DNA of 63,354 bases, counting the filler. It is 7 parts of 7 records of this genome, joined end to end, with 100 filler letters (N's around TTAATTAATTAA, not from the genome) between each part and the next. Parts side by side here need not be neighbours in the genome. Positions count along the whole stretch, not along the records: positions 47,480 to 59,632 come from SRR20825010_2540; 6 more parts are not named here. One strand, written 5' to 3'. Position numbers and translations under genes: made by a program. Positions 1-63,354 of this stretch are shown piece after piece (position 1 is the stretch's first letter; every line of letters begins with the position of its first letter). The notes beneath the pieces were generated by a model, which was not told where the DNA came from, made no database searches, and saw nothing but the letters and a program-made list of their open reading frames with translations.

Positions 1-22
1 GGCTCATTAAATCAACAGCCCG

Positions 23-75
23 ATAGGCTTCGTTGCCTGTGGGTTACAAAATCACAGGCAGAGGCCTATGCCACT
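23..75. repeat. REP-like imperfect palindrome downstream of ferredoxin
   Basis: ATAGGCTTCGTTGCCTGTG ... CACAGGCAGAGGCCTAT(GCCACT) forms an imperfect hairpin at the contig edge. Confidence 0.45.
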
Positions 76-85
76 GTTGAGCGGA

Positions 86-448
86 CTACTTGGTCGTCCA
101 CTCGGGAGCAGGTTGGATCTCGTCGGCGACCGCGCCGCCTTGGTCTTTGCGGCCGCTGCCTTCGAGTCGGCTGATCACGCGAACGGTCATGTCGTGGTCG
201 CAATTGATTTGGCAACTGAGCCGAACACCGGGCTCGGTCACTTCGCGAACGCGAAGGGTTTCTTTTTCGGCGGCAGTGATCTGTTCCGGTTCCCCTTCCA
301 CGAATTCCACTCGGCACGTCGTGCACCTGGAAACGCCACCGCAGGCGTGCAGTTGATCTGTGCCAGCCTCTTCGACCAACGCTTTGACCAAACGTTTGCC
401 AGCGGGGACATCAAAGGTACCAACGTTTTCGACGGTGAGCTTAGGCAT
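86..448 (-). CDS. 2Fe-2S ferredoxin-type protein
   Basis: HACGGVSRCTTCRV and RLSCQ cysteine pattern; start placed at ATG 448 (MPKLTV). Confidence 0.9.
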   Translation of the reverse strand: MPKLTVENVGTFDVPAGKRLVKALVEEAGTDQLHACGGVSRCTTCRVEFVEGEPEQITAAEKETLRVREVTEPGVRLSCQINCDHDMTVRVISRLEGSGRKDQGGAVADEIQPAPEWTTK

Positions 449-485
449 GGAGACTCGATTGGAAGTGGTGGGGAAAGACATCAAT

Positions 486-507
486 CGCCGGGCTGAGAAG
501 CCCGGCG
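486..507. terminator. hairpin between lysA and ferredoxin
   Basis: CGCCGGGCT-GAGA-AGCCCGGCG perfect 9-bp stem; no clear U-tract, may be an mRNA-stabilising hairpin. Confidence 0.4.
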
Positions 508-520
508 GACGAACGGTTGG

Positions 521-1804
521 TTAGCCAACGGTGGCTGACTGTTTGCGATCGACTTTCACGGAATCAAAGTCGACGGTGCAGAAGTAATCGTCGAAGGTTT
601 CAGCGCGACGGATCGCTCGGAACTCACCCGCGTCGTTGAACACGATCTCGGCGGAACGAAGACGTCCGTTGTATTGGAACCCCATGCTGTGGCCGTGAGC
701 GCCGGCATCGTGAATGACCGCGATGTCACCGACTTCTGTCGCGGGCATTTTGCGATCGATCGCGAATTTGTCGTTGTTCTCGCAAAGCGATCCGACAATG
801 TCGACGGTGCGATCAGCGGGTTGGTCCTCTTTGCCCATCACGGTGATGTGATGGTAAGCCCCGTACATGCCCGGACGCATCAGGTTGCTCATGCAAGCGT
901 CCACGCCGACGTAGTCTTTGTAGGACGATTTTTGATTGATGACTTTGGTGATCAAGTAACCAAACGGTCCGGTCATCGCACGACCGTTTTCCATCAGGAT
1001 TCGCACAGGAGCGATTCCAGCAGGAACCAAGATCGATTCGTAAAGCTTGCGAACACCATCGCCAAACGCTGGCAAGTCGACAGGTTCTTGGCCGGGCTGG
1101 TAAGGCACGCCGATTCCGCCACCCAGGTTGATGCACTCGACCGAGATGCCCGTTTCGCGATGAATTTCGGCGGCGAGCTCAAACAACATTTCGGCGGTTT
1201 GCAACAACGCTTCGATGTTCAGTTCATTGCTGACCACCATCGCGTGCAAACCGAATCGCGAAATGCCGAGTTCGGCACAGCGGCGATAGCCATCCATGAG
1301 TTGCTCGCGAGTGCTACCGAACTTGGCTTCTTTGGGATCGCCGATGATCACATTGCCCTGGCGTTCCGGTCCGGGATTGAATCGGAACGAAACCATTTCT
1401 GGCAACGGGCTCAATTGAGCAATTTGGTCAATGTGGTGCGGGGTATCGAGATTGATGATCGCGCCGAGTTTGTTGGCGATCTCAAACTCTTCCATCGTGG
1501 TGTTGTTGGACGTGAACATCACGTCTTGGCCGGTGATGCCCAATCGTTCGCAGGTGATCAACTCGGCCACGCTGCTGCAATCTGCCCCACCGCCTTCCTC
1601 GGCCATCATCGCGACGATGTGCGGGTTCGGGGTGGCTTTGACAGCGAAATACTGCTGAAACCCTTCGTTCCAGGCAAACGCATCGGTCAATTCACGAGCC
1701 CGCGCGCGGATCCCATCTTCGTGATACAGGACGAATGGCGTGGGGTGATCTTCGATGATTCGGTCGATCAAGTCGCGATCGAACGGCAATGGTTGATAGT
1801 GCAT
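521..1804 (-). CDS. lysA: diaminopimelate decarboxylase
   Basis: FAVKATPN PLP-lysine motif, NLGGG, ENGR, GSLCENND, GAHGHSMGFQYNGR. Confidence 0.92.
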   Translation of the reverse strand: MHYQPLPFDRDLIDRIIEDHPTPFVLYHEDGIRARARELTDAFAWNEGFQQYFAVKATPNPHIVAMMAEEGGGADCSSVAELITCERLGITGQDVMFTSNNTTMEEFEIANKLGAIINLDTPHHIDQIAQLSPLPEMVSFRFNPGPERQGNVIIGDPKEAKFGSTREQLMDGYRRCAELGISRFGLHAMVVSNELNIEALLQTAEMLFELAAEIHRETGISVECINLGGGIGVPYQPGQEPVDLPAFGDGVRKLYESILVPAGIAPVRILMENGRAMTGPFGYLITKVINQKSSYKDYVGVDACMSNLMRPGMYGAYHHITVMGKEDQPADRTVDIVGSLCENNDKFAIDRKMPATEVGDIAVIHDAGAHGHSMGFQYNGRLRSAEIVFNDAGEFRAIRRAETFDDYFCTVDFDSVKVDRKQSATVG

Positions 1805-1885
1805 CAGAGGGCTCTGGAATCGGTTGAAAGTGTTCCGAGTGGAGTACCCGAAAGAATAGTCGCAGGAGCAACTTTCGAAAACCGA

Positions 1886-4123
1886 TCAGTTGCCGTCACC
1901 AAACGAGAACCCAAACCCGCTGAAGGGCACGATTCCATAGACGCCCTCGGTGAAGACCTGGCTGACGAACCGGTCAAACAACCGAATCGGGCTGGGGGGG
2001 ATGATGACCACGTCGCCGTCCTGCAACCAGATTTCGTCGATTGGACGAGAATCCTTGCCCATGATGGCACCTCGCAGGTCCAGCATCGTGGACAGCAATT
2101 CCCAGTTCGGACCGCGACGGAAAATCACGACCTGACGCAGGTTTGCCCCGGGGACATAGCCACCGCCCAACGCAATTCCGCCCAGCACGGTTGTCGGTGC
2201 GTCGATTTCGAATCGGCCCGGTGTGGTGACTTCACCCAGAACATAAACGTAGTGGGGAGCCTGTTGCTCGAGGACGACTTCGACATCCAAGCCAGCCGAC
2301 ATCGAATCGTATCGCAGGATGACTTCGCGTTTGAGTTCGCTCAGCGTCAGGCCTTGTGCAGGAACGGCTCCCAAACGAGGCAACCGGAGCGTGCCTTCGG
2401 GCGTGATCGTTTGCACGGTTTGTTGAGGGTTGAACCCTTCGGAACCACTGATGGCCTCGCGAATTTGTCGGGCGATGTTGCCGGTCGCGACAGGAGTCAC
2501 ATCGATCGACGGATCGGGGTAGTACTCCTCGTAGCGTTCGTTCAACAATTCGCGAAGCTGATCGATGGTTTGGCCGGCCGCATGAATCTGACCGATGAAA
2601 CGCAGCGTGATCGTTCCGTCGGGTTGGATTTCCAAACCGCGTTCGAGTGTTCCTCGAGTCAGCTTTTCATCCGCTTCGGATTCGATCAACAGTTCATCAC
2701 CGACAACCAAGCGGTAAGCACCGACCGAACGGACGGTTTTGATCAAGAACGTCAACTGGACTTGGTCTCCGCCACGCAATCGGTATTCGTGCATCGGTGC
2801 CGTACGTGCTGGTCCGACATAATTGCCAGGACCGTAGAGGTTGAACGGCATGCTTTGAGGACAACGCCAGCACTGGCAGGCGGGACGAGTGCCGGTGCAA
2901 ACGCCGAGCGTCTTGCTCAACCGTTCCACCCCAACACCACTGCGGTCGACGCATCCGCCACAAGTTGAGCACGTGACCGAGCTGGGATGGCCCGAAAGTG
3001 GACCTCCACCGTGGGATGCGAACGATGCGGGCAATGGCCAACGTGTGACTTCGTCTTGCATCAAGTCCGGCCATGTGGGCGTGCCCATGTTCTGACTCGA
3101 AGCAGATCCACTGCGGTTGGAGTTCGTCGAGTGTTGTCGCGAATCCATCGTCTCGGTATCGATCACAGAACGTGAACGAGTTGCCGATGGATCATCCGCT
3201 GGCTTCTTGGGATCCGCTTCACGTCTTGGCGGCTCCGTATCCTCGGCGCGTTTCGCCGGAGGAGTTGTCGGTTTGGTTGATTGAGTCGAACGAGCTTTCG
3301 GCGCAGGCGAGGTGCGCGGTGCTTCAAGATCGCTGGCTGATTCGACCGCGGTGTCCTCGTCCTTCAACGCATTGAGACGTTTGGATTGTTCGCTCGATTT
3401 GGGTGTTTGAGTTCGTTCGCGATTTGGAACCGGCCGAAACTCAGGCAACTCTTGGTTGTTCGTGGCTGGTGCGTTGCCTCCCAAGCGTTGTGGACGAGCG
3501 GGTGTCGTTCGGTCCGTCTGAGGTTGACGAGGGCGAAGCGGTGGCGGCAGTTCCAGTAGTTTCTCTTGTTCCGCCGTTTTCTGGTTGACGGAAGGCTTCA
3601 CCGTGCGAGGCGGGGATGCCGGTGGCGTCAATGCCGGTGGAACCGGCGGCGGTGTGGACGGTTTGGCCGGTGCCGGAGTCGGGATCGATTCGGGCAACGA
3701 ATTGTTGCGTGGCGCAGTTGGTTCGGCGGGTGCGGCGTTGGATGGCAAGCCGGGGATCAAGTCACGAGAACGTGATTCGAAGCGTGCGCGTGCTTCCAGC
3801 TTGGCTTGTTCGGCACGCAAGTTGTGCTCTTCCAAGCGCTGGCGATAGTTCCGCAGTGAGTTGACCTCAAGCAGTTCGTCTTCATTGACCGGTGGATTGT
3901 CCGGCAGGTCGTCCATGGCGAACGATGGCGCTGGCAACTTGGCCGTGTTGCCACCCAAGACCGTTGGCCGCGGGTTGGTTTCAGGAGTCGCTTGTCCCGG
4001 CGCGACCAATTCCTGCGCGTGCGATGGCATGACGGACAGAACATCCACGCAGATCATTGGCAGCAACAAACCGGTTGCCAAGCAAACGCGACGAAACGCC
4101 GATCGAAGACGAGTTGGTTTCAT
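1886..4123 (-). CDS. polysaccharide biosynthesis/export (Wza-like, Poly_export/SLBB) protein with long Pro-rich N-terminus
   Basis: EYRLRGGD, YRLVVGD, IQPDGTITLRFIG, VYVLGEV..PGRFE, LQDGDVVIIP; signal peptide after MKPTRL; start uncertain (ORF open to 4177). Confidence 0.85.
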   Translation of the reverse strand: MKPTRLRSAFRRVCLATGLLLPMICVDVLSVMPSHAQELVAPGQATPETNPRPTVLGGNTAKLPAPSFAMDDLPDNPPVNEDELLEVNSLRNYRQRLEEHNLRAEQAKLEARARFESRSRDLIPGLPSNAAPAEPTAPRNNSLPESIPTPAPAKPSTPPPVPPALTPPASPPRTVKPSVNQKTAEQEKLLELPPPLRPRQPQTDRTTPARPQRLGGNAPATNNQELPEFRPVPNRERTQTPKSSEQSKRLNALKDEDTAVESASDLEAPRTSPAPKARSTQSTKPTTPPAKRAEDTEPPRREADPKKPADDPSATRSRSVIDTETMDSRQHSTNSNRSGSASSQNMGTPTWPDLMQDEVTRWPLPASFASHGGGPLSGHPSSVTCSTCGGCVDRSGVGVERLSKTLGVCTGTRPACQCWRCPQSMPFNLYGPGNYVGPARTAPMHEYRLRGGDQVQLTFLIKTVRSVGAYRLVVGDELLIESEADEKLTRGTLERGLEIQPDGTITLRFIGQIHAAGQTIDQLRELLNERYEEYYPDPSIDVTPVATGNIARQIREAISGSEGFNPQQTVQTITPEGTLRLPRLGAVPAQGLTLSELKREVILRYDSMSAGLDVEVVLEQQAPHYVYVLGEVTTPGRFEIDAPTTVLGGIALGGGYVPGANLRQVVIFRRGPNWELLSTMLDLRGAIMGKDSRPIDEIWLQDGDVVIIPPSPIRLFDRFVSQVFTEGVYGIVPFSGFGFSFGDGN

Positions 4124-4170
4124 GGGACGATCCATCGAAATCAGGTGGACGGTGAGGGCGCTGGCTTGCA

Positions 4171-5655
4171 TTACCAAAACAGACCACTGCGGGGCGTTGT
4201 CGAACGAGCGGGAGCGGTGGGCATTGACGGATCAACAATTCGTGATTGAGTCGCACGACCATTTGGTGCCGGCACAATCAGCTGGCCTTGGTCAATCGAA
4301 TTCCGCTGCATGGGACGTGACGCTGTCTGCGGATAAGCGTGCGATGGCACCTGTCTGGTCGCAACGTTTGACTGAGTGAAATTTTGTTGCGCAGCCTGTT
4401 GATTCGTTGCTGCAAACTGCTGATGCGTTTTCGCGAATTGCGACGGCGTCATCACTTGAACCGGCAGTTCGCTGGGCAAGTTTGTCGAGGCGAGTTGTTG
4501 CTGACATTCAGCCGCCAATTGATCGTCGCCTGATTGGCTGGCCGCTCGCATCAGATCTTCAACGCTTTGTCGTGTTGGTTTCTGCTTCACACTCAGCAGC
4601 AACAACTCTTTCGCAATCGCGGGCATCGATCGGCTGAGTAAGTTGCGTCCCAGTTCGGCGGTGGCTTGGGGATTGTCGGGGCCGATTTCGACCGCCGCAC
4701 GCCGGTACATCAAAGCCAGTTCCGACGCGTGTAATCGAGAGCGTGATTCGGTCAAATCGGAATTGGATTGTGGTGTCAGTGTGGCTGATTCCAGATCCGC
4801 CAAAATCATGGTGGCTTCCGCTGCGAGCGGACCGCCAATGGTGGCTTCGACCCAGCGTTGGCGTGCGTAATTGAGGTAAGCCTCGATCGCACGTTCCGCA
4901 GTCAACGACGATGTGTCCACACCATGAAGCGCCGGTGTTTGGTGCACTTCAACCAACCGATTCAAGGCGGCTTGATCGACCGGGCCATAGCGACCGGTGA
5001 AGTCAGTCGACTCCTGTATCGCGGTGATCGCTTCGTTGAGCTGCGACGTGTGCAGGTTGCCTCCGGTTTGCGAGTCTCGCAGCGAGGCGATGATACGAAG
5101 CGTTTGCGTCGCGGACTCTTTGGCCGAATGAAACGCGCCTCGGCGTGCGGCGAAGTGAGCGCTTCGAAGTTGGTTGACCGCTGATTGCGCCAAATCGGCC
5201 GTGCGAGCGTGGTGATTGATCGGATCGGATGCGGGCATCGGCCGAGTGAACGCTTGCTGTGATTGTCCGAGCGATGCGGTAGCGCTGTCGCTCACATCCA
5301 GTTTGCGCCGTCGCGTGATTGTTGGTGGTTCTTCCGCCGGCACCGGCGTGTTCATGATGATGGTGACCGGAGGAAGAGCAGGGGCAACCAAGGCTGGTTG
5401 GGCTGCGGGCGGTTTCCAAGCCGGTGCCGTTTCAGATGTAGGGGGAAGAGCCAACGGGCGCGGTTGCCAAACTCGGCTGGGTTTTGAGTTTGGTCCCGTC
5501 GGCAAATCACCGGCATGGGCCGATGCTGAGATCGACGCAATCAAGACCGCCAACGAGACACGTCGGACCAGCAAGCCGCGACGAGACCGTTCCTTGGCGG
5601 TTCGATCTGCGCGGTCTCGACCAGTCAGATGTCGTGGCTTCATATTGCGATCCAT
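4171..5655 (-). CDS. secreted hypothetical protein with helical/TPR-like C-terminal half
   Basis: long ORF; signal-like LAVLIASISASAHA; co-oriented with the export gene; start uncertain (ORF open to 5862). Confidence 0.7.
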   Translation of the reverse strand: MDRNMKPRHLTGRDRADRTAKERSRRGLLVRRVSLAVLIASISASAHAGDLPTGPNSKPSRVWQPRPLALPPTSETAPAWKPPAAQPALVAPALPPVTIIMNTPVPAEEPPTITRRRKLDVSDSATASLGQSQQAFTRPMPASDPINHHARTADLAQSAVNQLRSAHFAARRGAFHSAKESATQTLRIIASLRDSQTGGNLHTSQLNEAITAIQESTDFTGRYGPVDQAALNRLVEVHQTPALHGVDTSSLTAERAIEAYLNYARQRWVEATIGGPLAAEATMILADLESATLTPQSNSDLTESRSRLHASELALMYRRAAVEIGPDNPQATAELGRNLLSRSMPAIAKELLLLSVKQKPTRQSVEDLMRAASQSGDDQLAAECQQQLASTNLPSELPVQVMTPSQFAKTHQQFAATNQQAAQQNFTQSNVATRQVPSHAYPQTASRPMQRNSIDQGQLIVPAPNGRATQSRIVDPSMPTAPARSTTPRSGLFW

Positions 5656-6072
5656 CGCATTCCCAGCGTGTTTCGGAGGGGAGTTCATCCTTGAAGTCCC
5701 AGGTCCATGAGGACCGTGCTGAAGAGTCGCGGAGCATTCGTTCGGCATCCGATCCGAGCGAAATTCAGGCGACATTGTCCAGCTATCCGGCGTATCGACG
5801 AACCCGCAGGAATTTCTGTACACGGAGCCGCCACCGGTGGGTGGAATCAACGCTTCGAACACGCGTGACCGTTATCCAGGTGCAAATTCGCACAACCGGC
5901 ATATTCGGACTGCGGGCTGAATTGACAGGGGCGATTCGATGATGACGCCCGTCAAATCATGGCTCATTCCACTGAGGATGATTTTTGAAGCCTTTGAACT
6001 TGCTCTCCGGTCCTCAAAGCTGTCAACCAAGTAGTTGATAAACGACTCGCAAACCATCCAATTGATTGAGGT

Positions 6073-7038
6073 TTGACCGTGAGGACTGTGCAAGGCGGAG
6101 TGAACCGTCGCGGATTCACATTGGTGGAATTGTTGGTGGTGATCGCCATCATTGGCGTTCTGATCGCAATGCTTTTGCCGGCGGTCCAGAGCGTTCGTGA
6201 GGCGGCTCGCCAGACCAAGTGTCGCAATCGAATCCGTCAAATTGCGTTGGCGTGTCAGAACTACGAATCCATGTTTCGCGACCTTCCCGGCTACTCGGGC
6301 GAAGTCCCTCCCTTCTTGGTCGACTTTGACAGCCGCCGGCAATACGACTCTCGGTTCAATGGCGGCAATTGGTTGGTCCAAGCGATGGCGCTGATGGAGC
6401 AAGCTGACTTGGCACCGCCGCTGGCGAAGATCGGAGCCGCGACAACGATCACGCCGACTGACCGAGTGCAGCATCACGTCCAATCGGCGATCGCGACTTT
6501 TCACTGCCCAACCCGACGCGACGCGGACGCTTATCCATTGTTAGAACCGTATCTCAGTCGGTACGGAGAGACCGGCGGACGAACGGATTATGCCATGAGC
6601 GGTGGGCCCGCGTCGGTCAACGAGGCGGACCATCGAGTCATCGAAAGCGAGTACGACGGGGTTTGGCGTTTAGGCGGCAGAACTCGCTTGTCACGAGTTT
6701 GGGACGGTTTAAGTCACACGTATTTGGTCGGCGAAAAGGCGATGGATTCGCTGAAATACACCACCGGGGACTGCTTTGGCGACCGGGCTCCTCTGGCCGG
6801 TTACACAGGAATCGGGACAACCACGCACTCATATGTCCGTTTCGCGGCCCGGCAACCGGCATTGGACACCCCCGACAATTGTTTGTCGTGTCACGACTTT
6901 GGAAGTGCCCACCCGCATGGCTGGAATGCAGCGATGGTGGATGGATCGGTGAAAATGTTGACGTACACTCAAGACATCAACATTCACCGCGCGGCCGCGT
7001 CGATCGATGGTCGCGAAATTCCTACCTACGATCATTGA
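6073..7038 (+). CDS. DUF1559 prepilin-type N-terminal cleavage domain protein with H-X9-DG motif
   Basis: [46 protein letters not shown] 6100 is an alternative start. Confidence 0.92.
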
Positions 7039-7045
7039 TTTCAAT

Positions 7046-7240
7046 TTGACTCAATCGAAACTGCCCAAGAAGTCGATTTGCAAATGGGATAAGTCCACTC
7101 TCGCGGCCGCCTTGCCATTGTTGGCGGAACAAATTCGGTCAGCCGAGTTCGTTTGCCGGAAATGTGGTCGCTCAGCGGCTGACAAAAAGTTGTTGTGTAA
7201 AGCAGTTCGAATGGATTCACTGAGCGACACGAAAGCGTAA
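7046..7240 (+). CDS. small Cys-rich hypothetical protein
   Basis: SICKW...FVCRKCGRSA..KKLLCK pattern; start uncertain (TTG 7046). Confidence 0.65.
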   Translation: MTQSKLPKKSICKWDKSTLAAALPLLAEQIRSAEFVCRKCGRSAADKKLLCKAVRMDSLSDTKA

Positions 7241-7244
7241 CGGT

Positions 7245-8651
7245 TTGATTCGACAGTTCGCCAAATGGATGTTTGCATGCGGCGTGGCCGTGGGAGTCAC
7301 TCCATGGATGATGGGATGTTCCCCTTCTTCGTCCACGACCGAACAAGTCGCGACAACACCGCAGCAGTTTGTAATCGCACGTGGCGAACCTCGCGATCGA
7401 CTGCGGCAGATCTTCGCTCGCTATCGTGGTAGTTCTTACTATCAAGACACCAGCGAAGTGGTGCTGCGCGTGGTCCCGATGTCGGATGCATCCTCGGAGT
7501 TGTTCTCAGGTGGAAATCAGGAACAGCGGGCTCCGTTTCGGGTGCGTTGGACTGGCAGCCAGTTGGATGTTCAGGCGTATGCGGTTCGATTGCGCGTCAG
7601 TTCTGCAACGCAGGCCAATCAGGTCGAATTGAACGCCTGGTTTGACGAACCCGAAACACGCCACTTTGATTCGCAGATGTTGGTTGACGTCTGGCAGAAA
7701 CCTGTCAACCAACGATTGGACTTGGATCGGGTGCTCGCCGACGAGGTGCTGCGGTCGAAATTGTCGGCTGGTTTGGCTGGTCCACCGCCACAATTGGAAT
7801 GGTTGTTCGCGGGCGATCCGATGTCCGGGATTTTCGAACCCACCGCAAAACTGAAGTGGCTGCCTGACGCGAATTTTGCCGGTCAAAAAATGCGACGCAT
7901 CGCGGCCGAAACGGAAGGAAAGTCTTATGTGTTTTGGATCGATCCTACGGTCAGCGTGATCCGACGGGTTGAGTTGCCGCTTCCAGCGATGGAAGGATTG
8001 GACACAAACCGAAGTTCGTTGACGTTGGAGTTTCGGAAGGCCGTGTTCGCACCCGATTCGGGTAGCGGAGATGCGACTCGATTTGATTTCCAACCGCCGT
8101 TCACACCACAACGTGTGTCGCGGTTTGTTCCCGTTCCACCGCCACCACCATCAAGCATTCTTGGGCGACGTTTGCCAAACAATGCGATGCGATCCATTCG
8201 TTCCGATGGCAATGCAACCGAAGTGGTTTTGTTTCGTCTGTCGGAAGAAGAGGAAATCTCTGCGAACGAGCCTCGCCTGATTGCGGCAGCGATCACCCAA
8301 TCAAGACAATCCAATTTGTCCCATGTTCAATGGGTCGTTGCCACCGAAGAAGATGGATTCCGTCGCGAGTTGTCGGCCGCTTGGTCGGGCGCGGTCACGG
8401 TACTCGATTCAGAATCGCTTGATGATGTTTTTGGTTTGCTGCGTTTGAAGCCGGGTAGCGCGGCGGTGATCGATGCGGATCAAACGGTGCTTTTGACGGA
8501 GCAACAAGTCAATGCAAGTTCAGTCGGCAACGTGATTGCAGCGCTGGCCGATGATGCCGCAGGCGTGGATGTGCCCGCGAAGATTCAAGCGGACTACAAG
8601 CAACTCAATCAAGCTTACGAAGCCGAACTGTCGGAGGCACTTCAACAGTAG
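7245..8651 (+). CDS. hypothetical lipoprotein
   Basis: 468-aa ORF, N-terminal hydrophobic stretch ending MMGC; stop overlaps the convergent wecB stop region. Confidence 0.7.
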   Translation: MIRQFAKWMFACGVAVGVTPWMMGCSPSSSTTEQVATTPQQFVIARGEPRDRLRQIFARYRGSSYYQDTSEVVLRVVPMSDASSELFSGGNQEQRAPFRVRWTGSQLDVQAYAVRLRVSSATQANQVELNAWFDEPETRHFDSQMLVDVWQKPVNQRLDLDRVLADEVLRSKLSAGLAGPPPQLEWLFAGDPMSGIFEPTAKLKWLPDANFAGQKMRRIAAETEGKSYVFWIDPTVSVIRRVELPLPAMEGLDTNRSSLTLEFRKAVFAPDSGSGDATRFDFQPPFTPQRVSRFVPVPPPPPSSILGRRLPNNAMRSIRSDGNATEVVLFRLSEEEEISANEPRLIAAAITQSRQSNLSHVQWVVATEEDGFRRELSAAWSGAVTVLDSESLDDVFGLLRLKPGSAAVIDADQTVLLTEQQVNASSVGNVIAALADDAAGVDVPAKIQADYKQLNQAYEAELSEALQQ

Positions 8652-9784
8652 TGCTGAGCAATCGCATCCAGGATCTTCTGTGATGCGGTTCCATCCCCGT
8701 AAGGGTTCGTCGCTCGAGCCATTTGTTCGTAAGCTTCCCGGTCGCTGAGCAGCTCACTGACGCCGTCCACAATATTCTTGCGAACTGGGCCGACTAACCG
8801 AACGGTGCCCGCATCGACGCCTTCGGGACGTTCGGTTGTATCTCGCATCACCAACACGGGTTTGCCAAGTCCGGGGGCTTCTTCTTGCACTCCGCCCGAG
8901 TCGGTCAGCACCAATTCGCATGCTTGCATCAAAGCAACAAACGGGCGGTACGACTGCGGTGGCAACAGCAGCACGTTATCGAATGCTCCCAACGCCTTTT
9001 GAACAGGTCCCGAAACGTTTGGGTTCAAGTGAACCGGGTACACAAATCGGACGTCCGGGAATCGCTCAGCCAGTTCTGATATCGCACCGCAGATCTCATC
9101 GAAGCCACCGCCAAAATTTTCGCGTCGGTGCCCGGTGATCAAGACAAACCTTTTGTCTCGCCAATCACTTGGAAGGACCGCCCCGAGCTCTTCGTCGATC
9201 TTCGCCGCAACTGCAGGATCCGATTGTTGCTGAACCTCCAAGTGCAATGCATCGATCACCGTGTTTCCCGTCACAAAGATTTTGGCGGGATCGATTCGTT
9301 CGTTCAGCAAGTTCGCTTCACTGACCGATGTCGGTGCGAAGTGCAACGTGCTAATGGGACTGGCCAGCACACGGTTGGCCTCTTCGGGGAATGGACTAGC
9401 AAGGTTGCCAGTTCGCAGACCAGCTTCGATGTGGCCGGTGGGGATGCGGCGGTAAAAGCATGCTAGCGAGGCCATCAGGACGGTCGTCGTGTCACCTTGG
9501 ACGAGAGCAAAATCAGGCTGTTCGGCTTCGAGAATTTGATCGATCGATGCGATCAGTTTCGAGGACAGGCCCGCCAGGGTTTGCCCCGGCGTCATCACGC
9601 CCAGATCGTGATGTACTGGCAGATCGAAAATGTCGATCACCTGATCCAGCATTTCGCGGTGTTGTCCAGTCGAAACCGACAGCAATTCGAATCGCTCGTC
9701 ATCGGCGAGCCGTTTGATCACGGGAGCGACCTTGATCGCTTCGGGGCGGGTTCCAAAGAAGACGGCTATTTTGGGGCGTTTCAT
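8642..9784 (-). CDS. wecB: UDP-N-acetylglucosamine 2-epimerase (non-hydrolysing)
   Basis: FGTRPEAIK, STGQHREML, GHIEAGLRT, TDSGGVQEEAP, NPYGDG. Confidence 0.96.
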   Translation of the reverse strand: MKRPKIAVFFGTRPEAIKVAPVIKRLADDERFELLSVSTGQHREMLDQVIDIFDLPVHHDLGVMTPGQTLAGLSSKLIASIDQILEAEQPDFALVQGDTTTVLMASLACFYRRIPTGHIEAGLRTGNLASPFPEEANRVLASPISTLHFAPTSVSEANLLNERIDPAKIFVTGNTVIDALHLEVQQQSDPAVAAKIDEELGAVLPSDWRDKRFVLITGHRRENFGGGFDEICGAISELAERFPDVRFVYPVHLNPNVSGPVQKALGAFDNVLLLPPQSYRPFVALMQACELVLTDSGGVQEEAPGLGKPVLVMRDTTERPEGVDAGTVRLVGPVRKNIVDGVSELLSDREAYEQMARATNPYGDGTASQKILDAIAQHYC

Positions 9785-9895
9785 TGACTAGACTGCGTGG
9801 CGAATTGAATCGTGGAACTGGCGGCCCACTATAGTTCGAACCTCGCCGATCCCCAGTGAACTTTCCGAAGCCCTGAACCTAGAGTCATAAATCAG

Positions 9896-10888
9896 ATGCC
9901 CGATTCGTCTTCCAAAACGTACCTGGTTACCGGATGCGCTGGATTCATCGCCAACGAAGTCGCTTCGCAGTTGCTGGCGGCGGGCCATCGCGTGGTCGGA
10001 ATTGACAACGTCAATGACTACTACGACGTGCGTCTGAAAGAACACCGTCTGGAGAAACTGACCTCCCAAGGCGACGCGTTCACGTTCGTGCGAGGTGACA
10101 TCGAAGATCAATCGACTTTGCAACATATTTTCGATGAAAATTCATTTGATGCGGTGCTGAACTTGGCTGCTCGCGCCGGTGTGCGATACAGCATGGAAAA
10201 CCCGCACGTCTACATGACGACCAACGCGATGGGCAGTCTGAATTTGCTCGATCAAATGCAGCGAGTCGGCGTCAAGAAGTACGTGCTCGCGTCGACCTCG
10301 TCGTTGTACGCCGGTCAACCGATGCCATTCATTGAAACGCTTCCCGTCAACACTCCAATCTCACCTTACGCGGCCAGCAAAAAGGCCGCTGAGGCAATGG
10401 CGTACTCGTATCATCATCTGTACGACATCGACGTCTCGGTTTGCCGTTACTTCACTGTGTACGGTCCCGCTGGACGACCTGATATGTGCATCTTCCGATT
10501 CATCAAATGGATCGATGAAGGGACGCCGATTGAACTGTTCGGTGATGGCGAACAGTCTCGCGATTTTACGTATGTGTCTGACATCGCTGCGGGAACCATC
10601 GCGGCACTGAAGCCCGTTGGCTATGAAGTCATCAACTTGGGCGGCGGCGGGACACCGGTCTCTTTGAACGACATCATCGGTCGTCTCGAAAATCTGCTGG
10701 GCAAAAAAGCCAAGGTTGAACACAAGACGTTCCACAAAGCAGATATCAAAATCACGTCGGCTGACATCAGCAAAGCCAATGACTTGATCGGCTGGACACC
10801 GAAGATCGAATTAGACGAAGGATTGGCTGCCTCGGTGGACTGGTATCGTGAAAACCAGCCGTGGTCGAGCGAACTCGAGCTGCCGTAG
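9896..10888 (+). CDS. NAD-dependent nucleotide-sugar epimerase (UDP-glucuronate 4-epimerase-like)
   Basis: TGCAGFIA, LAARAGVRYS, YAASK, FTVYGPAGRPDM, RDFTYV. Confidence 0.92.
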   Translation: MPDSSSKTYLVTGCAGFIANEVASQLLAAGHRVVGIDNVNDYYDVRLKEHRLEKLTSQGDAFTFVRGDIEDQSTLQHIFDENSFDAVLNLAARAGVRYSMENPHVYMTTNAMGSLNLLDQMQRVGVKKYVLASTSSLYAGQPMPFIETLPVNTPISPYAASKKAAEAMAYSYHHLYDIDVSVCRYFTVYGPAGRPDMCIFRFIKWIDEGTPIELFGDGEQSRDFTYVSDIAAGTIAALKPVGYEVINLGGGGTPVSLNDIIGRLENLLGKKAKVEHKTFHKADIKITSADISKANDLIGWTPKIELDEGLAASVDWYRENQPWSSELELP

Positions 10889-11106
10889 GTTTCCGCCGCG
10901 TCTTGAGCGTCGGGCTGTACAAATCCCGTGGCCGGATTCGCCAGAATTCGGATTCTCCTCCATTCCGTCCGAAGGCATCCAAATCGGCCTTCCCGGCACG
11001 GGAACGAAGTTCCCCGTACAATTCGAGACGGAACTGCGGGTGACACGCCCTCCGCATTTCAGCGAAACTATTGGTGCCCGTTGATTCTTTCCGTCCGAGG
11101 TCTCTG

Positions 11107-12864
11107 ATGCATCGTCGTTTGGTTTGTTTCGCAGTCGCTTGCCTGATTTTGGGAAACGCTTGGATTCCGTTGGCCAACGCCGCGACGGGGCGCCAATCCG
11201 AAGGTTCGGACGCGTCTCCGGTCGGAGAGCAGGTGCCGACGTTCACGCTGCCTAACGCCTATGGCAAACCCGTATCGCTGACTGACTTCGAGGGCAAGGA
11301 ATGCGCCGCCATTGTTTTCCTCGGAACAGAGTGCCCATTGGCGAAACTGTATGGTCCGCGGCTGAATGATCTTCAAGAGAAATTCGGCGATCGCGGCCTG
11401 CAGGTCATCGGGATCAACTCGAACAAACAAGACAGCCTGACCGAAGTGGCGGCTTACGTGCATCGTCACGAGATCGCCTTTCCGATGCTGAAGGACAAAG
11501 GCAACGTTGTCGCGGATGCGATGAAAGCCGAGCGAACCCCCGAGGTTTTCTTGATCGATGCGAATCGCGTCGTTCGCTACCACGGCCGGATCGATGACCA
11601 ATACGGAGTCGGCTACGCTCGCGACAAAAAGACTCGCTCTGATCTGGCCATCGCGGTGGAAGAACTGCTGGCCGGAAAATCCATTTCGCAACCCAAGACG
11701 GAGGCCGTTGGTTGCCACATTGGTCGAACCAAACAAGTCGCTGAGCAGGGCGAGATTACCTACACCAAACACATCGCTCCGATTTTCAATTCACGATGTG
11801 TCACTTGTCACCGGGAAGGCGAGATCGCGCCGTTCACCCTGACCAGCTACGATGACACACAAGGTTGGGAAGACACAATCCTCGAAGTGATCGGCAACAA
11901 CCGCATGCCGCCTTGGTCGGCCAACCCGGCACATGGCGAGTTCGCAAACGACGCGAGGTTGTCCGAACAAGAGAAAAAATTGATTGGACAATGGGTCGAT
12001 GGTGGGATGCCCGAGGGGGATCCATCGGACCTGCCTGATCCGCCCGTGTTCACCACGGGGTGGCAGATTGACGAGCCTGATCAAGTCATCCAGATGCGAG
12101 ACAAACCGTTCGATGTGCCCGCCGAAGGTGTGGTCGACTATCAACGATTCGTGATCGATCCTGGTTGGGACGAAGACAAATTCGTGGTCGCCTGCGAAGC
12201 ACGCCCTCAAAACCGAGCAGTCGTCCATCACATTTTGGTCTACGTCATTCCGCCAGGCGGCAGGAACGTGGATCTTCGGAAGGTGTTGGTGGGCTACGCT
12301 CCCGGCAGTACACCGGTTGACTTGGATGACGGTGTCGCAATTCATGCGGAAGCCGGCAGCAAGCTGTTGTTTGAGATGCACTACACGCCCAACGGCACTG
12401 CTCAAAGCGACCTGTCGTACATTGGGGTCAAGTTCACCGACAAAGCCAACGTCAAGAAAGAATTGGAAGGCGCCATCGCTGTCGAAACGAAGTTTCGAAT
12501 TCCGCCGGGCAAGGCCGATCACGTGGTGACGGCAAAGCACACCGTGCGAAGGGACGTCGAGCTTCTCGGGATGACACCGCACATGCACCTGCGTGGCAAA
12601 GCGTTTCGTTACACGGCGCACTTCCCCGATGGCAAAGAAGAAATTTTGCTGGACGTTCCTGCTTATGATTTTAACTGGCAGATGAAATACATCTTGAAGG
12701 AACCGCGAAAGTTACCTCGGGGGACCGTCGTCCACTGCCGTGCGGTCTTTGACAACTCGGAATACAATCTGAGCAACCCCGATCCTTCCAAGACCGTTGG
12801 ATGGGGCGACCAAAGTTGGAATGAAATGATGATCGGCTTCATGGACGTGGTGAAGGCCGACTGA
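11107..12864 (+). CDS. secreted redoxin + c-type heme + copper type II monooxygenase-like multidomain protein
   Basis: signal peptide; redoxin fold (FLGTECP, YHGRIDDQ, GCHI); CVTCH; VVHH, MHY, PHMHLRG, YDFNWQ, NEMM. Confidence 0.8.
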   Translation: MHRRLVCFAVACLILGNAWIPLANAATGRQSEGSDASPVGEQVPTFTLPNAYGKPVSLTDFEGKECAAIVFLGTECPLAKLYGPRLNDLQEKFGDRGLQVIGINSNKQDSLTEVAAYVHRHEIAFPMLKDKGNVVADAMKAERTPEVFLIDANRVVRYHGRIDDQYGVGYARDKKTRSDLAIAVEELLAGKSISQPKTEAVGCHIGRTKQVAEQGEITYTKHIAPIFNSRCVTCHREGEIAPFTLTSYDDTQGWEDTILEVIGNNRMPPWSANPAHGEFANDARLSEQEKKLIGQWVDGGMPEGDPSDLPDPPVFTTGWQIDEPDQVIQMRDKPFDVPAEGVVDYQRFVIDPGWDEDKFVVACEARPQNRAVVHHILVYVIPPGGRNVDLRKVLVGYAPGSTPVDLDDGVAIHAEAGSKLLFEMHYTPNGTAQSDLSYIGVKFTDKANVKKELEGAIAVETKFRIPPGKADHVVTAKHTVRRDVELLGMTPHMHLRGKAFRYTAHFPDGKEEILLDVPAYDFNWQMKYILKEPRKLPRGTVVHCRAVFDNSEYNLSNPDPSKTVGWGDQSWNEMMIGFMDVVKAD

Positions 12865-12892
12865 CTTTGGCAGTCGAACCTTCGAAGAGCCA

Positions 12893-13666
12893 ATGATGAA
12901 CCAAGACCCGCGAATGCTTTTGTCCGGGAGGCTGGTTGGTCTCTCGTTTCTTTGTTTGGCGGTCCTGACGCCGACATTGGCAGACGATGACACCGCCAGA
13001 TCGCCCGCTCGTTTCGATCCAGTTGTACGTGATGTCGAAGGCTGGACGGTGCACATCGAACCTGTTCTTCTGGGTGAAGCTGCTTCGGGTGACGGTGCCT
13101 CCGGAAATGAACACCGCTCGCTGACGATGCTTGCCAACCATCTGCAACGCATCCAGATTCTGCTCCGTCCAGCAGCACTTGCGAAGTTGCAGCAGGTTGA
13201 AATTTGGATCGAAAAAGAGCATCCGAGCTTGGCGGCCATGCAATATCACCCCAGCCGCGGTTGGTTGCTGGGCAATGGTCACGATGAGCGACTGACAAAG
13301 AAGGTTCACATTCCACGAGCGGATCAGTTGCTGTCAAAGGAGCAAATGCTGAAGCATCCCGCAGTGATCTTGCATGAGTTAGCGCATGCCTACCACGATC
13401 AATTCTTGGGCTTCGATCAACCGGAAATCATCGCCGCGTTTGAAGAAGCCAAATTGACGAAGCGATACGAAAACGTTTTGTCGTACACCGGTCAAAACGT
13501 CCGCCACTACGGACTGAGCAACCACAAGGAATACTTCGCCGAAGGCACGGAAGCTTACTTCTATCGCAACGACTTCTTCCCTTTCGTGCGAGCCGAGCTC
13601 AAACAACACGACCCCACGCTGCACGACCTTCTCGGCCGTCTCTGGGGCGAACGTTCGAGCAAGTAG
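12893..13666 (+). CDS. secreted zinc metallopeptidase (HEXXH)
   Basis: LHELAHAYH followed by N.KEYFAEGTEAYF; signal peptide. Confidence 0.82.
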   Translation: MMNQDPRMLLSGRLVGLSFLCLAVLTPTLADDDTARSPARFDPVVRDVEGWTVHIEPVLLGEAASGDGASGNEHRSLTMLANHLQRIQILLRPAALAKLQQVEIWIEKEHPSLAAMQYHPSRGWLLGNGHDERLTKKVHIPRADQLLSKEQMLKHPAVILHELAHAYHDQFLGFDQPEIIAAFEEAKLTKRYENVLSYTGQNVRHYGLSNHKEYFAEGTEAYFYRNDFFPFVRAELKQHDPTLHDLLGRLWGERSSK

Positions 13667-14000
13667 GTTGGAAAGATTAGATGTTCCTCCATGTACCTGT
13701 TTGACGAGCCGCGAAACCTAGCGTGGTGTTGCCCGCAAAACATGCGTTGATGCGAGGGATGCAGGCAGTTCCTTCAGCGGGCAGGATCAAGGACAACATG
13801 TAGCAAAATCGCTTGCTGAAAGCGTCACTGTAGGTCCGATGCACGCTGAAGAGTCCTCTGGGGCTGCCAATTGCCCTTTGGGGGCGAAGTGCTGCCGAAC
13901 ACTTCCACCCCCATGAGCCATGCAAGGCGAACTTGGCACGAGGGTTGCCCTTGCAGGAATGCAAGAAATTGGCATGTTGATCCTTTCCGAGAACGCAGCG

Positions 14001-14978
14001 ATGACCAGCCAAACAAATGATGTCAACCGGCAGACTTGCGGGATGACGATCGTGGAGGTGTTGGTCGCAATCGGCATTGTTGGGGTTCTTGCCGCACTTC
14101 TATTGATGGCAGTGATGCCGATCCGAGAGACGGCCAGGAACGCGTCGTGCAACAACAACCTGCGTCAGATTGGTCTTGCACTTCTAGCCTATGAAGCGAC
14201 CTGGAAATCGTTTCCACCCGGCACAAGTTTCGACGGGATCTCCGCTCATGCCCGGTTGCTGCCACAAGTCGAGGAAGGTGCGTTGTTCGAAAAGATGAAC
14301 TTCGACGCTTCTTTCCACGATCAGGCTCCCGAACTGAGATTTGCACCGGCTGTGTTTCTGTGCCCCAGTCGAGTGACACCTGACCAGCGAACAATCGCTG
14401 CGACAGGACCAACCAACTACTTGTTCATCGCTGGTGGTGGTTTGCCTGGCGTCGAAAATGGAGTCATCGTTGGGACACCGGAGGATGGCAAGTTCATCCG
14501 AATGGCCAGCATCACCGATGGTCAGTCCAACACTGCTGTGATGACCGAGTGTGCGACCACCCCGGTCGTTTCTCCGAAGAGCAAGCCAGCGTACGGATGG
14601 CAAACTTCGCTGTTCAAGACGTCCAAGCGATACGACGTAGCAACTGAGCTGGACGCATTCACGAGTGAATGCATTGTCATCGGTGAAAATCCAAGTGAGT
14701 ATCTTGAACGACGTTCGAGAGGCCTTGGTTCGGAATGGCTCTTCGGATCACTGGGTATCACACGAATCATAAATTCGATTCCTGATCTGGCAACCAACTG
14801 CACAAATCGAGGTTCGACCGTCTCTGGGCTTTACTCGCCCTCAAGCAATCATCGGTCGACATTCGGAATTGTCTTTGCCGATGGTTCAGTACATGCGTTA
14901 ACTCGCGAGATTGATCCTGACCTATGGAAGGCAATCGGTTCCATCAACGGGCGAGAGTCGTTCAACGGTATTTTGTGA
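14001..14978 (+). CDS. DUF1559 prepilin-type protein with H-X9-DG motif
   Basis: CG|MTIVEVLVAIGIVGVL, RETAR..C.NNLRQIGLAL, ITDGQSNT, HRSTFGIVFADG; ATG 14001 chosen as start. Confidence 0.88.
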   Translation: MTSQTNDVNRQTCGMTIVEVLVAIGIVGVLAALLLMAVMPIRETARNASCNNNLRQIGLALLAYEATWKSFPPGTSFDGISAHARLLPQVEEGALFEKMNFDASFHDQAPELRFAPAVFLCPSRVTPDQRTIAATGPTNYLFIAGGGLPGVENGVIVGTPEDGKFIRMASITDGQSNTAVMTECATTPVVSPKSKPAYGWQTSLFKTSKRYDVATELDAFTSECIVIGENPSEYLERRSRGLGSEWLFGSLGITRIINSIPDLATNCTNRGSTVSGLYSPSSNHRSTFGIVFADGSVHALTREIDPDLWKAIGSINGRESFNGIL

Positions 14979-15133
14979 ATCGATCTCGATTGACCTGGCT
15001 GCTTAGTGCTTTCATGCGTCGGTGCAGTAGAGCAGCAACATGCCCTTCAGGTGGCTCCACGCTCTCGGACGAAGATGGAATGAATGTGGTGCGCCAAGGT
15101 TGGTGTATTTGGTTTTTGAAGTTGGAGTGTGGC

Positions 15134-16189
15134 ATGAAGTGGGGTGTCGTTTGCTCAATCGTCCTGGTCCTCGACAGTCTCGGTTCACACGGTGATGAGG
15201 CAATCAATCCTGCCTCTTCCGCGGAAGAGCATCAGCTCATCCAAAACGTTTTCGATGGTCTCGCGGAATTAGAAGAGTGCGGCTGGCAGACCAACGGTGA
15301 CTTTATCTGTGCGGCTGCGGGAGAGCTTCGCAACAACACTGGCGATGGCGTGCCGTTTCTTCCATTTTTGTCCGTTCAGGGCAGTAGCCTTTCAGAGGCG
15401 TCATCGATCGACGCGTCCGCATTGGTGAAGAGCCATGTCGAAAACGGAACTCCAAATCGTGAGGAGTGGTTTGGAGTTCAGAAACGGGGAGAGCAAGTAT
15501 TTAAACTTGGGCGAATCATGCGGCGTGGCCCTGCGGATTTGTTGCGTCCCAAGCCAGACGGTGTGGAAGCATCCGATTTTCTCTCGGGAACTCGCCGTTT
15601 GATGGCCACCTTTGAGCCGATCTACGACATCCTCTGGTACCCAAGTGCTTTGCGCAGCACTCGGCGCACGGGCAAGCATTCGATCCAAAATTTTCTCGCG
15701 TTGAGAGAAATTGAGTCTGTCACCCGTGGTTTGGGTGATGAGATCATTTGTAGCTGGGAGTTTGCGGATCCGTCAAAATCGGTTCGGAGCAATGTCAAGA
15801 CGTTCCATAGCGAGCGTTTGAACTGGCTTCCGACGAAGGTCGAGTACTACCACGGTGATCAATGGCGGGACTATGAAAGGGTCTCGCGACTGCAGATTCG
15901 TTGGAAGGAATTTGGCGACCGGTTGTTTCCCTCGCGGATTCTTACCGAATACCGCCCCGTTCCTTATGATCGCGAGTCGACCACAAATTTGGACGTGCAA
16001 TTGCATTGGTCATTCGAACGCCCAGAAGTTACACAGATATTCAGTCAACGTCCTGAATTCGTCCGTGGTGCCATCCTTGATCACTTTGAAATCCAGCACC
16101 AAGAACCTTCCCCTAATGGTCTCGTCTTTCCGCTGGATTGGTCACCGCCAACTGAACTGCTGGAGCCGTTCGAATCATCGGCCAAGTAG
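15134..16189 (+). CDS. secreted hypothetical protein
   Basis: GGAG upstream of ATG 15134; signal-like MKWGVVCSIVLVL. Confidence 0.65.
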   Translation: MKWGVVCSIVLVLDSLGSHGDEAINPASSAEEHQLIQNVFDGLAELEECGWQTNGDFICAAAGELRNNTGDGVPFLPFLSVQGSSLSEASSIDASALVKSHVENGTPNREEWFGVQKRGEQVFKLGRIMRRGPADLLRPKPDGVEASDFLSGTRRLMATFEPIYDILWYPSALRSTRRTGKHSIQNFLALREIESVTRGLGDEIICSWEFADPSKSVRSNVKTFHSERLNWLPTKVEYYHGDQWRDYERVSRLQIRWKEFGDRLFPSRILTEYRPVPYDRESTTNLDVQLHWSFERPEVTQIFSQRPEFVRGAILDHFEIQHQEPSPNGLVFPLDWSPPTELLEPFESSAK

Positions 16190-16296
16190 TGACTGCCGTG
16201 ATTTCAAGTGCGGTTGGGGTTTCTGTTCCAGTGTTCTTCGTTTTGGATCGTGACGTTGCGGAGGTCATGAGCTTGTCATGGAGGCAATGTTGGCAG

Positions 16297-19200
16297 TTAT
16301 TGGTGGATTGGCATCTCGAAGGCTGAGGGTTCTGATTCGAGAAACATCCACGACGTATCGATCTCGACGTCATTCCAATGCTGAAGGGTTCCGTTTGGCC
16401 ACCGAACTTCGACATCGACATTGTTTTCTTGGTGTCCCAAACCAATCGTCATTTCCGGTTCGTCACGGCAAAGGAAACCATCCCCTGAGGTCACGCGATG
16501 TGTGTAGGTGCGATCCTTGCCTATCACCTTGATTGCCGCACCCACGGCGTTCCGAGTGGATGTTTTGCCTACCAAGGAAACGCGAATCCAATGGTGAGCG
16601 GTCTCCGTGCGGTTGAGTAGGATCGCCGAGTTTTCATTCAAATTGGTGATGGCAACGTCATCGCGACCATCGCCATCAAAATCCAATCGAGCCATTGCCC
16701 GGCCCACATGTGGTCGCGACCAATAGCCGCTTGAATCAGACACCGGTTGCAGCTGATATTTTTTGTCCTGCCGAACGAGCAACTGCATGGGTTGCTCATA
16801 CGGTGGAGTCTGTTCGGCGGGATCATCGATGTATCCGTTGGTCACCATCAAATCAGGCAGACCATTGAGGTCAAAGTCTAACGCCGCGGTGCCGAATCCA
16901 AGCACATTGAAGCTATGCCGATGAAGTCCGCTTCCGATGGAATGGTCCCGATATCCAGAGCGGCATCCGTAGAAAAGCGAGGCCGGTTCGTCTTGGAAAT
17001 TGGTGATGTGCAAATCCTCCTGCCCATCCTGATTGAAATCAGCGGCGGCGATTCCCATGGATGCCGACGGATTTCCAAAACTTCCGAACGCACAACCGTG
17101 AACCATCGCTGTTTCCTCCCATCCGTGTTGGGCGACGTTGGAATGCGTCCAAAGACGATCGTTTTGCTGGTCGTTCCCAACGAAGATTGAGTTGACCTGA
17201 ACGTCTGAGGCATTTTTTCCAGCAATTGTTTTTCCGACATCCAGTCCGACAATGATTCCCAACGATGTGTCGGTCACAGTTTCTTCGGATGCACGGATTT
17301 CATCAAAATCGTCTTCCCAACCAGTTGGAGTCCCAAGTAATGCGAGGTTGGCGGCTCCTGCAAAACTAGCCGGTCCGATCAAGTAAGTTGGTCGGCCTTC
17401 TTCGTTGACCGGCGGCTTCTTCCAAATCTCCTCGCTGTCGGCATACGCCAGGGCAATCAGATCCTGCAGGCCGTCCGCGTTGATATCCGAGATGACAATC
17501 GATGAAGGAAGCCAAGTGGTCGGCTTTTCAAGCAGGACACTGCGTTGAAATGTGCCATCGCCACGATTGGTCAACAGGACAACGGAACCGAACTGGTTCA
17601 CAGCTAGGTCGTCGAACCCATCCTGATTCCAGTCGCCCGCCGTGACACCTAGTGTGTACATGGTTTCGCCAGTTCCCGCCCACTGACTGATGTCTTTTAC
17701 CTGAGTCTCAATGTTCCGGTACAGCGGATTGGGTTCGTCCGATTGGAAGTCTGGCGGGTCAGCGGCTCCTTGTGCGCAATAGAGATCACAGCGACCGTCC
17801 AGGTCAAAATCGATCGCCGCAATACCACCACCGAGCGATTGATAGATCGCAAACGCCTTGGACTGTGGTTCCTTCGCGACACGAAATTGGTGATTCAAAC
17901 CAACATCCGCGGCGATGTTTTGCCAAACTGCCGTTTCAGGTGGTGAGGGCCAATCGTATGAACGATTGCTTGACGCGATCCGTGGCTGATTGGATCGATC
18001 GGGGGTCTTGCCGGAGTCCGGCAAGAGGATGTTTCGTTTTGCATCTGGAAGTGATGACGGCGGAAAGGCATTGTCTGATTGGGCGATGCTGGAAAATTGA
18101 TCCACCAACGCACGCACTTGGTCAGCCGAATCGCTTTGGCGACTCGCCGCAATGGTCCGCCACAAAACGGATTCCAATGGTCGGTCGAGTGAGTCCAGTG
18201 CGTCGGCAAGTTCTTGCATCGTGTCCTCGGAAGGACTATCCGCAATTTGATTGCTCAGTCGAATTGTTTTGAGTACCTGACGAAATCTTTGGTGATGTTG
18301 GTCAGCCAATTGAAGCTTGCCAGACGTGCGGTAGGCCTGACTGAGTCTCTGGATAGAACTGGCGTCGGTCGGGTCGATGGTAACGGCATTGGAGAATGCT
18401 GAGATGGCAGCTTCGAAGTTCTTTCGTCGAAGTGAGTGAATGCCCAGCGCGGCCCAATAGTCCGGATAGGCTTGTTGGTCGACGCGACCTTGTGCCAGTC
18501 GCTCTTCCACCATTTTGTCTTGTTGAAGCTCGGCCAACATGCGGGTGTGAAATGCCTCCACATCCGGTGTCTGGTATTGCGTTGGAGGGCGGGATGCCAA
18601 TTGATCCGCTGCTCCTTGGTAGTCATGTTGCTTTGCCAGTTGACGAGCTTTTGCAACCGGACCGATCGGCCGACTGCTGTCGACCTGAGAGATCGAGATT
18701 AACGCAGCGAGTTCCGGTCGCCGCACATCACCGCTGCGGCACAACTGTCTCAGAGAACCCTGAGCGAGTTGCGGACGACCCATTCGAATCATCAGGCCTG
18801 CTAAGCGGCGGTGAATCATCACGGCATCGGGAGCGACGCGAAGCATTTGGCGATAGCAGTCCGCGGCTTCTTCTGAACGCCCGAGTTGTACAAGCCAATC
18901 AGCCGTTGTTCCCAGAGCTGGCAACGCTGCGTCGGACTCTTGGATAGCCGGATGTCGGAGTGTCTTGATGGCCGTCTCTAGATCGTCTGATGCCGCATGA
19001 AGTTGAGCAAGTGTGAACAACGCGATAGGGTCGTCGGGACTAGCAATCAAATACGGATGCAAAATCTTCTCGGCACCGCGAAGATCACCTTCCGCGATCA
19101 ATGATTGAACTTGTTCAGCAGGAAACGGCATTGCTTCTGAGTTGACGCTCGCGTCCAGAGACTGTTTCGCGGTCGAGTTGGACTTAGCCGACACTGGTTC

Positions 19201-19458
19201 TGAGACAAGCGGATTCGATGCCAGATCCGGATCCACGCTTGTGTCTTCGGAAAGTGGGCTCGAAGAATTCGTGGTGCTTGTCTGTCCACTTTCATTTCGC
19301 GGCGACGATGATCGATCCGAGTTGCAGCCGAACAACAAAGGCAAAATCAAAAACGTCGTGAGAGCCTTCCATCCAGTCCATTTTGAATCAACAAATCGTC
19401 CATTCCACGGGCGAGGTAGGTGGTCGTCTTGATGCAGCGTCAAACGCTCTCGACTCAT
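16297..19458 (-). CDS. TPR + FG-GAP repeat + ASPIC/UnbV (CRTAC1-like) lipoprotein
   Basis: lipobox LLFGC; TPR-like helices; repeated DFDLDG/DWNQDG/DINADG/DFNQDG/DFDGDG motifs; C-terminal AVGA.I.V...GDGFLC...IGLG...VRWPNG. Confidence 0.9.
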   Translation of the reverse strand: MSRERLTLHQDDHLPRPWNGRFVDSKWTGWKALTTFLILPLLFGCNSDRSSSPRNESGQTSTTNSSSPLSEDTSVDPDLASNPLVSEPVSAKSNSTAKQSLDASVNSEAMPFPAEQVQSLIAEGDLRGAEKILHPYLIASPDDPIALFTLAQLHAASDDLETAIKTLRHPAIQESDAALPALGTTADWLVQLGRSEEAADCYRQMLRVAPDAVMIHRRLAGLMIRMGRPQLAQGSLRQLCRSGDVRRPELAALISISQVDSSRPIGPVAKARQLAKQHDYQGAADQLASRPPTQYQTPDVEAFHTRMLAELQQDKMVEERLAQGRVDQQAYPDYWAALGIHSLRRKNFEAAISAFSNAVTIDPTDASSIQRLSQAYRTSGKLQLADQHHQRFRQVLKTIRLSNQIADSPSEDTMQELADALDSLDRPLESVLWRTIAASRQSDSADQVRALVDQFSSIAQSDNAFPPSSLPDAKRNILLPDSGKTPDRSNQPRIASSNRSYDWPSPPETAVWQNIAADVGLNHQFRVAKEPQSKAFAIYQSLGGGIAAIDFDLDGRCDLYCAQGAADPPDFQSDEPNPLYRNIETQVKDISQWAGTGETMYTLGVTAGDWNQDGFDDLAVNQFGSVVLLTNRGDGTFQRSVLLEKPTTWLPSSIVISDINADGLQDLIALAYADSEEIWKKPPVNEEGRPTYLIGPASFAGAANLALLGTPTGWEDDFDEIRASEETVTDTSLGIIVGLDVGKTIAGKNASDVQVNSIFVGNDQQNDRLWTHSNVAQHGWEETAMVHGCAFGSFGNPSASMGIAAADFNQDGQEDLHITNFQDEPASLFYGCRSGYRDHSIGSGLHRHSFNVLGFGTAALDFDLNGLPDLMVTNGYIDDPAEQTPPYEQPMQLLVRQDKKYQLQPVSDSSGYWSRPHVGRAMARLDFDGDGRDDVAITNLNENSAILLNRTETAHHWIRVSLVGKTSTRNAVGAAIKVIGKDRTYTHRVTSGDGFLCRDEPEMTIGLGHQENNVDVEVRWPNGTLQHWNDVEIDTSWMFLESEPSAFEMPIHQ

Positions 19459-20103
19459 TTACGGACCTTTGAAGAAGACTGATTCATGTGGATTTCAGTG
19501 TCGCGATAGTGCAGTCGAGTTGTCGCTGCTGCTGCGATCGAACGAAATCACGGAATGGGGGCAGTCAAAGTGTCAGTCGTAGGAACCACGTGGGTAAATG
19601 CGAACTCTGAGCGTTGTTCGTTTCAATGAACTACCTGGTTCGTGGTGGGCGGACTTTTGGGATGGACTCGGGCGTCTGAAGCACCAATGTTTTTCGTGTT
19701 TTCTGAAATCAAAACGACTGTCCCGTTGTGGCTCGACCATCCGTTGCCTTCCCCGTCAATGTTGGAGGGCCTTGGTTTGGTTGAAACGAACAATCGAGTG
19801 ACATGTCAAGCAACTTGGTTTTGATGACCGTCTTCGTGATCTCAATCGGCGGCATCGAAGCCACTGGACTTTTGAATCGCAAAGACGCGACGAGTGGCAG
19901 CTTTGTTCTTCGCCGTACAAAGGGGACACGATTGTTCAGGCGGCGCTGATCCCTCTTGGAGATGGCACAGACCATCCTCGCCACACTTGGAGCAAACGGA
20001 CTTCGCGATCCATGTGTTCAATCTACGTGCGGATCTCTTGAGCTTTGTGATTGTGAAGAACCTCTGTGATCACCTAGTACTACAGCGCTAAGTTTTGGGC
20101 CAT

Positions 20104-20203
20104 NNNNNNNNNNNNNNNNNNNNNNNNNNNNNNNNNNNNNNNNNNNNTTAATTAATTAANNNNNNNNNNNNNNNNNNNNNNNNNNNNNNNNNNNNNNNNN
20201 NNN
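20104..20203. other. artificial contig linker
   Basis: N44-TTAATTAATTAA-N44, stop codons in all six frames. Confidence 0.98.
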
Positions 20204-22228
20204 GTCGAGATTGCGCGGCATCCAGTCGGCCGACGAAATATAGACCTTAGCCTTGTCGGACGGCAGCCCGTGCCCCTTGCCGAAGCAGATGATGCGGGAA
20301 TGTTCAAGGAATCGACCGACAATGCTCTTTACACGGATATTTTCCGACAGGCCGGGCACACCTGGCCTCAGACAGCAAATGCCGCGGATAACGAGGTCGA
20401 TCTTGACCCCCTCACCGCTGGCCACATAAAGCGCATCAATGATATCGGGATCAACCAATGAGTTTAGCTTTGCCCAGATGGCTCCGGGACGTCCCGCCTT
20501 TGCGTGATCGATTTCTGTCTGGATATGCGCAAGCAAGCGAGGACGCAGACTGACCGGCGACAAAGCAATCAGATTGAGATGCGACGGCTCTGCATAGCCG
20601 GTAATGAAATTGAAAATCTGCGACACATCGGCTGCCAGCAACGGATCGCAGGTAAACATCGATATATCAGTATAGATTTTCGCGGTGACGGGATGGTAAT
20701 TACCCGTGCCGAAATGGACATAGGAACGCAATCCACCACTTTCGCGCCGCACGACCAGCGAGAGTTTCGCATGGGTCTTCAATTCGATAAATCCGAAAAC
20801 GACCTGCACGCCGGCACGCTCCAGATTGCGCGCCCAAACGATGTTGGCGGCCTCATCAAAGCGGGCTTTCAACTCGACCAGCGCCGTTACCGACTTGCCT
20901 GCTTCGGCTGCTTCAATTAGTGCCTGCACAATCGGACTGTCTTTCGATGTCCGGTAAAGTGTCTGCTTAATCGCTACGACATCAGGGTCCGCAGCCGCCT
21001 GACGAATGAACTGCACCACCACGTCAAATGATTCATAAGGGTGGTGAACCACAATGTCCTTGGACCGGATGGCTGCAAAGCAGTCGCCACCATGGTCTCT
21101 GATGCGTTCGGGAAATCGCGCGTTATAGGGCTGAAACTTCAAGTCCGAGCGCTGATCGACGATAAGCTGGGCGGTCTGGGCCAGACCCAACAAACCGTCC
21201 ACCATGACAAATTCCTTTTCGCCCACGCCCAGTTCGTCGATCACAAGATCGCGCAAAGCGGGAGGCATTTTTGCCTGCATCTTGAGCCGGATCACACTGC
21301 CACGACGGCGACGCTTCAATGCGCTTTCAAAATAGCGCACAAGATCTTCAGCCTCTTCTTCCAGCTCTATATCGCTGTCGCGCAGCAGACGGAACGCACC
21401 CTGCCCCATGACCTCATAGCCGGGGAAAAGGCGACTCAGGAAAAGACCAATCATGTCTTCCAGCGCAATAAAATGGATATCGCTATTATCCTCACGATCC
21501 GGCAGGCGCACAAAACGTTCCACCTGTGTCGGGATCGGCAAGAGGGCATTCATGGTCCGACCGTCGGTCTGGCGGCTGAGTTGCAGCGCGAGGGCGAAGC
21601 CAAGATTAGGAATGAATGGGAACGGGTGTGCAGGGTCAATAGCAAGCGGGGTCAGAACAGGAAAGACTTGTTCCAGAAAACGCGTCTCCAGCCATGCAAA
21701 TTCGTCGGGCGTGACTTCCTCTGGTTGCAGAACCGAAATACCAGCCGCACGCAATTCTTCGCTTATCCAAAGCCAGGTGCGTTGCTGCTCCTGAATAAGT
21801 TCGTTTGCATTGGAATTGACCTGATCAAGCTGCTGGGCTGGCGTCAGCCCATCCTGACTAACGGTTTCAACACCGGCTCGCACTTGTCCGCGAAGACCGG
21901 CTACGCGCACCATATAGAATTCATCAAGATTGGACGCTGAGATCGACAGAAAGCGCAGCCGTTCCAATAACGGATGATTGGCATTTGCTGTCTCTTCAAG
22001 CACACGCGCATTGAAAGCCAGCCAGGACAATTCACGGTTTATGAAGCGATCAGGCGAAGTAATGGAAATCGTCGGTACAATGTCTTCCGCTTTCTCCGTC
22101 AAAGACTTGGCTTCGTCATCCACATGACCCGCACGAGGTGCCAATGGCGGCAAGGGACTGTGAGCCCGGTCAATCTTCTCGGACTTGTCCTTATCACTCA
22201 CAATGGTCGGGCGCGGCGGCGTGCTCAT
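20204..22228 (-). CDS. ppk1: polyphosphate kinase 1 (3' end truncated by contig edge)
   Basis: [59 protein letters not shown]. Confidence 0.96.
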
Positions 22229-22397
22229 AGGATCTTTCTCACGGGGATTTTTCATACGATTCCGCCGGACAGACAGAACCATCCCCCTTGTGGGCCTAGT
22301 TTATGTCAAAGAGATGACTGAGTCATTGCATCTGGAATATGGATATCTGAAACATGAGTACAGGCGATTAGCCCGCCAAATGCCCAGGGCAGCCGCT

Positions 22398-23072
22398 TCA
22401 GACCAATCCCATATCCGCAAGAACCTGTGTTGCCAGGGGCACGGTAACCGCTCGTTTACCTGACAGAGAGGCCCGATCAAGGGCTGCAACCACATCACGG
22501 GCGATTGCAATCGAGCGCTCAATATGACTCGCAAGATAGGCAATCAGCGGCTCTCCAACCCGCAATTGACGATCATCGAAAAGCTTGACCAGTACACCGG
22601 CCAGCAGGGCATCGTCAGGTGGTCCCAATTCGCTATGCGGTAGCGCCCGCATGCGGGAGGCCAGATCAGGCAGCCCGATCGTAAGATGTCCGGGTGCCAG
22701 ACGAGAGGTCAGCAGAAGCGACGCGCCTTCTTCCTTCACCAGATTGAGCAAATGGAACAGCTGCCGTTCGGCACTCTCAGTCAAGTTTTCCATATCCTCG
22801 ACCAGCACAGCACCGGCGGCCACAAGCGCTGGCACATCCGCACCTTCCAGCTCATTTGCCTCCAGACGAGCGGCACCGCTCATATCGTGCCAGACTTGTG
22901 CGAGATGCGACTTGCCGCTGCCCTGCGGCCCTGAGATCGCGACACTGGGGCCTGGCCAATCCGGCCAAGCGTCAATCAGTGCGACAGCAGCCTCGTTGGA
23001 CGGCGCGACCAGAAAGTCGTCGCGCCCACGGGCGGGCCGATGACCAAGTTCAAGAATGAGCTGACGTTGCAT
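22398..23072 (-). CDS. hdaA: DnaA regulatory inactivator HdaA-like protein
   Basis: N-terminal QLILEL clamp-binding-like motif, GPQGSGKSHL, LFHLLN, PDLASR; usual alphaproteobacterial AI-2E-hdaA-ppk order. Confidence 0.85.
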   Translation of the reverse strand: MQRQLILELGHRPARGRDDFLVAPSNEAAVALIDAWPDWPGPSVAISGPQGSGKSHLAQVWHDMSGAARLEANELEGADVPALVAAGAVLVEDMENLTESAERQLFHLLNLVKEEGASLLLTSRLAPGHLTIGLPDLASRMRALPHSELGPPDDALLAGVLVKLFDDRQLRVGEPLIAYLASHIERSIAIARDVVAALDRASLSGKRAVTVPLATQVLADMGLV

Positions 23073-23396
23073 TCAGATATCTGATCCGCTGGGTGCTGCA
23101 TTTTGACTATCCGCACCCTCGCCCTCGGCTCCCAGATAAAGGCGGCTATGCTCGTAACGCGACACGGCAAAACGGGTAATCACACCCAGCGTTGCAGCGA
23201 CCGGCAAAGCCAACAATGCGCCTACAAACCCAAACAATGTTCCGAAGGCCAAAATAGCAAACATCACCCAGACGGGGTGCAGGCGCACCTTGTCACCGAT
23301 CAACTTCGGTTGCAGAAAATTGCCTTCAATGAACTGTCCGAGCACAAAAATAGCCGCTACGAGCCCGATCATTGTGTAGTCCGGCCAGTATTGGAA
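23073..23396 (-). CDS. AI-2E family transporter (C-terminal fragment)
   Basis: QFIEGNFLQPKLIG..VRLHPVW..FGFVGALLALP. Confidence 0.9.
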   Translation of the reverse strand, partial: FQYWPDYTMIGLVAAIFVLGQFIEGNFLQPKLIGDKVRLHPVWVMFAILAFGTLFGFVGALLALPVAATLGVITRFAVSRYEHSRLYLGAEGEGADSQNAAPSGSDI

Positions 23397-23496
23397 NNNN
23401 NNNNNNNNNNNNNNNNNNNNNNNNNNNNNNNNNNNNNNNNTTAATTAATTAANNNNNNNNNNNNNNNNNNNNNNNNNNNNNNNNNNNNNNNNNNNN
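23397..23496. other. artificial contig linker
   Basis: N44-TTAATTAATTAA-N44. Confidence 0.98.
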
Positions 23497-24051
23497 GTCC
23501 AACTGGCGGCGCAGGCGCACCAGTTGTTCGTCGATGGCACGTCTGTCTGCCTCAATCTGCGTCTCACCGGGGCCGCCGACGAACCCCAATCCGCCACGCT
23601 GCCGTTCAAGGTGAGTCCAGGCCCGTACAAGGCGGGTGCGCTGATAGGACAGGTGCGCCATCTCGACCTGCAACACCCCTTCGCGGGTGGCGGCACGATC
23701 CGAGAAGATTTCCAGAATAAGCCCGGTCCGGTCGAGCAGTTTGACCTTCCACGTCTTTTCCAGATTGCGCTGTTGCACCGGGGTCACCGGGCCGTCGACC
23801 AGCACCAATTCGATCTCTTGCGCCTCAAACAGGGCGCGCAGTTCTTCGATCTTGCCGGTGCCGAACAGCGCGCCGGCATGGGGGCGCGGCAACGGCACGA
23901 TGGTGTCGCCCACAACCTCGAGCCCCGGCAAGGCATGTGCCAGCGACACAGCCTCATCCAAGGCCATCCGGGCGTTCCGCCGGTCCTTGTCGTTCTTGAT
24001 ATCGGGATGCAGGACCCAAGCGCGGGTCACGGGCGCAGCGTGTTCCTTCAC
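23497..24051 (-). CDS. hflX: GTPase HflX (N-terminal fragment)
   Basis: [46 protein letters not shown]; overlaps the hfq stop. Confidence 0.95.
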
Positions 24052-24287
24052 GCGTCCCCTTCGCCGTCATACAGGTTGATCGGCTGGCTGGGCATGATGG
24101 TCGAAATTGCGTGCTTGTACACAAGCTGCGATTGCCCGTCGCGGCGCAACAGGACGCAAAAATTATCAAACCAGGTGATGACCCCCTGCAGTTTGACCCC
24201 GTTGATCAGGAAGACTGTCACGGGTACCTTGGTCTTGCGAACGTGATTAAGAAATGCGTCCTGCAGGTTCTGTCTGTCAGAAGCCAT
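24048..24287 (-). CDS. hfq: RNA chaperone Hfq
   Basis: [33 protein letters not shown]. Confidence 0.98.
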
Positions 24288-24423
24288 TGAATTGCCTTTA
24301 TTCTTGCCGGGCCCGCGCGCCGGGCCACCCTCGTTGTGACAAGTATGGATTGCCCTTGCGGGAGTTTCCAGCCGAAAATCCGGGAAATCGGCAGGCGCTT
24401 GCCTGAGTCGTGTTTGCGCGCAA

Positions 24424-25932
24424 CTATTCCCGCCACAGGTCCGGGCTGATCATGACGATGATTGCCAGCAATTCCAACCGCCCCAACACCATGGCCCCGC
24501 ACAGGATCAGATGCGCGTCCCAGCGCATGGCGGCAAGGTCGATGGCCCGCGCCGGAGCCGCGCCAATCAGCGGGCCGGTGTTGGACAGTGTGGCGATGGT
24601 CAACACAATGGCGCGTTCGAAATCAACGCCGTAGATCCCAAGAACCATGGTCAAGCCGGCCAGTGTGACCGCAAAGAACATGAAAAAGACCCAGGCGATA
24701 AAGGCCCCCTCACGACGAATCCGTCGCCCCATCGGCCCGGCCCGACCGACCGAATGGGGGTGGACGAGCCTTTCGATCTCACGCTTGCCGTTCAGGTACA
24801 GCGCATAGACGCGCATCAACTTGACCCCACCCGCCGTGGTGGCCACGCCGCCGCCCACCAGCGCCAGACCCATCAGGATGATCCCCGGCGTCGGCAGGCC
24901 GGACCAGTCCTGCGCCGTGTCCCATTCGCCGCTGACAAAACCGGTGGTGGTCAGAAAGGACGCAGCGGTGAACAACCCACCCCAAAGCGCGCGCAGACCG
25001 GCGATCCAGTTCTGTTCCTCTCCCACGTCGAACGAGGCAACCCAATGGCGCAGGAACAGCAGCAGCGGCACAGAAACGACAATGATCACGCCCAGCCGGA
25101 ATTCGGGGTCGAAATACAAACCCCGTTCCTGTCGGGTGTCGGTCGAAAAGGTCATCCGCGACAGGGCAAAGAAGAAAAAGCAGAACAGCACCATCTCGCC
25201 GCCCAGCCCGCTGGGGGCGGCCCCCAGAGACGACAGCGGCGTGATCCCCGAGGTCGACATGACGGACATCGCATGGCTGAGTGCCACCAAGGGCGGGTCG
25301 CCTGCCACCAGCAGCATCACGGTCAGCGCCAGCGTCAGCCCGGCATAGATCGGAAACAGCGTCTCGGCGCTGCGCATCAGGCGCTGGCTGGGCGCGGTGG
25401 GGCCAGAGTTCGTCGCGCCCTCGGCCATGGACTGGCCCGGCTCTCCGCTGGCGGTCACCTCAAAGCCCCCCAGCGCCAAGGGAGCCAAGATGGCAGAGGC
25501 AGCGATCCACATCACCAAACCGCCCATCCATCCCACCTGAACCCGCCACAGATGTTCCGGCCCCGACAATCGCGCGGCATCAAACAGCGTCGCCCCGGTG
25601 GTGGTGAAACTGGACACCATCTCGAAATAAGCACTGCCAAAGCTGGTGGTGCGCACCGCCTCGTGGAAAGGCACCGCAAACATCAATGGCAAAAAGACGA
25701 AACCCGCCGCCAATGCCACCAACTGCCGCAACGCGCTTTCATTGTGGCGCTGGTTGCCCAGCGCCAGTGCCACCAGTGCGGTCAGGATCAACCCCAGCAG
25801 AGCGCCATAGAAAAACGTCCGCGCGTCGTGGAAATCCTCGATCGCATAGGCAAAGGCGGCCGGCAGAAGCATCGAGGCCGCACCCAGCGCCGTCATCAAC
25901 AAAAACAGCGGCATTCCCGCGATGGCCTTCAT
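24424..25932 (-). CDS. trkH: TrkH family potassium uptake permease
   Basis: [38 protein letters not shown]; downstream of trkA. Confidence 0.92.
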
Positions 25933-26004
25933 CGCACGCCCCCCGCCCAACAAAGGCCGGGTATCGCAGAGACGGTCGAAATTGCCCCCTGCCCGGACAT
26001 GCGC

Positions 26005-26836
26005 CTAGAAGAAGTCAATCGAAACCTGCAACAGGCGTTCGACCTCTGCCACGTCCCCGGTCAGGGCAAAGATCACGATCTGATCGCCCTCCTCGATACG
26101 CAGCGTGCCGGTCGGTTTGACCACCTTGTTCCCTTTGCGGACCGCCCCCACCAACACGCCTTCGGGGAAATCGATCTCACGGATCAGGCTGCCCGCGATG
26201 GGCGAGGTCGACATGACCTCGGCTTCGATCACCTCTGCCTCGGCGTCGCCGATAGAATAGACTTGGCTGACGCGCCCATGCCGAATGTGCCGCAGGATCG
26301 AACTGACAGTCGTCGAGCGCGGGTTGATGTAGGCGTCGATGCCCAAGGGCTCCATCAGCGGCACCAGCGTGGGGTCGTTGATCAGCGCGATCACCATGGG
26401 GCAGCCTGCCGCCTTGGCACGCACGGCAGCCAGCATGTTGACCTTGTCGTCATCGGTCACGCACAGCGCCGCATCGGCGCGCGCCACTCCCGCCTCGACC
26501 AGCAATGCGGCATCCAACCCGTCGCCGTGCAACACGATGGTGCGCTCCAGCTCCTCGGCGGCGCGTTCGGCGTTCTTGCGGTTGCGTTCGATCATCTTGG
26601 CGCGGATGCGGGTCTTGCCCGCCTCCAGCGCGCGCGCCACCGACAGCCCGACATTGCCGCCGCCGACAATCACCACGCGCTCCTGCTTGCGGTGCGCTTT
26701 GCCGAAAATCTCCATGGTGCGCTGCACGTCCTCGGAATGCACCACAACGTAGCAACTGTCGCCCACGAACAGCTGATCGCCCGATTCCGGCGCAAACAAC
26801 TGCCCCTCGCGGCGCACCCCAACAACAACCGACCGC
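26005..26836 (-). CDS. trkA: Trk system potassium transporter TrkA (C-terminal fragment)
   Basis: IVGGGNVG RCK domain, VLHGDG, TDDDKVN, AEAEVIEAEV. Confidence 0.93.
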
Positions 26837-26936
26837 NNNNNNNNNNNNNNNNNNNNNNNNNNNNNNNNNNNNNNNNNNNNTTAATTAATTAANNNNNNNN
26901 NNNNNNNNNNNNNNNNNNNNNNNNNNNNNNNNNNNN
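26837..26936. other. artificial contig linker
   Basis: N44-TTAATTAATTAA-N44. Confidence 0.98.
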
Positions 26937-27533
26937 CAGCGGCTTTTTCTTGGCTTTCATGATGTTCGGCAGAGACGCGTAACGCGGCTCGTTCAAGCGC
27001 AGGTCAGTGGTAACCACTGCCGGCAGGCTCAGTTCAACAGTCTGCAGGCCACCGTCGATTTCACGGGTAACCTTCACTTTACCGTCAGCCACATTCACTT
27101 CAGAAGCGAAGGTGCCCTGCGGCATGCCAGCCAACGCAGCCAGCATCTGGCCGGTCTGGTTGTTGTCGCCGTCGATAGCCTGCTTGCCCAGGATAACCAG
27201 TTCAGGCTTCTCTTCATCAACGATGGCTTTCAGTGCTTTGGCGATGCCCAGCGGCTGAACGTCTTCGTCGGTTTCAACCAGGATGGAGCGGTCAGCGCCC
27301 AGAGCCATGGCAGTACGCAGCTGTTCCTGAGCGGTCTTGGGACCGATGGAAACGGCAACGATTTCGGTAACCACACCCTTTTCTTTCAGACGCACTGCTT
27401 CTTCTACAGCGATTTCACAAAAGGGATTCATGGCCATTTTAACATTGGCGAGATCAACGCCAGTGTTGTCAGCCTTCACGCGAACCTTGACGTTGTAATC
27501 AACGACTCGCTTGATGGGTACAAGAACCTTCAT
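26937..27533 (-). CDS. etfB: electron transfer flavoprotein beta subunit (3' truncated)
   Basis: [63 protein letters not shown]. Confidence 0.96.
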
Positions 27534-27997
27534 AGGATCCTCGGAATGTTCCATTGGGTGACTTGTAGAAGGAGGCGACATGACGCCGTTGCCGGGTCCA
27601 CCCCCGCGAAAGAGGGGCTATCTTGAACGCTCGCCTACAACAGGTCAATAGGCCGAAAATCTGTAAGCAGATGATTTTGCTGCAAATAGACCACACAAAC
27701 TGTCCACTTTTTGTGACCTGTCGGTCGGCGATTTTCTTGTAAATCAACCATCTAGCAAGAGATAATCCAAACACTTGTTTGAAAGTGCCCTGCGCCGGTT
27801 CAAATGTTGACACAAGTTCGCGTCCGCAGGGTCAACCCCAGTAGTGGTGTGGTTTCTTCTATCTCTATATACTCCGCGCCACCCCAAGGCTGGTCTCGGT
27901 TGGCCACTGAGAAAGGGTTTCTGTTACTAGTAATGTCAGAACCTCTTTCTCAGTGGCTCCCGGGCCAAACACGCAATCGATAGCGAGGAGACAGGCT

Positions 27998-29653
27998 GTG
28001 GAACGCGAATCTATGGAAGTCGACGTAGTCATCGTCGGCGCCGGTCCTTCCGGTCTGGCAACCGCCTGCCGTCTGGGTCAGATCGCCCAGGAAACCGGTC
28101 AGGAAATCAGTGTTGTTGTTGTAGAGAAAGGCTCCGAAGTTGGCGCTCATATTCTTTCTGGTGCCGTGCTCGAACCACGCGCCCTGAACGAACTGTTCCC
28201 TAACTGGCAGGAATTGGGCGCACCGGTGAACACCAAGGTCACCGGCGACGAGATCTTCTTCCTCACCGGCCCGGAAAAGGCACAGAAAGTGCCCAACATG
28301 TTCGTCCCTAAAACCATGCACAACGAAGGGAACTACATTATTTCCCTGGGTAATCTGTGCCGCTGGCTGGGCGAGCAGGCCGAAGGCCTGGGCATCGAAG
28401 TCTTCCCCGGCTTCGCCGCTACCGAAGTGCTGTACAACGACGACGGGTCTGTTAAAGGTATCGCTACCGGCGATTCCGGCATCGGCCATGACGGCGAGCA
28501 CAAGCCCAGCTACACGCCGGGCATGGAGCTTCACGCCAAGTACACCATCTTCTCAGAAGGCTGCCGTGGCCACTTGGGCAAGCAGCTGCAGGAAAAATTC
28601 AACCTGCGCGAAGGCACCGACCCTCAACATTACGGCATCGGTATCAAAGAGCTGTGGGACATTGATCCTGCCAAGCATCAGGAAGGCCTGGTGGTTCACA
28701 CCGCTGGCTGGCCGCTAACCGAATCCGGTTCTCCGGGTGGTGCGTTCCTGTACCACATCGAAAACAACCAGGTTGCTCTGGGTCTGATCACCGACCTGGC
28801 CTACTCCAACCCGCACGTTTCTCCGTTCGACGAGATGCAGCGCTGGAAGACCAACCCGGAAATCAAGAAGCATCTGGAAGGCGGAAAGCGTGTCTCTTAC
28901 GGCGCACGCGCCATCTCCAAGGGTGGCCTGCAGTCCTTGCCGAAGATGACCTTCCCTGGCGGCCTAATGGTGGGCTGTAACGCCGGCACCCTGAACTTTG
29001 CCAAGATCAAAGGCACTCACACGGCCATGAAGTCCGGCATGATTGCCGCTGAAATCCTGGCTGAAGCCCTCAAAGGTGGCCGCGGCAGTGACGAGCTGAC
29101 CGAGTACAAGGATGCCTTCGAGAAGAGCTGGGTTTACGAAGAGTTGCACGCCCAGCGCAACTTCGGCCCGGCCCAGCACAAGTTCGGCAACCTGGTTGGT
29201 TCCGCCTTTGCCTTTGTGGACATCAACCTGTTCAACGGCAAACTGCCCTTCACCATGCGCGATACCACACCGGATCACGCTACCCTGAAGCCGGCGGACC
29301 AGAGCAAGAAAATCGACTACCCGAAACCGGACGGCAAGATCACCTTCGCCAAGCTGGACAGTGTTTTCCTGTCCAACACCAACCACGAAGAAGATCAGCC
29401 CTGTCACCTGACGCTGAAAGATCCGAGCGTGCCACTTGAGGTTAACCTGCCCAAGTGGGACGAGCCGGCCCAGCGTTATTGCCCGGCGGGCGTGTACGAA
29501 GTGGTGGAAGACGAGAACACGGGCGAGAAGCGTTTCCAGATTAACGCCCAGAACTGTGTCCACTGCAAAACCTGTGACATTAAGGACCCCACCCAGAACA
29601 TCAACTGGGTGGCCCCGGAAGGTACCGGCGGCCCGAATTACCCGAACATGTAA
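27998..29653 (+). CDS. ETF-ubiquinone oxidoreductase
   Basis: GAGPSG FAD motif, EKGSEVGAHILSGA, C-terminal 4Fe-4S CPAGVYE..NCVHCKTC; GAGGAG RBS before GTG 27998; divergent from etfB. Confidence 0.96.
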   Translation: MERESMEVDVVIVGAGPSGLATACRLGQIAQETGQEISVVVVEKGSEVGAHILSGAVLEPRALNELFPNWQELGAPVNTKVTGDEIFFLTGPEKAQKVPNMFVPKTMHNEGNYIISLGNLCRWLGEQAEGLGIEVFPGFAATEVLYNDDGSVKGIATGDSGIGHDGEHKPSYTPGMELHAKYTIFSEGCRGHLGKQLQEKFNLREGTDPQHYGIGIKELWDIDPAKHQEGLVVHTAGWPLTESGSPGGAFLYHIENNQVALGLITDLAYSNPHVSPFDEMQRWKTNPEIKKHLEGGKRVSYGARAISKGGLQSLPKMTFPGGLMVGCNAGTLNFAKIKGTHTAMKSGMIAAEILAEALKGGRGSDELTEYKDAFEKSWVYEELHAQRNFGPAQHKFGNLVGSAFAFVDINLFNGKLPFTMRDTTPDHATLKPADQSKKIDYPKPDGKITFAKLDSVFLSNTNHEEDQPCHLTLKDPSVPLEVNLPKWDEPAQRYCPAGVYEVVEDENTGEKRFQINAQNCVHCKTCDIKDPTQNINWVAPEGTGGPNYPNM

Positions 29654-29679
29654 TTCGCCACGGTTTCCGTGTCACAAAC

Positions 29680-29709
29680 AAAAAAGGCGCCTTTTCAGGC
29701 GCCTTTTTT
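29680..29709. terminator. bidirectional intrinsic terminator
   Basis: AAAAAAGGCGCCT-TTTC-AGGCGCCTTTTTT between convergent genes. Confidence 0.88.
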
Positions 29710-29760
29710 GTTATGGCCGGACAGTCAGGAGCAACAACCCTGGGAGCCCGGCATCAAAGG

Positions 29761-29964
29761 TCAGGCCAGAGGCCTTTGCAAACGCTGGATCACCCGGGCG
29801 CGCTGCTGCGCACGGTTCTTGCGCAGGCGGTACCAGGCCAGACGAATGCGATAATCCAGGGCATCCATCATCGCCAGCGGAGGCATGGCCGGCATGTGCA
29901 GGTCCGGTTTGCGGGACTGAATCCGTACCGGGGCTTCAAGTGTCTTGGTTTCGTTGTGCTTCAT
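29761..29964 (-). CDS. small basic hypothetical protein (67 aa)
   Basis: GGAGGAG RBS before ATG 29964; divergent from LysR; Arg-rich C-terminus. Confidence 0.6.
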   Translation of the reverse strand: MKHNETKTLEAPVRIQSRKPDLHMPAMPPLAMMDALDYRIRLAWYRLRKNRAQQRARVIQRLQRPLA

Positions 29965-30093
29965 GGTCTCCTCCCTGTCTGATGACAATATGGAGTGGCT
30001 GGGCTGTGATTGGCCTCCATGATGCAATCCGGTTTATCATCAGTAAATCGAAAAGAACTGCACCTATCGTTCAATTTTTCTGAAAGGCCTGCC

Positions 30094-30978
30094 ATGCCAC
30101 CCAACACCCCTCTCCAACCCCTGTTGGATACGGAAATTCTGCGCAGTTTCGTGGCCATTGCTGAAACCGAGAGCTTCACCCAGGCCGCCAACGAAGTGTT
30201 CCGCACCCCCTCCGCATTGAGCATGCAAATCAAGCGCCTGGAGGAACAGGTCGGCCAACGGTTATTCCTGCGCGAAGCCCGGCGGGTCAGCCTGACCGCC
30301 GAAGGGGAAGCCATGCTCGGTTACGCCCGGCGGCTACTGAAACTGAACCAGGAGGCGATCAGCCACTTCACCGCCCCGGAGCTGGAAGGCACCGTACGGC
30401 TGGGCACCCCGGATGATATCGGCACCCGCATTCTGCCCCAGGTGCTGACCCAGTTTTCCCGCTCCCACCCTGCGGTGCAGGTGAATGTGATTGTCGGTCG
30501 CAGCGCCGACATGTTGCAGCAGCTGGATGCCGGCAAACTGGACCTGATTATGGTAACCACGGGCAAACAGGCGCGTCCGGCACGAGGGGAAGTGGTGCAT
30601 AGCGAGCCGCTGGCATGGGCAGGCGCCCAGAGTGGTATCGCGGTCACCCAGAATCCTCTGCCCCTGGCGTTGGCCAGCCAGGGTTGCCCCTGGCGAAAAA
30701 TGGCGCTGGAAGCGCTGGACCACAGCCAGCATCGCTACCGGGTCGCCTATACCAGCGAACATTGTGCCGGCCAGGAAGCGGCCATGCAGGCGGATCTGGC
30801 CATCGGCCCCTTCCCTCTCAGCCTGATCCAGCCCCCCTTGCAGCAACTGGGTGACGAATACGCCCTCCCCGAACTGGGCGATTATCAGATCGCCATGCTT
30901 TACCGTGGGGAAGAAGGGTCAGCCACCCACGTACTCGCCGGTCATGTACGGGCGGTCTTCCGGGCACTGCGGTTGTAA
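30094..30978 (+). CDS. LysR family regulator (LrhA/HexA/PecT-like)
   Basis: LRSFVAIAETESFTQAA..RTPSALSMQIKRLEE HTH; GTPDD; GCPWR. Confidence 0.93.
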   Translation: MPPNTPLQPLLDTEILRSFVAIAETESFTQAANEVFRTPSALSMQIKRLEEQVGQRLFLREARRVSLTAEGEAMLGYARRLLKLNQEAISHFTAPELEGTVRLGTPDDIGTRILPQVLTQFSRSHPAVQVNVIVGRSADMLQQLDAGKLDLIMVTTGKQARPARGEVVHSEPLAWAGAQSGIAVTQNPLPLALASQGCPWRKMALEALDHSQHRYRVAYTSEHCAGQEAAMQADLAIGPFPLSLIQPPLQQLGDEYALPELGDYQIAMLYRGEEGSATHVLAGHVRAVFRALRL

Positions 30979-31110
30979 TTCGTCTGACCACTGCCCAGAT
31001 GATACAAATGATTTATTTTGTCTCATTGTTTGATGGTGCATTCCTCGCTAGCATAAATGAAACAAGCGTATGAACGGCCCTGCGGGCCAGTAGCGTCGAG
31101 GAATAATAAT

Positions 31111-31992
31111 ATGAATGCACAAGCCAACCACTTGGGCAAAACCCGGTTCGAGCACGAATGGCCAACACCGCTGAGCCCGGAACAACTGGACGAGCGCTTC
31201 CCCGGCATTCTGGACACCTCCATGGTCATGGCCGCCGGCGCCAACATTATTATGCAGCTGGCCCTGCCGGCGGTGGGCTATGGCGTTATGGAAAGCCGCG
31301 TCCCCAGTGGTTCGGTGCTGCACAATCCGCTGAAACGAACGCGCACCACCTTTACCTATCTGGCCGTGGCCATGGTCGGGACCGCAGAAGAGAAACTGGC
31401 ATATCGCCGCGCCGTCAACGGTGCCCACGCCCAGGTCTACTCCACCGATGAATCGCCGGTGGAATACAACGCGTTCAATCCCGAACTGCAATTGTGGGTT
31501 GCCGCCTGCCTGTACTGGGGCTTTGCCGACACGCACCAGAAGCTGCGCGGCCCATTGAGCCGCGCAGATCAGGAAGCGCTTTACCAGCTCTCGCACCCTC
31601 TGGGCACCACCTTGCAAGTGAATCAGGACATGTGGCCCAAAGACCTGGATGCCTTTGAAGCCTATTGGCAGGACGGACTCAAGAACCTGCGTATCGACGA
31701 ACCGGTTCGCGAATTTCTGATGGTGATTGCCGATCTGAAATTTCTCAGCCCAGTCAGCCAGTTCCTGTTCGGCCGCTTCAATCGTTTCATTACCACCGGA
31801 TTTCTGCCCGAAGAGATACGCGACAAGATGCAGCTGGAGTGGAACGACAAGAAACAACGTCGCTTCGAACGCACCGTTCGCACTATCGGCAAGCTGATTC
31901 ATATTCTGCCGCGCCCCATGCGGCAACTCAGCTATACCCTGCCCCTGCGCGACTTCCGCAAGCGGCTGGCCAAGAAAAAACCGTTGATCTAA
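31111..31992 (+). CDS. oxygenase MpaB/DUF2236 family protein
   Basis: ANIIMQLA.PAVGYGV, KRTRTT, VN.AH, Y.AFNPELQLWVAACLY. Confidence 0.85.
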   Translation: MNAQANHLGKTRFEHEWPTPLSPEQLDERFPGILDTSMVMAAGANIIMQLALPAVGYGVMESRVPSGSVLHNPLKRTRTTFTYLAVAMVGTAEEKLAYRRAVNGAHAQVYSTDESPVEYNAFNPELQLWVAACLYWGFADTHQKLRGPLSRADQEALYQLSHPLGTTLQVNQDMWPKDLDAFEAYWQDGLKNLRIDEPVREFLMVIADLKFLSPVSQFLFGRFNRFITTGFLPEEIRDKMQLEWNDKKQRRFERTVRTIGKLIHILPRPMRQLSYTLPLRDFRKRLAKKKPLI

Positions 31993-32010
31993 CGGCCACT
32001 GAGTCGGCCG

Positions 32011-32736
32011 CTATGCCTCTGGCACAGCGTCAAACACACCGTGCTGTTCGGCCTTCGTCAGCGCCCGGCTTTCACCGGGCGCCAAGGTGGCATCTAACTG
32101 GATGCCACCCACTGCCAATCGATGCAACGCCGTTACCGTCTTGCCGCTACGCCCGAACATTCGCTTGATCTGGTGGTACTTGCCCTCGTGAAGCCACACA
32201 TCGGCCTCGAACGCAGAGCGGATAACCAGCCTGGCCGGTTGAGTATGGATTTTCTCGAAGTCGAACCACATGCCCCTCGCAAACGCCGCCACATCCGCCT
32301 CACTCAGGGCCTTGTCGACCCTCACCCGGTAATGCTTCCAAAGGCCCGTTTCCGGCAAGCTCAAACGCCGCGACCAGGCTCCGTCATTGGTAAGCAGCAT
32401 CAACCCGGTGCTGTTAAAATCCAATCGCCCGGCAAGGTGAAGCCCCTGGCGCTGATCCTCCGGCAGCAAATCCATCACCGTCATGTGCTGCTCATCGCGG
32501 GTCGCACTGACCACTCCAGCGGGCTTGTTCAGCATCCAATAGTGCCGCGTCTGCTGTGCCAACAACCGGCCATCGCATTCCACCCGATCAAAGGGACCGA
32601 TACGAAGCTGGCGATCACGGACCACCTCCCCGTTCACGGACACTCGACCGGCAGCCAAAACTGGTCGCAGATCACTGCGGCTTGTTTGCAGCTGCTGACT
32701 GAGGAAGCGGTCGAGGCGGAAATAACGGGTCGGCAT
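32011..32736 (-). CDS. RsuA-family 16S rRNA pseudouridine synthase
   Basis: S4 domain, LNKPAGVVSAT, AGRLDFNSTGL, EGKYHQIKRMF. Confidence 0.92.
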   Translation of the reverse strand: MPTRYFRLDRFLSQQLQTSRSDLRPVLAAGRVSVNGEVVRDRQLRIGPFDRVECDGRLLAQQTRHYWMLNKPAGVVSATRDEQHMTVMDLLPEDQRQGLHLAGRLDFNSTGLMLLTNDGAWSRRLSLPETGLWKHYRVRVDKALSEADVAAFARGMWFDFEKIHTQPARLVIRSAFEADVWLHEGKYHQIKRMFGRSGKTVTALHRLAVGGIQLDATLAPGESRALTKAEQHGVFDAVPEA

Positions 32737-32829
32737 GGAGCCAGTTTAATACAAGCCAGGGAATCTGCCGATCATTGGTATAGCCAAAAGCTATGTGTAG
32801 GCTACGGAATAACGGTTGCAAAAGAGAAG

Positions 32830-32848
32830 GACAACAGTTCTCATTGCG
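32830..32848 (+). promoter_or_regulatory. putative Fur box
   Basis: GACAACAGTTCTCATTGCG resembles the Fur consensus GATAATGATAATCATTATC; 40 bp upstream of a siderophore receptor. Confidence 0.55.
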
Positions 32849-32888
32849 ATCAAGATCTTTACCGCCATCAGACACTCCAGGATACTTC

Positions 32889-35036
32889 ATGCCTAACTTG
32901 CCCTTCCGCCTTCTGGCTCTTACGGCCGCCTGTATGGCCAGCTCACTCTCACTGGCTGAGACCGACCAAGCGCACACCCTCGAAACCGTCGAGGTCCAAA
33001 GCAGTGCAGACGCCTCCAAGGAAGGCCTTAGTGAAGCGTACGTCGGTGGCCAGGTGGCCGAAGGCGGTTCTATTGGGATCCTTGGCAAGCAGGATAGTCT
33101 GGAAACCCCTTACAATTTCACCAACTACACAGAACTGCTGATCGAAGACCAGCAAGCGGAAAGTGTCGGTGATGTGCTGCTGAATGATCCGGCGGTGCGT
33201 GTTGCCCGCGGCTTCGGCAACTTCCAGCAAGTCTATCTGGTACGCGGCCTGCCGGTGTACTCCGACGACATGAGCTACAACGGCCTGTATGGCCTGCTCC
33301 CTCGCCAATACCTGTCTTCGGAGTTCATTCAGCGCGTTCAGGTATTCCGCGGTGCCAATGCGTTCCTGAACGGCGCCGCACCTGGCGGCAGTGGACTGGG
33401 CGGTGCAATCAACGTACTGCCCAAGCGAGCCCCCAACTACGCGGTGAACCAGTTTACCCTTGGCGTGGAGAGCGGCGGCCAGGGTTACGGTGCTGTGGAC
33501 CTGGCGCGCCGTAGTGACGACGGCCGTGCCGGCATTCGTATCAACGCCGCCCGCCGCGATGGTGACACCGCTGTGGATGGCGAGAACCAGAAAATATCAA
33601 TGTCACATATCGGTGTGGATTTCCGTGAAGAGAATCTGCGTCTTTCCGCCGACCTGGGCTTTCAGAAATTCAGCATGGATGCCTCCATGCCCAGCGTCAC
33701 CTTTGCCTCCGGCGTGCCAATTCAGAAAACCCCGGATGCAGACAAGAGCATCGCCCAACCCTGGACTTACTCCAACTCTGAAGACCTGTTTGGCACCCTA
33801 CGCGCAGAATATGACTTTGCGGATAACGTCACGGCCTGGCTCGCCGCCGGGGCCCGCCAGGGCGACGAAGACGCCATCTTCGCCAATCCCACGGTGAACA
33901 ATACCGCAGGCGATTACACCGCAAACCGTTTCGAGAACGTCCGGGAAGATACCGTCATTACTGGCGAAGCCGGGGTCCGCTGGAAACTGGCAACCGGCAA
34001 GATAGGACACACCCTGAGCCTGTCCACCGCCAGCTATGAATTGGACTCCAAGAACGCCTTTATCTTTGGGGGAGGCATCACCGGCAATATCTATAACCCG
34101 CAGACTGCTCCCATGCCGGCGTTGGGTTTCGCCGGTGGCGATCTGAACGATCCCAAAACCACCATCAAAACCCAGATGCGCAGCGTCGCACTGGCTGACC
34201 AACTTGCCATGCTGGACGATAAACTACTGGTGACGCTCGGTGCCCGCTACCAGGAAATCGAAGACACCAGCTACGATTACAACACCGGTGATCGAGGCAA
34301 CAAGTACGAAGATAACGATGTGACCCCGTCCGTTGGTGTGCTGTACCGCCTCACCGATTCCCTCTCCCTATACACCAATTACATCGAAGGTCTGGTGAAA
34401 GGCGGCAATGCACCAGCCAACAATAACGGCCAGCCAGTCGCCAACGCCGGGGAAACCATTGCCCCCTTCACCACCGAACAGACCGAACTGGGCATGAAAT
34501 TCGACGCCGGAAACCTGGGCGGCAGCCTCTCGTTGTTCCAGAGCAAGAAACCCATTACCGGCTACGACGGCAACAACACATTCGAAATCGTGGATGACCA
34601 GACAAACAACGGCCTGGAACTGATGGCCTACGGCAAGCCACTGGACAGCTTGACGGTGCTCGGTGGTGTCAGTTTGCTGGATACCGACGTGGATGGTGAA
34701 GACGCCATTGGCTCCCCGGACACCCAGGCCAACCTGAATGTGGACTGGGCTGTCCCCGGTACGGAAGGCCTGTCCCTGGACGGCCGCGTGATCTACACCA
34801 GCTCACAGTATGCGAATGCCGCCAACACCCAGAAAATACCGGACTGGACCCGCCTGGATCTCGGTGCCCGCTATCTGATTCCGGTAGGAGACGCTAAAAT
34901 GCTGACCCTGCGCGCCCGGGTAGAGAATGTGGCAGATGCGGACTACTGGGCCTCCGCCGGTGGCTTCCCCGGTTCCAGCTACCTGACCGTAGGCGCTCCG
35001 CGCACCGTCATGCTATCCGGCACCTACGAATTCTGA
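32889..35036 (+). CDS. TonB-dependent siderophore receptor
   Basis: signal peptide, LETVEV TonB box, plug (ETPY, VRG, RVQVFRG, GGAIN), RVENVAD..YW, GAPRT, C-terminal YEF. Confidence 0.95.
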   Translation: MPNLPFRLLALTAACMASSLSLAETDQAHTLETVEVQSSADASKEGLSEAYVGGQVAEGGSIGILGKQDSLETPYNFTNYTELLIEDQQAESVGDVLLNDPAVRVARGFGNFQQVYLVRGLPVYSDDMSYNGLYGLLPRQYLSSEFIQRVQVFRGANAFLNGAAPGGSGLGGAINVLPKRAPNYAVNQFTLGVESGGQGYGAVDLARRSDDGRAGIRINAARRDGDTAVDGENQKISMSHIGVDFREENLRLSADLGFQKFSMDASMPSVTFASGVPIQKTPDADKSIAQPWTYSNSEDLFGTLRAEYDFADNVTAWLAAGARQGDEDAIFANPTVNNTAGDYTANRFENVREDTVITGEAGVRWKLATGKIGHTLSLSTASYELDSKNAFIFGGGITGNIYNPQTAPMPALGFAGGDLNDPKTTIKTQMRSVALADQLAMLDDKLLVTLGARYQEIEDTSYDYNTGDRGNKYEDNDVTPSVGVLYRLTDSLSLYTNYIEGLVKGGNAPANNNGQPVANAGETIAPFTTEQTELGMKFDAGNLGGSLSLFQSKKPITGYDGNNTFEIVDDQTNNGLELMAYGKPLDSLTVLGGVSLLDTDVDGEDAIGSPDTQANLNVDWAVPGTEGLSLDGRVIYTSSQYANAANTQKIPDWTRLDLGARYLIPVGDAKMLTLRARVENVADADYWASAGGFPGSSYLTVGAPRTVMLSGTYEF

Positions 35037-35075
35037 GCTCAGGAAACGCCCCGGCCTTTGCCGGGGCAATCTTTT

Positions 35076-36185
35076 ATGAAACAAAGCACGTTCCGAATCT
35101 GGTCCTCCCTGCACACCTGGACCAGCCTTATCAGCACCGCCTTCCTGTTAATGCTTTGCATCACCGGGCTGCCGCTGATCTTTCATGATGAACTCGATAA
35201 CGTTCTGCATGGCGACAACTGGCAGCCGGCCAACCCTGACGGTGCGCTGCTGAGCCTGGACGCTATTCTCGAGCAGGCGGCGCAGCACCGCCCTGGTGAA
35301 GTGCCGCTGTACATGAGCTTCGATATCGACCGGCCGGTTATCAACGTCACCAGTGGTCCCGCTCCGGATTCCCCCGGCCGCGACATGACCATGGCGTCTT
35401 TCGATCGAACCAGCGGCGAGCCGGTACCCGGGCACGATGGCTTCGACATCATGGAATTCCTGCTGCAACTGCACACCGACATGTTCCTGGGCCTACCCGG
35501 CATGCTGTTCCTGGGCGCCATGGGCCTGCTGCTGATCATCGCCATTGTGTCCGGCGTTGTGCTCTATGCCCCCTTCATGCGCAAACTGGAATTCGGAGCC
35601 TTGCGCACCCAGCGCGCCAAACGCATCAAGTGGCTGGACTATCACAACCTGCTGGGCATCGTGACTGTTGCCTGGCTCACCGTGGTGGGCCTCACCGGTG
35701 TGGTGAACAGCCTTGCTGACCCCATCACCACTACTTGGCGAACCCAGGCACTGGCCGACCTGACTGCCGGCTACCAGGGCGACACGGTTCCCACCCCGAT
35801 GGAGATGGCCTCGCTGGATGATGCCGTCAAGCAGGCAGTGGAAGCGGCACCAGACATGACCCTGCAATTCGTGGCCTTCCCCGGCGGCTCCTGGTCCACC
35901 AACTATCACTACGCCATTTTCCTGCACGGCAACACGCCGTTGACCTCGCACATCACCACCCCAGTACTGATTGATGCACGCACCGGAGAGTTTGCCGGCA
36001 TGCGTGAGATGCCCTGGTACAACAAGGCACTCGCCCTTTCCGGGCCACTACACTTTGGGGATTACGGCGGATTACCGCTGAAGATTCTCTGGTTTGTACT
36101 GGACCTGTTTACCATTGTGGTGCTGGTGACCGGACTATACCTGTGGTGGGTACGGCGCCGAAATCGCACAGCAGGAGGTGCATGA
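35076..36185 (+). CDS. PepSY-associated TM helix protein
   Basis: LHTWTSL, LQLHTDM, DYHNLLG, PLHFGDYGGLPLKILW. Confidence 0.92.
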   Translation: MKQSTFRIWSSLHTWTSLISTAFLLMLCITGLPLIFHDELDNVLHGDNWQPANPDGALLSLDAILEQAAQHRPGEVPLYMSFDIDRPVINVTSGPAPDSPGRDMTMASFDRTSGEPVPGHDGFDIMEFLLQLHTDMFLGLPGMLFLGAMGLLLIIAIVSGVVLYAPFMRKLEFGALRTQRAKRIKWLDYHNLLGIVTVAWLTVVGLTGVVNSLADPITTTWRTQALADLTAGYQGDTVPTPMEMASLDDAVKQAVEAAPDMTLQFVAFPGGSWSTNYHYAIFLHGNTPLTSHITTPVLIDARTGEFAGMREMPWYNKALALSGPLHFGDYGGLPLKILWFVLDLFTIVVLVTGLYLWWVRRRNRTAGGA

Positions 36186-36343
36186 TGGGCCGTATTTTTG
36201 CCCTCCCCCTGCTGATAGGCATCACCAGTATCGTGGGGCTGCTGGCCGCGCTGCTCGGCGATGGCGTCTACGACGCGGTCTCGTGGTTAGGCTTGGGCCT
36301 CCCGGTGGCCGCCGTGATTTACGCCTACGTCAAACGACACTGA
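36182..36343 (+). CDS. small two-TM membrane protein
   Basis: ATGA overlap with the PepSY stop; GLLAALLGDGVYDAVSWLGL. Confidence 0.75.
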   Translation: MMGRIFALPLLIGITSIVGLLAALLGDGVYDAVSWLGLGLPVAAVIYAYVKRH

Positions 36344-36362
36344 GCGCCACCACAGCAGACGA

Positions 36363-36496
36363 CTGTAGGAGCCCCACTTGAGGGGCGAACAGCGACGGAG
36401 AGGATCGAAACTCGTCTCACCACAGAGCAGAAGCCGCAGAGACAATCAGATTTCTTTTCAGGCTTGGATTTCGCCCCTCAAGTGAAGCTCCTACAG
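36363..36496. repeat. GTAG-type REP doublet (REPIN-like)
   Basis: CTGTAGGAGCCCCACTTGAGGGGCGAA (36363-36389) and an inverted copy with 2 mismatches (36470-36496), between convergent genes. Confidence 0.85.
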
Positions 36497-36509
36497 GGAA
36501 GAAAAGCCA

Positions 36510-37973
36510 TTAGAAGCGCACGGTAACAGCCGAAATAAACGCATCGCGCGTGCCGATGAAACCATCGTACTCCAGCATCACCGACAACCTCGGCGTCACG
36601 TCCCAGTTGGCTCCGGTCACCAGATTCCAGCGGTCAGAATTGCTCTGATCCACCTCGTAATCCAGCACCTGATCCGTACCCGGTATAGCCAGACTGCCGG
36701 CCGCCACCGTGCGCACATCCAGATAGTTGCCACCGGCAAACACCGTCAACCGCCCTGCCCGGTTTAATGCAAAACCGCGGCCCAGACGTGGGCTGATGGT
36801 AAAGGCGCGCCCTTCCAGCGTGGTCTTGTCAGAATCCGTCCAGGTCACGTTGAACGGCACCAGCAGAAACCAATCACGCCAACCGGAGGCCACCACGCCA
36901 CCGGCACCGTAATTTATCGGGCTCAGGTCCACCTCAATGGGAAAACGTACCTGCTTGCCTTCAAACAGATAGCACACCGGCGGCCTGATCGCGCCGGTAC
37001 AGTCCTTGCCGATTTGATCCAGCATGGTGTCGCCATCCAGTTGGATATCCAGATCCAGATCCCCGTTTACCTGCCCGAAGGTGCCATACAGATTCAGGAA
37101 CGGCAGCACCCAGGCATCCACCTTGATCTGCTCCGTGATCAGGTCACTGTCAGCACCGAAAGACACAAAACGGTACGGCCGGGTGCCATTACCATTAAAG
37201 CCCACCTCCAGGTTTTCGATGCGCATGTCCTGGCGAACCGCCGCCCGCAACACCCCCACGCCAAAGGGCATGGGCAGGTCATAACCCCGCGCTACGGCCT
37301 GCTTGCCAAGCAATGGCAAGGGATGATTCCAGTAACGCGGAGCATCGTCGCTCAGGGTGTCATAACTTGTATGGCGGTTTGGGAAGTTATACTGGGACAG
37401 GCCCGTATCCGACAGCCGATGATTGACCCGTACCTGGCTGATATCCATGCTGGCACCCGCTGACACGCCCGCCTCACTGGACACAAACAGCTCAATCCCC
37501 GCATTCCCGGAGCGCATCTGTTCATCACTGTCACCCACATTGGAGGCCGCATTGGATTGCAAAAGCCATTTGCCATCCATGATCTGCTCGATCACGACAG
37601 GGTCGGTAATGACGGCGACAAACCGTTCCGCCCGCGCACCCAGTCCCAGCCCCATGCGAACGGAATAAATATCCAGATAGGTATGAGTGCCATCACGCTG
37701 GTCGTGCAATACCGCCACCGACGTGCCGCCACCCAATGGCCCCAGAAACAACACATCAGTGGTACCAACAATATAAGCAGGTGCACTATCCAGCTTCTGC
37801 TGCAACGCCGGCATCTCGGCAGAGAACTGCTGCAGCGCCTTGTCGGTTTTCCAGTCTACTTGCTGGCGTACCGCATCCAAATCGGCCACAGGCATTCCCA
37901 CACAACCGGTAAGAACCCCCACCACACCGAAGATCAGCAATGCCAGCCTGGCTGATACGAACAAGTGCCCCAT
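36510..37973 (-). CDS. lipoprotein: YSC84/SYLF-like N-terminal domain fused to a probable outer-membrane beta-barrel
   Basis: lipobox VLTGC; GGGT.VAV...MGLGLGA; GYDLPMPFGVG; beta-rich C-half ending VRF; start uncertain (ORF open to 38012). Confidence 0.65.
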   Translation of the reverse strand: MGHLFVSARLALLIFGVVGVLTGCVGMPVADLDAVRQQVDWKTDKALQQFSAEMPALQQKLDSAPAYIVGTTDVLFLGPLGGGTSVAVLHDQRDGTHTYLDIYSVRMGLGLGARAERFVAVITDPVVIEQIMDGKWLLQSNAASNVGDSDEQMRSGNAGIELFVSSEAGVSAGASMDISQVRVNHRLSDTGLSQYNFPNRHTSYDTLSDDAPRYWNHPLPLLGKQAVARGYDLPMPFGVGVLRAAVRQDMRIENLEVGFNGNGTRPYRFVSFGADSDLITEQIKVDAWVLPFLNLYGTFGQVNGDLDLDIQLDGDTMLDQIGKDCTGAIRPPVCYLFEGKQVRFPIEVDLSPINYGAGGVVASGWRDWFLLVPFNVTWTDSDKTTLEGRAFTISPRLGRGFALNRAGRLTVFAGGNYLDVRTVAAGSLAIPGTDQVLDYEVDQSNSDRWNLVTGANWDVTPRLSVMLEYDGFIGTRDAFISAVTVRF

Positions 37974-38323
37974 CCACCGTTTCCCTCTGCCACTTATCGG
38001 GCATTCCATCACGCTGTTACTGGATGGTGGACGGTTTTAGGGGAAGTGTCACGCGACTGACAAGGAACTCAGGACGACCAGCGTGATGGTCTAGCCAGGG
38101 AGCCCCAGGCCGTTATATCCCAACGCGACTACCACCTCGCCAATAACAATGCACAACACAACAGATAGCTTGAGTTCGGGAGAGGGCCCCGAAATGGTGG
38201 CGATATCGCTCGACACGAGCAGCGATATATCGAAAGCCCTGACCGTCCAAGCGTCAATCATTCCGCATTTTTTTCAAACGGAAACACCCCGCCCCATGGC
38301 CAGGACCTGTCAACCCAGCTCCC

Positions 38324-38737
38324 TTACGGCTGTCTGTCGAAGGTTTTCACCCCTTCCGGGATCTTGAACCAATCCTGCTTTTCACTGATCCAGATATGCG
38401 CCTGAGGCTCAAGAATACTGGTATCCGCCAGATTGGCCGGCTTCAATTTGATGCTCTCCGGTTCGTCCGGGTTGACGTGATAAATGCGATTACCGCAGGT
38501 GGGACAGAACATTGCCGCACTGGTATTGCCACTATCAGCGGTACGCAGCCATTCGCGCATTTCACCGTGAAACTCGATGTCTTAGGCATGCACAACAGCG
38601 GTAAGGCTGAACGCGCTGGTGGACAGCTTCTGGCACGCCTTGCAGTGGCAAGCCAGTACCTTCTGGGGTTCGGCCAATAACTGGTAGGTCACCTCGCCAC
38701 ACTGGCAGGCGCCATCGATTGGGTAGGTCGCCATCAT
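38324..38737 (-). pseudogene. GFA family (Mss4-like Zn) protein with an in-frame TAA
   Basis: MMATYPIDGACQCGEV..ACHCKACQK..VVHA*DIEFHGEMREW..FCPTCG; stop at 38582-38584 with the same frame on both sides. Confidence 0.85.
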
Positions 38738-38750
38738 TTCCTCCGTTCAT

Positions 38751-39164
38751 TCAGTCATTCGATTTACGGGCACTTCCGACACGCCCATAACATGCCAGGT
38801 CGTCTCTGCCTGATTGCCTGGCCCATTCATCTGCCCATTGAGCCAACGGCCCCATCGCTTCCATGAGCTGAGTCCCCAATTCGGTGAGGGCGTAGCCACT
38901 GCTCTCTTCCAACGCAACAATTCCCGCCTCACGAAGCTCCTTGAGCCGGGACATCAGCACGTTGGGCGAGCTGATACCACACTCCTGTTGCAGTGCGCGG
39001 GTACTCTTTCGCTGCTGGTGTCGCAAGCACCAGAGAATACGCAACGCCCAGCGACGACCAAGCAGATCCAGGGCCACCATGATTGGCTGGCCCGATTGGG
39101 AATTGCGAACCGGCTGGCCGGGTTTAACAGGTCGACTTTGCGTCACGCTTGATCTCCTGGTCAA
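38751..39164 (-). CDS. HxlR-family winged-helix regulator
   Basis: ALDLLGRRWALRIL, L.SRLKELREAGIV, GYALTELG. Confidence 0.88.
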   Translation of the reverse strand: MTRRSSVTQSRPVKPGQPVRNSQSGQPIMVALDLLGRRWALRILWCLRHQQRKSTRALQQECGISSPNVLMSRLKELREAGIVALEESSGYALTELGTQLMEAMGPLAQWADEWARQSGRDDLACYGRVGSARKSND

Positions 39165-39229
39165 TCGCTATTACTTTGATAGCGTTATCTATTTAATAGC
39201 GCCATGCTAGCACATGCGAGGAACAAACC

Positions 39230-40039
39230 ATGATCATTGATGCTTGGGCCCAACACCCCACTCTGCGTCACCTTCAGGACCCCATTTTCGATTCGCTACG
39301 GCGATGGACCAAAATGCCAACGCCACAATCAGAGCTTCCTGTATCGACAACGGTTGCCCTGATGGATGCCGGAAACGTGGATCTGAGTTTGATATCTGCC
39401 TGGGAAGCGCCCGGCAAGAGCATGATTTCCAATGATGAAGTTGCGCAATTCGTTCATCAGGCGCCAGACCGATTAATCGGTGTCGGTTCGGTCGATATCT
39501 CACGCCCCATGGCAGCGGTGCGGGAAATTCAACGCTGCGTTAATGAGCTGGGCTTCAAAGCCATACGCGTACTGCCCTGGCTATGGGAAGTGCCACCCAC
39601 CGATCGGCGTTTTTATCCTGTGTATACGGCCTGTGCCGAACTCGGCATTCCTTTCTGTACCCAGATTGGCCACACCGGCCCGTTAATGCCCAGCGAAGTG
39701 GGACGCCCTATTTACCTCGATCAGGTGGCGCTGGATTTTCCAGAATTGAGTATTGTCGCTGGCCATATCGGCTACCCGTGGACCGAAGAAGCCATCGCGG
39801 TTGCCACTAAACACGAAAATGTCTACATCGACACTTCCGCCTATACAACCAACCGTTACCCCGCCGCACTGGTGGATTTCATGCGTCACCACGGTCGTAG
39901 CAAGGTATTGTTCGGGACCAATTACCCCATGATCACGGCCGACAAGGCCCTGGAGGGGCTCGACGCCCTGGGGCTCGATGAGGAAGCGAAAACGCTTTTT
40001 CTTGCTGGCAATGCTCAACGGGTTTTTGACCTGCCCTAA
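39230..40039 (+). CDS. amidohydrolase family 2 protein
   Basis: IIDAW, FPEL.IVAGHIGYPW, NVYIDTSA, KVLFGTNYP, NAQRVF. Confidence 0.9.
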   Translation: MIIDAWAQHPTLRHLQDPIFDSLRRWTKMPTPQSELPVSTTVALMDAGNVDLSLISAWEAPGKSMISNDEVAQFVHQAPDRLIGVGSVDISRPMAAVREIQRCVNELGFKAIRVLPWLWEVPPTDRRFYPVYTACAELGIPFCTQIGHTGPLMPSEVGRPIYLDQVALDFPELSIVAGHIGYPWTEEAIAVATKHENVYIDTSAYTTNRYPAALVDFMRHHGRSKVLFGTNYPMITADKALEGLDALGLDEEAKTLFLAGNAQRVFDLP

Positions 40040-40072
40040 AACAGGCAATGATTTACCGGGGGCTCCCGCCGT

Positions 40073-40669
40073 TCACTGAGGGCGGTAGCGGTAGTGCCCG
40101 GTAATCTGATAGTCGAACAACATGTTCTCCAGCTCAGGGCCCGCACCAATGTTATGCACAATCAGCGGGTTGTCGCTGCCTTCGCTTGTCCGGTCTGTGA
40201 CAATGCCAATGTGCGGCAAATTACCCGGCAACATCCAGGTCACCACGTCACCGGGAGCGTAGTCAGCCGGCGCCTGGCTTATGGGGAGAGATTCGCCATG
40301 GCGACGGAAGAAAACCTGCAAGTTTGGCACGCGGCGGTGATCGATATTGCGATCGGTGGAACTTAGCCCCCAGATCCGTTTGGACGGATAAGCCGCGAAG
40401 TGGGCTGCCATATCCTCATGAACCAACACCTGAAGGTCTACACCAACAGCCCGATAGGAACGGATCACCACATCCGTGCAGACACCGATACTCGCCGGCA
40501 CATCGCCATTGGGGTAATCCAACCGGTAATAGGCGCCGTTGTAAGTTACTCGATGTTCCGTGCGCTCAAGCACCGCCGACACCAGGTCCTGTTGAAAAGC
40601 GTTTGCCTGCACACCACCCGACAACAGCAACCAAAGTAACGCTAATCCATGTGCCATGCGTTGCGGCAT
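40073..40669 (-). CDS. DUF1287 (YijF-like) secreted protein
   Basis: YPNGDVP..GVCTDVVIR, DRNIDHRRVPNL, HIGIV, IVHNIG. Confidence 0.88.
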   Translation of the reverse strand: MPQRMAHGLALLWLLLSGGVQANAFQQDLVSAVLERTEHRVTYNGAYYRLDYPNGDVPASIGVCTDVVIRSYRAVGVDLQVLVHEDMAAHFAAYPSKRIWGLSSTDRNIDHRRVPNLQVFFRRHGESLPISQAPADYAPGDVVTWMLPGNLPHIGIVTDRTSEGSDNPLIVHNIGAGPELENMLFDYQITGHYRYRPQ

Positions 40670-40742
40670 ATGCCTGCCCCTCTTTCTCACATCCATTCAA
40701 CAAACTCTTTCCTGTCGGTTAGCAGAGATTCAGAATGAAGGG

Positions 40743-41141
40743 TTAGCTATTAGAGCGTTGCGAAAGCGCCACCCAACCGAAGAACAACATAAAGGCCACG
40801 TCATTGAGCCCATAGATGCTAAAGAAGGCCCCGGCGAAAAGATCTTGCTCATACAAAGCACCAAGGTCATTGCTAGAGATCCACAACACCCAGGCCACAA
40901 CGTATACCAGCTTCTCAATGGCAAAGGCCGCCGCCAACCAGCGGAGACTCCCCTTGATAAAGGCCGCCCCCAGATAGGCCAGCCCCCACACCACAATCAT
41001 CAACAACCCGAAGTTGGACATCACCACCGGATCGGCCTGGTTGATGGCATCATTGGTAAAGGCACGGGAGAACAGCAGCACGCCGCCGATATTCATGGCA
41101 GCAGCGGCGATAAAACCGTTTCGGATCAGGTTGGCGTTCAT
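40743..41141 (-). CDS. hypothetical membrane protein
   Basis: four hydrophobic segments; GGAG RBS. Confidence 0.75.
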   Translation of the reverse strand: MNANLIRNGFIAAAAMNIGGVLLFSRAFTNDAINQADPVVMSNFGLLMIVVWGLAYLGAAFIKGSLRWLAAAFAIEKLVYVVAWVLWISSNDLGALYEQDLFAGAFFSIYGLNDVAFMLFFGWVALSQRSNS

Positions 41142-41409
41142 TGTTTCTCCAGAGAGTTAAGGGCATTTGGGTTTCATAAAGCCTGAGAGGCCAACGGCAA
41201 GACTATACGCTCCAGCGCCTGCCTGGAAATTTACTGTAGAACGTAGCGTAGCGGAGTAACGCTCTTAATGCGGCCCGGAGGGTGAGCGAAGCGAATACGC
41301 CGCTTGAGGCGCGAATCATTTACTGGCGAATCTGGAAGCCTGAATTCTTTACATGAGGAAAGATCTTCCCCTATACATTCAATTAACCCCCAACGGAAGT
41401 CTGCCCCCC

Positions 41410-42084
41410 TCAACTCATCCCCTCAATAAAACTGATCACTAGAGCGCCTAACTGCCGGGTGTTATATGGATTCCCATTACTATTGAGAATGCCAATTTTT
41501 AGCTCACTGGCTAACGCTCTTAATTCAGGTTTAGCGACTGGTGATAATTCACCATTTACATACACCTCTATAGAGCCATTCTCCAGCTCTCTAATCTTAC
41601 GATTGGCGTATTCTACAACTCTGATCGCTTTGAGCTGGGAGGCTGGCTTGGAGGGCCGAATCAGCTTTGATAAAGAAATGGAGGATTTTCCTTGAGAGTT
41701 TTCGGCTCCCATAAGGTTTATTGCCTCAGAGACACCACCATCAAATAGCATTTCAATTTGCATTTCCTCTGTATTCACACGAAGTATCATGACACGATCA
41801 ACCTCGTGAAGAGTTCTAGGGTTAAACGATATATGGCCGCCCAAGCCCATCATTGCTGTTGTTTTTACGGAAATACGGTCCCCATCTCCGCTCACAACAT
41901 CATAACCTTTTTGATTCACTTCCGTAGCCATCTGCCCATTGGTAATTAACGCAGAGTAAAGCTCCCCGATCCGCCCAATAAGATGGCGCAATTCCGTAGG
42001 AGGCACCCCCCAAAGCAACTCCCTTTCAAACCAAGTCATTGCTTCACCCAACGATTGAATAAGCTGCATTTGAGTTAATGCCAA
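41410..42084 (-). CDS. hypothetical protein, PD-(D/E)XK nuclease-like (DUF6998-like)
   Basis: IGRIGELY...KGYDVV...ISVKTT motif; AAGGGG RBS before TTG; AT-rich relative to the contig. Confidence 0.65.
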   Translation of the reverse strand: MALTQMQLIQSLGEAMTWFERELLWGVPPTELRHLIGRIGELYSALITNGQMATEVNQKGYDVVSGDGDRISVKTTAMMGLGGHISFNPRTLHEVDRVMILRVNTEEMQIEMLFDGGVSEAINLMGAENSQGKSSISLSKLIRPSKPASQLKAIRVVEYANRKIRELENGSIEVYVNGELSPVAKPELRALASELKIGILNSNGNPYNTRQLGALVISFIEGMS

Positions 42085-42181
42085 AGTTCATTCCCCTTAC
42101 CTATAACCTGTAATTTTATAATCTGAATGTCGAGGTAGCATGAAAAATCGCAGGTCAAGTCACCACTCCCGGAGAGCAAAA

Positions 42182-42317
42182 GGGGTCAGACCTCATATTT
42201 CAGACCTCTCCTAGAAAATAACCGTTCGCTTGCCAACGGGACTACCAACGATCGACAACTCTTTCCCGGAATCATGCCGGAATGCCGTGAAAGTCTGTGA
42301 AATGTGAGGTCTGACCC
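42182..42317. mobile_element. miniature inverted-repeat element with GGGGTCAG termini
   Basis: GGGTCAGACCTCATATTTCA (42183-42202) vs TGAAATGTGAGGTCTGACCC (42298-42317): 20-bp IR with 1 mismatch and no coding capacity. Confidence 0.65.
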
Positions 42318-42327
42318 TGTGATCCTG

Positions 42328-42399
42328 CAGGCCGAGCGACGCGAGGTCCAGTGCAATGCGCTTTTTGCATTGCACGATTGTGCTTGGCCTTGTTAGCGC
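42328..42399 (-). other. truncated attC-like integron cassette site
   Basis: 5 nt after a stop codon: GCGCTAACAAGGCCAAGCAC..., internal GTGCAATGC/GCATTGCAC hairpin; distal GTT core missing. Confidence 0.5.
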
Positions 42400-42404
42400 T
42401 GATT

Positions 42405-42833
42405 CTAGAACGGAATATCATCAAAAGACTCAGGGACCGGCGTACTCACTCTTTCATTAGCTTTATGTAGAAGTTCTTCATTTTCCAACAAGTAATCGAT
42501 TCCATCGGCCGTTATGGAAAAAGCGTAATACTCACTGTCATTGCACTCGTGATCTATTGCGATGTTCTTGTCTAGAAAGCCGACTCGCTCCAGCTTAATT
42601 GCTGCGAGGCTAAGTATTCCCTGCTCTACACCTTTAAGATCGTTGAATGTACTCCATACAGATACGCCATCAGGAGACCTTGCATAGCTTTCTAGGACTT
42701 TAGCCAATAATCGATGCTCAACATCACCAAGCTTATAGTTGTATCCGACTTTCCTGCGAGCCTTTGTTGGGATGTTTAGATCTTGAGAAAGCAACCCTAG
42801 ATTAGCGACTTCTTTTTTTATTAAAACACAGGG
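42405..42833 (-). pseudogene. AT-rich hypothetical gene 5'-truncated by an IS
   Basis: frame open from the IS junction (PCVLIKKEVANLGLLSQDL...) to TAG 42405; winged-helix-like C-terminus (FSITADGIDYL), ends DDIPF. Confidence 0.6.
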
Positions 42834-42861
42834 TGTAGTGGTCTAATGAATCCGGACACCA
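42834..42861. mobile_element. IS3-family terminal inverted repeat at contig end
   Basis: TGTAGTGGTCTAATGAATCCGGACACC, a TG-start end of IS3-family type; the contig breaks here. Confidence 0.65.
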
Positions 42862-42961
42862 NNNNNNNNNNNNNNNNNNNNNNNNNNNNNNNNNNNNNNN
42901 NNNNNTTAATTAATTAANNNNNNNNNNNNNNNNNNNNNNNNNNNNNNNNNNNNNNNNNNNN
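42862..42961. other. artificial contig linker
   Basis: N44-TTAATTAATTAA-N44. Confidence 0.98.
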
Positions 42962-44098
42962 CCGGCGCAGATCGCGACCCTGTAACTCTTCGGGTAGCGG
43001 CTGGTCGACCTTGATGTCGGGCGTGATGCCTTTGCCCTGGATCGATTCTCCTGATGGCGTGTAGTAGAGCGCGGTGGTGAGGCGCAGGGCGCCGTTCTCG
43101 CCGAGCGGAATAATGGTCTGCACCGAACCCTTTCCGAAAGACTGGGTGCCGAGCACCGTTGCGCGGCGATGATCCTGCAGCGCACCGGCAACGATCTCGG
43201 AGGCGCTCGCAGAACCGCCGTTGATCAACACAATCACCGGCTTGCCATTGAGCACATCGCCGGGCCGCGAATCGAAACGGGCGATATCGTTGGCGTCACG
43301 ACCGCGTGTCGAAACGATCTCGCCACGGTCGAGGAAAGCATCGGAGACGCTCACCGCCTGATCGAGCAGACCACCCGGATTGAGACGCAGATCGAGTACA
43401 TAGCCCTTCAACTTGTCGTCAGGCACCTCTTTGCTGATCGTATCAATGGCGCTCATCAGGTCATCGAAGGTCTTTTCGGTGAAGGACGTGATCTTCAGAT
43501 AGCCGACATCCTCCTCCACGCGGAACTTGACGGCTTTCACCTTGATGATATCGCGCACAATGGTCAGCTCGATCGGTTTGTCTGCACCTTCGCGCAGGAT
43601 GGTGAGTTCGATCGGTGTGTTGACCGGGCCTCGCATCTTGTCCACCGCGTCATTGAGCGACATGCCGCGCACCTCCTCGCCGTCGATGGCGGAGATCAGG
43701 TCGCCGGCCAGGACGCCAGCGCGCGAGGCGGGTGTGTCGTCGATGGGGGAGACAACCTTCACGAGCTCATTGTCCATGGTCACTTCGATGCCCAGGCCAC
43801 CGAACTCGCCCTTTGTCTGGACCCGCATGTCCTTGGCAGCTTCCGCATCGAGATAGGAAGAGTGTGGATCGAGCGAGGTGAGCATGCCGTTAATGGCGCT
43901 CTCCACCAGCTTCTTGTCGTCCGGCGGGGTCACATACTGGGCGCGCACGCGCTCGAAGATGTCGCCGAAGATCGCAAGCTGCCGGTAGGTTTCCGAACCA
44001 GCGGCGTTTGCCGAGAAACCGCTCGTACCGTGAAAAAGCGAAACCGCGGATGCGCCCATGAGGGCGCCGGCAAACAATAGCGACAAGTTACGTTTCAT
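42962..44098 (-). CDS. ctpA: S41 family carboxyl-terminal protease (3' truncated)
   Basis: LDPHS, PDZ FGGLGIEV, LDLRLNPGG, SASASEIVAGALQD, SFGKGSVQ. Confidence 0.93.
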
Positions 44099-45395
44099 TT
44101 CCTGTCCTTCCAGAGTGTCCCGGAGCCCACCAGGGTTTAGGATCGATCGGTTTTCCGTTCTTCCTGAACTCGACATACAGCTCGGGGGTAAGGTCTTCAG
44201 TCCCCGGGCCTGCGATGCTTGCCAGACGAGCTTCCCCCATCATGCCGATTGGTTCGCCCGCCAAAACGGATTGCCCCAGCGTCACGCTTACCTTATCCAA
44301 GCCGGCAAGCACGATATGATAACCGTCGCCGGCATTGAGTATCAATAGCTGACCATAGGAACGAAACGGTCCTGCGTACAGTACCGTCGCCCCCGCGGGT
44401 GCCGTAACGATTGCGCCGGATTGTGTTCTTAGAATGTCGCCCTGCAGCGGCGCGCCAGTGTCGTCGTCTTCACCGAACCTGGCCACGAACTGACCGGCAA
44501 CGGGCAAGGCCACCCCGCCTGTCCGCCTGGCGAAGGAGGCGCCGGCACCAAGACGGTTCTCGGGCGAAGTCGGCTCATTGAGCCGCCTTGCGCGCTCGGC
44601 TTCAGCCTTGCGGAGCGAGGCGATTTCGTTCTCCAGCGACCCGATCAGCTCCTGAAGGCTGGTGGCGCGTGCGGCCAGCGCCTCTGCCTGCTGCTGCTCT
44701 GTTGCCATGCGGTTTTCGGCCTCCTGCTGGAGCCGCTTCTTCTCGTCCAGCAGCAGGGCCAGCCGCTTCTTTTCTTCGGCCTGTTCGGTCACGGTTTTTT
44801 GAAGTTTGTCGCGCTCGCCCTCAATCGACGTCACGATCCGGGAAAGATCGCGCAGATCGCCGATCAGGATTTCCGTTTCCGCGCGCAGCTCCGGCACCAC
44901 CGCGCCGAGAAGAATGGCACTGCGGACTGAAGCCAAGGCGTCTTCGGGGCGAACGAGAATGGCCGGAGGCGGGTTGAGGCCCATGCGTTGAAGCGCGCCG
45001 AGCACCTCGGCCAGAACGCCGCGGCGTGACTGGAGCGATTCGCGGAGGTAGCTCTCTTCGTGACGAAGCTTGCTCAGCCGCAGCGAAATCGTATCGATAT
45101 CCTCGCTCAGCTTGCGTTCCGTTTTTGCTGCCTGGATGAGAGCCGCCGTGATTGCGGCATTGTCGTTCCTGATGGCATCGATCTCGGCCGCGATCTCGGC
45201 GAGCCGCTTTTCCGTCAGTGCAATCTCGCGGTTGATGTCCTGAAATTCGACCTGGCTCTTGTTGTGCTGGGTCTCGAGAACCTGAATGCCATCCTGCGCG
45301 GGAGCGGGGGCAGGCAGAATGCAGAAGATCGCCACAGCAGCAGCGGCCGTCCTGAGACGGGTGAGATATGGGCGCGGCGCGAGCGCATTCTTCAT
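44088..45395 (-). CDS. envC: murein hydrolase activator EnvC family (coiled coil + M23-like)
   Basis: signal peptide, long coiled coil, LPVAG..FG, YAGPFRSYGQLLI, LYVEFRK.GKPIDP. Confidence 0.88.
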   Translation of the reverse strand: MKNALAPRPYLTRLRTAAAAVAIFCILPAPAPAQDGIQVLETQHNKSQVEFQDINREIALTEKRLAEIAAEIDAIRNDNAAITAALIQAAKTERKLSEDIDTISLRLSKLRHEESYLRESLQSRRGVLAEVLGALQRMGLNPPPAILVRPEDALASVRSAILLGAVVPELRAETEILIGDLRDLSRIVTSIEGERDKLQKTVTEQAEEKKRLALLLDEKKRLQQEAENRMATEQQQAEALAARATSLQELIGSLENEIASLRKAEAERARRLNEPTSPENRLGAGASFARRTGGVALPVAGQFVARFGEDDDTGAPLQGDILRTQSGAIVTAPAGATVLYAGPFRSYGQLLILNAGDGYHIVLAGLDKVSVTLGQSVLAGEPIGMMGEARLASIAGPGTEDLTPELYVEFRKNGKPIDPKPWWAPGHSGRTGNET

Positions 45396-45552
45396 CCCTG
45401 GTCTGCCGTTTTACGCGAAGTGGAGGTCGTTCAAAGACAGAATAGGCCAAGTTTCCTTAAGGAAACATCAACCATGTGGTAACCGGATGCAATTTTTGGT
45501 TGTATTTTGCCGGGCGTCAATGCGCGTTTGTGAAAACAGCGCCACAAGTCGG

Positions 45553-46035
45553 TCAGTCACGGTGATAGGGATGGCCAGAAAGGATGGTCGACGTCCGGTA
45601 AAGTTGTTCAGCCAGCATCAGGCGAACGATCTGGTGCGGCCATGTCTGTGCGCCGAAGGCTATGGTGCGGTCGGCTGCCTCACGCAGTTCACTGTCGTGC
45701 CCGTCCGGCCCCCCGATGACTATCGTGAGACTGCGGCGGCCCTGATCGCGCAAATCCGCGATCGTTTCGCTCAACTGCCTTGATGTGAGATTCTTCCCAC
45801 GCTCGTCGAGCAGAAAGAGTGCTGACCCCTCGGGGCGCATTTGTGCGATCTTGCGGCTTTCTTCGCGACGCCGTTCGTCAGCGGACCTGGCGCGGCTCTC
45901 GACAATCTCACTGACACCGGAGAATTCCAGGCCCACAGCAGGGCCGCTTTTGGCGAACCGCTCCAGATAACGGTCCGTCAAATCCCTCTCGGGGCCGGTC
46001 TTCATCCGGCCCACGGCACAAATGGCAATATACAT
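45553..46035 (-). CDS. rlmH: 23S rRNA m3Psi1915 methyltransferase
   Basis: AVGRMK, LDERGK, IGGPDG, TWPHQIVRLMLAEQLYR, HPYHR. Confidence 0.95.
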   Translation of the reverse strand: MYIAICAVGRMKTGPERDLTDRYLERFAKSGPAVGLEFSGVSEIVESRARSADERRREESRKIAQMRPEGSALFLLDERGKNLTSRQLSETIADLRDQGRRSLTIVIGGPDGHDSELREAADRTIAFGAQTWPHQIVRLMLAEQLYRTSTILSGHPYHRD

Positions 46036-46095
46036 TCCAGCCTCTCTGCCCGGTGGGCGGAGGTGGCTCATAGTCGCCGTCGTCGCAGACGACGG

Positions 46096-46491
46096 TCAGT
46101 GAACCGTTTCATCCTCCAGATCGGGGGCCTGCCACATCTTCTCGATGTTGTAAAACTCCCGAACTTCAGGGCGGAAGACGTGAACGACAATGTCGCCCGT
46201 ATCGATCAACACCCAGTCGGCGCCGCTCAGACCTTCGACCTTGGCGTTGCCAAGACCAGCCTCTTTGAGCGCGCGGATCAGATGATCCGCCACTGCCGCC
46301 ACATGGCGATGCGAACGCCCCGACGCGATGATCATGTGATCGGCGAGCGGGGATTTGCCCTGGATATCGATAGAGATGATGTTTTCCGCCTTGGAGTCTT
46401 CCAGACTCGTGAGGGCTGTTTCAACGGCCTGGGAAACCAGATTGCGACTGGCCTCGGCCGGCGAAGGCATCATGTCAGCCTTCTTCGTCAT
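46096..46491 (-). CDS. rsfS: ribosome silencing factor
   Basis: LEDSKAENI, IASGRSHRHV, DWVLIDTGDIVVHVF..REFYNIEKMW. Confidence 0.95.
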   Translation of the reverse strand: MTKKADMMPSPAEASRNLVSQAVETALTSLEDSKAENIISIDIQGKSPLADHMIIASGRSHRHVAAVADHLIRALKEAGLGNAKVEGLSGADWVLIDTGDIVVHVFRPEVREFYNIEKMWQAPDLEDETVH

Positions 46492-46629
46492 TGCTGTTCT
46501 CAGTGTCTTTCCTTTCCAATAAGAACAAGCTCACCATCGGCCACAATGCCGACGATACCCAATAGATAGGCAGAGTCTGTTAACAGTTTCAAGACATGGC
46601 CGTTCACATGTTTGAACGGAGTTTAGCGA

Positions 46630-47289
46630 TCACCGGGCCTCTTTCGCCGCATTTCTGATGGCGGTCGAGGATAGCGAGGAGCGTGGGCCGTGGATGAATG
46701 TCCAGGCTGGCGGCCTGCTGCGCGCCAGGATTGGCGCGTCGTCTTCGTCGAGCCGGGCATGGTCGAAAGTCTTCGCCATGGTGGACGATAGGAAGGCGAG
46801 CGTCGCCCCGGGACGGTCGATCACCGCAATGGGCATGGAGCGTACGATGTCGCGCCAGCGTTCCCAGCGGTGAAAGTCGCGCAGGCTGTCGGCGCCCATG
46901 ATCCAGACAAAATCGACACCGCGATTGCGCGTTTGAACAAGATCTATCGTGTCCGCCGTATAGCGGATGCGGTGGCCGGCCTCAAAGGCAGTCACCTTCA
47001 CGCGTGGATCGCTTGTGCATTTCTCCGAAAGCGCCACCCGTTCGGAAAGCGGCGCGAGCTCGCGATGGCTTTTCAGTGGGTTTCCCGGCGTGACGATCCA
47101 CCAGAGCTGATCGAGCCTCAGCCTTCGCATGGCGATTTCTGCGACCAGCGCATGACCGGCATGGGGAGGATTGAACGATCCGCCGAAGAGCCCCACCGCC
47201 ATGCCCGGCTCCACATGCGGCATGCGCAGATAGCGCGCCGGGAGGGAAGTGGGCGAAGCAGGAGAAGGCATCAAACGATCCGGGCTCAC
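46630..47289 (-). CDS. nadD: nicotinate-nucleotide adenylyltransferase
   Basis: [26 protein letters not shown]. Confidence 0.95.
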
Positions 47290-47379
47290 GGTCGTGTCTG
47301 GCCGGAGCCGCGAACGCGATATTTGAACGAGGTGAGCTGTTCAACACCGACCGGACCGCGCGCGTGCATCTTGCCGGTG
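47286..47379 (-). CDS. proA: glutamate-5-semialdehyde dehydrogenase (C-terminal fragment)
   Basis: [34 protein letters not shown] overlap with nadD. Confidence 0.88.
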
Positions 47380-47479
47380 NNNNNNNNNNNNNNNNNNNNN
47401 NNNNNNNNNNNNNNNNNNNNNNNTTAATTAATTAANNNNNNNNNNNNNNNNNNNNNNNNNNNNNNNNNNNNNNNNNNNN
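47380..47479. other. artificial contig linker
   Basis: N44-TTAATTAATTAA-N44. Confidence 0.98.
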
Positions 47480-47508
47480 GAATTAGCCTGAAAGGCGTAA
47501 TCCAACAT
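47480..47508. repeat. partial REP-like palindrome at contig edge
   Basis: GAATTAGCCTGAAAGGCGTAATCCAACAT resembles the body of GTAG-type REPs. Confidence 0.4.
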
Positions 47509-47539
47509 TTAGGGTAGTCAAAACTCGAAGGGTGAGAGT

Positions 47540-48232
47540 TCAGCGTTTGCGCGCCAGTTTTTCCAGGCTCATCAGGGTATCCAGATAATTCACGAAGTGT
47601 TCCAGATACGCGGGTGACAGCTCGCGCAGGGTTTCGATGGAGCGGGTCACCAGCCGGTGGGAGTTGAGCGGGCCGGCGTCACTGGGCGTTTGGGTAATAG
47701 CATCGTCGATGCGCTGGCGAGCCTGGTGTGCCTGCCGCTGGCTGCGCAGCTGGCGCAGGGCGCTCAGTTCCCGTTGTCGGGGCGGCGGCGGTGGGGTGCT
47801 GGCGCCATTGTCTGCCAGAACCTGAGTTTCCTGTTGCTTCAACATGCTTGCCAGTGCGTTGTGCTCTTGCGGGTCCTCATCCGCTGGTGCGGCACGGTAG
47901 GCCTGCTGCAAGGGCGCAAACGGTGACGGGTTTGCCGTCTGGCGCCGCCGTAGCAAAAAGCGGAACTGGCCAGGATTGTCGGTGGGTTCCCCGGCACGTT
48001 GCAGGGTTTCCCGTGCCTGATTCAGCGCGTCTTCGTACTCGGTTAGTTGGCTAGCCAGTTTGCCCTGTGTGCCGATGGGGGGCTCAGGCAGGGCAGCCAG
48101 CCGCTGGGTCAGGCTGTCCAGGTAATGGAACTGCACCGGATCGAAACGTTCCGCGCCTTGCTCACGAAGGGCGGTTAGCCGCTCCAGCAGGGCGCCGAGT
48201 GTGGGCGAGGGCGCGGCGTGATCAGGGTGCAT
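47540..48232 (-). CDS. zorG: DUF2894 protein (Zorya type III ZorG-like)
   Basis: GA.RFDPVQFHYL, RELSALRQ, AGPLNSHRLV.RS...LRELSPAYL.HF..Y.DTL; last gene of the operon. Confidence 0.8.
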   Translation of the reverse strand: MHPDHAAPSPTLGALLERLTALREQGAERFDPVQFHYLDSLTQRLAALPEPPIGTQGKLASQLTEYEDALNQARETLQRAGEPTDNPGQFRFLLRRRQTANPSPFAPLQQAYRAAPADEDPQEHNALASMLKQQETQVLADNGASTPPPPPRQRELSALRQLRSQRQAHQARQRIDDAITQTPSDAGPLNSHRLVTRSIETLRELSPAYLEHFVNYLDTLMSLEKLARKR

Positions 48233-48860
48233 CGGCTTCCTCGCTTTGCCTTGGCACCGTGGTCAGCTCCACCCGGCGGTTACGGGCACGGCTGTCGGCG
48301 TCGTTGTTGGGGGCCACCGGCTGGTTGTCGCCGAAAGCGGCGGCAAACACCTGGTCCGCCGGCATGCCCTGTTCGATCAGGGTGCGGGTGACGGTGAGTG
48401 CTCGCTGCGCCGACAGCCCCCAGTTATCCGCGTAACGGCCGTTGCCCCGGTTGATGGGCAGGTCGTCGGTGAAGCCGCTGACCATGAGCATGTCATCGTG
48501 CTGGCTGAGGAATACCTGCAGTGGTTTCACCAGATCGCTTAGCAGGGCTTCGCCTTCCGGTTGCAGCTGGTCGGAGTTGAGCTGGAACAGCACGCTGCCA
48601 CTGATGCCGATGCGGCCGTTGTGGAAGGTTACTCGACCGCTGGCTAACGGGTCGGCCAGCGCTTCTTCCAGTGCCATGCGGCGCTGCTCTTCGGCGAGGC
48701 GTTTGGCTTTTTCCTGCTCCAGGGACTGGCTTAATTCCAGCTGGATACCGATTACCCACACCAGTAACAGCACCAGAATACCCACCAGCGCGGCCATCAG
48801 GTCCGAGAAGATGGCCCAGACCGGCGAGGCCTGGGCATCGCTGTCGTGTAATTCGTCCAT
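48222..48860 (-). CDS. zorB: MotB/OmpA-family protein (ZorB-like)
   Basis: WAIFSDLMAAL single TM with the conserved Asp; VLF, GFTD, NWGLSAQRA, RNRRVE. Confidence 0.85.
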   Translation of the reverse strand: MDELHDSDAQASPVWAIFSDLMAALVGILVLLLVWVIGIQLELSQSLEQEKAKRLAEEQRRMALEEALADPLASGRVTFHNGRIGISGSVLFQLNSDQLQPEGEALLSDLVKPLQVFLSQHDDMLMVSGFTDDLPINRGNGRYADNWGLSAQRALTVTRTLIEQGMPADQVFAAAFGDNQPVAPNNDADSRARNRRVELTTVPRQSEEADAP

Positions 48861-51106
48861 CAGTTGACCTCGGAAGCCGGGCGCTGGCTATCCTGCGCGG
48901 GCGCCTCGCTATGGCGCAGGCTGGCCAGGGCATCAATCACGTCTTTCTGTGAGGCCATGCTCAGCTCGATTACCTCGCGGGCCTGTTCCACGTAGTAACC
49001 CAGTTGCTCGTCGGCGCGGGCGGACGATTTCTCCAGCGAGCTTTCTACTTGCTGCAGGTTGTCCAGCAGGGTGTCGTTGGCACTGCTGAATACCTGCACG
49101 GCAGCGGTAAAGGCGTCGCTGAGGCTGGCCACTTCGGCGGCGCTGCCGGTGACATCGCCGGCCACCTGATTGAGGCGGGAGGCCTGTTCACTGACCTGCC
49201 GGGAAAAGGTGTCGCTGACCTGGCTCAAGGTTTCGCTGGAGGTGCGGATCAGGGTATCGATGGCGTCGCGCTGGGCACTGGCGGCGGCTTGCTGGCCACT
49301 GAGCAGGGTGTCCAGCTCGGCCATGATGCGGCGGCGTTCTTCCAGCAGTTCGTTGTCCCGTTCGCTGCTGTGGGTCATTTCCTCGCGCAGGCGGGTGATC
49401 ACCTCCGCGGCCGCTTTGGGGGTCTGCGAAGCGGTTTCGATCAGTCGCGTCATCGGTGCTTCCAGGGCGGTGCCCAGGCGGCCCAGATGCTCAGTGACCG
49501 TGGTTTCCAGCCCGGCCAGGCGCTCGCTGGCGGCATCGCCGCGGGCCGCTTCCTGATCACGCAGGGTACTGAGTTGTTCGCCCAGTTGCTTGATCAGGCT
49601 GTCCATGCCGGTTTGCTGACCGCTGAGTAACCCGGCGGCGCTGTCACGGAATTCGCTGTTGTGCTCGTGCAGGGCGCTACGGATCTCGCTGACCAGCGTG
49701 GCCACGGTTTGTTGCTGTTCGCTGAGACCGGTTTGCCAGTGCTGGATGGCTTGTTCGGTGCTGGCCTGGAATTGCCCGGCGATGGCAGCGAACTGTTTTT
49801 CGCTCTGTTCAGCCACGGTCTGCTGGGTGCGTTGTACCTGCTGGAGCAGTTCCGCGCCGCTGGCCCGGTGGACTTCCAGCCCGGCGTTCCAGCTGTCCAT
49901 GGCCTGGCGGGTGGCGGCCTGGAATTGCTCGGTAATGGCGGCCAGTTGTTGTTCGCTGGCGTTGCCCAGTTGTTGCTGGGTGTCGCGGACCTGTTGCAGC
50001 AGGGTGTCGCTGTTGTGCTGGAACTGGTCGTGGTGGGCGGCCAGGGACGTGCTGATGTCGTTGACCAGCCGGGCGCTGGTTTGCTGATGCTCGGCGAGGC
50101 CGGCGCGCCATTGTTCGGCGGCGTGTTCGGTGGTGTCGCGGAAGCGCTCGGTGAGGGTGCCGAGTTGCTGTTCGGTGATGGCGTTGAGCTTTTCGTGGGT
50201 GCCCTGAACCTGCTCGCTGAGGCTGGCCAGGGATTGGGCCATGATCGGCTGTACGCTCTCGGCGGCCAGGCGGCTGCTATCGGCCAGGGTGTCACGCAGG
50301 GAATCGCCCACGGAGCGCGCCAACCCTTGGTATTGCTCCTGGAGTCCGTTGTGGAAGGCTTGCTGATTGCCGGTGAGCTGCTCGCCCATTTGTTCCATGC
50401 GCCCGGTGAGGGTCTGCAGGGCGGTGACCAGTTCCGGGAAGGCTTGTGACTGGCTTTGCAGGGCCGCGTAGGCGGCTTCACGTTGGTGATTCAGGGAGAA
50501 GCGGTACAGCTGGCCATCCACGGCGTCGTCCAGATGGCGGGAGACCTCCATGCGGTCGCGACGGCACAGGGTGGCGGTGAGGCCCAGCATGGCGGAGGCG
50601 GCTACCCCGGCAATGGAGGTGCCAAAGGCCAGGCTCAGGCCGGCGATGGGCGCCGACAGGGCGCTGCGAATGGCGGTCAATTCACTGCTGCCATCCAGGG
50701 CGGTGGCGGCGCCTTTCAGGGTGACGATCATGCCTACAAAGGTGCCGAGCAGGCCGAGCATGACCAGCAGGCCGGTGAGGTAAGGGGTCAGCACCGGGCC
50801 TGGCAGGGCGGCGGGCTGGCCGTCGACGCGGCGTTGTACAGCATTGCGCAGGGTGCGGGGCAGGTCGGTGAGCCAGCGGGTCAGGGAGTCCCGGCCGGCA
50901 TCGGGCTCGGGGAGCTGCTGCAGTTGTTGATCCAGCCGGGCGGTGTCGCGGCGGTAGCGTAGCAGTTCCAGAAAGCCCAGCCCGTAGACGGCGGCGATCA
51001 GCAGGGTAACGGTGAGGGCCACCGGATTGCGCAAAAAGGTGGCGCCAATCCAGATAACGGCCACGGCGCCAAGGGCAAAGGGCAGAGCAAACAAAAAACG
51101 TCTCAT
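48860..51106 (-). CDS. zorA: MotA/ExbB-like membrane protein with long helical tail (DUF802, ZorA-like)
   Basis: N-terminal TMs, LLVMLGLLGTFVGM, GLSLAFGTSIAGV, then >500 aa of Q/E/A-rich helical repeats. Confidence 0.85.
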   Translation of the reverse strand: MRRFLFALPFALGAVAVIWIGATFLRNPVALTVTLLIAAVYGLGFLELLRYRRDTARLDQQLQQLPEPDAGRDSLTRWLTDLPRTLRNAVQRRVDGQPAALPGPVLTPYLTGLLVMLGLLGTFVGMIVTLKGAATALDGSSELTAIRSALSAPIAGLSLAFGTSIAGVAASAMLGLTATLCRRDRMEVSRHLDDAVDGQLYRFSLNHQREAAYAALQSQSQAFPELVTALQTLTGRMEQMGEQLTGNQQAFHNGLQEQYQGLARSVGDSLRDTLADSSRLAAESVQPIMAQSLASLSEQVQGTHEKLNAITEQQLGTLTERFRDTTEHAAEQWRAGLAEHQQTSARLVNDISTSLAAHHDQFQHNSDTLLQQVRDTQQQLGNASEQQLAAITEQFQAATRQAMDSWNAGLEVHRASGAELLQQVQRTQQTVAEQSEKQFAAIAGQFQASTEQAIQHWQTGLSEQQQTVATLVSEIRSALHEHNSEFRDSAAGLLSGQQTGMDSLIKQLGEQLSTLRDQEAARGDAASERLAGLETTVTEHLGRLGTALEAPMTRLIETASQTPKAAAEVITRLREEMTHSSERDNELLEERRRIMAELDTLLSGQQAAASAQRDAIDTLIRTSSETLSQVSDTFSRQVSEQASRLNQVAGDVTGSAAEVASLSDAFTAAVQVFSSANDTLLDNLQQVESSLEKSSARADEQLGYYVEQAREVIELSMASQKDVIDALASLRHSEAPAQDSQRPASEVN

Positions 51107-51906
51107 GGGGTGGTGCTTTCCTTGTGATCAATGGTGGCGAACGTGGAGCCGGTGTTTGCGTCTGAGGACGCGGCGGTGGCTGCGCCCAGCAGGCCCAGAA
51201 TGGGCTCCTGACGGGCGTCCAGTTCAGCCAGCAACAGCATTTGAATTTCCTGGCAGAATTGGGCGAGCCAGCCGTTGGCGGCCATCCAGTCCTGCGGTGG
51301 TGTGTGTTGGCCCTGCTGCCAGAGCGTGCGGTAACGCTTTTCCAGAAAGGCGGGCAGGGCAGTAAAGCAGCGGCGTACGTAGGTTGAGAGGCTGTGCTCG
51401 AATACCGCATCCAGCTCGGCCAGCCGTGCCAGCTCGGCACTGTGTGCGGTGAGCTGGCGGCGGGTGCGCAGGCGCAGGTTGGTCAGAGCGGCGATCATTT
51501 GTCGCTGGTGGGCCTGATGGAAGCGCTCGTAGGGGCCAAAGGCGGGGCGCTTGTCTGCCGGGGTGTCGCGATTGACGGCGGGCAGGCTGATCACCGAAGC
51601 GGCCTGTTTGCCGGCGAAGCTGTGACTCAGGTTCTCCAGCAGGGTGTTACGGGTTTTCAGCAGGTCGGCCTGCAGGGTGTCGGTGATATCGTCCCGGGGG
51701 GTAAACGGGCCGTTGGGGCGGTGCTGGGTGGCGGCATCCAGAGCAATGGTGTCGGACAGGTCAAACAGGCGCCCCAACCGTTCGGCAAAGCAGGGGTGCG
51801 AGGACGCGGCGGCTTTCGGGTCCAGGCTGGCGAGCAGCTGTACCAGCCGGCTGCCGGCGGGGCCGGTTTGCGCGGGTGTTTGCGTCCTATGCATACTGTT
51901 GTCCAT
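51103..51906 (-). CDS. zorF: DUF3348 protein (Zorya type III ZorF-like)
   Basis: SRLVQLL, FAERLG..D..DTIAL, LARLAELDAV, WL..F..E.Q.LLLAELD.R..PI.GL. Confidence 0.8.
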   Translation of the reverse strand: MDNSMHRTQTPAQTGPAGSRLVQLLASLDPKAAASSHPCFAERLGRLFDLSDTIALDAATQHRPNGPFTPRDDITDTLQADLLKTRNTLLENLSHSFAGKQAASVISLPAVNRDTPADKRPAFGPYERFHQAHQRQMIAALTNLRLRTRRQLTAHSAELARLAELDAVFEHSLSTYVRRCFTALPAFLEKRYRTLWQQGQHTPPQDWMAANGWLAQFCQEIQMLLLAELDARQEPILGLLGAATAASSDANTGSTFATIDHKESTTP

Positions 51907-51956
51907 GGCGACTGCGGATACGGTGAAAACGGGCCTGTGGTGCCCGCAGCAATGTG

Positions 51957-52017
51957 CGGCCTTTCCCGATTAGAATGGATCGGTGGGCCAGCCGCCCATT
52001 CTAATCGGGAAAGGCCG
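51957..52017. repeat. perfect 22-bp inverted repeat upstream of the Zorya operon
   Basis: CGGCCTTTCCCGATTAGAATGG (51957-51978), 17-nt spacer, CCATTCTAATCGGGAAAGGCCG (51996-52017). Confidence 0.9.
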
Positions 52018-52093
52018 GCGATGATAATGCGCTGGTCGGTTGAAAGATGGGTTGCGAAATCTGTCGTAGGGCCGGCACGCAAAGGAGTGCGAC

Positions 52094-52339
52094 ATGAACG
52101 CATGGAAAACCGCGATACCGGTGATGCTGCTGGCGTCGGGCCTGCTTTCCGGCTGCCAGCCGGGCAAACCCGTGGGCGCCGATCGGGACCGTCACGGCTG
52201 CCTGCTGTCCGGTGGCTATCAATGGTGCCCGGCCACCGCCGCCTGTGAGCGCCCCTGGGAGCTGGCTGAAGCCCATGGCTTTGCCAATACGACAGCAGGC
52301 TTTGAGCATTTTTGTACCGGTGCGGATCCGGACCAATGA
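52094..52339 (+). CDS. small Cys-rich lipoprotein
   Basis: AAGGAG RBS; lipobox LLSGC; GADRDRHGC..SGGYQWC....CERPWE. Confidence 0.8.
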   Translation: MNAWKTAIPVMLLASGLLSGCQPGKPVGADRDRHGCLLSGGYQWCPATAACERPWELAEAHGFANTTAGFEHFCTGADPDQ

Positions 52340-52372
52340 GTCAATGCGGGAAGAGATGCGGGAAGAGGCGCG

Positions 52373-52912
52373 GTGAGTGAATTAAGCGCAGTCCGTTTGC
52401 TGGCGGATTATAATCAGTGGATGAACGGGCGCCTCTACGAGGCCGCCGCGGCCTTGCCGGATGCGGTGCGCCAGCAAGACCGTGGGGCCTTTTTCGGGTC
52501 TGTCGAAGGGACGCTGAATCATCTGGTGGTGGCGGATACGCTGTGGTTAAAACGGTTTGCGCTGCACCCGGCGTGTATCGACAGCCTTGCGCCCATTACG
52601 ATTCTGCCCACGCCGCCGGCGCTGGATGCACCGGTGCGGGACACGTTTTCTGAATTGCACATGCACCGGTTATGGCTGGATCAGCAAATTGTGGTGTGGT
52701 GTGGGAATCTGCGTGACGCCGATCTGGAATATCTGTTGTCCTACCGTAATAGCAAGGGTGTTGCGGCGCGGCGGCGCTTTGGCAGTTTGTTAACGCATTT
52801 TTTCAATCACCAGACTCACCATCGTGGCCAAGTGAGCACCTTGATGTCGCAGGTTGGCGTTGATGTGGGTGTGACGGATTTGCTGGTACGTATTGCCAAC
52901 GATTTACAATAA
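52373..52912 (+). CDS. DinB/YfiT family protein
   Basis: YNQWMN.RLY, FFGSV.GTLNHL, HFFNHQTHHRGQ. Confidence 0.9.
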   Translation: MSELSAVRLLADYNQWMNGRLYEAAAALPDAVRQQDRGAFFGSVEGTLNHLVVADTLWLKRFALHPACIDSLAPITILPTPPALDAPVRDTFSELHMHRLWLDQQIVVWCGNLRDADLEYLLSYRNSKGVAARRRFGSLLTHFFNHQTHHRGQVSTLMSQVGVDVGVTDLLVRIANDLQ

Positions 52913-52970
52913 GCGAAGCCTGTATTGGTAGCGCCACTGCGCGTGGCCGTGCACAGAGGATGAGGCAGTA

Positions 52971-53225
52971 ATGAGCAGGATAGTGATGGTTATGGCGGTG
53001 CTGATGATGGTTTCGGCGTGTTCCAACCAGCAGAAGCAGGAAATAAAAGATGGCGGGCGCCAGGTTGGTGAGACGACCCGCGATGTGACCCGTGATATCG
53101 GTCACGCCACCCGCGATGCGGCCCGTGAAACCGGGCATTTTTTCCGCGATACCGCCAAGGATATTTTTGGCGATGGCAGTGCTGACGGGAATGAGGAAAA
53201 AGCGGCTGACGACAGCGACGAGTAA
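52971..53225 (+). CDS. small lipoprotein
   Basis: lipobox VSAC; repeated G..TRD motif (VGETTRD, IGHATRD, TGHFFRD). Confidence 0.75.
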   Translation: MSRIVMVMAVLMMVSACSNQQKQEIKDGGRQVGETTRDVTRDIGHATRDAARETGHFFRDTAKDIFGDGSADGNEEKAADDSDE

Positions 53226-53243
53226 CGCCGGGGCTTGCGGGAA

Positions 53244-54812
53244 TCAAATTTGCGATTCAATCGGCAGCCACGACAGTACCCATACCTTGATGCGTTGCCA
53301 GCGAGACGTCTCCGGATCGTGATCCACCGTCAATGGCGTGTCGCTGTCTGCATCGCTCGCTTGCCACTGCAATTCGTTCTCATCATTCAGGCTGACATGC
53401 CAGGCTGAATCGTCGCTGATCCAGCTGGAAAACAGCTGGCTGAGTTGTTGATTCAGCGATTCGCTTTCAATCAGCAACCCGATTTCCGTATTTTGCAAGA
53501 TCGAACGGCCATCCAGGTTCACCGAACCGATGAAGGTGCGATCGTCATCAATGACAAAGGTCTTGGCGTGCAGGCTGGCGCGGGACTTGCCCTTAAACCA
53601 GTGAATGCGTTCCTGCTGCCCGGCTTCGGCACGCAGCTCCCACAGGCGGATGCCATTTTCCAGTAGCGGTTTTCGGTAATTCACATAGCCGCTGTGCACG
53701 ATGGCCACGTCGGTGGTGCTCAGGGAATTGGTCAGGATGTCGACTTTAACGCCACGATCGGTCAATGCTGAAAACAGTGCCACGCCGGCATCTCCGGGGA
53801 CAAAATAGGCAGAACTGATTTGCAGCCGCTGTTCGGCGCTGTCGAGAATGGTCTTCAGTGAAGCGCCGAGATAATCGTCGCGGCTCACCGTGTCCCGTGC
53901 GGTGGCTTTTTCCGGTGGGTCGGCATAAAGGGTAGCCTGCCCCCAGTCCAGGGAGACTTTCCCTTCTACAAGCCGGCGGCCCAGGCTGGAGCCGGAGAGG
54001 GCGTTGGCAAATTCGCTGTTCGTCTGCTCATCCAGAAAGCTGTGCAGGGTGCGCCGCAAGGTGGCCAGATCCATGTCCGCATCGTCGGCGTCAAGAACAT
54101 GATTGATCGGCACCGCGGCGGTCGTGTTCCAGTACAGATCAAAACTGGCAACACCGTCAGGGACAATCTTGCCCACGGCCATCACGTCGACATCCTGAAA
54201 ATCCACGTTGGTATTGGAAAAATACTCGTCGCCCAGATTGCGCCCGCCAGTGATCATGACGCTACTGTCCGCCACCATCAATTTGTTATGCATGCGATGG
54301 TTGGTGCGCCCGAAATGTGTGGCCATTTGAAACGCCCGGCTAATGCCGCTGCGGGCAGCAACCGGATTGAAAATGCGGATATGAATGTTGGGGTGTTGTT
54401 CGAGGGTGGCAACGAGCGGCTCTGCCACACGTGTGCCCAAATCGTCGACCAGAAGACGCACCCGAACGCCCCGGTCTGCTGCTTCCAGCAGTTTGGCGAT
54501 GATGATGCGCGATGAGGTGTCGTCGGAAACAATATAGTACTGCAGGTCCAGCGAGGATTGGGCCACTTCAATCAGGGCAACGCGTGCCACAAAAGCAGAC
54601 AGCCCCTCGTGCAACAGGTAAAAGCCGGACTGATTTTCATGCTCGGGGTTTTTGTGAAGCTGTTCCAGCCCTTCGACAATAGGGCCGTCAGCAGGACTGG
54701 GAAGCCCTACGCTGGCGGGGCGGTCGCTCGGGTCATAGCTGGGCTGTGCCTGGCAAGCCGTGGAGAGCAAGGTAACCAGTAATAGCCCGATCAGGGGTGG
54801 CATATGAGGCAT
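53244..54812 (-). CDS. phospholipase D family lipoprotein (ClsC/YmdC-like)
   Basis: two HKD motifs (HNKLMVAD, HAKTFVID); AADRGVRVRLLVDD; lipobox LSTAC. Confidence 0.9.
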   Translation of the reverse strand: MPHMPPLIGLLLVTLLSTACQAQPSYDPSDRPASVGLPSPADGPIVEGLEQLHKNPEHENQSGFYLLHEGLSAFVARVALIEVAQSSLDLQYYIVSDDTSSRIIIAKLLEAADRGVRVRLLVDDLGTRVAEPLVATLEQHPNIHIRIFNPVAARSGISRAFQMATHFGRTNHRMHNKLMVADSSVMITGGRNLGDEYFSNTNVDFQDVDVMAVGKIVPDGVASFDLYWNTTAAVPINHVLDADDADMDLATLRRTLHSFLDEQTNSEFANALSGSSLGRRLVEGKVSLDWGQATLYADPPEKATARDTVSRDDYLGASLKTILDSAEQRLQISSAYFVPGDAGVALFSALTDRGVKVDILTNSLSTTDVAIVHSGYVNYRKPLLENGIRLWELRAEAGQQERIHWFKGKSRASLHAKTFVIDDDRTFIGSVNLDGRSILQNTEIGLLIESESLNQQLSQLFSSWISDDSAWHVSLNDENELQWQASDADSDTPLTVDHDPETSRWQRIKVWVLSWLPIESQI

Positions 54813-54895
54813 GGTGGAGTCATCGCAGCAAGTCTGCGATTATCAAAACGCAACAGTGCGATAATTTCAAACTGAACTTACACAGGGATCGGGTC

Positions 54896-56083
54896 ATGCT
54901 CAAGCAAGGGATGCTGGCAGTCGTTACAGGATTGATGGCTGGCGCCGCACAGGCTGATTTTTTTCAGGATTACATGATCGATCCGGAAGACGGCATGCTG
55001 GACGGCAGTCGGTATCTTTCCGAGGTGCCGCAAGGTTTCTTGCCGATCCCGATGGTGATTACAGAGCCCGCGGTGGGCGCCGGCCTGGGCATGGGCGCGG
55101 TGTTTTTCCATGAAAGTGAAGAACAAAAGAAACAGCAAAGAAACGCTCAGAGTGCGGCTATCATTCCTCACAATATCAGTGTCGTAGGGCTGGGCGCGAC
55201 AGAGAATGGAACACGTGCAGCGGGACTGGGACATATAGGTTTCTGGCATGACGACCGTATTCGCTATCGTGGTTTTGCCTTGTTTCCCGATTTGAATCTG
55301 GACTTTTATTCCCTGGGAGGACGCGACCTGCGTGATCCCGTAGAGCTGAATGTGAAAGGGCCGGCGGCCGTGCAGGAATTAAAATTCCGATTGGGTGAAA
55401 GCCGCTGGATGCTGGGAGCAAGGCAGGTTTACCGACAGGTCGAACTGTCCCTGGAAGAAAATATCTCGTTGCCCAATCCCCGGCTTGAACAGGCGGTGAA
55501 TACGTTTTTGCAAAACAATCTGGGGGATAAAATTAGCACCTCAGGGCTGGGCGTGCTGGCTGAGTATGATAGCCGGGATAATCCTCTGGCTCCTCAGTCC
55601 GGGCTTTATTATGCGGGTAATTATGTGTGGTACGGGGACAGTGTTGGCAGTGATATCAACTTTGCCAGTTATACGTTGGAGGGCCTGAATTACTGGAACG
55701 TTAACGAGCATTTCAATTTTGCCCTGCGTCTTCAGTATGACGGTGTCGATGTGAGCGACAGTACCCGGCTGCCTCCCTACGTGCTGCCTTATGTGGATAT
55801 GCGCGGCATTCCGGCTGTTCGCTATCAGGGTAAGGCGGTCGCGGTGGCAGAAGTGGAGGCGATCTGGAAAGCCAGTCCTCGCTGGCGGTTTAACTTTTTT
55901 GGTGGCGGTGGACGTGCCGCAGAAAGCCTTTCGGATTTGTCAGAGGCTGAAGTAGCCAATAGTTACGGTTCCGGGTTTCGCTATCTGATCGCTCGCCGGT
56001 ACGGGATGACGATGGGCATTGATATTGCCCGGGGGCCGGAGGATACCGCCTGGTATATTCAGGCGGGGTCCAGCTGGCGCTGA
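54896..56083 (+). CDS. BamA/TamA-like (bacterial surface antigen) outer-membrane protein
   Basis: signal peptide AAQA; ITEPAVG; YDSRDN; RGIPAVRYQG; YGSGFRY; C-terminal W; no POTRA domains apparent. Confidence 0.75.
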   Translation: MLKQGMLAVVTGLMAGAAQADFFQDYMIDPEDGMLDGSRYLSEVPQGFLPIPMVITEPAVGAGLGMGAVFFHESEEQKKQQRNAQSAAIIPHNISVVGLGATENGTRAAGLGHIGFWHDDRIRYRGFALFPDLNLDFYSLGGRDLRDPVELNVKGPAAVQELKFRLGESRWMLGARQVYRQVELSLEENISLPNPRLEQAVNTFLQNNLGDKISTSGLGVLAEYDSRDNPLAPQSGLYYAGNYVWYGDSVGSDINFASYTLEGLNYWNVNEHFNFALRLQYDGVDVSDSTRLPPYVLPYVDMRGIPAVRYQGKAVAVAEVEAIWKASPRWRFNFFGGGGRAAESLSDLSEAEVANSYGSGFRYLIARRYGMTMGIDIARGPEDTAWYIQAGSSWR

Positions 56084-56392
56084 TCAGTCTTCTTTTTCGT
56101 CCATGTTTTTGGCGGCAGTGCGGGCATCTTCCAGTGCGGCGAATTGCTCGGAAATCAGTGCGCCCACTTCCTGATTCACCTTGCGAATGGTGTCGTACAC
56201 CAGGCCGATGGTTTTGCGCTGTTTTTCTTTCAGGGCCGGCGCCTTGTCTTCAAAGAGACCCAGCTTCTCCAGTGCGTCAAACGGTAGCCCGGCAATATGC
56301 TGGTGTACGTCTTCCACAGTGGTTGCGCCATCTTCAATGGCTTCCTGAATCATGTCCTTGAGCAGTTCTGCTCGTTCTGCTGTTTTTTTCAT
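56084..56392 (-). CDS. hypothetical protein
   Basis: 102-aa helical ORF (GATTVEDVHQHIA..PF..VYDTIRKVN). Confidence 0.7.
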   Translation of the reverse strand: MKKTAERAELLKDMIQEAIEDGATTVEDVHQHIAGLPFDALEKLGLFEDKAPALKEKQRKTIGLVYDTIRKVNQEVGALISEQFAALEDARTAAKNMDEKED

Positions 56393-56614
56393 TGTTGGCC
56401 TGCATGGTCAATCGGGTAAGGGGCTGTTCCGCAATGTAGCGAAAACCGTTAACAAGGACCATAACCATTATGGGCCCCGGGAACACGTATTGGTGCCCGA
56501 TTGTCTGACCGTCTGTACCGTTGCCGGAGTCAGACTTGACCCTGTTCAATGAATGGGGCCACTCTGAAAACCGGGTTCGCCTGTGAATCCCTGATCGAAC
56601 AAGGAGTTGCGATT

Positions 56615-56890
56615 ATGGAAACCGGTAAACAGATGATTGCCGATATCAAAGGCAAGCTGGATGAATTGGAAGCCGAGCTGGATCAACTGGAAAAGCAGGG
56701 GGGCGGAGACCGCAGCACCGAAGCCGAGCGGCACCAGCTGGCCCTGCAGGATGTGCTGACGGAATTGCAGCAGCGCATTGACGAATACCATGAACTGACC
56801 GGTGCAGACAGCGTGGATGGCCAGGCTAACTGGCAACAGTTGGACAAGGATCTGAAGGATCTGGACAGCGATCTTTACGGCGCCAACTGA
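56615..56890 (+). CDS. hypothetical coiled-coil protein
   Basis: AAGGAG RBS before ATG 56615; followed by a terminator. Confidence 0.7.
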   Translation: METGKQMIADIKGKLDELEAELDQLEKQGGGDRSTEAERHQLALQDVLTELQQRIDEYHELTGADSVDGQANWQQLDKDLKDLDSDLYGAN

Positions 56891-56907
56891 TTCGATGGTG
56901 GCCTGTT

Positions 56908-56932
56908 AGCCCTCGGGGTCCGGGGGCTTTTT
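56908..56932 (+). terminator. intrinsic terminator
   Basis: AGCCCTCGG-GGT-CCGGGGGCT followed by a T-run. Confidence 0.65.
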
Positions 56933-56974
56933 CGGTATGCTTCTGTCTGGTTGTCCAGGGACGGGAGTCGCACT

Positions 56975-57508
56975 ATGGCCATTGGGCCGCTCAGCTGGCC
57001 GCTGCTGCTGCAATCGGCGCGTCGGCATTTTTCCCTTTTCTTCATGCTTTTCTTCTTTCTCGGTTTGCCGTTTGCGGCGGTTGGCGTCAGCCTGCTCTGG
57101 TTTGAAGGTGGCGATGATTGGGGGGCTGCGTTTGGCGGGGCTTTCTTTGCGCTGGTCGGCATTGGGGTCATGATCATGGCGCTGGTGACCAGCGTCAGCA
57201 GCATCGGCTATTACTACGAGCGGGCCTTGCTCAGAGAACATGGCGCCAATGTGGATGGGGCGGTGTTGTCAGTGACGCAATACAATGAGCCAGAGGGTGA
57301 AGAAGAAACGCTGTGGTTGCTGCGTTTCCGCTATACCTGCCATGGGAAATCGCATGAAGGGGAGGCATTCTTGCCCGATGACGAATGGGTAGGCCGGCTG
57401 GATGAGGGGAGCTGGGTGCCATTGCGGTCACTCAAGCCCCGCCCGGCGTACGCAGAACCCCGCTGGCGAAAATGGAAGAATCAGCTACGGCGCGAAGGCC
57501 GCTGGTAG
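56975..57508 (+). CDS. membrane protein, DUF3592-like
   Basis: two N-terminal TMs then a beta-rich domain (G..V.G.V, FRY, G..V.LR). Confidence 0.65.
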   Translation: MAIGPLSWPLLLQSARRHFSLFFMLFFFLGLPFAAVGVSLLWFEGGDDWGAAFGGAFFALVGIGVMIMALVTSVSSIGYYYERALLREHGANVDGAVLSVTQYNEPEGEEETLWLLRFRYTCHGKSHEGEAFLPDDEWVGRLDEGSWVPLRSLKPRPAYAEPRWRKWKNQLRREGRW

Positions 57509-57547
57509 GCTGGACCGGGTCGCCCCGGTCCGGCGCGGTAGCGGAGC

Positions 57548-58777
57548 CTACAGCAGCTGGCCGAGCCCCAGTACCGCGACAAACCCAACGCTATACGCCA
57601 CCAACAGATAGCCGAAGTATCGTAGGTAGCTGCCGAACGTCAGTGCTTCGATCTTGCTCATGGCGATCACGCCAGCGGCGGAGCCGATGACAAGAAGCGC
57701 TCCTCCCACTCCCACCGAATAGGTCAACGACAACCACTGGGCCAGGTTCATTTCGATGCCGGAATTGAGCAGGGCGGCGGTGAGCGGCACGTTATCAAAC
57801 AGGGCCGAGGCCAGGCCCACCAGGAAGTTGGCGGCCACTGGCGGCATCACTTCATAGAGTGCCGGGAAGTAGGCCAGCATCCCCAGTTCCTTGAGCATGC
57901 CGACCAGCAGCAACACGCCCAGGAAGAACAGCAGGGTGTCGAACTCGATCTTGCGAATGTATTCCAGAACCGGTTCGTCCTTGTTCAGGAACTGCACCAC
58001 CATGAACATCAGCGACAGGCCGAACAGGAAGCACAACACCGGCGGAATGCCGAACGCCACGTTGGCGGCGATGGTGCCGACAATGGTGGCAAAGAACAGC
58101 AGGGCAATGACCTTGTCGCCGCGCTCAATGGCGCTGTTTTTTTTCTGGATATGCACGTCGCCACTGAGGCCCAACGAGAGCATGATGGCGAGCACGGCCA
58201 CGGCCCCGGCAGCGGGCAGGCTGAGTAACAGCAGGTCCGGGATTTCCACTTTGCCTGCCAGAAAGATCATCAGCGTGGTGACGTCCCCGGTGATCAGGGC
58301 AGTGCCGCCGGCATTCACCGAGAACACCACCAGCACCACGTAGCGCATCAGCTTTTTGGCCGGCAGGTTCAGGTTCATCAGCACAGCGATACATACCAGG
58401 GTGGCGGTGATGTTGTCGGCCATGGAAGAGAACAGGAAAGCAAACAGGCCGGTGAGCAGCATCAATTTGCGTTCGCTGATGTGCTCGGGCAGCAGCTTGT
58501 TGACCAGGCTATCGATAATGCCCTTGCTGGACAGGTAGGCCACAAAGGTCATGGCGGCCATCAGAAACAGCCACAGGGTGGCAATATCCAGCAGGTTTTC
58601 GTTCAGGCTTTCCATCAGCGCGTCGTGGCTGAGGTGGGCCGGGGGGGCGATAAAGAACAATAGCCAGGCGAACGACCCGAAAAACAGGGTGGTTTTCGCT
58701 TTATCAATATGAACGATGTCTTCGACGACGATGGACAAAAAGCCCAGCGCCACCAGGATCAGCAAAACGGTAGTCAT
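57548..58777 (-). CDS. nhaD: Na+/H+ antiporter NhaD
   Basis: IDKAK, FLMAAMT, ADNITATL, NAGG..LITGDVTTLM, DNVPL, GSAAGV. Confidence 0.9.
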   Translation of the reverse strand: MTTVLLILVALGFLSIVVEDIVHIDKAKTTLFFGSFAWLLFFIAPPAHLSHDALMESLNENLLDIATLWLFLMAAMTFVAYLSSKGIIDSLVNKLLPEHISERKLMLLTGLFAFLFSSMADNITATLVCIAVLMNLNLPAKKLMRYVVLVVFSVNAGGTALITGDVTTLMIFLAGKVEIPDLLLLSLPAAGAVAVLAIMLSLGLSGDVHIQKKNSAIERGDKVIALLFFATIVGTIAANVAFGIPPVLCFLFGLSLMFMVVQFLNKDEPVLEYIRKIEFDTLLFFLGVLLLVGMLKELGMLAYFPALYEVMPPVAANFLVGLASALFDNVPLTAALLNSGIEMNLAQWLSLTYSVGVGGALLVIGSAAGVIAMSKIEALTFGSYLRYFGYLLVAYSVGFVAVLGLGQLL

Positions 58778-58949
58778 AACGGGCGACTCGCACTGTAGGC
58801 AGAAGGTGAAGAGTGGAGGGCGGCGCTATATTAGGCTTTTTGTGAACAGGGTTCACCCGGAAACGGCCTGTTTATCCGTGGTTATCCGGCGAATTGTGGG
58901 CGAAAAACGGGCAAAGGTGGGCAAATTTTGCCCGTCCCCCTTTAAAAAG

Positions 58950-58969
58950 ATGAGAATAATTCGCATTAT
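58950..58969 (+). promoter_or_regulatory. putative Fur box
   Basis: ATGAGAATAATTCGCATTAT upstream of an imelysin gene. Confidence 0.65.
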
Positions 58970-59044
58970 GTGCACCCTGATTGCTTTCGCATCGGTGTGC
59001 CGGTGCGTTTTACTTATTGTGCCTGATGTCATCGAGGAATTTTC

Positions 59045-59632
59045 ATGCTGACCCGCCTGTCCGCCGGGGGCCTGCTACTGGCTTCCCTGTTCTTGTCTGC
59101 CTGCAGCGACGACCCGCAATCCACCGACGCCGACACGGCTCCGGCCTATGACCAGGCAGAGGGCAAGCGGGTGGTGAGCCATTATGCTGATGTGGCGCTG
59201 GCCACCTTTGGCGACGCACTGTCCGGTGCACGGGCCTTGAAGACACAAATCGATGCCCTCCTGGCAGCGCCCACCGAGGCCAACCTGGCCGCCGCTCGCG
59301 ATGCCTGGCGTGCCGCGCGGGTGCCCTACATGCAGACAGAAGTATTCCGCTTCGGCAATGCCGTGGTGGATGAATGGGAAGGGCAGGTGAATGCCTGGCC
59401 GCTGGATGAAGGCCTGATCGATTACGTGGACGAGGACTATCAGGCGGTGATGGGTAACCCCGGTGCCCGCGCCAATATCATTGCCAGTGAGTCACTGAAA
59501 ATCGGTGAACAGACTCTGGACCTGACCGACCTGAACGCGGAGTTGCTGGCCAGCCTCAACGAACTGGGTGGCTCAGAAGTGAACGTGGCGACCGGTTACC
59601 ACGCCATTGAATTCCTGCTGTGGGGCCAGGAC
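59045..59632 (+). CDS. imelysin (IcmP/IrpA-like) iron-regulated lipoprotein, 3' truncated
   Basis: lipobox LSAC; VNAWPLDEGLIDYV; NVATGYHAIEFLLWGQD. Confidence 0.9.
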
Positions 59633-59732
59633 NNNNNNNNNNNNNNNNNNNNNNNNNNNNNNNNNNNNNNNNNNNNTTAATTAATTAANNNNNNNNNNNN
59701 NNNNNNNNNNNNNNNNNNNNNNNNNNNNNNNN
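59633..59732. other. artificial contig linker
   Basis: N44-TTAATTAATTAA-N44. Confidence 0.98.
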
Positions 59733-59828
59733 TGAAAAAGACGGGGTTCGTCAGCAATCTGGGGTACCAACAGCTTGGTACCCCTTTTATCTGCATCATC
59801 GCTCTTCATAGCCGATGGAAACGTTTGA

Positions 59829-60815
59829 TCACCACAAATGATGGACGTGCGGGGCGATGCGTTGCTCATAAATGTTGCGCAGTTCGCCGATCACCTCTGG
59901 CGGCAGGGGTGCCACATCACTTGCAGCAGCATTGGCCGCTGCCTGGGCTGCATTCTTTGCCCCCGGGATCACAACACCAACCGACTCTTCCATCAAAATC
60001 CAGCGCAGGGCGAACTGCGCCATGGTGATATTGTCCGGCACCAGCCGGCGGATTTCTTCGACAGCTTCAAGCGCAACATCAAACGGCACGCCAGCGAAGG
60101 TTTCGCCTTTGTCAAACGCCTCGCCGTTGCGGTTAAACGCACGGTGGTCGTCTGCGGCAAAGGCGGTATCCTTGGTCATCTTACCGGTCAAAAGGCCTGA
60201 TGCCAGCGGTACACGCACGATAACCCCGACATTTTTTGCCTTCGCCTCGCGGAAGAAAAGACCGGACGGGCGTTGACGGAAGATGTTGTAAATGATCTGA
60301 ACCGTCGCCACACCGGGATATTCGATGGCTTTGAGGCCTTCTTCGACCTTTTCGACCGAAACACCGTAATTGCGGATTTTCCCGGCGGTGACCATTTCGT
60401 CCATCACCTCGAACACATCCGGGCGATAGAAAACCTCGGTCGGCGGGCAATGAAGCTGCACAAGATCAAGACAATCGGTCGCAAGGTTCTGCAGACTGCG
60501 TTCAACAAATGCTGTCAGGTTCTGCTTGTTGTATCCCTCGGAAACATGCGGATCCAGACGACGCCCGGCCTTGGTTGCGATGAACGGACGTTCGCCACCG
60601 CGTTCCTTCATGACGTCCGCAATGATTTTTTCCGACCGGCCATCACCGTAAACATCTGCGGTATCAATGAAGGTTGTGCCGTTATCAAGTGCGGCATGCA
60701 GGGCAGCACGCGCGTCAGCTTCTGAAACATCGCCCCACGCGCCACCAATGGCCCAGGCACCGAAACCGACTTCGGATACTGTGCGCCCTGTCTTACCAAA
60801 TTTTCTGTAGTTCAT
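59829..60815 (-). CDS. aldo/keto reductase
   Basis: VSEVGFGAW, FIDTADVYGDGRSE, DLVQLH, RVPLASGLL, VIPGA. Confidence 0.93.
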   Translation of the reverse strand: MNYRKFGKTGRTVSEVGFGAWAIGGAWGDVSEADARAALHAALDNGTTFIDTADVYGDGRSEKIIADVMKERGGERPFIATKAGRRLDPHVSEGYNKQNLTAFVERSLQNLATDCLDLVQLHCPPTEVFYRPDVFEVMDEMVTAGKIRNYGVSVEKVEEGLKAIEYPGVATVQIIYNIFRQRPSGLFFREAKAKNVGVIVRVPLASGLLTGKMTKDTAFAADDHRAFNRNGEAFDKGETFAGVPFDVALEAVEEIRRLVPDNITMAQFALRWILMEESVGVVIPGAKNAAQAAANAAASDVAPLPPEVIGELRNIYEQRIAPHVHHLW

Positions 60816-60827
60816 TTATCGTTGCTC

Positions 60828-61604
60828 CTAAGGCATTAACTGGCCGCCATTGACCTCGATGATCTGGCCGGTGATGTAGCCCGCCATGGCGTTCGAGGCG
60901 AGAAACAGGAACGCCCCGACACATTCATCAGGGCGACCCACGCGGCCCATCGGTACTGTTGCACTTTGCGCGGCAAGAACATCAGGCGGTGTATAGCGGT
61001 CGTGAAACGGTGTCTGGATCAGACCCGGCGAAACGGCGTTCACACGAATGCCGTCTGCGACAAATTCCTTCGCCTGTCCGCGTGTCAGGCTGCTGACAAA
61101 GGACTTTGCCGCGGCATACAGCACCGCACCACCGCCGCCGCCATTGCGCGCGGCAATCGATGTCGTGTTGACCACAAAGCCGTTCTCAGCCGCTTTCAGG
61201 TACGGATACGCCGCCACGGTGGCTTCCCAGACCGATTTGCCATTCAGGGCAAAGACACGGTCAAAATGATCAGCCTCGACCTCGGTCGTGGGCACCCGCC
61301 CCAGCATGCCACCGGCATTGTTGATCAGGCCATCGAGCCCGCCAAGCATCCGGGCGGCTTCCCTGACAACGTTTGTCGGTGTGCCGGTTACACTCATATC
61401 ACCCTGAACAGGTAAAATATGCTCGGGAAACTCTGCCTGAAGCGTAAGCGCTGCATCACGGCTTTCATTGTAATGAAGCGCGACCCTGGCACCCTGTGCC
61501 GCAAACCCCCTGACAATCTCGGCCCCGATCCCGGTTGAGCCACCGGTCACCAAAACACGCCGCGACATCAGGTCTGGAATCCTGATTGCCTGAATATCAC
61601 TCAT
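60828..61604 (-). CDS. SDR family oxidoreductase
   Basis: TGGSTGIG, INNAG, YAAAK, VNAVSPG, ITGQ..EVNGG. Confidence 0.93.
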   Translation of the reverse strand: MSDIQAIRIPDLMSRRVLVTGGSTGIGAEIVRGFAAQGARVALHYNESRDAALTLQAEFPEHILPVQGDMSVTGTPTNVVREAARMLGGLDGLINNAGGMLGRVPTTEVEADHFDRVFALNGKSVWEATVAAYPYLKAAENGFVVNTTSIAARNGGGGGAVLYAAAKSFVSSLTRGQAKEFVADGIRVNAVSPGLIQTPFHDRYTPPDVLAAQSATVPMGRVGRPDECVGAFLFLASNAMAGYITGQIIEVNGGQLMP

Positions 61605-61711
61605 CGTATTCCTCCGGTTAAATTGTCTGACCCTAGATTACGTGTTGCACGGACCGGTGTGGTGTGGTTTTTCATGAATTGAAATCATCCACAAAGTGAA
61701 TAAAGTTCAAC

Positions 61712-62626
61712 TTGGCTGGAATCGACCGCGCAGAGTTTGCCGATCTACGCCTGTTTCTGGCGATTGTCCGCCGCCAGAGTTTCAAGGCGGCTGCCATTGA
61801 ATTCGGGCTTTCGCCGTCGGCGGCCAGTCATGCGATCCGCCGTCTGGAAAGCCGCCTTGGCGTAAAGCTGATCAATCGAACCACCCGCGCAATTGTGGCT
61901 ACCGAACGGGGTCATGACCTTGCAACCAAACTTGCTGAGGGCTTTGACAAACTTGATGAGGCACTCCAGACGCTCGATGCCCCCGGTGCGGCCAGCTTTG
62001 GCGAGGTCCGCATCAACGCCTTTTCCGATGCAGCACACCTTCTCATCGCCCCGGCACTGCCAGAATTTGCCAAAACGTTTCCTGACGTCAGCCTCAGTAT
62101 TGTTGTTGAAAACCGGCCGATTGATATCGTCGCAGAAGGATATGATGCCGGCATCCGCTACGGGCATCTGGTCCCGGAAGACATGGTTGCTGTTGCGCTC
62201 AGTGGACCCCAGCGCTGGGTCGTGGCCGGTGCACCGGATTATTTTGCACAGCACGGAAAACCCGATACCCCCGAAGATCTGCGCAATCACACATGCCTGC
62301 AACTTCTTCTGGGTGATAATTCGCCTTTTCCCTGGGAACTTGGTACCGGCCCGGATCAGAAAAACTACCGCGTGCCCGGCCACATCACCATTCAGGACAC
62401 AGCAACCACGATTTCTGCCGCCAAGGCCGGGCTTGGACTGGCATATCTGCTGGAATCACGGATTGCCCAAGAGCTTGCCAGCGGACAGCTTGAAATCGTG
62501 CTGGAAGACTATGCATCATCAGACGATGCCTTCCATATGTATTACAGCAGCCGCCACAACAATCATCCGGGCTTGCGCGGTCTGATCAACATCATCCGTA
62601 AACAGCACGGCCTGTCGCGCATATGA
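61712..62626 (+). CDS. LysR family regulator (CrgA-like)
   Basis: SFKAAA.EFGLSPSAASHAIRRLE..LGVKLINRTTR; DIVAEGYDAGIR; divergent from SDR-AKR. Confidence 0.92.
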   Translation: MAGIDRAEFADLRLFLAIVRRQSFKAAAIEFGLSPSAASHAIRRLESRLGVKLINRTTRAIVATERGHDLATKLAEGFDKLDEALQTLDAPGAASFGEVRINAFSDAAHLLIAPALPEFAKTFPDVSLSIVVENRPIDIVAEGYDAGIRYGHLVPEDMVAVALSGPQRWVVAGAPDYFAQHGKPDTPEDLRNHTCLQLLLGDNSPFPWELGTGPDQKNYRVPGHITIQDTATTISAAKAGLGLAYLLESRIAQELASGQLEIVLEDYASSDDAFHMYYSSRHNNHPGLRGLINIIRKQHGLSRI

Positions 62627-62708
62627 TCGGCGTGCAAGATTTGGTAAGGCGTGCAAGCGCCTTCAAATGTCTTTCGACAAGGGTGTAAAAAGCACCAACG
62701 CCAATGGA

Positions 62709-63354
62709 TTAGCGCCGATACACCATCTGCCGATAGTTAAGCGCCTCGGCAATGTGGCCACGTTTAACACCACCGCTTCCTGCCAGGTCGGCAATCGTGC
62801 GCGCGACGCGTAAAATCCGGTGATATCCGCGGGCCGATAACTTCATCTGACGTGCGGCATCCTGAAGCAACCTACGCCCGTCAGCATCAAGGGCAGCGGC
62901 GTCTTGCAGGACTTCACCATCAGCCAATGCATTGGTCGAGATATTTTCGTTTTTGTATCGTAACATTTGCAATTCACGGGCCAGAAACACCCGTTCACGG
63001 ATCACGGCACTGGTTTCGCCATTGCTTGGCAGATCAAGTTCTTCGGGCTTTACTGCCGGCACATCAATCTGGATATCAAACCGGTCCAAAAGCGGGCCGG
63101 AAAGCCGCGCCTGATAATCTTCGCCGCATCGTGGCGCGCGGGTACAGGCAAGCTCGTTATCGCCCAGATAGCCACATCGGCAGGGATTCATCGCCGCGAC
63201 CAACTGCACCCGCGCAGGATAGGTCACATGCGCATTGGCCCGTGCGACGGAAATCTGCCCGGTTTCAAGCGGTTGGCGTAAGGCATCCAAAACATTGCGC
63301 TGAAACTCCGGTAATTCATCAAGAAACAAAACCCCGTTATGGGCCAGTGAAATC
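62709..63354 (-). CDS. YifB/ComM family Mg-chelatase-like AAA+ ATPase (C-terminal part)
   Basis: SLAHNGVLFLDELPEF, LRQPLE.G, AAMNPCRCG, SGPLLDRFD, LSARGYHRILRVARTIADL. Confidence 0.92.
   Translation of the reverse strand, partial: ISLAHNGVLFLDELPEFQRNVLDALRQPLETGQISVARANAHVTYPARVQLVAAMNPCRCGYLGDNELACTRAPRCGEDYQARLSGPLLDRFDIQIDVPAVKPEELDLPSNGETSAVIRERVFLARELQMLRYKNENISTNALADGEVLQDAAALDADGRRLLQDAARQMKLSARGYHRILRVARTIADLAGSGGVKRGHIAEALNYRQMVYRR

Follow-up and report, generated by a model that had tools for sequence, protein, structure and literature searches.

The window analysed here is a stretch of 63,354 nucleotides, composed of seven contigs of an Alcanivorax, an oil-degrading marine bacterium, with N44-TTAATTAATTAA-N44 linkers between them. 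One of these contigs (positions 47480-59632) carries four adjoining genes on the minus strand. ORF calls and profile matches define them, in the direction of transcription, as zorG (51103-51906, 267 aa), which encodes a DUF3348 protein, zorA (48860-51106, 748 aa), zorB (48222-48860, 212 aa) and zorF (47540-48232, 230 aa), which encodes a DUF2894 protein. The names zorG and zorF are those of PADLOC.

An earlier, sequence-only reading of this DNA had described a minus-strand quartet with overlapping junctions, and both the ORF calls and the letters at each junction agree with it. The zorG and zorA genes meet in an ATGA (51103-51106), the zorA stop and zorB start are merged in a TGATG with base 48860 common to both, and zorB and zorF overlap by 11 bp (ATGCACCCTGA, 48222-48232). 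The contig edge that was said to cut the downstream flank is real and lies 60 bases past the zorF stop. In the nearest relative, whose ZorA is 99% identical, zorF is followed by a convergent BCCT transporter gene, which argues that no fifth gene is hidden beyond this edge. Across 17 loci, no recurrent neighbour that might serve as a fifth gene was found.

Upstream of zorG, a consensus scan predicts a promoter on the minus strand (51996-52042), consisting of TTATCA (52027-52022), an 18-nt spacer and TAGAAT (52003-51998). This 47-nt block is nearly invariant in all 11 aligned loci of the genus, unlike the sequence that surrounds it. It also overlaps a perfect 22-nt inverted repeat (51957-52017, arms 51957-51978 and 51996-52017), one arm of which supplies the -10 portion of that block. 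The other arm is restricted to the subclade to which the window belongs. There is no third copy of the repeat in the window, and in the four genus genomes searched it is confined to the zor locus. Rfam gives no matches in the window, and shuffled sequences fold as well as the predicted 5' leader does (z -0.5).

The operon is largely covered by RNA-library contigs from two studies (X2 and X3, 29 of 30 bins; X6 and X7, 15 of 30), although strand, start and level cannot be read from such contigs and DNA carry-over is possible. The bin at 51770-51934, which is uncovered in X2 and X3, adjoins the inverted repeat, where contigs break, and the gap proves nothing.

Assignment to Zorya type III

For each of the four proteins, a type III profile is by far the best PADLOC model. 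ZorA matches PDLC00648 (ZorA3) at 1.5e-244 (811.9 bits) and three other ZorA3 models at 4.2e-242 to 8.2e-173. ZorB matches PDLC00651 (ZorB3) at 6.6e-107, with residues 2-209 on profile positions 3-210 of 215, while ZorG and ZorF match ZorG3 (2.7e-128) and ZorF3 (8.5e-51). The Pfam families that had been foreseen from the sequence (DUF3348, DUF802, OmpA and DUF2894) are all present above their cut-offs, DUF802 three times. DUF3348 (PF11828) is matched by ZorG at 5.2e-76 (256 bits, cut-off 25), and DUF2894 (PF11445) is matched by ZorF at 7.5e-54 (183.5 bits, cut-off 25).

The arrangement zorG-zorA-zorB-zorF on a single strand is the canonical type III order, given as DUF3348-zorA-zorB-DUF2894 in the methods of Hu et al. 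(2024). The same order is kept in all 12 loci fetched from other lineages, where identity to the proteins described here is 34-42% for ZorA and 28-46% for ZorG and ZorF. The proposed type III identity is thus supported by the PADLOC profiles together with gene order. All four genes are full-length members of the type III families, with translational coupling between them, and purifying selection acts on each. The operon is an intact copy of a class already described, and as a class it is ordinary. Of the earlier description as an intact defence system, the intactness stands; the defence role in the Alcanivorax host is one that we infer.

Type III was defined by Payne et al. (2021, NAR), who count 6,401 such systems versus 7,742 for types I and II together. 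It is therefore about as common as the other two combined, yet it is the sole type without a recognizable effector. The system they describe has the same four families, order, single strand, overlaps and long ZorA tail. Their experiment, a single test of the class, placed the operon of Stenotrophomonas nitritireducens in E. coli BL21-AI, where phage protection was seen; in the published text available, this is the only type III operon for which protection is reported. It comes from another bacterial family, whereas the operon described here is a core syntenic locus of Alcanivorax. The nomenclature is also inconsistent. In passages of Payne et al., DUF3348 is called ZorF and DUF2894 ZorG, which PADLOC-DB reverses, and both zorFABG and zorGABF are written in Hu et al.

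Motor subunits and the ZorG-ZorF pair

Residues ~1-185 of ZorA make up a membrane head that holds the hydrophobic segments. After the last of these, 563 residues can be counted, in keeping with the tail of more than 500 residues that had been noted. The tail is acidic (pI 4.7), is rich in Ala, Gln, Leu, Ser and Glu, and includes three DUF802 stretches (311-370, 384-424 and 435-494; Pfam 5.3e-28). Repeat scores of 118 and 91, compared to a shuffled maximum of 58, agree with its repetitive structure. These features predict the long helical cytoplasmic tail that is expected of ZorAB motors. ZorB has a single N-terminal hydrophobic segment and a C-terminal OmpA-like peptidoglycan-binding domain (Pfam OmpA, 5.9e-19), and it scores 353.7 bits against NCBIfam NF006547 (cut-off 194). 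Its FSDLM motif (residues 18-22) places Asp20 inside the hydrophobic segment. As the sequence-only reading held, this MotB/OmpA-like protein keeps its transmembrane Asp: the alignment to E. coli ZorB (8qyd_F) is gapless up to the site and pairs Asp20 with the essential Asp26 of YADLM. Hu et al. (2024) report that the motor of E. coli is dead with ZorB(D26N) and that every truncation of the tail abolishes defence.

The type I system of E. coli (ZorA5B2 with ZorC and ZorD; Hu et al., 2024; PDB 8qyd) shares with the Alcanivorax operon a MotB-like ZorB with a transmembrane Asp and a peptidoglycan-binding domain, and a ZorA whose cytoplasmic tail is long and, in Alcanivorax by prediction, helical. 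In contrast to type I, the operon encodes neither ZorC nor the ZorD nuclease/helicase, and ZorG and ZorF are unrelated helical proteins. The similarity of ZorA to types I and II is weak and is seen at the profile level. It matches PADLOC ZorA1 at 1.2e-14, has no phmmer match in the PDB, the solved ZorA chain included, and falls below the cut-offs of the NCBIfam antiphage ZorA subfamilies 1, 2 and 4 of types I and II (47.6 versus 100 bits, the former being the ZorA_2 score; 29 versus 190; and 19.7 versus 500). The DUF802 repeats are seen in the tail of type III, the one type whose tail was scanned.

The AF2 model of ZorG (pLDDT 90, pTM 0.83) is that of a soluble protein built of helices only. 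ZorF is modelled as helical at a pLDDT of 72, with the N-terminal three-helix part as its confident portion. A Foldseek search of the PDB with ZorG returns nothing at E 0.001, and a protein atlas search gives no usable match beyond DUF3348. In wide VIA-align searches, the top matches are dynamin/Mx stalks for ZorG (Z 7.2, rmsd 6.0-8.9 over 170-172 residues) and a designed three-helix bundle for ZorF (Z 8.0, 72 residues), values that are common among helical proteins. Fusions were not found among homologues either. Lengths stay between 235 and 318 aa throughout the best 150 of 1,662 ZorG-family representatives, no longer forms of ZorF were found in a search that is weak evidence on this point, and a second Pfam family is absent from all 85 ZorG homologues and from the 120 listed of 238 ZorF homologues. 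Pfam and structure searches thus find no enzyme domain or recognizable fold in either protein, and the earlier statement that the effector mechanism cannot be read from the sequence stands.

Complex prediction provides a new lead, a confidently predicted ZorG-ZorF dimer with named interface residues. The pair scores 0.88 in three runs, compared to 0.40 for the best of three controls. Of 78 solved complexes, 51 reach the mark used for such scores, as do 2 of 108 mismatched pairs. Among 44 blind neighbour pairs, 7 pass as well, and the score is a confidence that the model assigns itself, with no alignments as input. Between runs, contacts agree to at least 76%, with partner pLDDT values of at least 67. 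Profile searches find no solved relative of ZorG or ZorF, so the score is not the memory of a known structure. The predicted interface occupies the C-terminal half of ZorF (residues 127-143 and 178-230). Among its predicted contacts are Pro207, Tyr209 and Leu220 of ZorF and Asp166, Gly238 and Leu239 of ZorG. In ZorG, the interface takes in 64 of the 267 residues and 13 of the 25 conserved positions (Fisher p 0.0013), and in ZorF it takes in 45 of the 230 residues and 8 of the 21 conserved positions (p 0.031), an enrichment that could also reflect conservation for folding alone. The models predict a heterodimer in which the C-terminal half of ZorF contacts a conserved face of ZorG.

With a probability of roughly 0.8, the locus is a complete Zorya type III operon on the Alcanivorax chromosome that combines a stator-like motor with a ZorG-ZorF output module. 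By analogy with type I of E. coli, ZorA and ZorB would assemble as ZorA5B2 into a proton-driven motor in the inner membrane, with Asp20 of ZorB as the probable proton-carrying residue. Upon disturbance of the envelope by a phage, ZorB would anchor the motor to peptidoglycan through its OmpA-like domain, and the acidic ZorA tail would relay the signal into the cytoplasm, over a distance of some tens of nanometres. The predicted ZorG-ZorF heterodimer would be a soluble module that this tail recruits or releases, in place of the ZorC/ZorD or ZorE proteins of types I and II. Since neither protein has an enzyme domain, the module most likely does not cut DNA itself but acts by binding, so as to block a target or to recruit a host factor. 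The 5:2 stoichiometry is transferred from the structures of types I and II and the function of the tail from type I, and the output role of ZorG-ZorF is our own proposal. The literature that names the system or its DUF families, in the portions available, gives no mechanism for type III.

A different division of labour, to which we give a minor share of the probability, would make ZorG-ZorF a regulator or plug. The activated ZorAB channel itself would then kill or arrest the cell by proton leak, as in abortive infection. This idea was the first proposed for Zorya and is echoed by Payne et al., whose discussion places ZorF and ZorG as regulators of ZorAB, and it suits two proteins that have no enzyme domain or informative fold match. 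The tested system protected liquid culture at an MOI below 0.1, which the same authors report and which is in line with such a mechanism. However, the type I findings of Hu et al., as far as they were available, count against it, and the retention of a long ZorA tail with conserved repeats is a better fit to signal transfer into the cytoplasm.

Inheritance and possible roles

What makes this locus notable is that the genus carries it as a fixed and inherited component, not as a mobile addition; the class itself has been known since 2021. Among 24 genus genomes, one per species, ZorA and DUF3348 are found in all 24 and DUF2894 in 23, the exception being an 82%-complete genome with a cut zor contig. 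In all ten genus genomes examined, the order zorG-zorA-zorB-zorF is kept at one chromosomal site, with CitMHS and imelysin genes alongside. Values of dN/dS compared to four relatives are 0 to 0.05 for ZorB, 0.08-0.10 for ZorA, 0.09-0.17 for ZorG and 0.17-0.23 for ZorF. With three of these relatives, dS values mostly fall inside the flanking-gene range, whereas the nearest relative shows higher ones (0.03-0.11 versus 0.01-0.05 for the flanks). The high GC content of the operon is not good evidence of transfer, because its GC3 (0.71-0.80) is inside the range of the other genes measured (0.58-0.82). The locus therefore behaves like a vertically inherited core locus, unlike a mobile defence gene. 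The candidate defence gene PDC-M34A, which lies near the operon in the nearest relative, is present in only 1 of the 24 genomes.

The surroundings are similarly quiet. No mobile genes and no defence island were found around the operon, and only 2 of 109 flanking ORFs in ten loci match PADLOC at 1e-10, both generically. The eight upstream ORFs in the window are clear by Pfam and PADLOC, as the lack of a visible upstream integrase or defence gene had indicated, except for one generic phospholipase-D similarity to DrmC in a 522-aa neighbour (53244-54812). This protein is not a DISARM DrmC, as it scores 80.2 bits against an NCBIfam equivalog cut-off of 133, and its best matches are cardiolipin synthases, also below threshold. 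These matches argue against a role as the effector, as does the fact that 2 of 10 genus genomes lack the gene next to the operon.

Such core-gene-like inheritance across a whole genus is a second new lead, and it casts doubt on defence as the only role. As a tentative suggestion, Zorya type III might be a clade-fixed, constitutively kept envelope-surveillance motor with a non-enzymatic ZorG-ZorF output. In genera such as Alcanivorax this motor would primarily maintain the envelope or signal stress, and phage protection would be one result of that activity. In a stronger form that we consider unlikely, the operon would be chiefly a housekeeping envelope machine, a proton motor anchored to peptidoglycan that would detect or mend envelope damage, and the protection seen in E. 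coli would be a side effect. Fixation in the genus, the single site, the conserved promoter, purifying selection and the lack of defence neighbours all agree with this. In a second family, 21 of 24 listed genera with at least two genomes each are all-or-none for DUF3348 (28 further genera lie beyond those listed). DUF3348 was not found in phages, and all 25 listed plasmid matches are on replicons of at least 366 kb, that is, megaplasmids or chromids. However, the sole experiment in the published text available is one of phage protection, and transcript changes upon phage infection are reported there for Burkholderia and Stenotrophomonas. Conservation alone is no bar to defence, since a defence system can be core to particular clades. 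The literature searched, in which few papers name the DUFs, gives no phenotype other than those tied to phage infection, and at the class level the DUF3348 family occurs in only 6 of 401 genomes, unlike an essential envelope function.

Some similarity to the MotAB and PomAB stators does exist. Both have a B subunit with an OmpA-like domain and an Asp in a single transmembrane helix, and in a plain sequence search the ZorB domain is nearer to MotB/PomB chains (8.2e-15) than to E. coli ZorB (7.2e-6). The Pfam MotA_ExbB signal on the ZorA head is faint (13.3 bits versus a gathering cut-off of 22.9, E 0.07), no MotA, ExbB or TolQ family of NCBIfam is matched at E 0.01, and a distant common ancestry with MotA_ExbB is presumed. 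That the locus is instead a flagellar MotAB or ExbBD/TolQR-type stator beside two unrelated genes is nevertheless extremely improbable, as it is contradicted by the ZorA3 and ZorB3 profile scores, by the lack of flagellar or Ton/Tol genes nearby, by the 563-residue tail and by the presence of the whole quartet in 12 of 12 loci from other lineages.

Family identity and layout of the zor operon

Four minus-strand open reading frames, delineated by ORF calling, lie exactly where the sequence-only reading had placed them: zorG (51103-51906, 267 aa), zorA (48860-51106, 748 aa), zorB (48222-48860, 212 aa) and zorF (47540-48232, 230 aa). The overlapping junctions claimed for them are borne out on the sequence. 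ATGA joins zorG to zorA, zorA and zorB have base 48860 in common within TGATG, and zorB overlaps zorF by 11 bp. All four Pfam families proposed for checking are matched: DUF3348 on ZorG (5.2e-76), DUF802 on three stretches of ZorA (5.3e-28), OmpA on ZorB (5.9e-19) and DUF2894 on ZorF (7.5e-54). The PADLOC type III models (ZorG3 2.7e-128, ZorA3 1.5e-244, ZorB3 6.6e-107, ZorF3 8.5e-51) support the earlier assignment of the arrangement DUF3348, ZorA, ZorB, DUF2894 to Zorya type III, and the best scores from type I and II models (ZorA 1.2e-14, ZorB 1.2e-20) fall far behind. NCBIfam holds no family naming Zorya type III for these proteins. ZorA is below the cut-offs of all three type I/II ZorA subfamilies in that collection, and ZorB is an equivalog of NF006547, titled 'hypothetical protein'.

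Zorya type III was named, and 6,401 systems were counted, by Payne et al. 2021 (PMC8565338). ZorF and ZorG are named here as in PADLOC-DB; Payne et al. apply the two names the other way round in their text, with DUF3348 as ZorF, and both zorFABG and zorGABF appear in Hu et al. 2024 (PMC11946911). The class has already been described and tested, and the operon is therefore ordinary as an instance; at the level of sequence it is confirmed as an intact member. What the analysis adds is that the operon is fixed and syntenic throughout its genus, that its four genes form a complete unit, and that a ZorG-ZorF dimer is predicted and open to testing.

A core locus of Alcanivorax

The operon is a core, inherited locus of its genus. 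ZorA and DUF3348 are each found in all 24 species genomes of Alcanivorax, and DUF2894 in 23 of 24, the exception being a genome, 82% complete, in which the zor contig breaks off immediately downstream of zorA. Beyond the genus, 5 of the order's 17 other genera have ZorA, which brings the total to 29 of 41 genomes. In contrast, the candidate defence gene PDC-M34A is present in only 1/24 genus genomes. In the nearest relative (G001), a DUF5343 and HEPN_Swt1 pair about 4.6 kb beyond zorF (1835-3059 of its zor locus, L022) scores 1.8e-48 and 4.6e-38 against the models of PDC-M34, a candidate system in PADLOC.

The operon occupies one and the same site, next to CitMHS and imelysin genes, in 10/10 genus genomes examined. 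A phospholipase D-like (PLD) gene stands in between in eight of these; in the other two the operon has no such gene at its side. Within the genus, identity to the window is 83-100% for ZorB, 64-99% for ZorA, 63-99% for ZorG and 39-96% for ZorF, and the zor proteins fall together with their flanks (CitMHS 89-100%, PLD 60-99%). Against four relatives, dN/dS is 0 to 0.05 for ZorB, 0.08-0.10 for ZorA, 0.09-0.17 for ZorG and 0.17-0.23 for ZorF. For three of the four relatives, dS of the zor genes mostly stays within what the flanks show; in the nearest it is 0.03-0.11, higher than the 0.01-0.05 of the flanks. GC3 of the zor genes (0.71-0.80) is inside the 0.58-0.82 of the other genes measured.

DUF3348 is sparse at class level (6/401 genomes, 5/309 genera). 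In a second family it occurs in 33/120 genomes and 18/58 genera; among the 24 itemised genera with at least two genomes, 6 have it throughout, 15 lack it throughout and 3 are mixed, with a further 28 genera outside the itemised set. The order zorG-A-B-F is kept in 12/12 loci from this and one other family. In 10 of those loci (two were left out of the scan for size), only 2 of 109 flanking ORFs match PADLOC at 1e-10, and both matches, an ATPase fragment and a DEDDh exonuclease, are generic. A search of 50,697 phage records did not find DUF3348. It is present in 110/72,556 plasmid records, and the 25 matches listed there range in replicon size from 366 kb to 2.6 Mb.

A putative motor and its accessory proteins

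From their homology to the type I proteins, ZorA and ZorB would be expected to form a peptidoglycan-anchored, proton-driven motor. Its proton site would be Asp20 of ZorB, which aligns N-terminally with Asp26 of the E. coli ZorB chain 8qyd_F; the D26N substitution is the dead-motor mutant of type I (Hu et al. 2024, PMC11946911). The FSDLM motif highlighted earlier is indeed present, at residues 18-22 of ZorB within its single hydrophobic segment. The hydrophobic segments of ZorA all fall within residues 1-185 and are followed by a tail of 563 residues, in keeping with the >500 aa first estimated. With a pI of 4.7 this tail is acidic; Ala, Gln, Leu, Ser and Glu are abundant in it, and it carries three DUF802 repeats (311-370, 384-424, 435-494). 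ZorA frames of 692-695 aa in two genus genomes, whose matches skip roughly residues 400-445, suggest one repeat fewer. By the same homology, the tail would bring an activation signal to the cytoplasm; all ZorA tail truncations abolish defence in Hu et al. 2024 (PMC11946911).

ZorG is predicted to be an all-helical bundle (pLDDT 90, pTM 0.83). For ZorF (mean pLDDT 72, pTM 0.41) the model is confident over an N-terminal bundle of three helices, and the C-terminal half lies mostly at pLDDT 56-72. Fold and sequence searches with both proteins give no informative match, and no fused forms were seen among the homologues examined. Modelling of the complex supports binding of ZorG to ZorF. All three runs give a score of 0.88, against 0.40 for the best of three controls; the score is the model's own confidence for chains folded without alignments. 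The mark set for it is reached by 51/78 solved complexes and 2/108 mismatched pairs, and 7/44 blind neighbour pairs also pass the test. At least 76% of contacts agree between runs, with partner pLDDT of at least 67. The predicted interface covers ZorG 18-60, 79-98, 158-187 and 226-245, taking in the FAERLGRL motif, Asp166 and Pro235-Ala242, and ZorF 127-143 and 178-230, with nearly invariant Leu189, Leu194, Ser206, Pro207, Tyr209, Phe213, Leu220 and Leu223. Conserved columns are enriched there (ZorG 13/25, p 0.0013; ZorF 8/21, p 0.031). Those outside it, Gln134, Arg135, Arg145, Arg149, Glu228 and Arg232 of ZorG and the N-terminal bundle of ZorF, could serve another partner.

A ZorG-ZorF heterodimer of this kind would be a module recruited or released by the ZorA tail. 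Neither protein has an enzyme domain, so it most likely acts by binding, which is the weakest step of the proposal. The literature naming the system or its DUF families, in the portions available, offers no mechanism for type III; in those of Hu et al. 2024 (PMC11946911) and Mariano et al. 2025 (PMC11890865), types I and II are solved and type III is only mentioned. Payne et al. 2021 (PMC8565338) suggested that ZorF and ZorG regulate ZorAB. That the pair is such a regulator or a plug, with the ZorAB channel itself the killer, is an unlikely alternative to an acting module. Somewhat less probable again is that the operon, fixed in its genus, chiefly has a housekeeping role in the envelope. When the Stenotrophomonas nitritireducens DSM 12575 operon was cloned in E. 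coli BL21-AI, one or more of the five phages tried plaqued less well, and cultures challenged with phage PVP-SE1 did not collapse at MOI <0.1 (Payne et al. 2021, PMC8565338). Transcripts of type III genes are reported to change when Burkholderia cenocepacia (PMC12584637) and Stenotrophomonas maltophilia (10.64898/2026.01.02.697320) meet phage, and the system appears in a list of Variovorax defences (PMC11953036). Flagellar MotB/PomB chains match the OmpA-like domain of ZorB at 8.2e-15, better than E. coli ZorB (7.2e-6). Pfam MotA_ExbB reaches 13.3 bits on the ZorA head against a cut-off of 22.9, and phmmer with ZorA finds nothing in the PDB at E 0.01. The profile scores rule out a stator of the flagellar or Ton/Tol kind.

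Promoter, contig edge and neighbouring DNA

The predicted promoter upstream of zorG is a 47-nt block (TTATCA, 18-nt spacer, TAGAAT) that is nearly invariant in 11/11 aligned loci; the surrounding non-coding DNA is not. The right arm of a perfect 22-nt inverted repeat (51957-52017) is the -10 part of this promoter. In four genus genomes the repeat is confined to the zor locus, and its left arm is restricted to the subclade of the window; it could be an operator or have arisen by local inverted duplication.

Genes flanking the N44-TTAATTAATTAA-N44 linkers between the seven contigs (20104-20203, 23397-23496, 26837-26936, 42862-42961, 47380-47479, 59633-59732) are not genomic neighbours. The zor contig spans 47480-59632 and, as had been recognised, its edge cuts the downstream flank, 60 bases from the zorF stop. 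In G001, whose ZorA is 99% identical, the next gene is a convergent BCCT transporter. Nothing is therefore missing past the edge, and the operon is complete as claimed. Between zorF and the BCCT gene, G001 shows whole a nested palindrome of about 125 nt (L022 6929-7080); the window's contig ends inside it, at 47480, and it probably broke the assembly. Apart from the four zor genes, no neighbour recurs across 17 loci (12 from other lineages, four from the genus, one from another family of the order), a coarse test because the greedy ORF caller took wrong-strand frames in some GC-rich loci. Another genus genome (G013, one contig of 3.96 Mb) carries two operon copies, L015 and L016, with identical flanks near the contig's two ends; this looks like overlap of assembly ends rather than true duplication.

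Elsewhere in the window, 53244-56083 holds the PLD gene and, divergent from it, an Omp85-family gene; their called starts overlap by 16 nt. The PLD protein (522 aa, two-domain, cardiolipin-synthase-like) clears no NCBIfam cut-off. At the end of the fourth contig, 41000-42861 has a GC of 0.45, against 0.55-0.60 elsewhere, and holds an ORF without a family and a DUF6998 gene (41410-42084).
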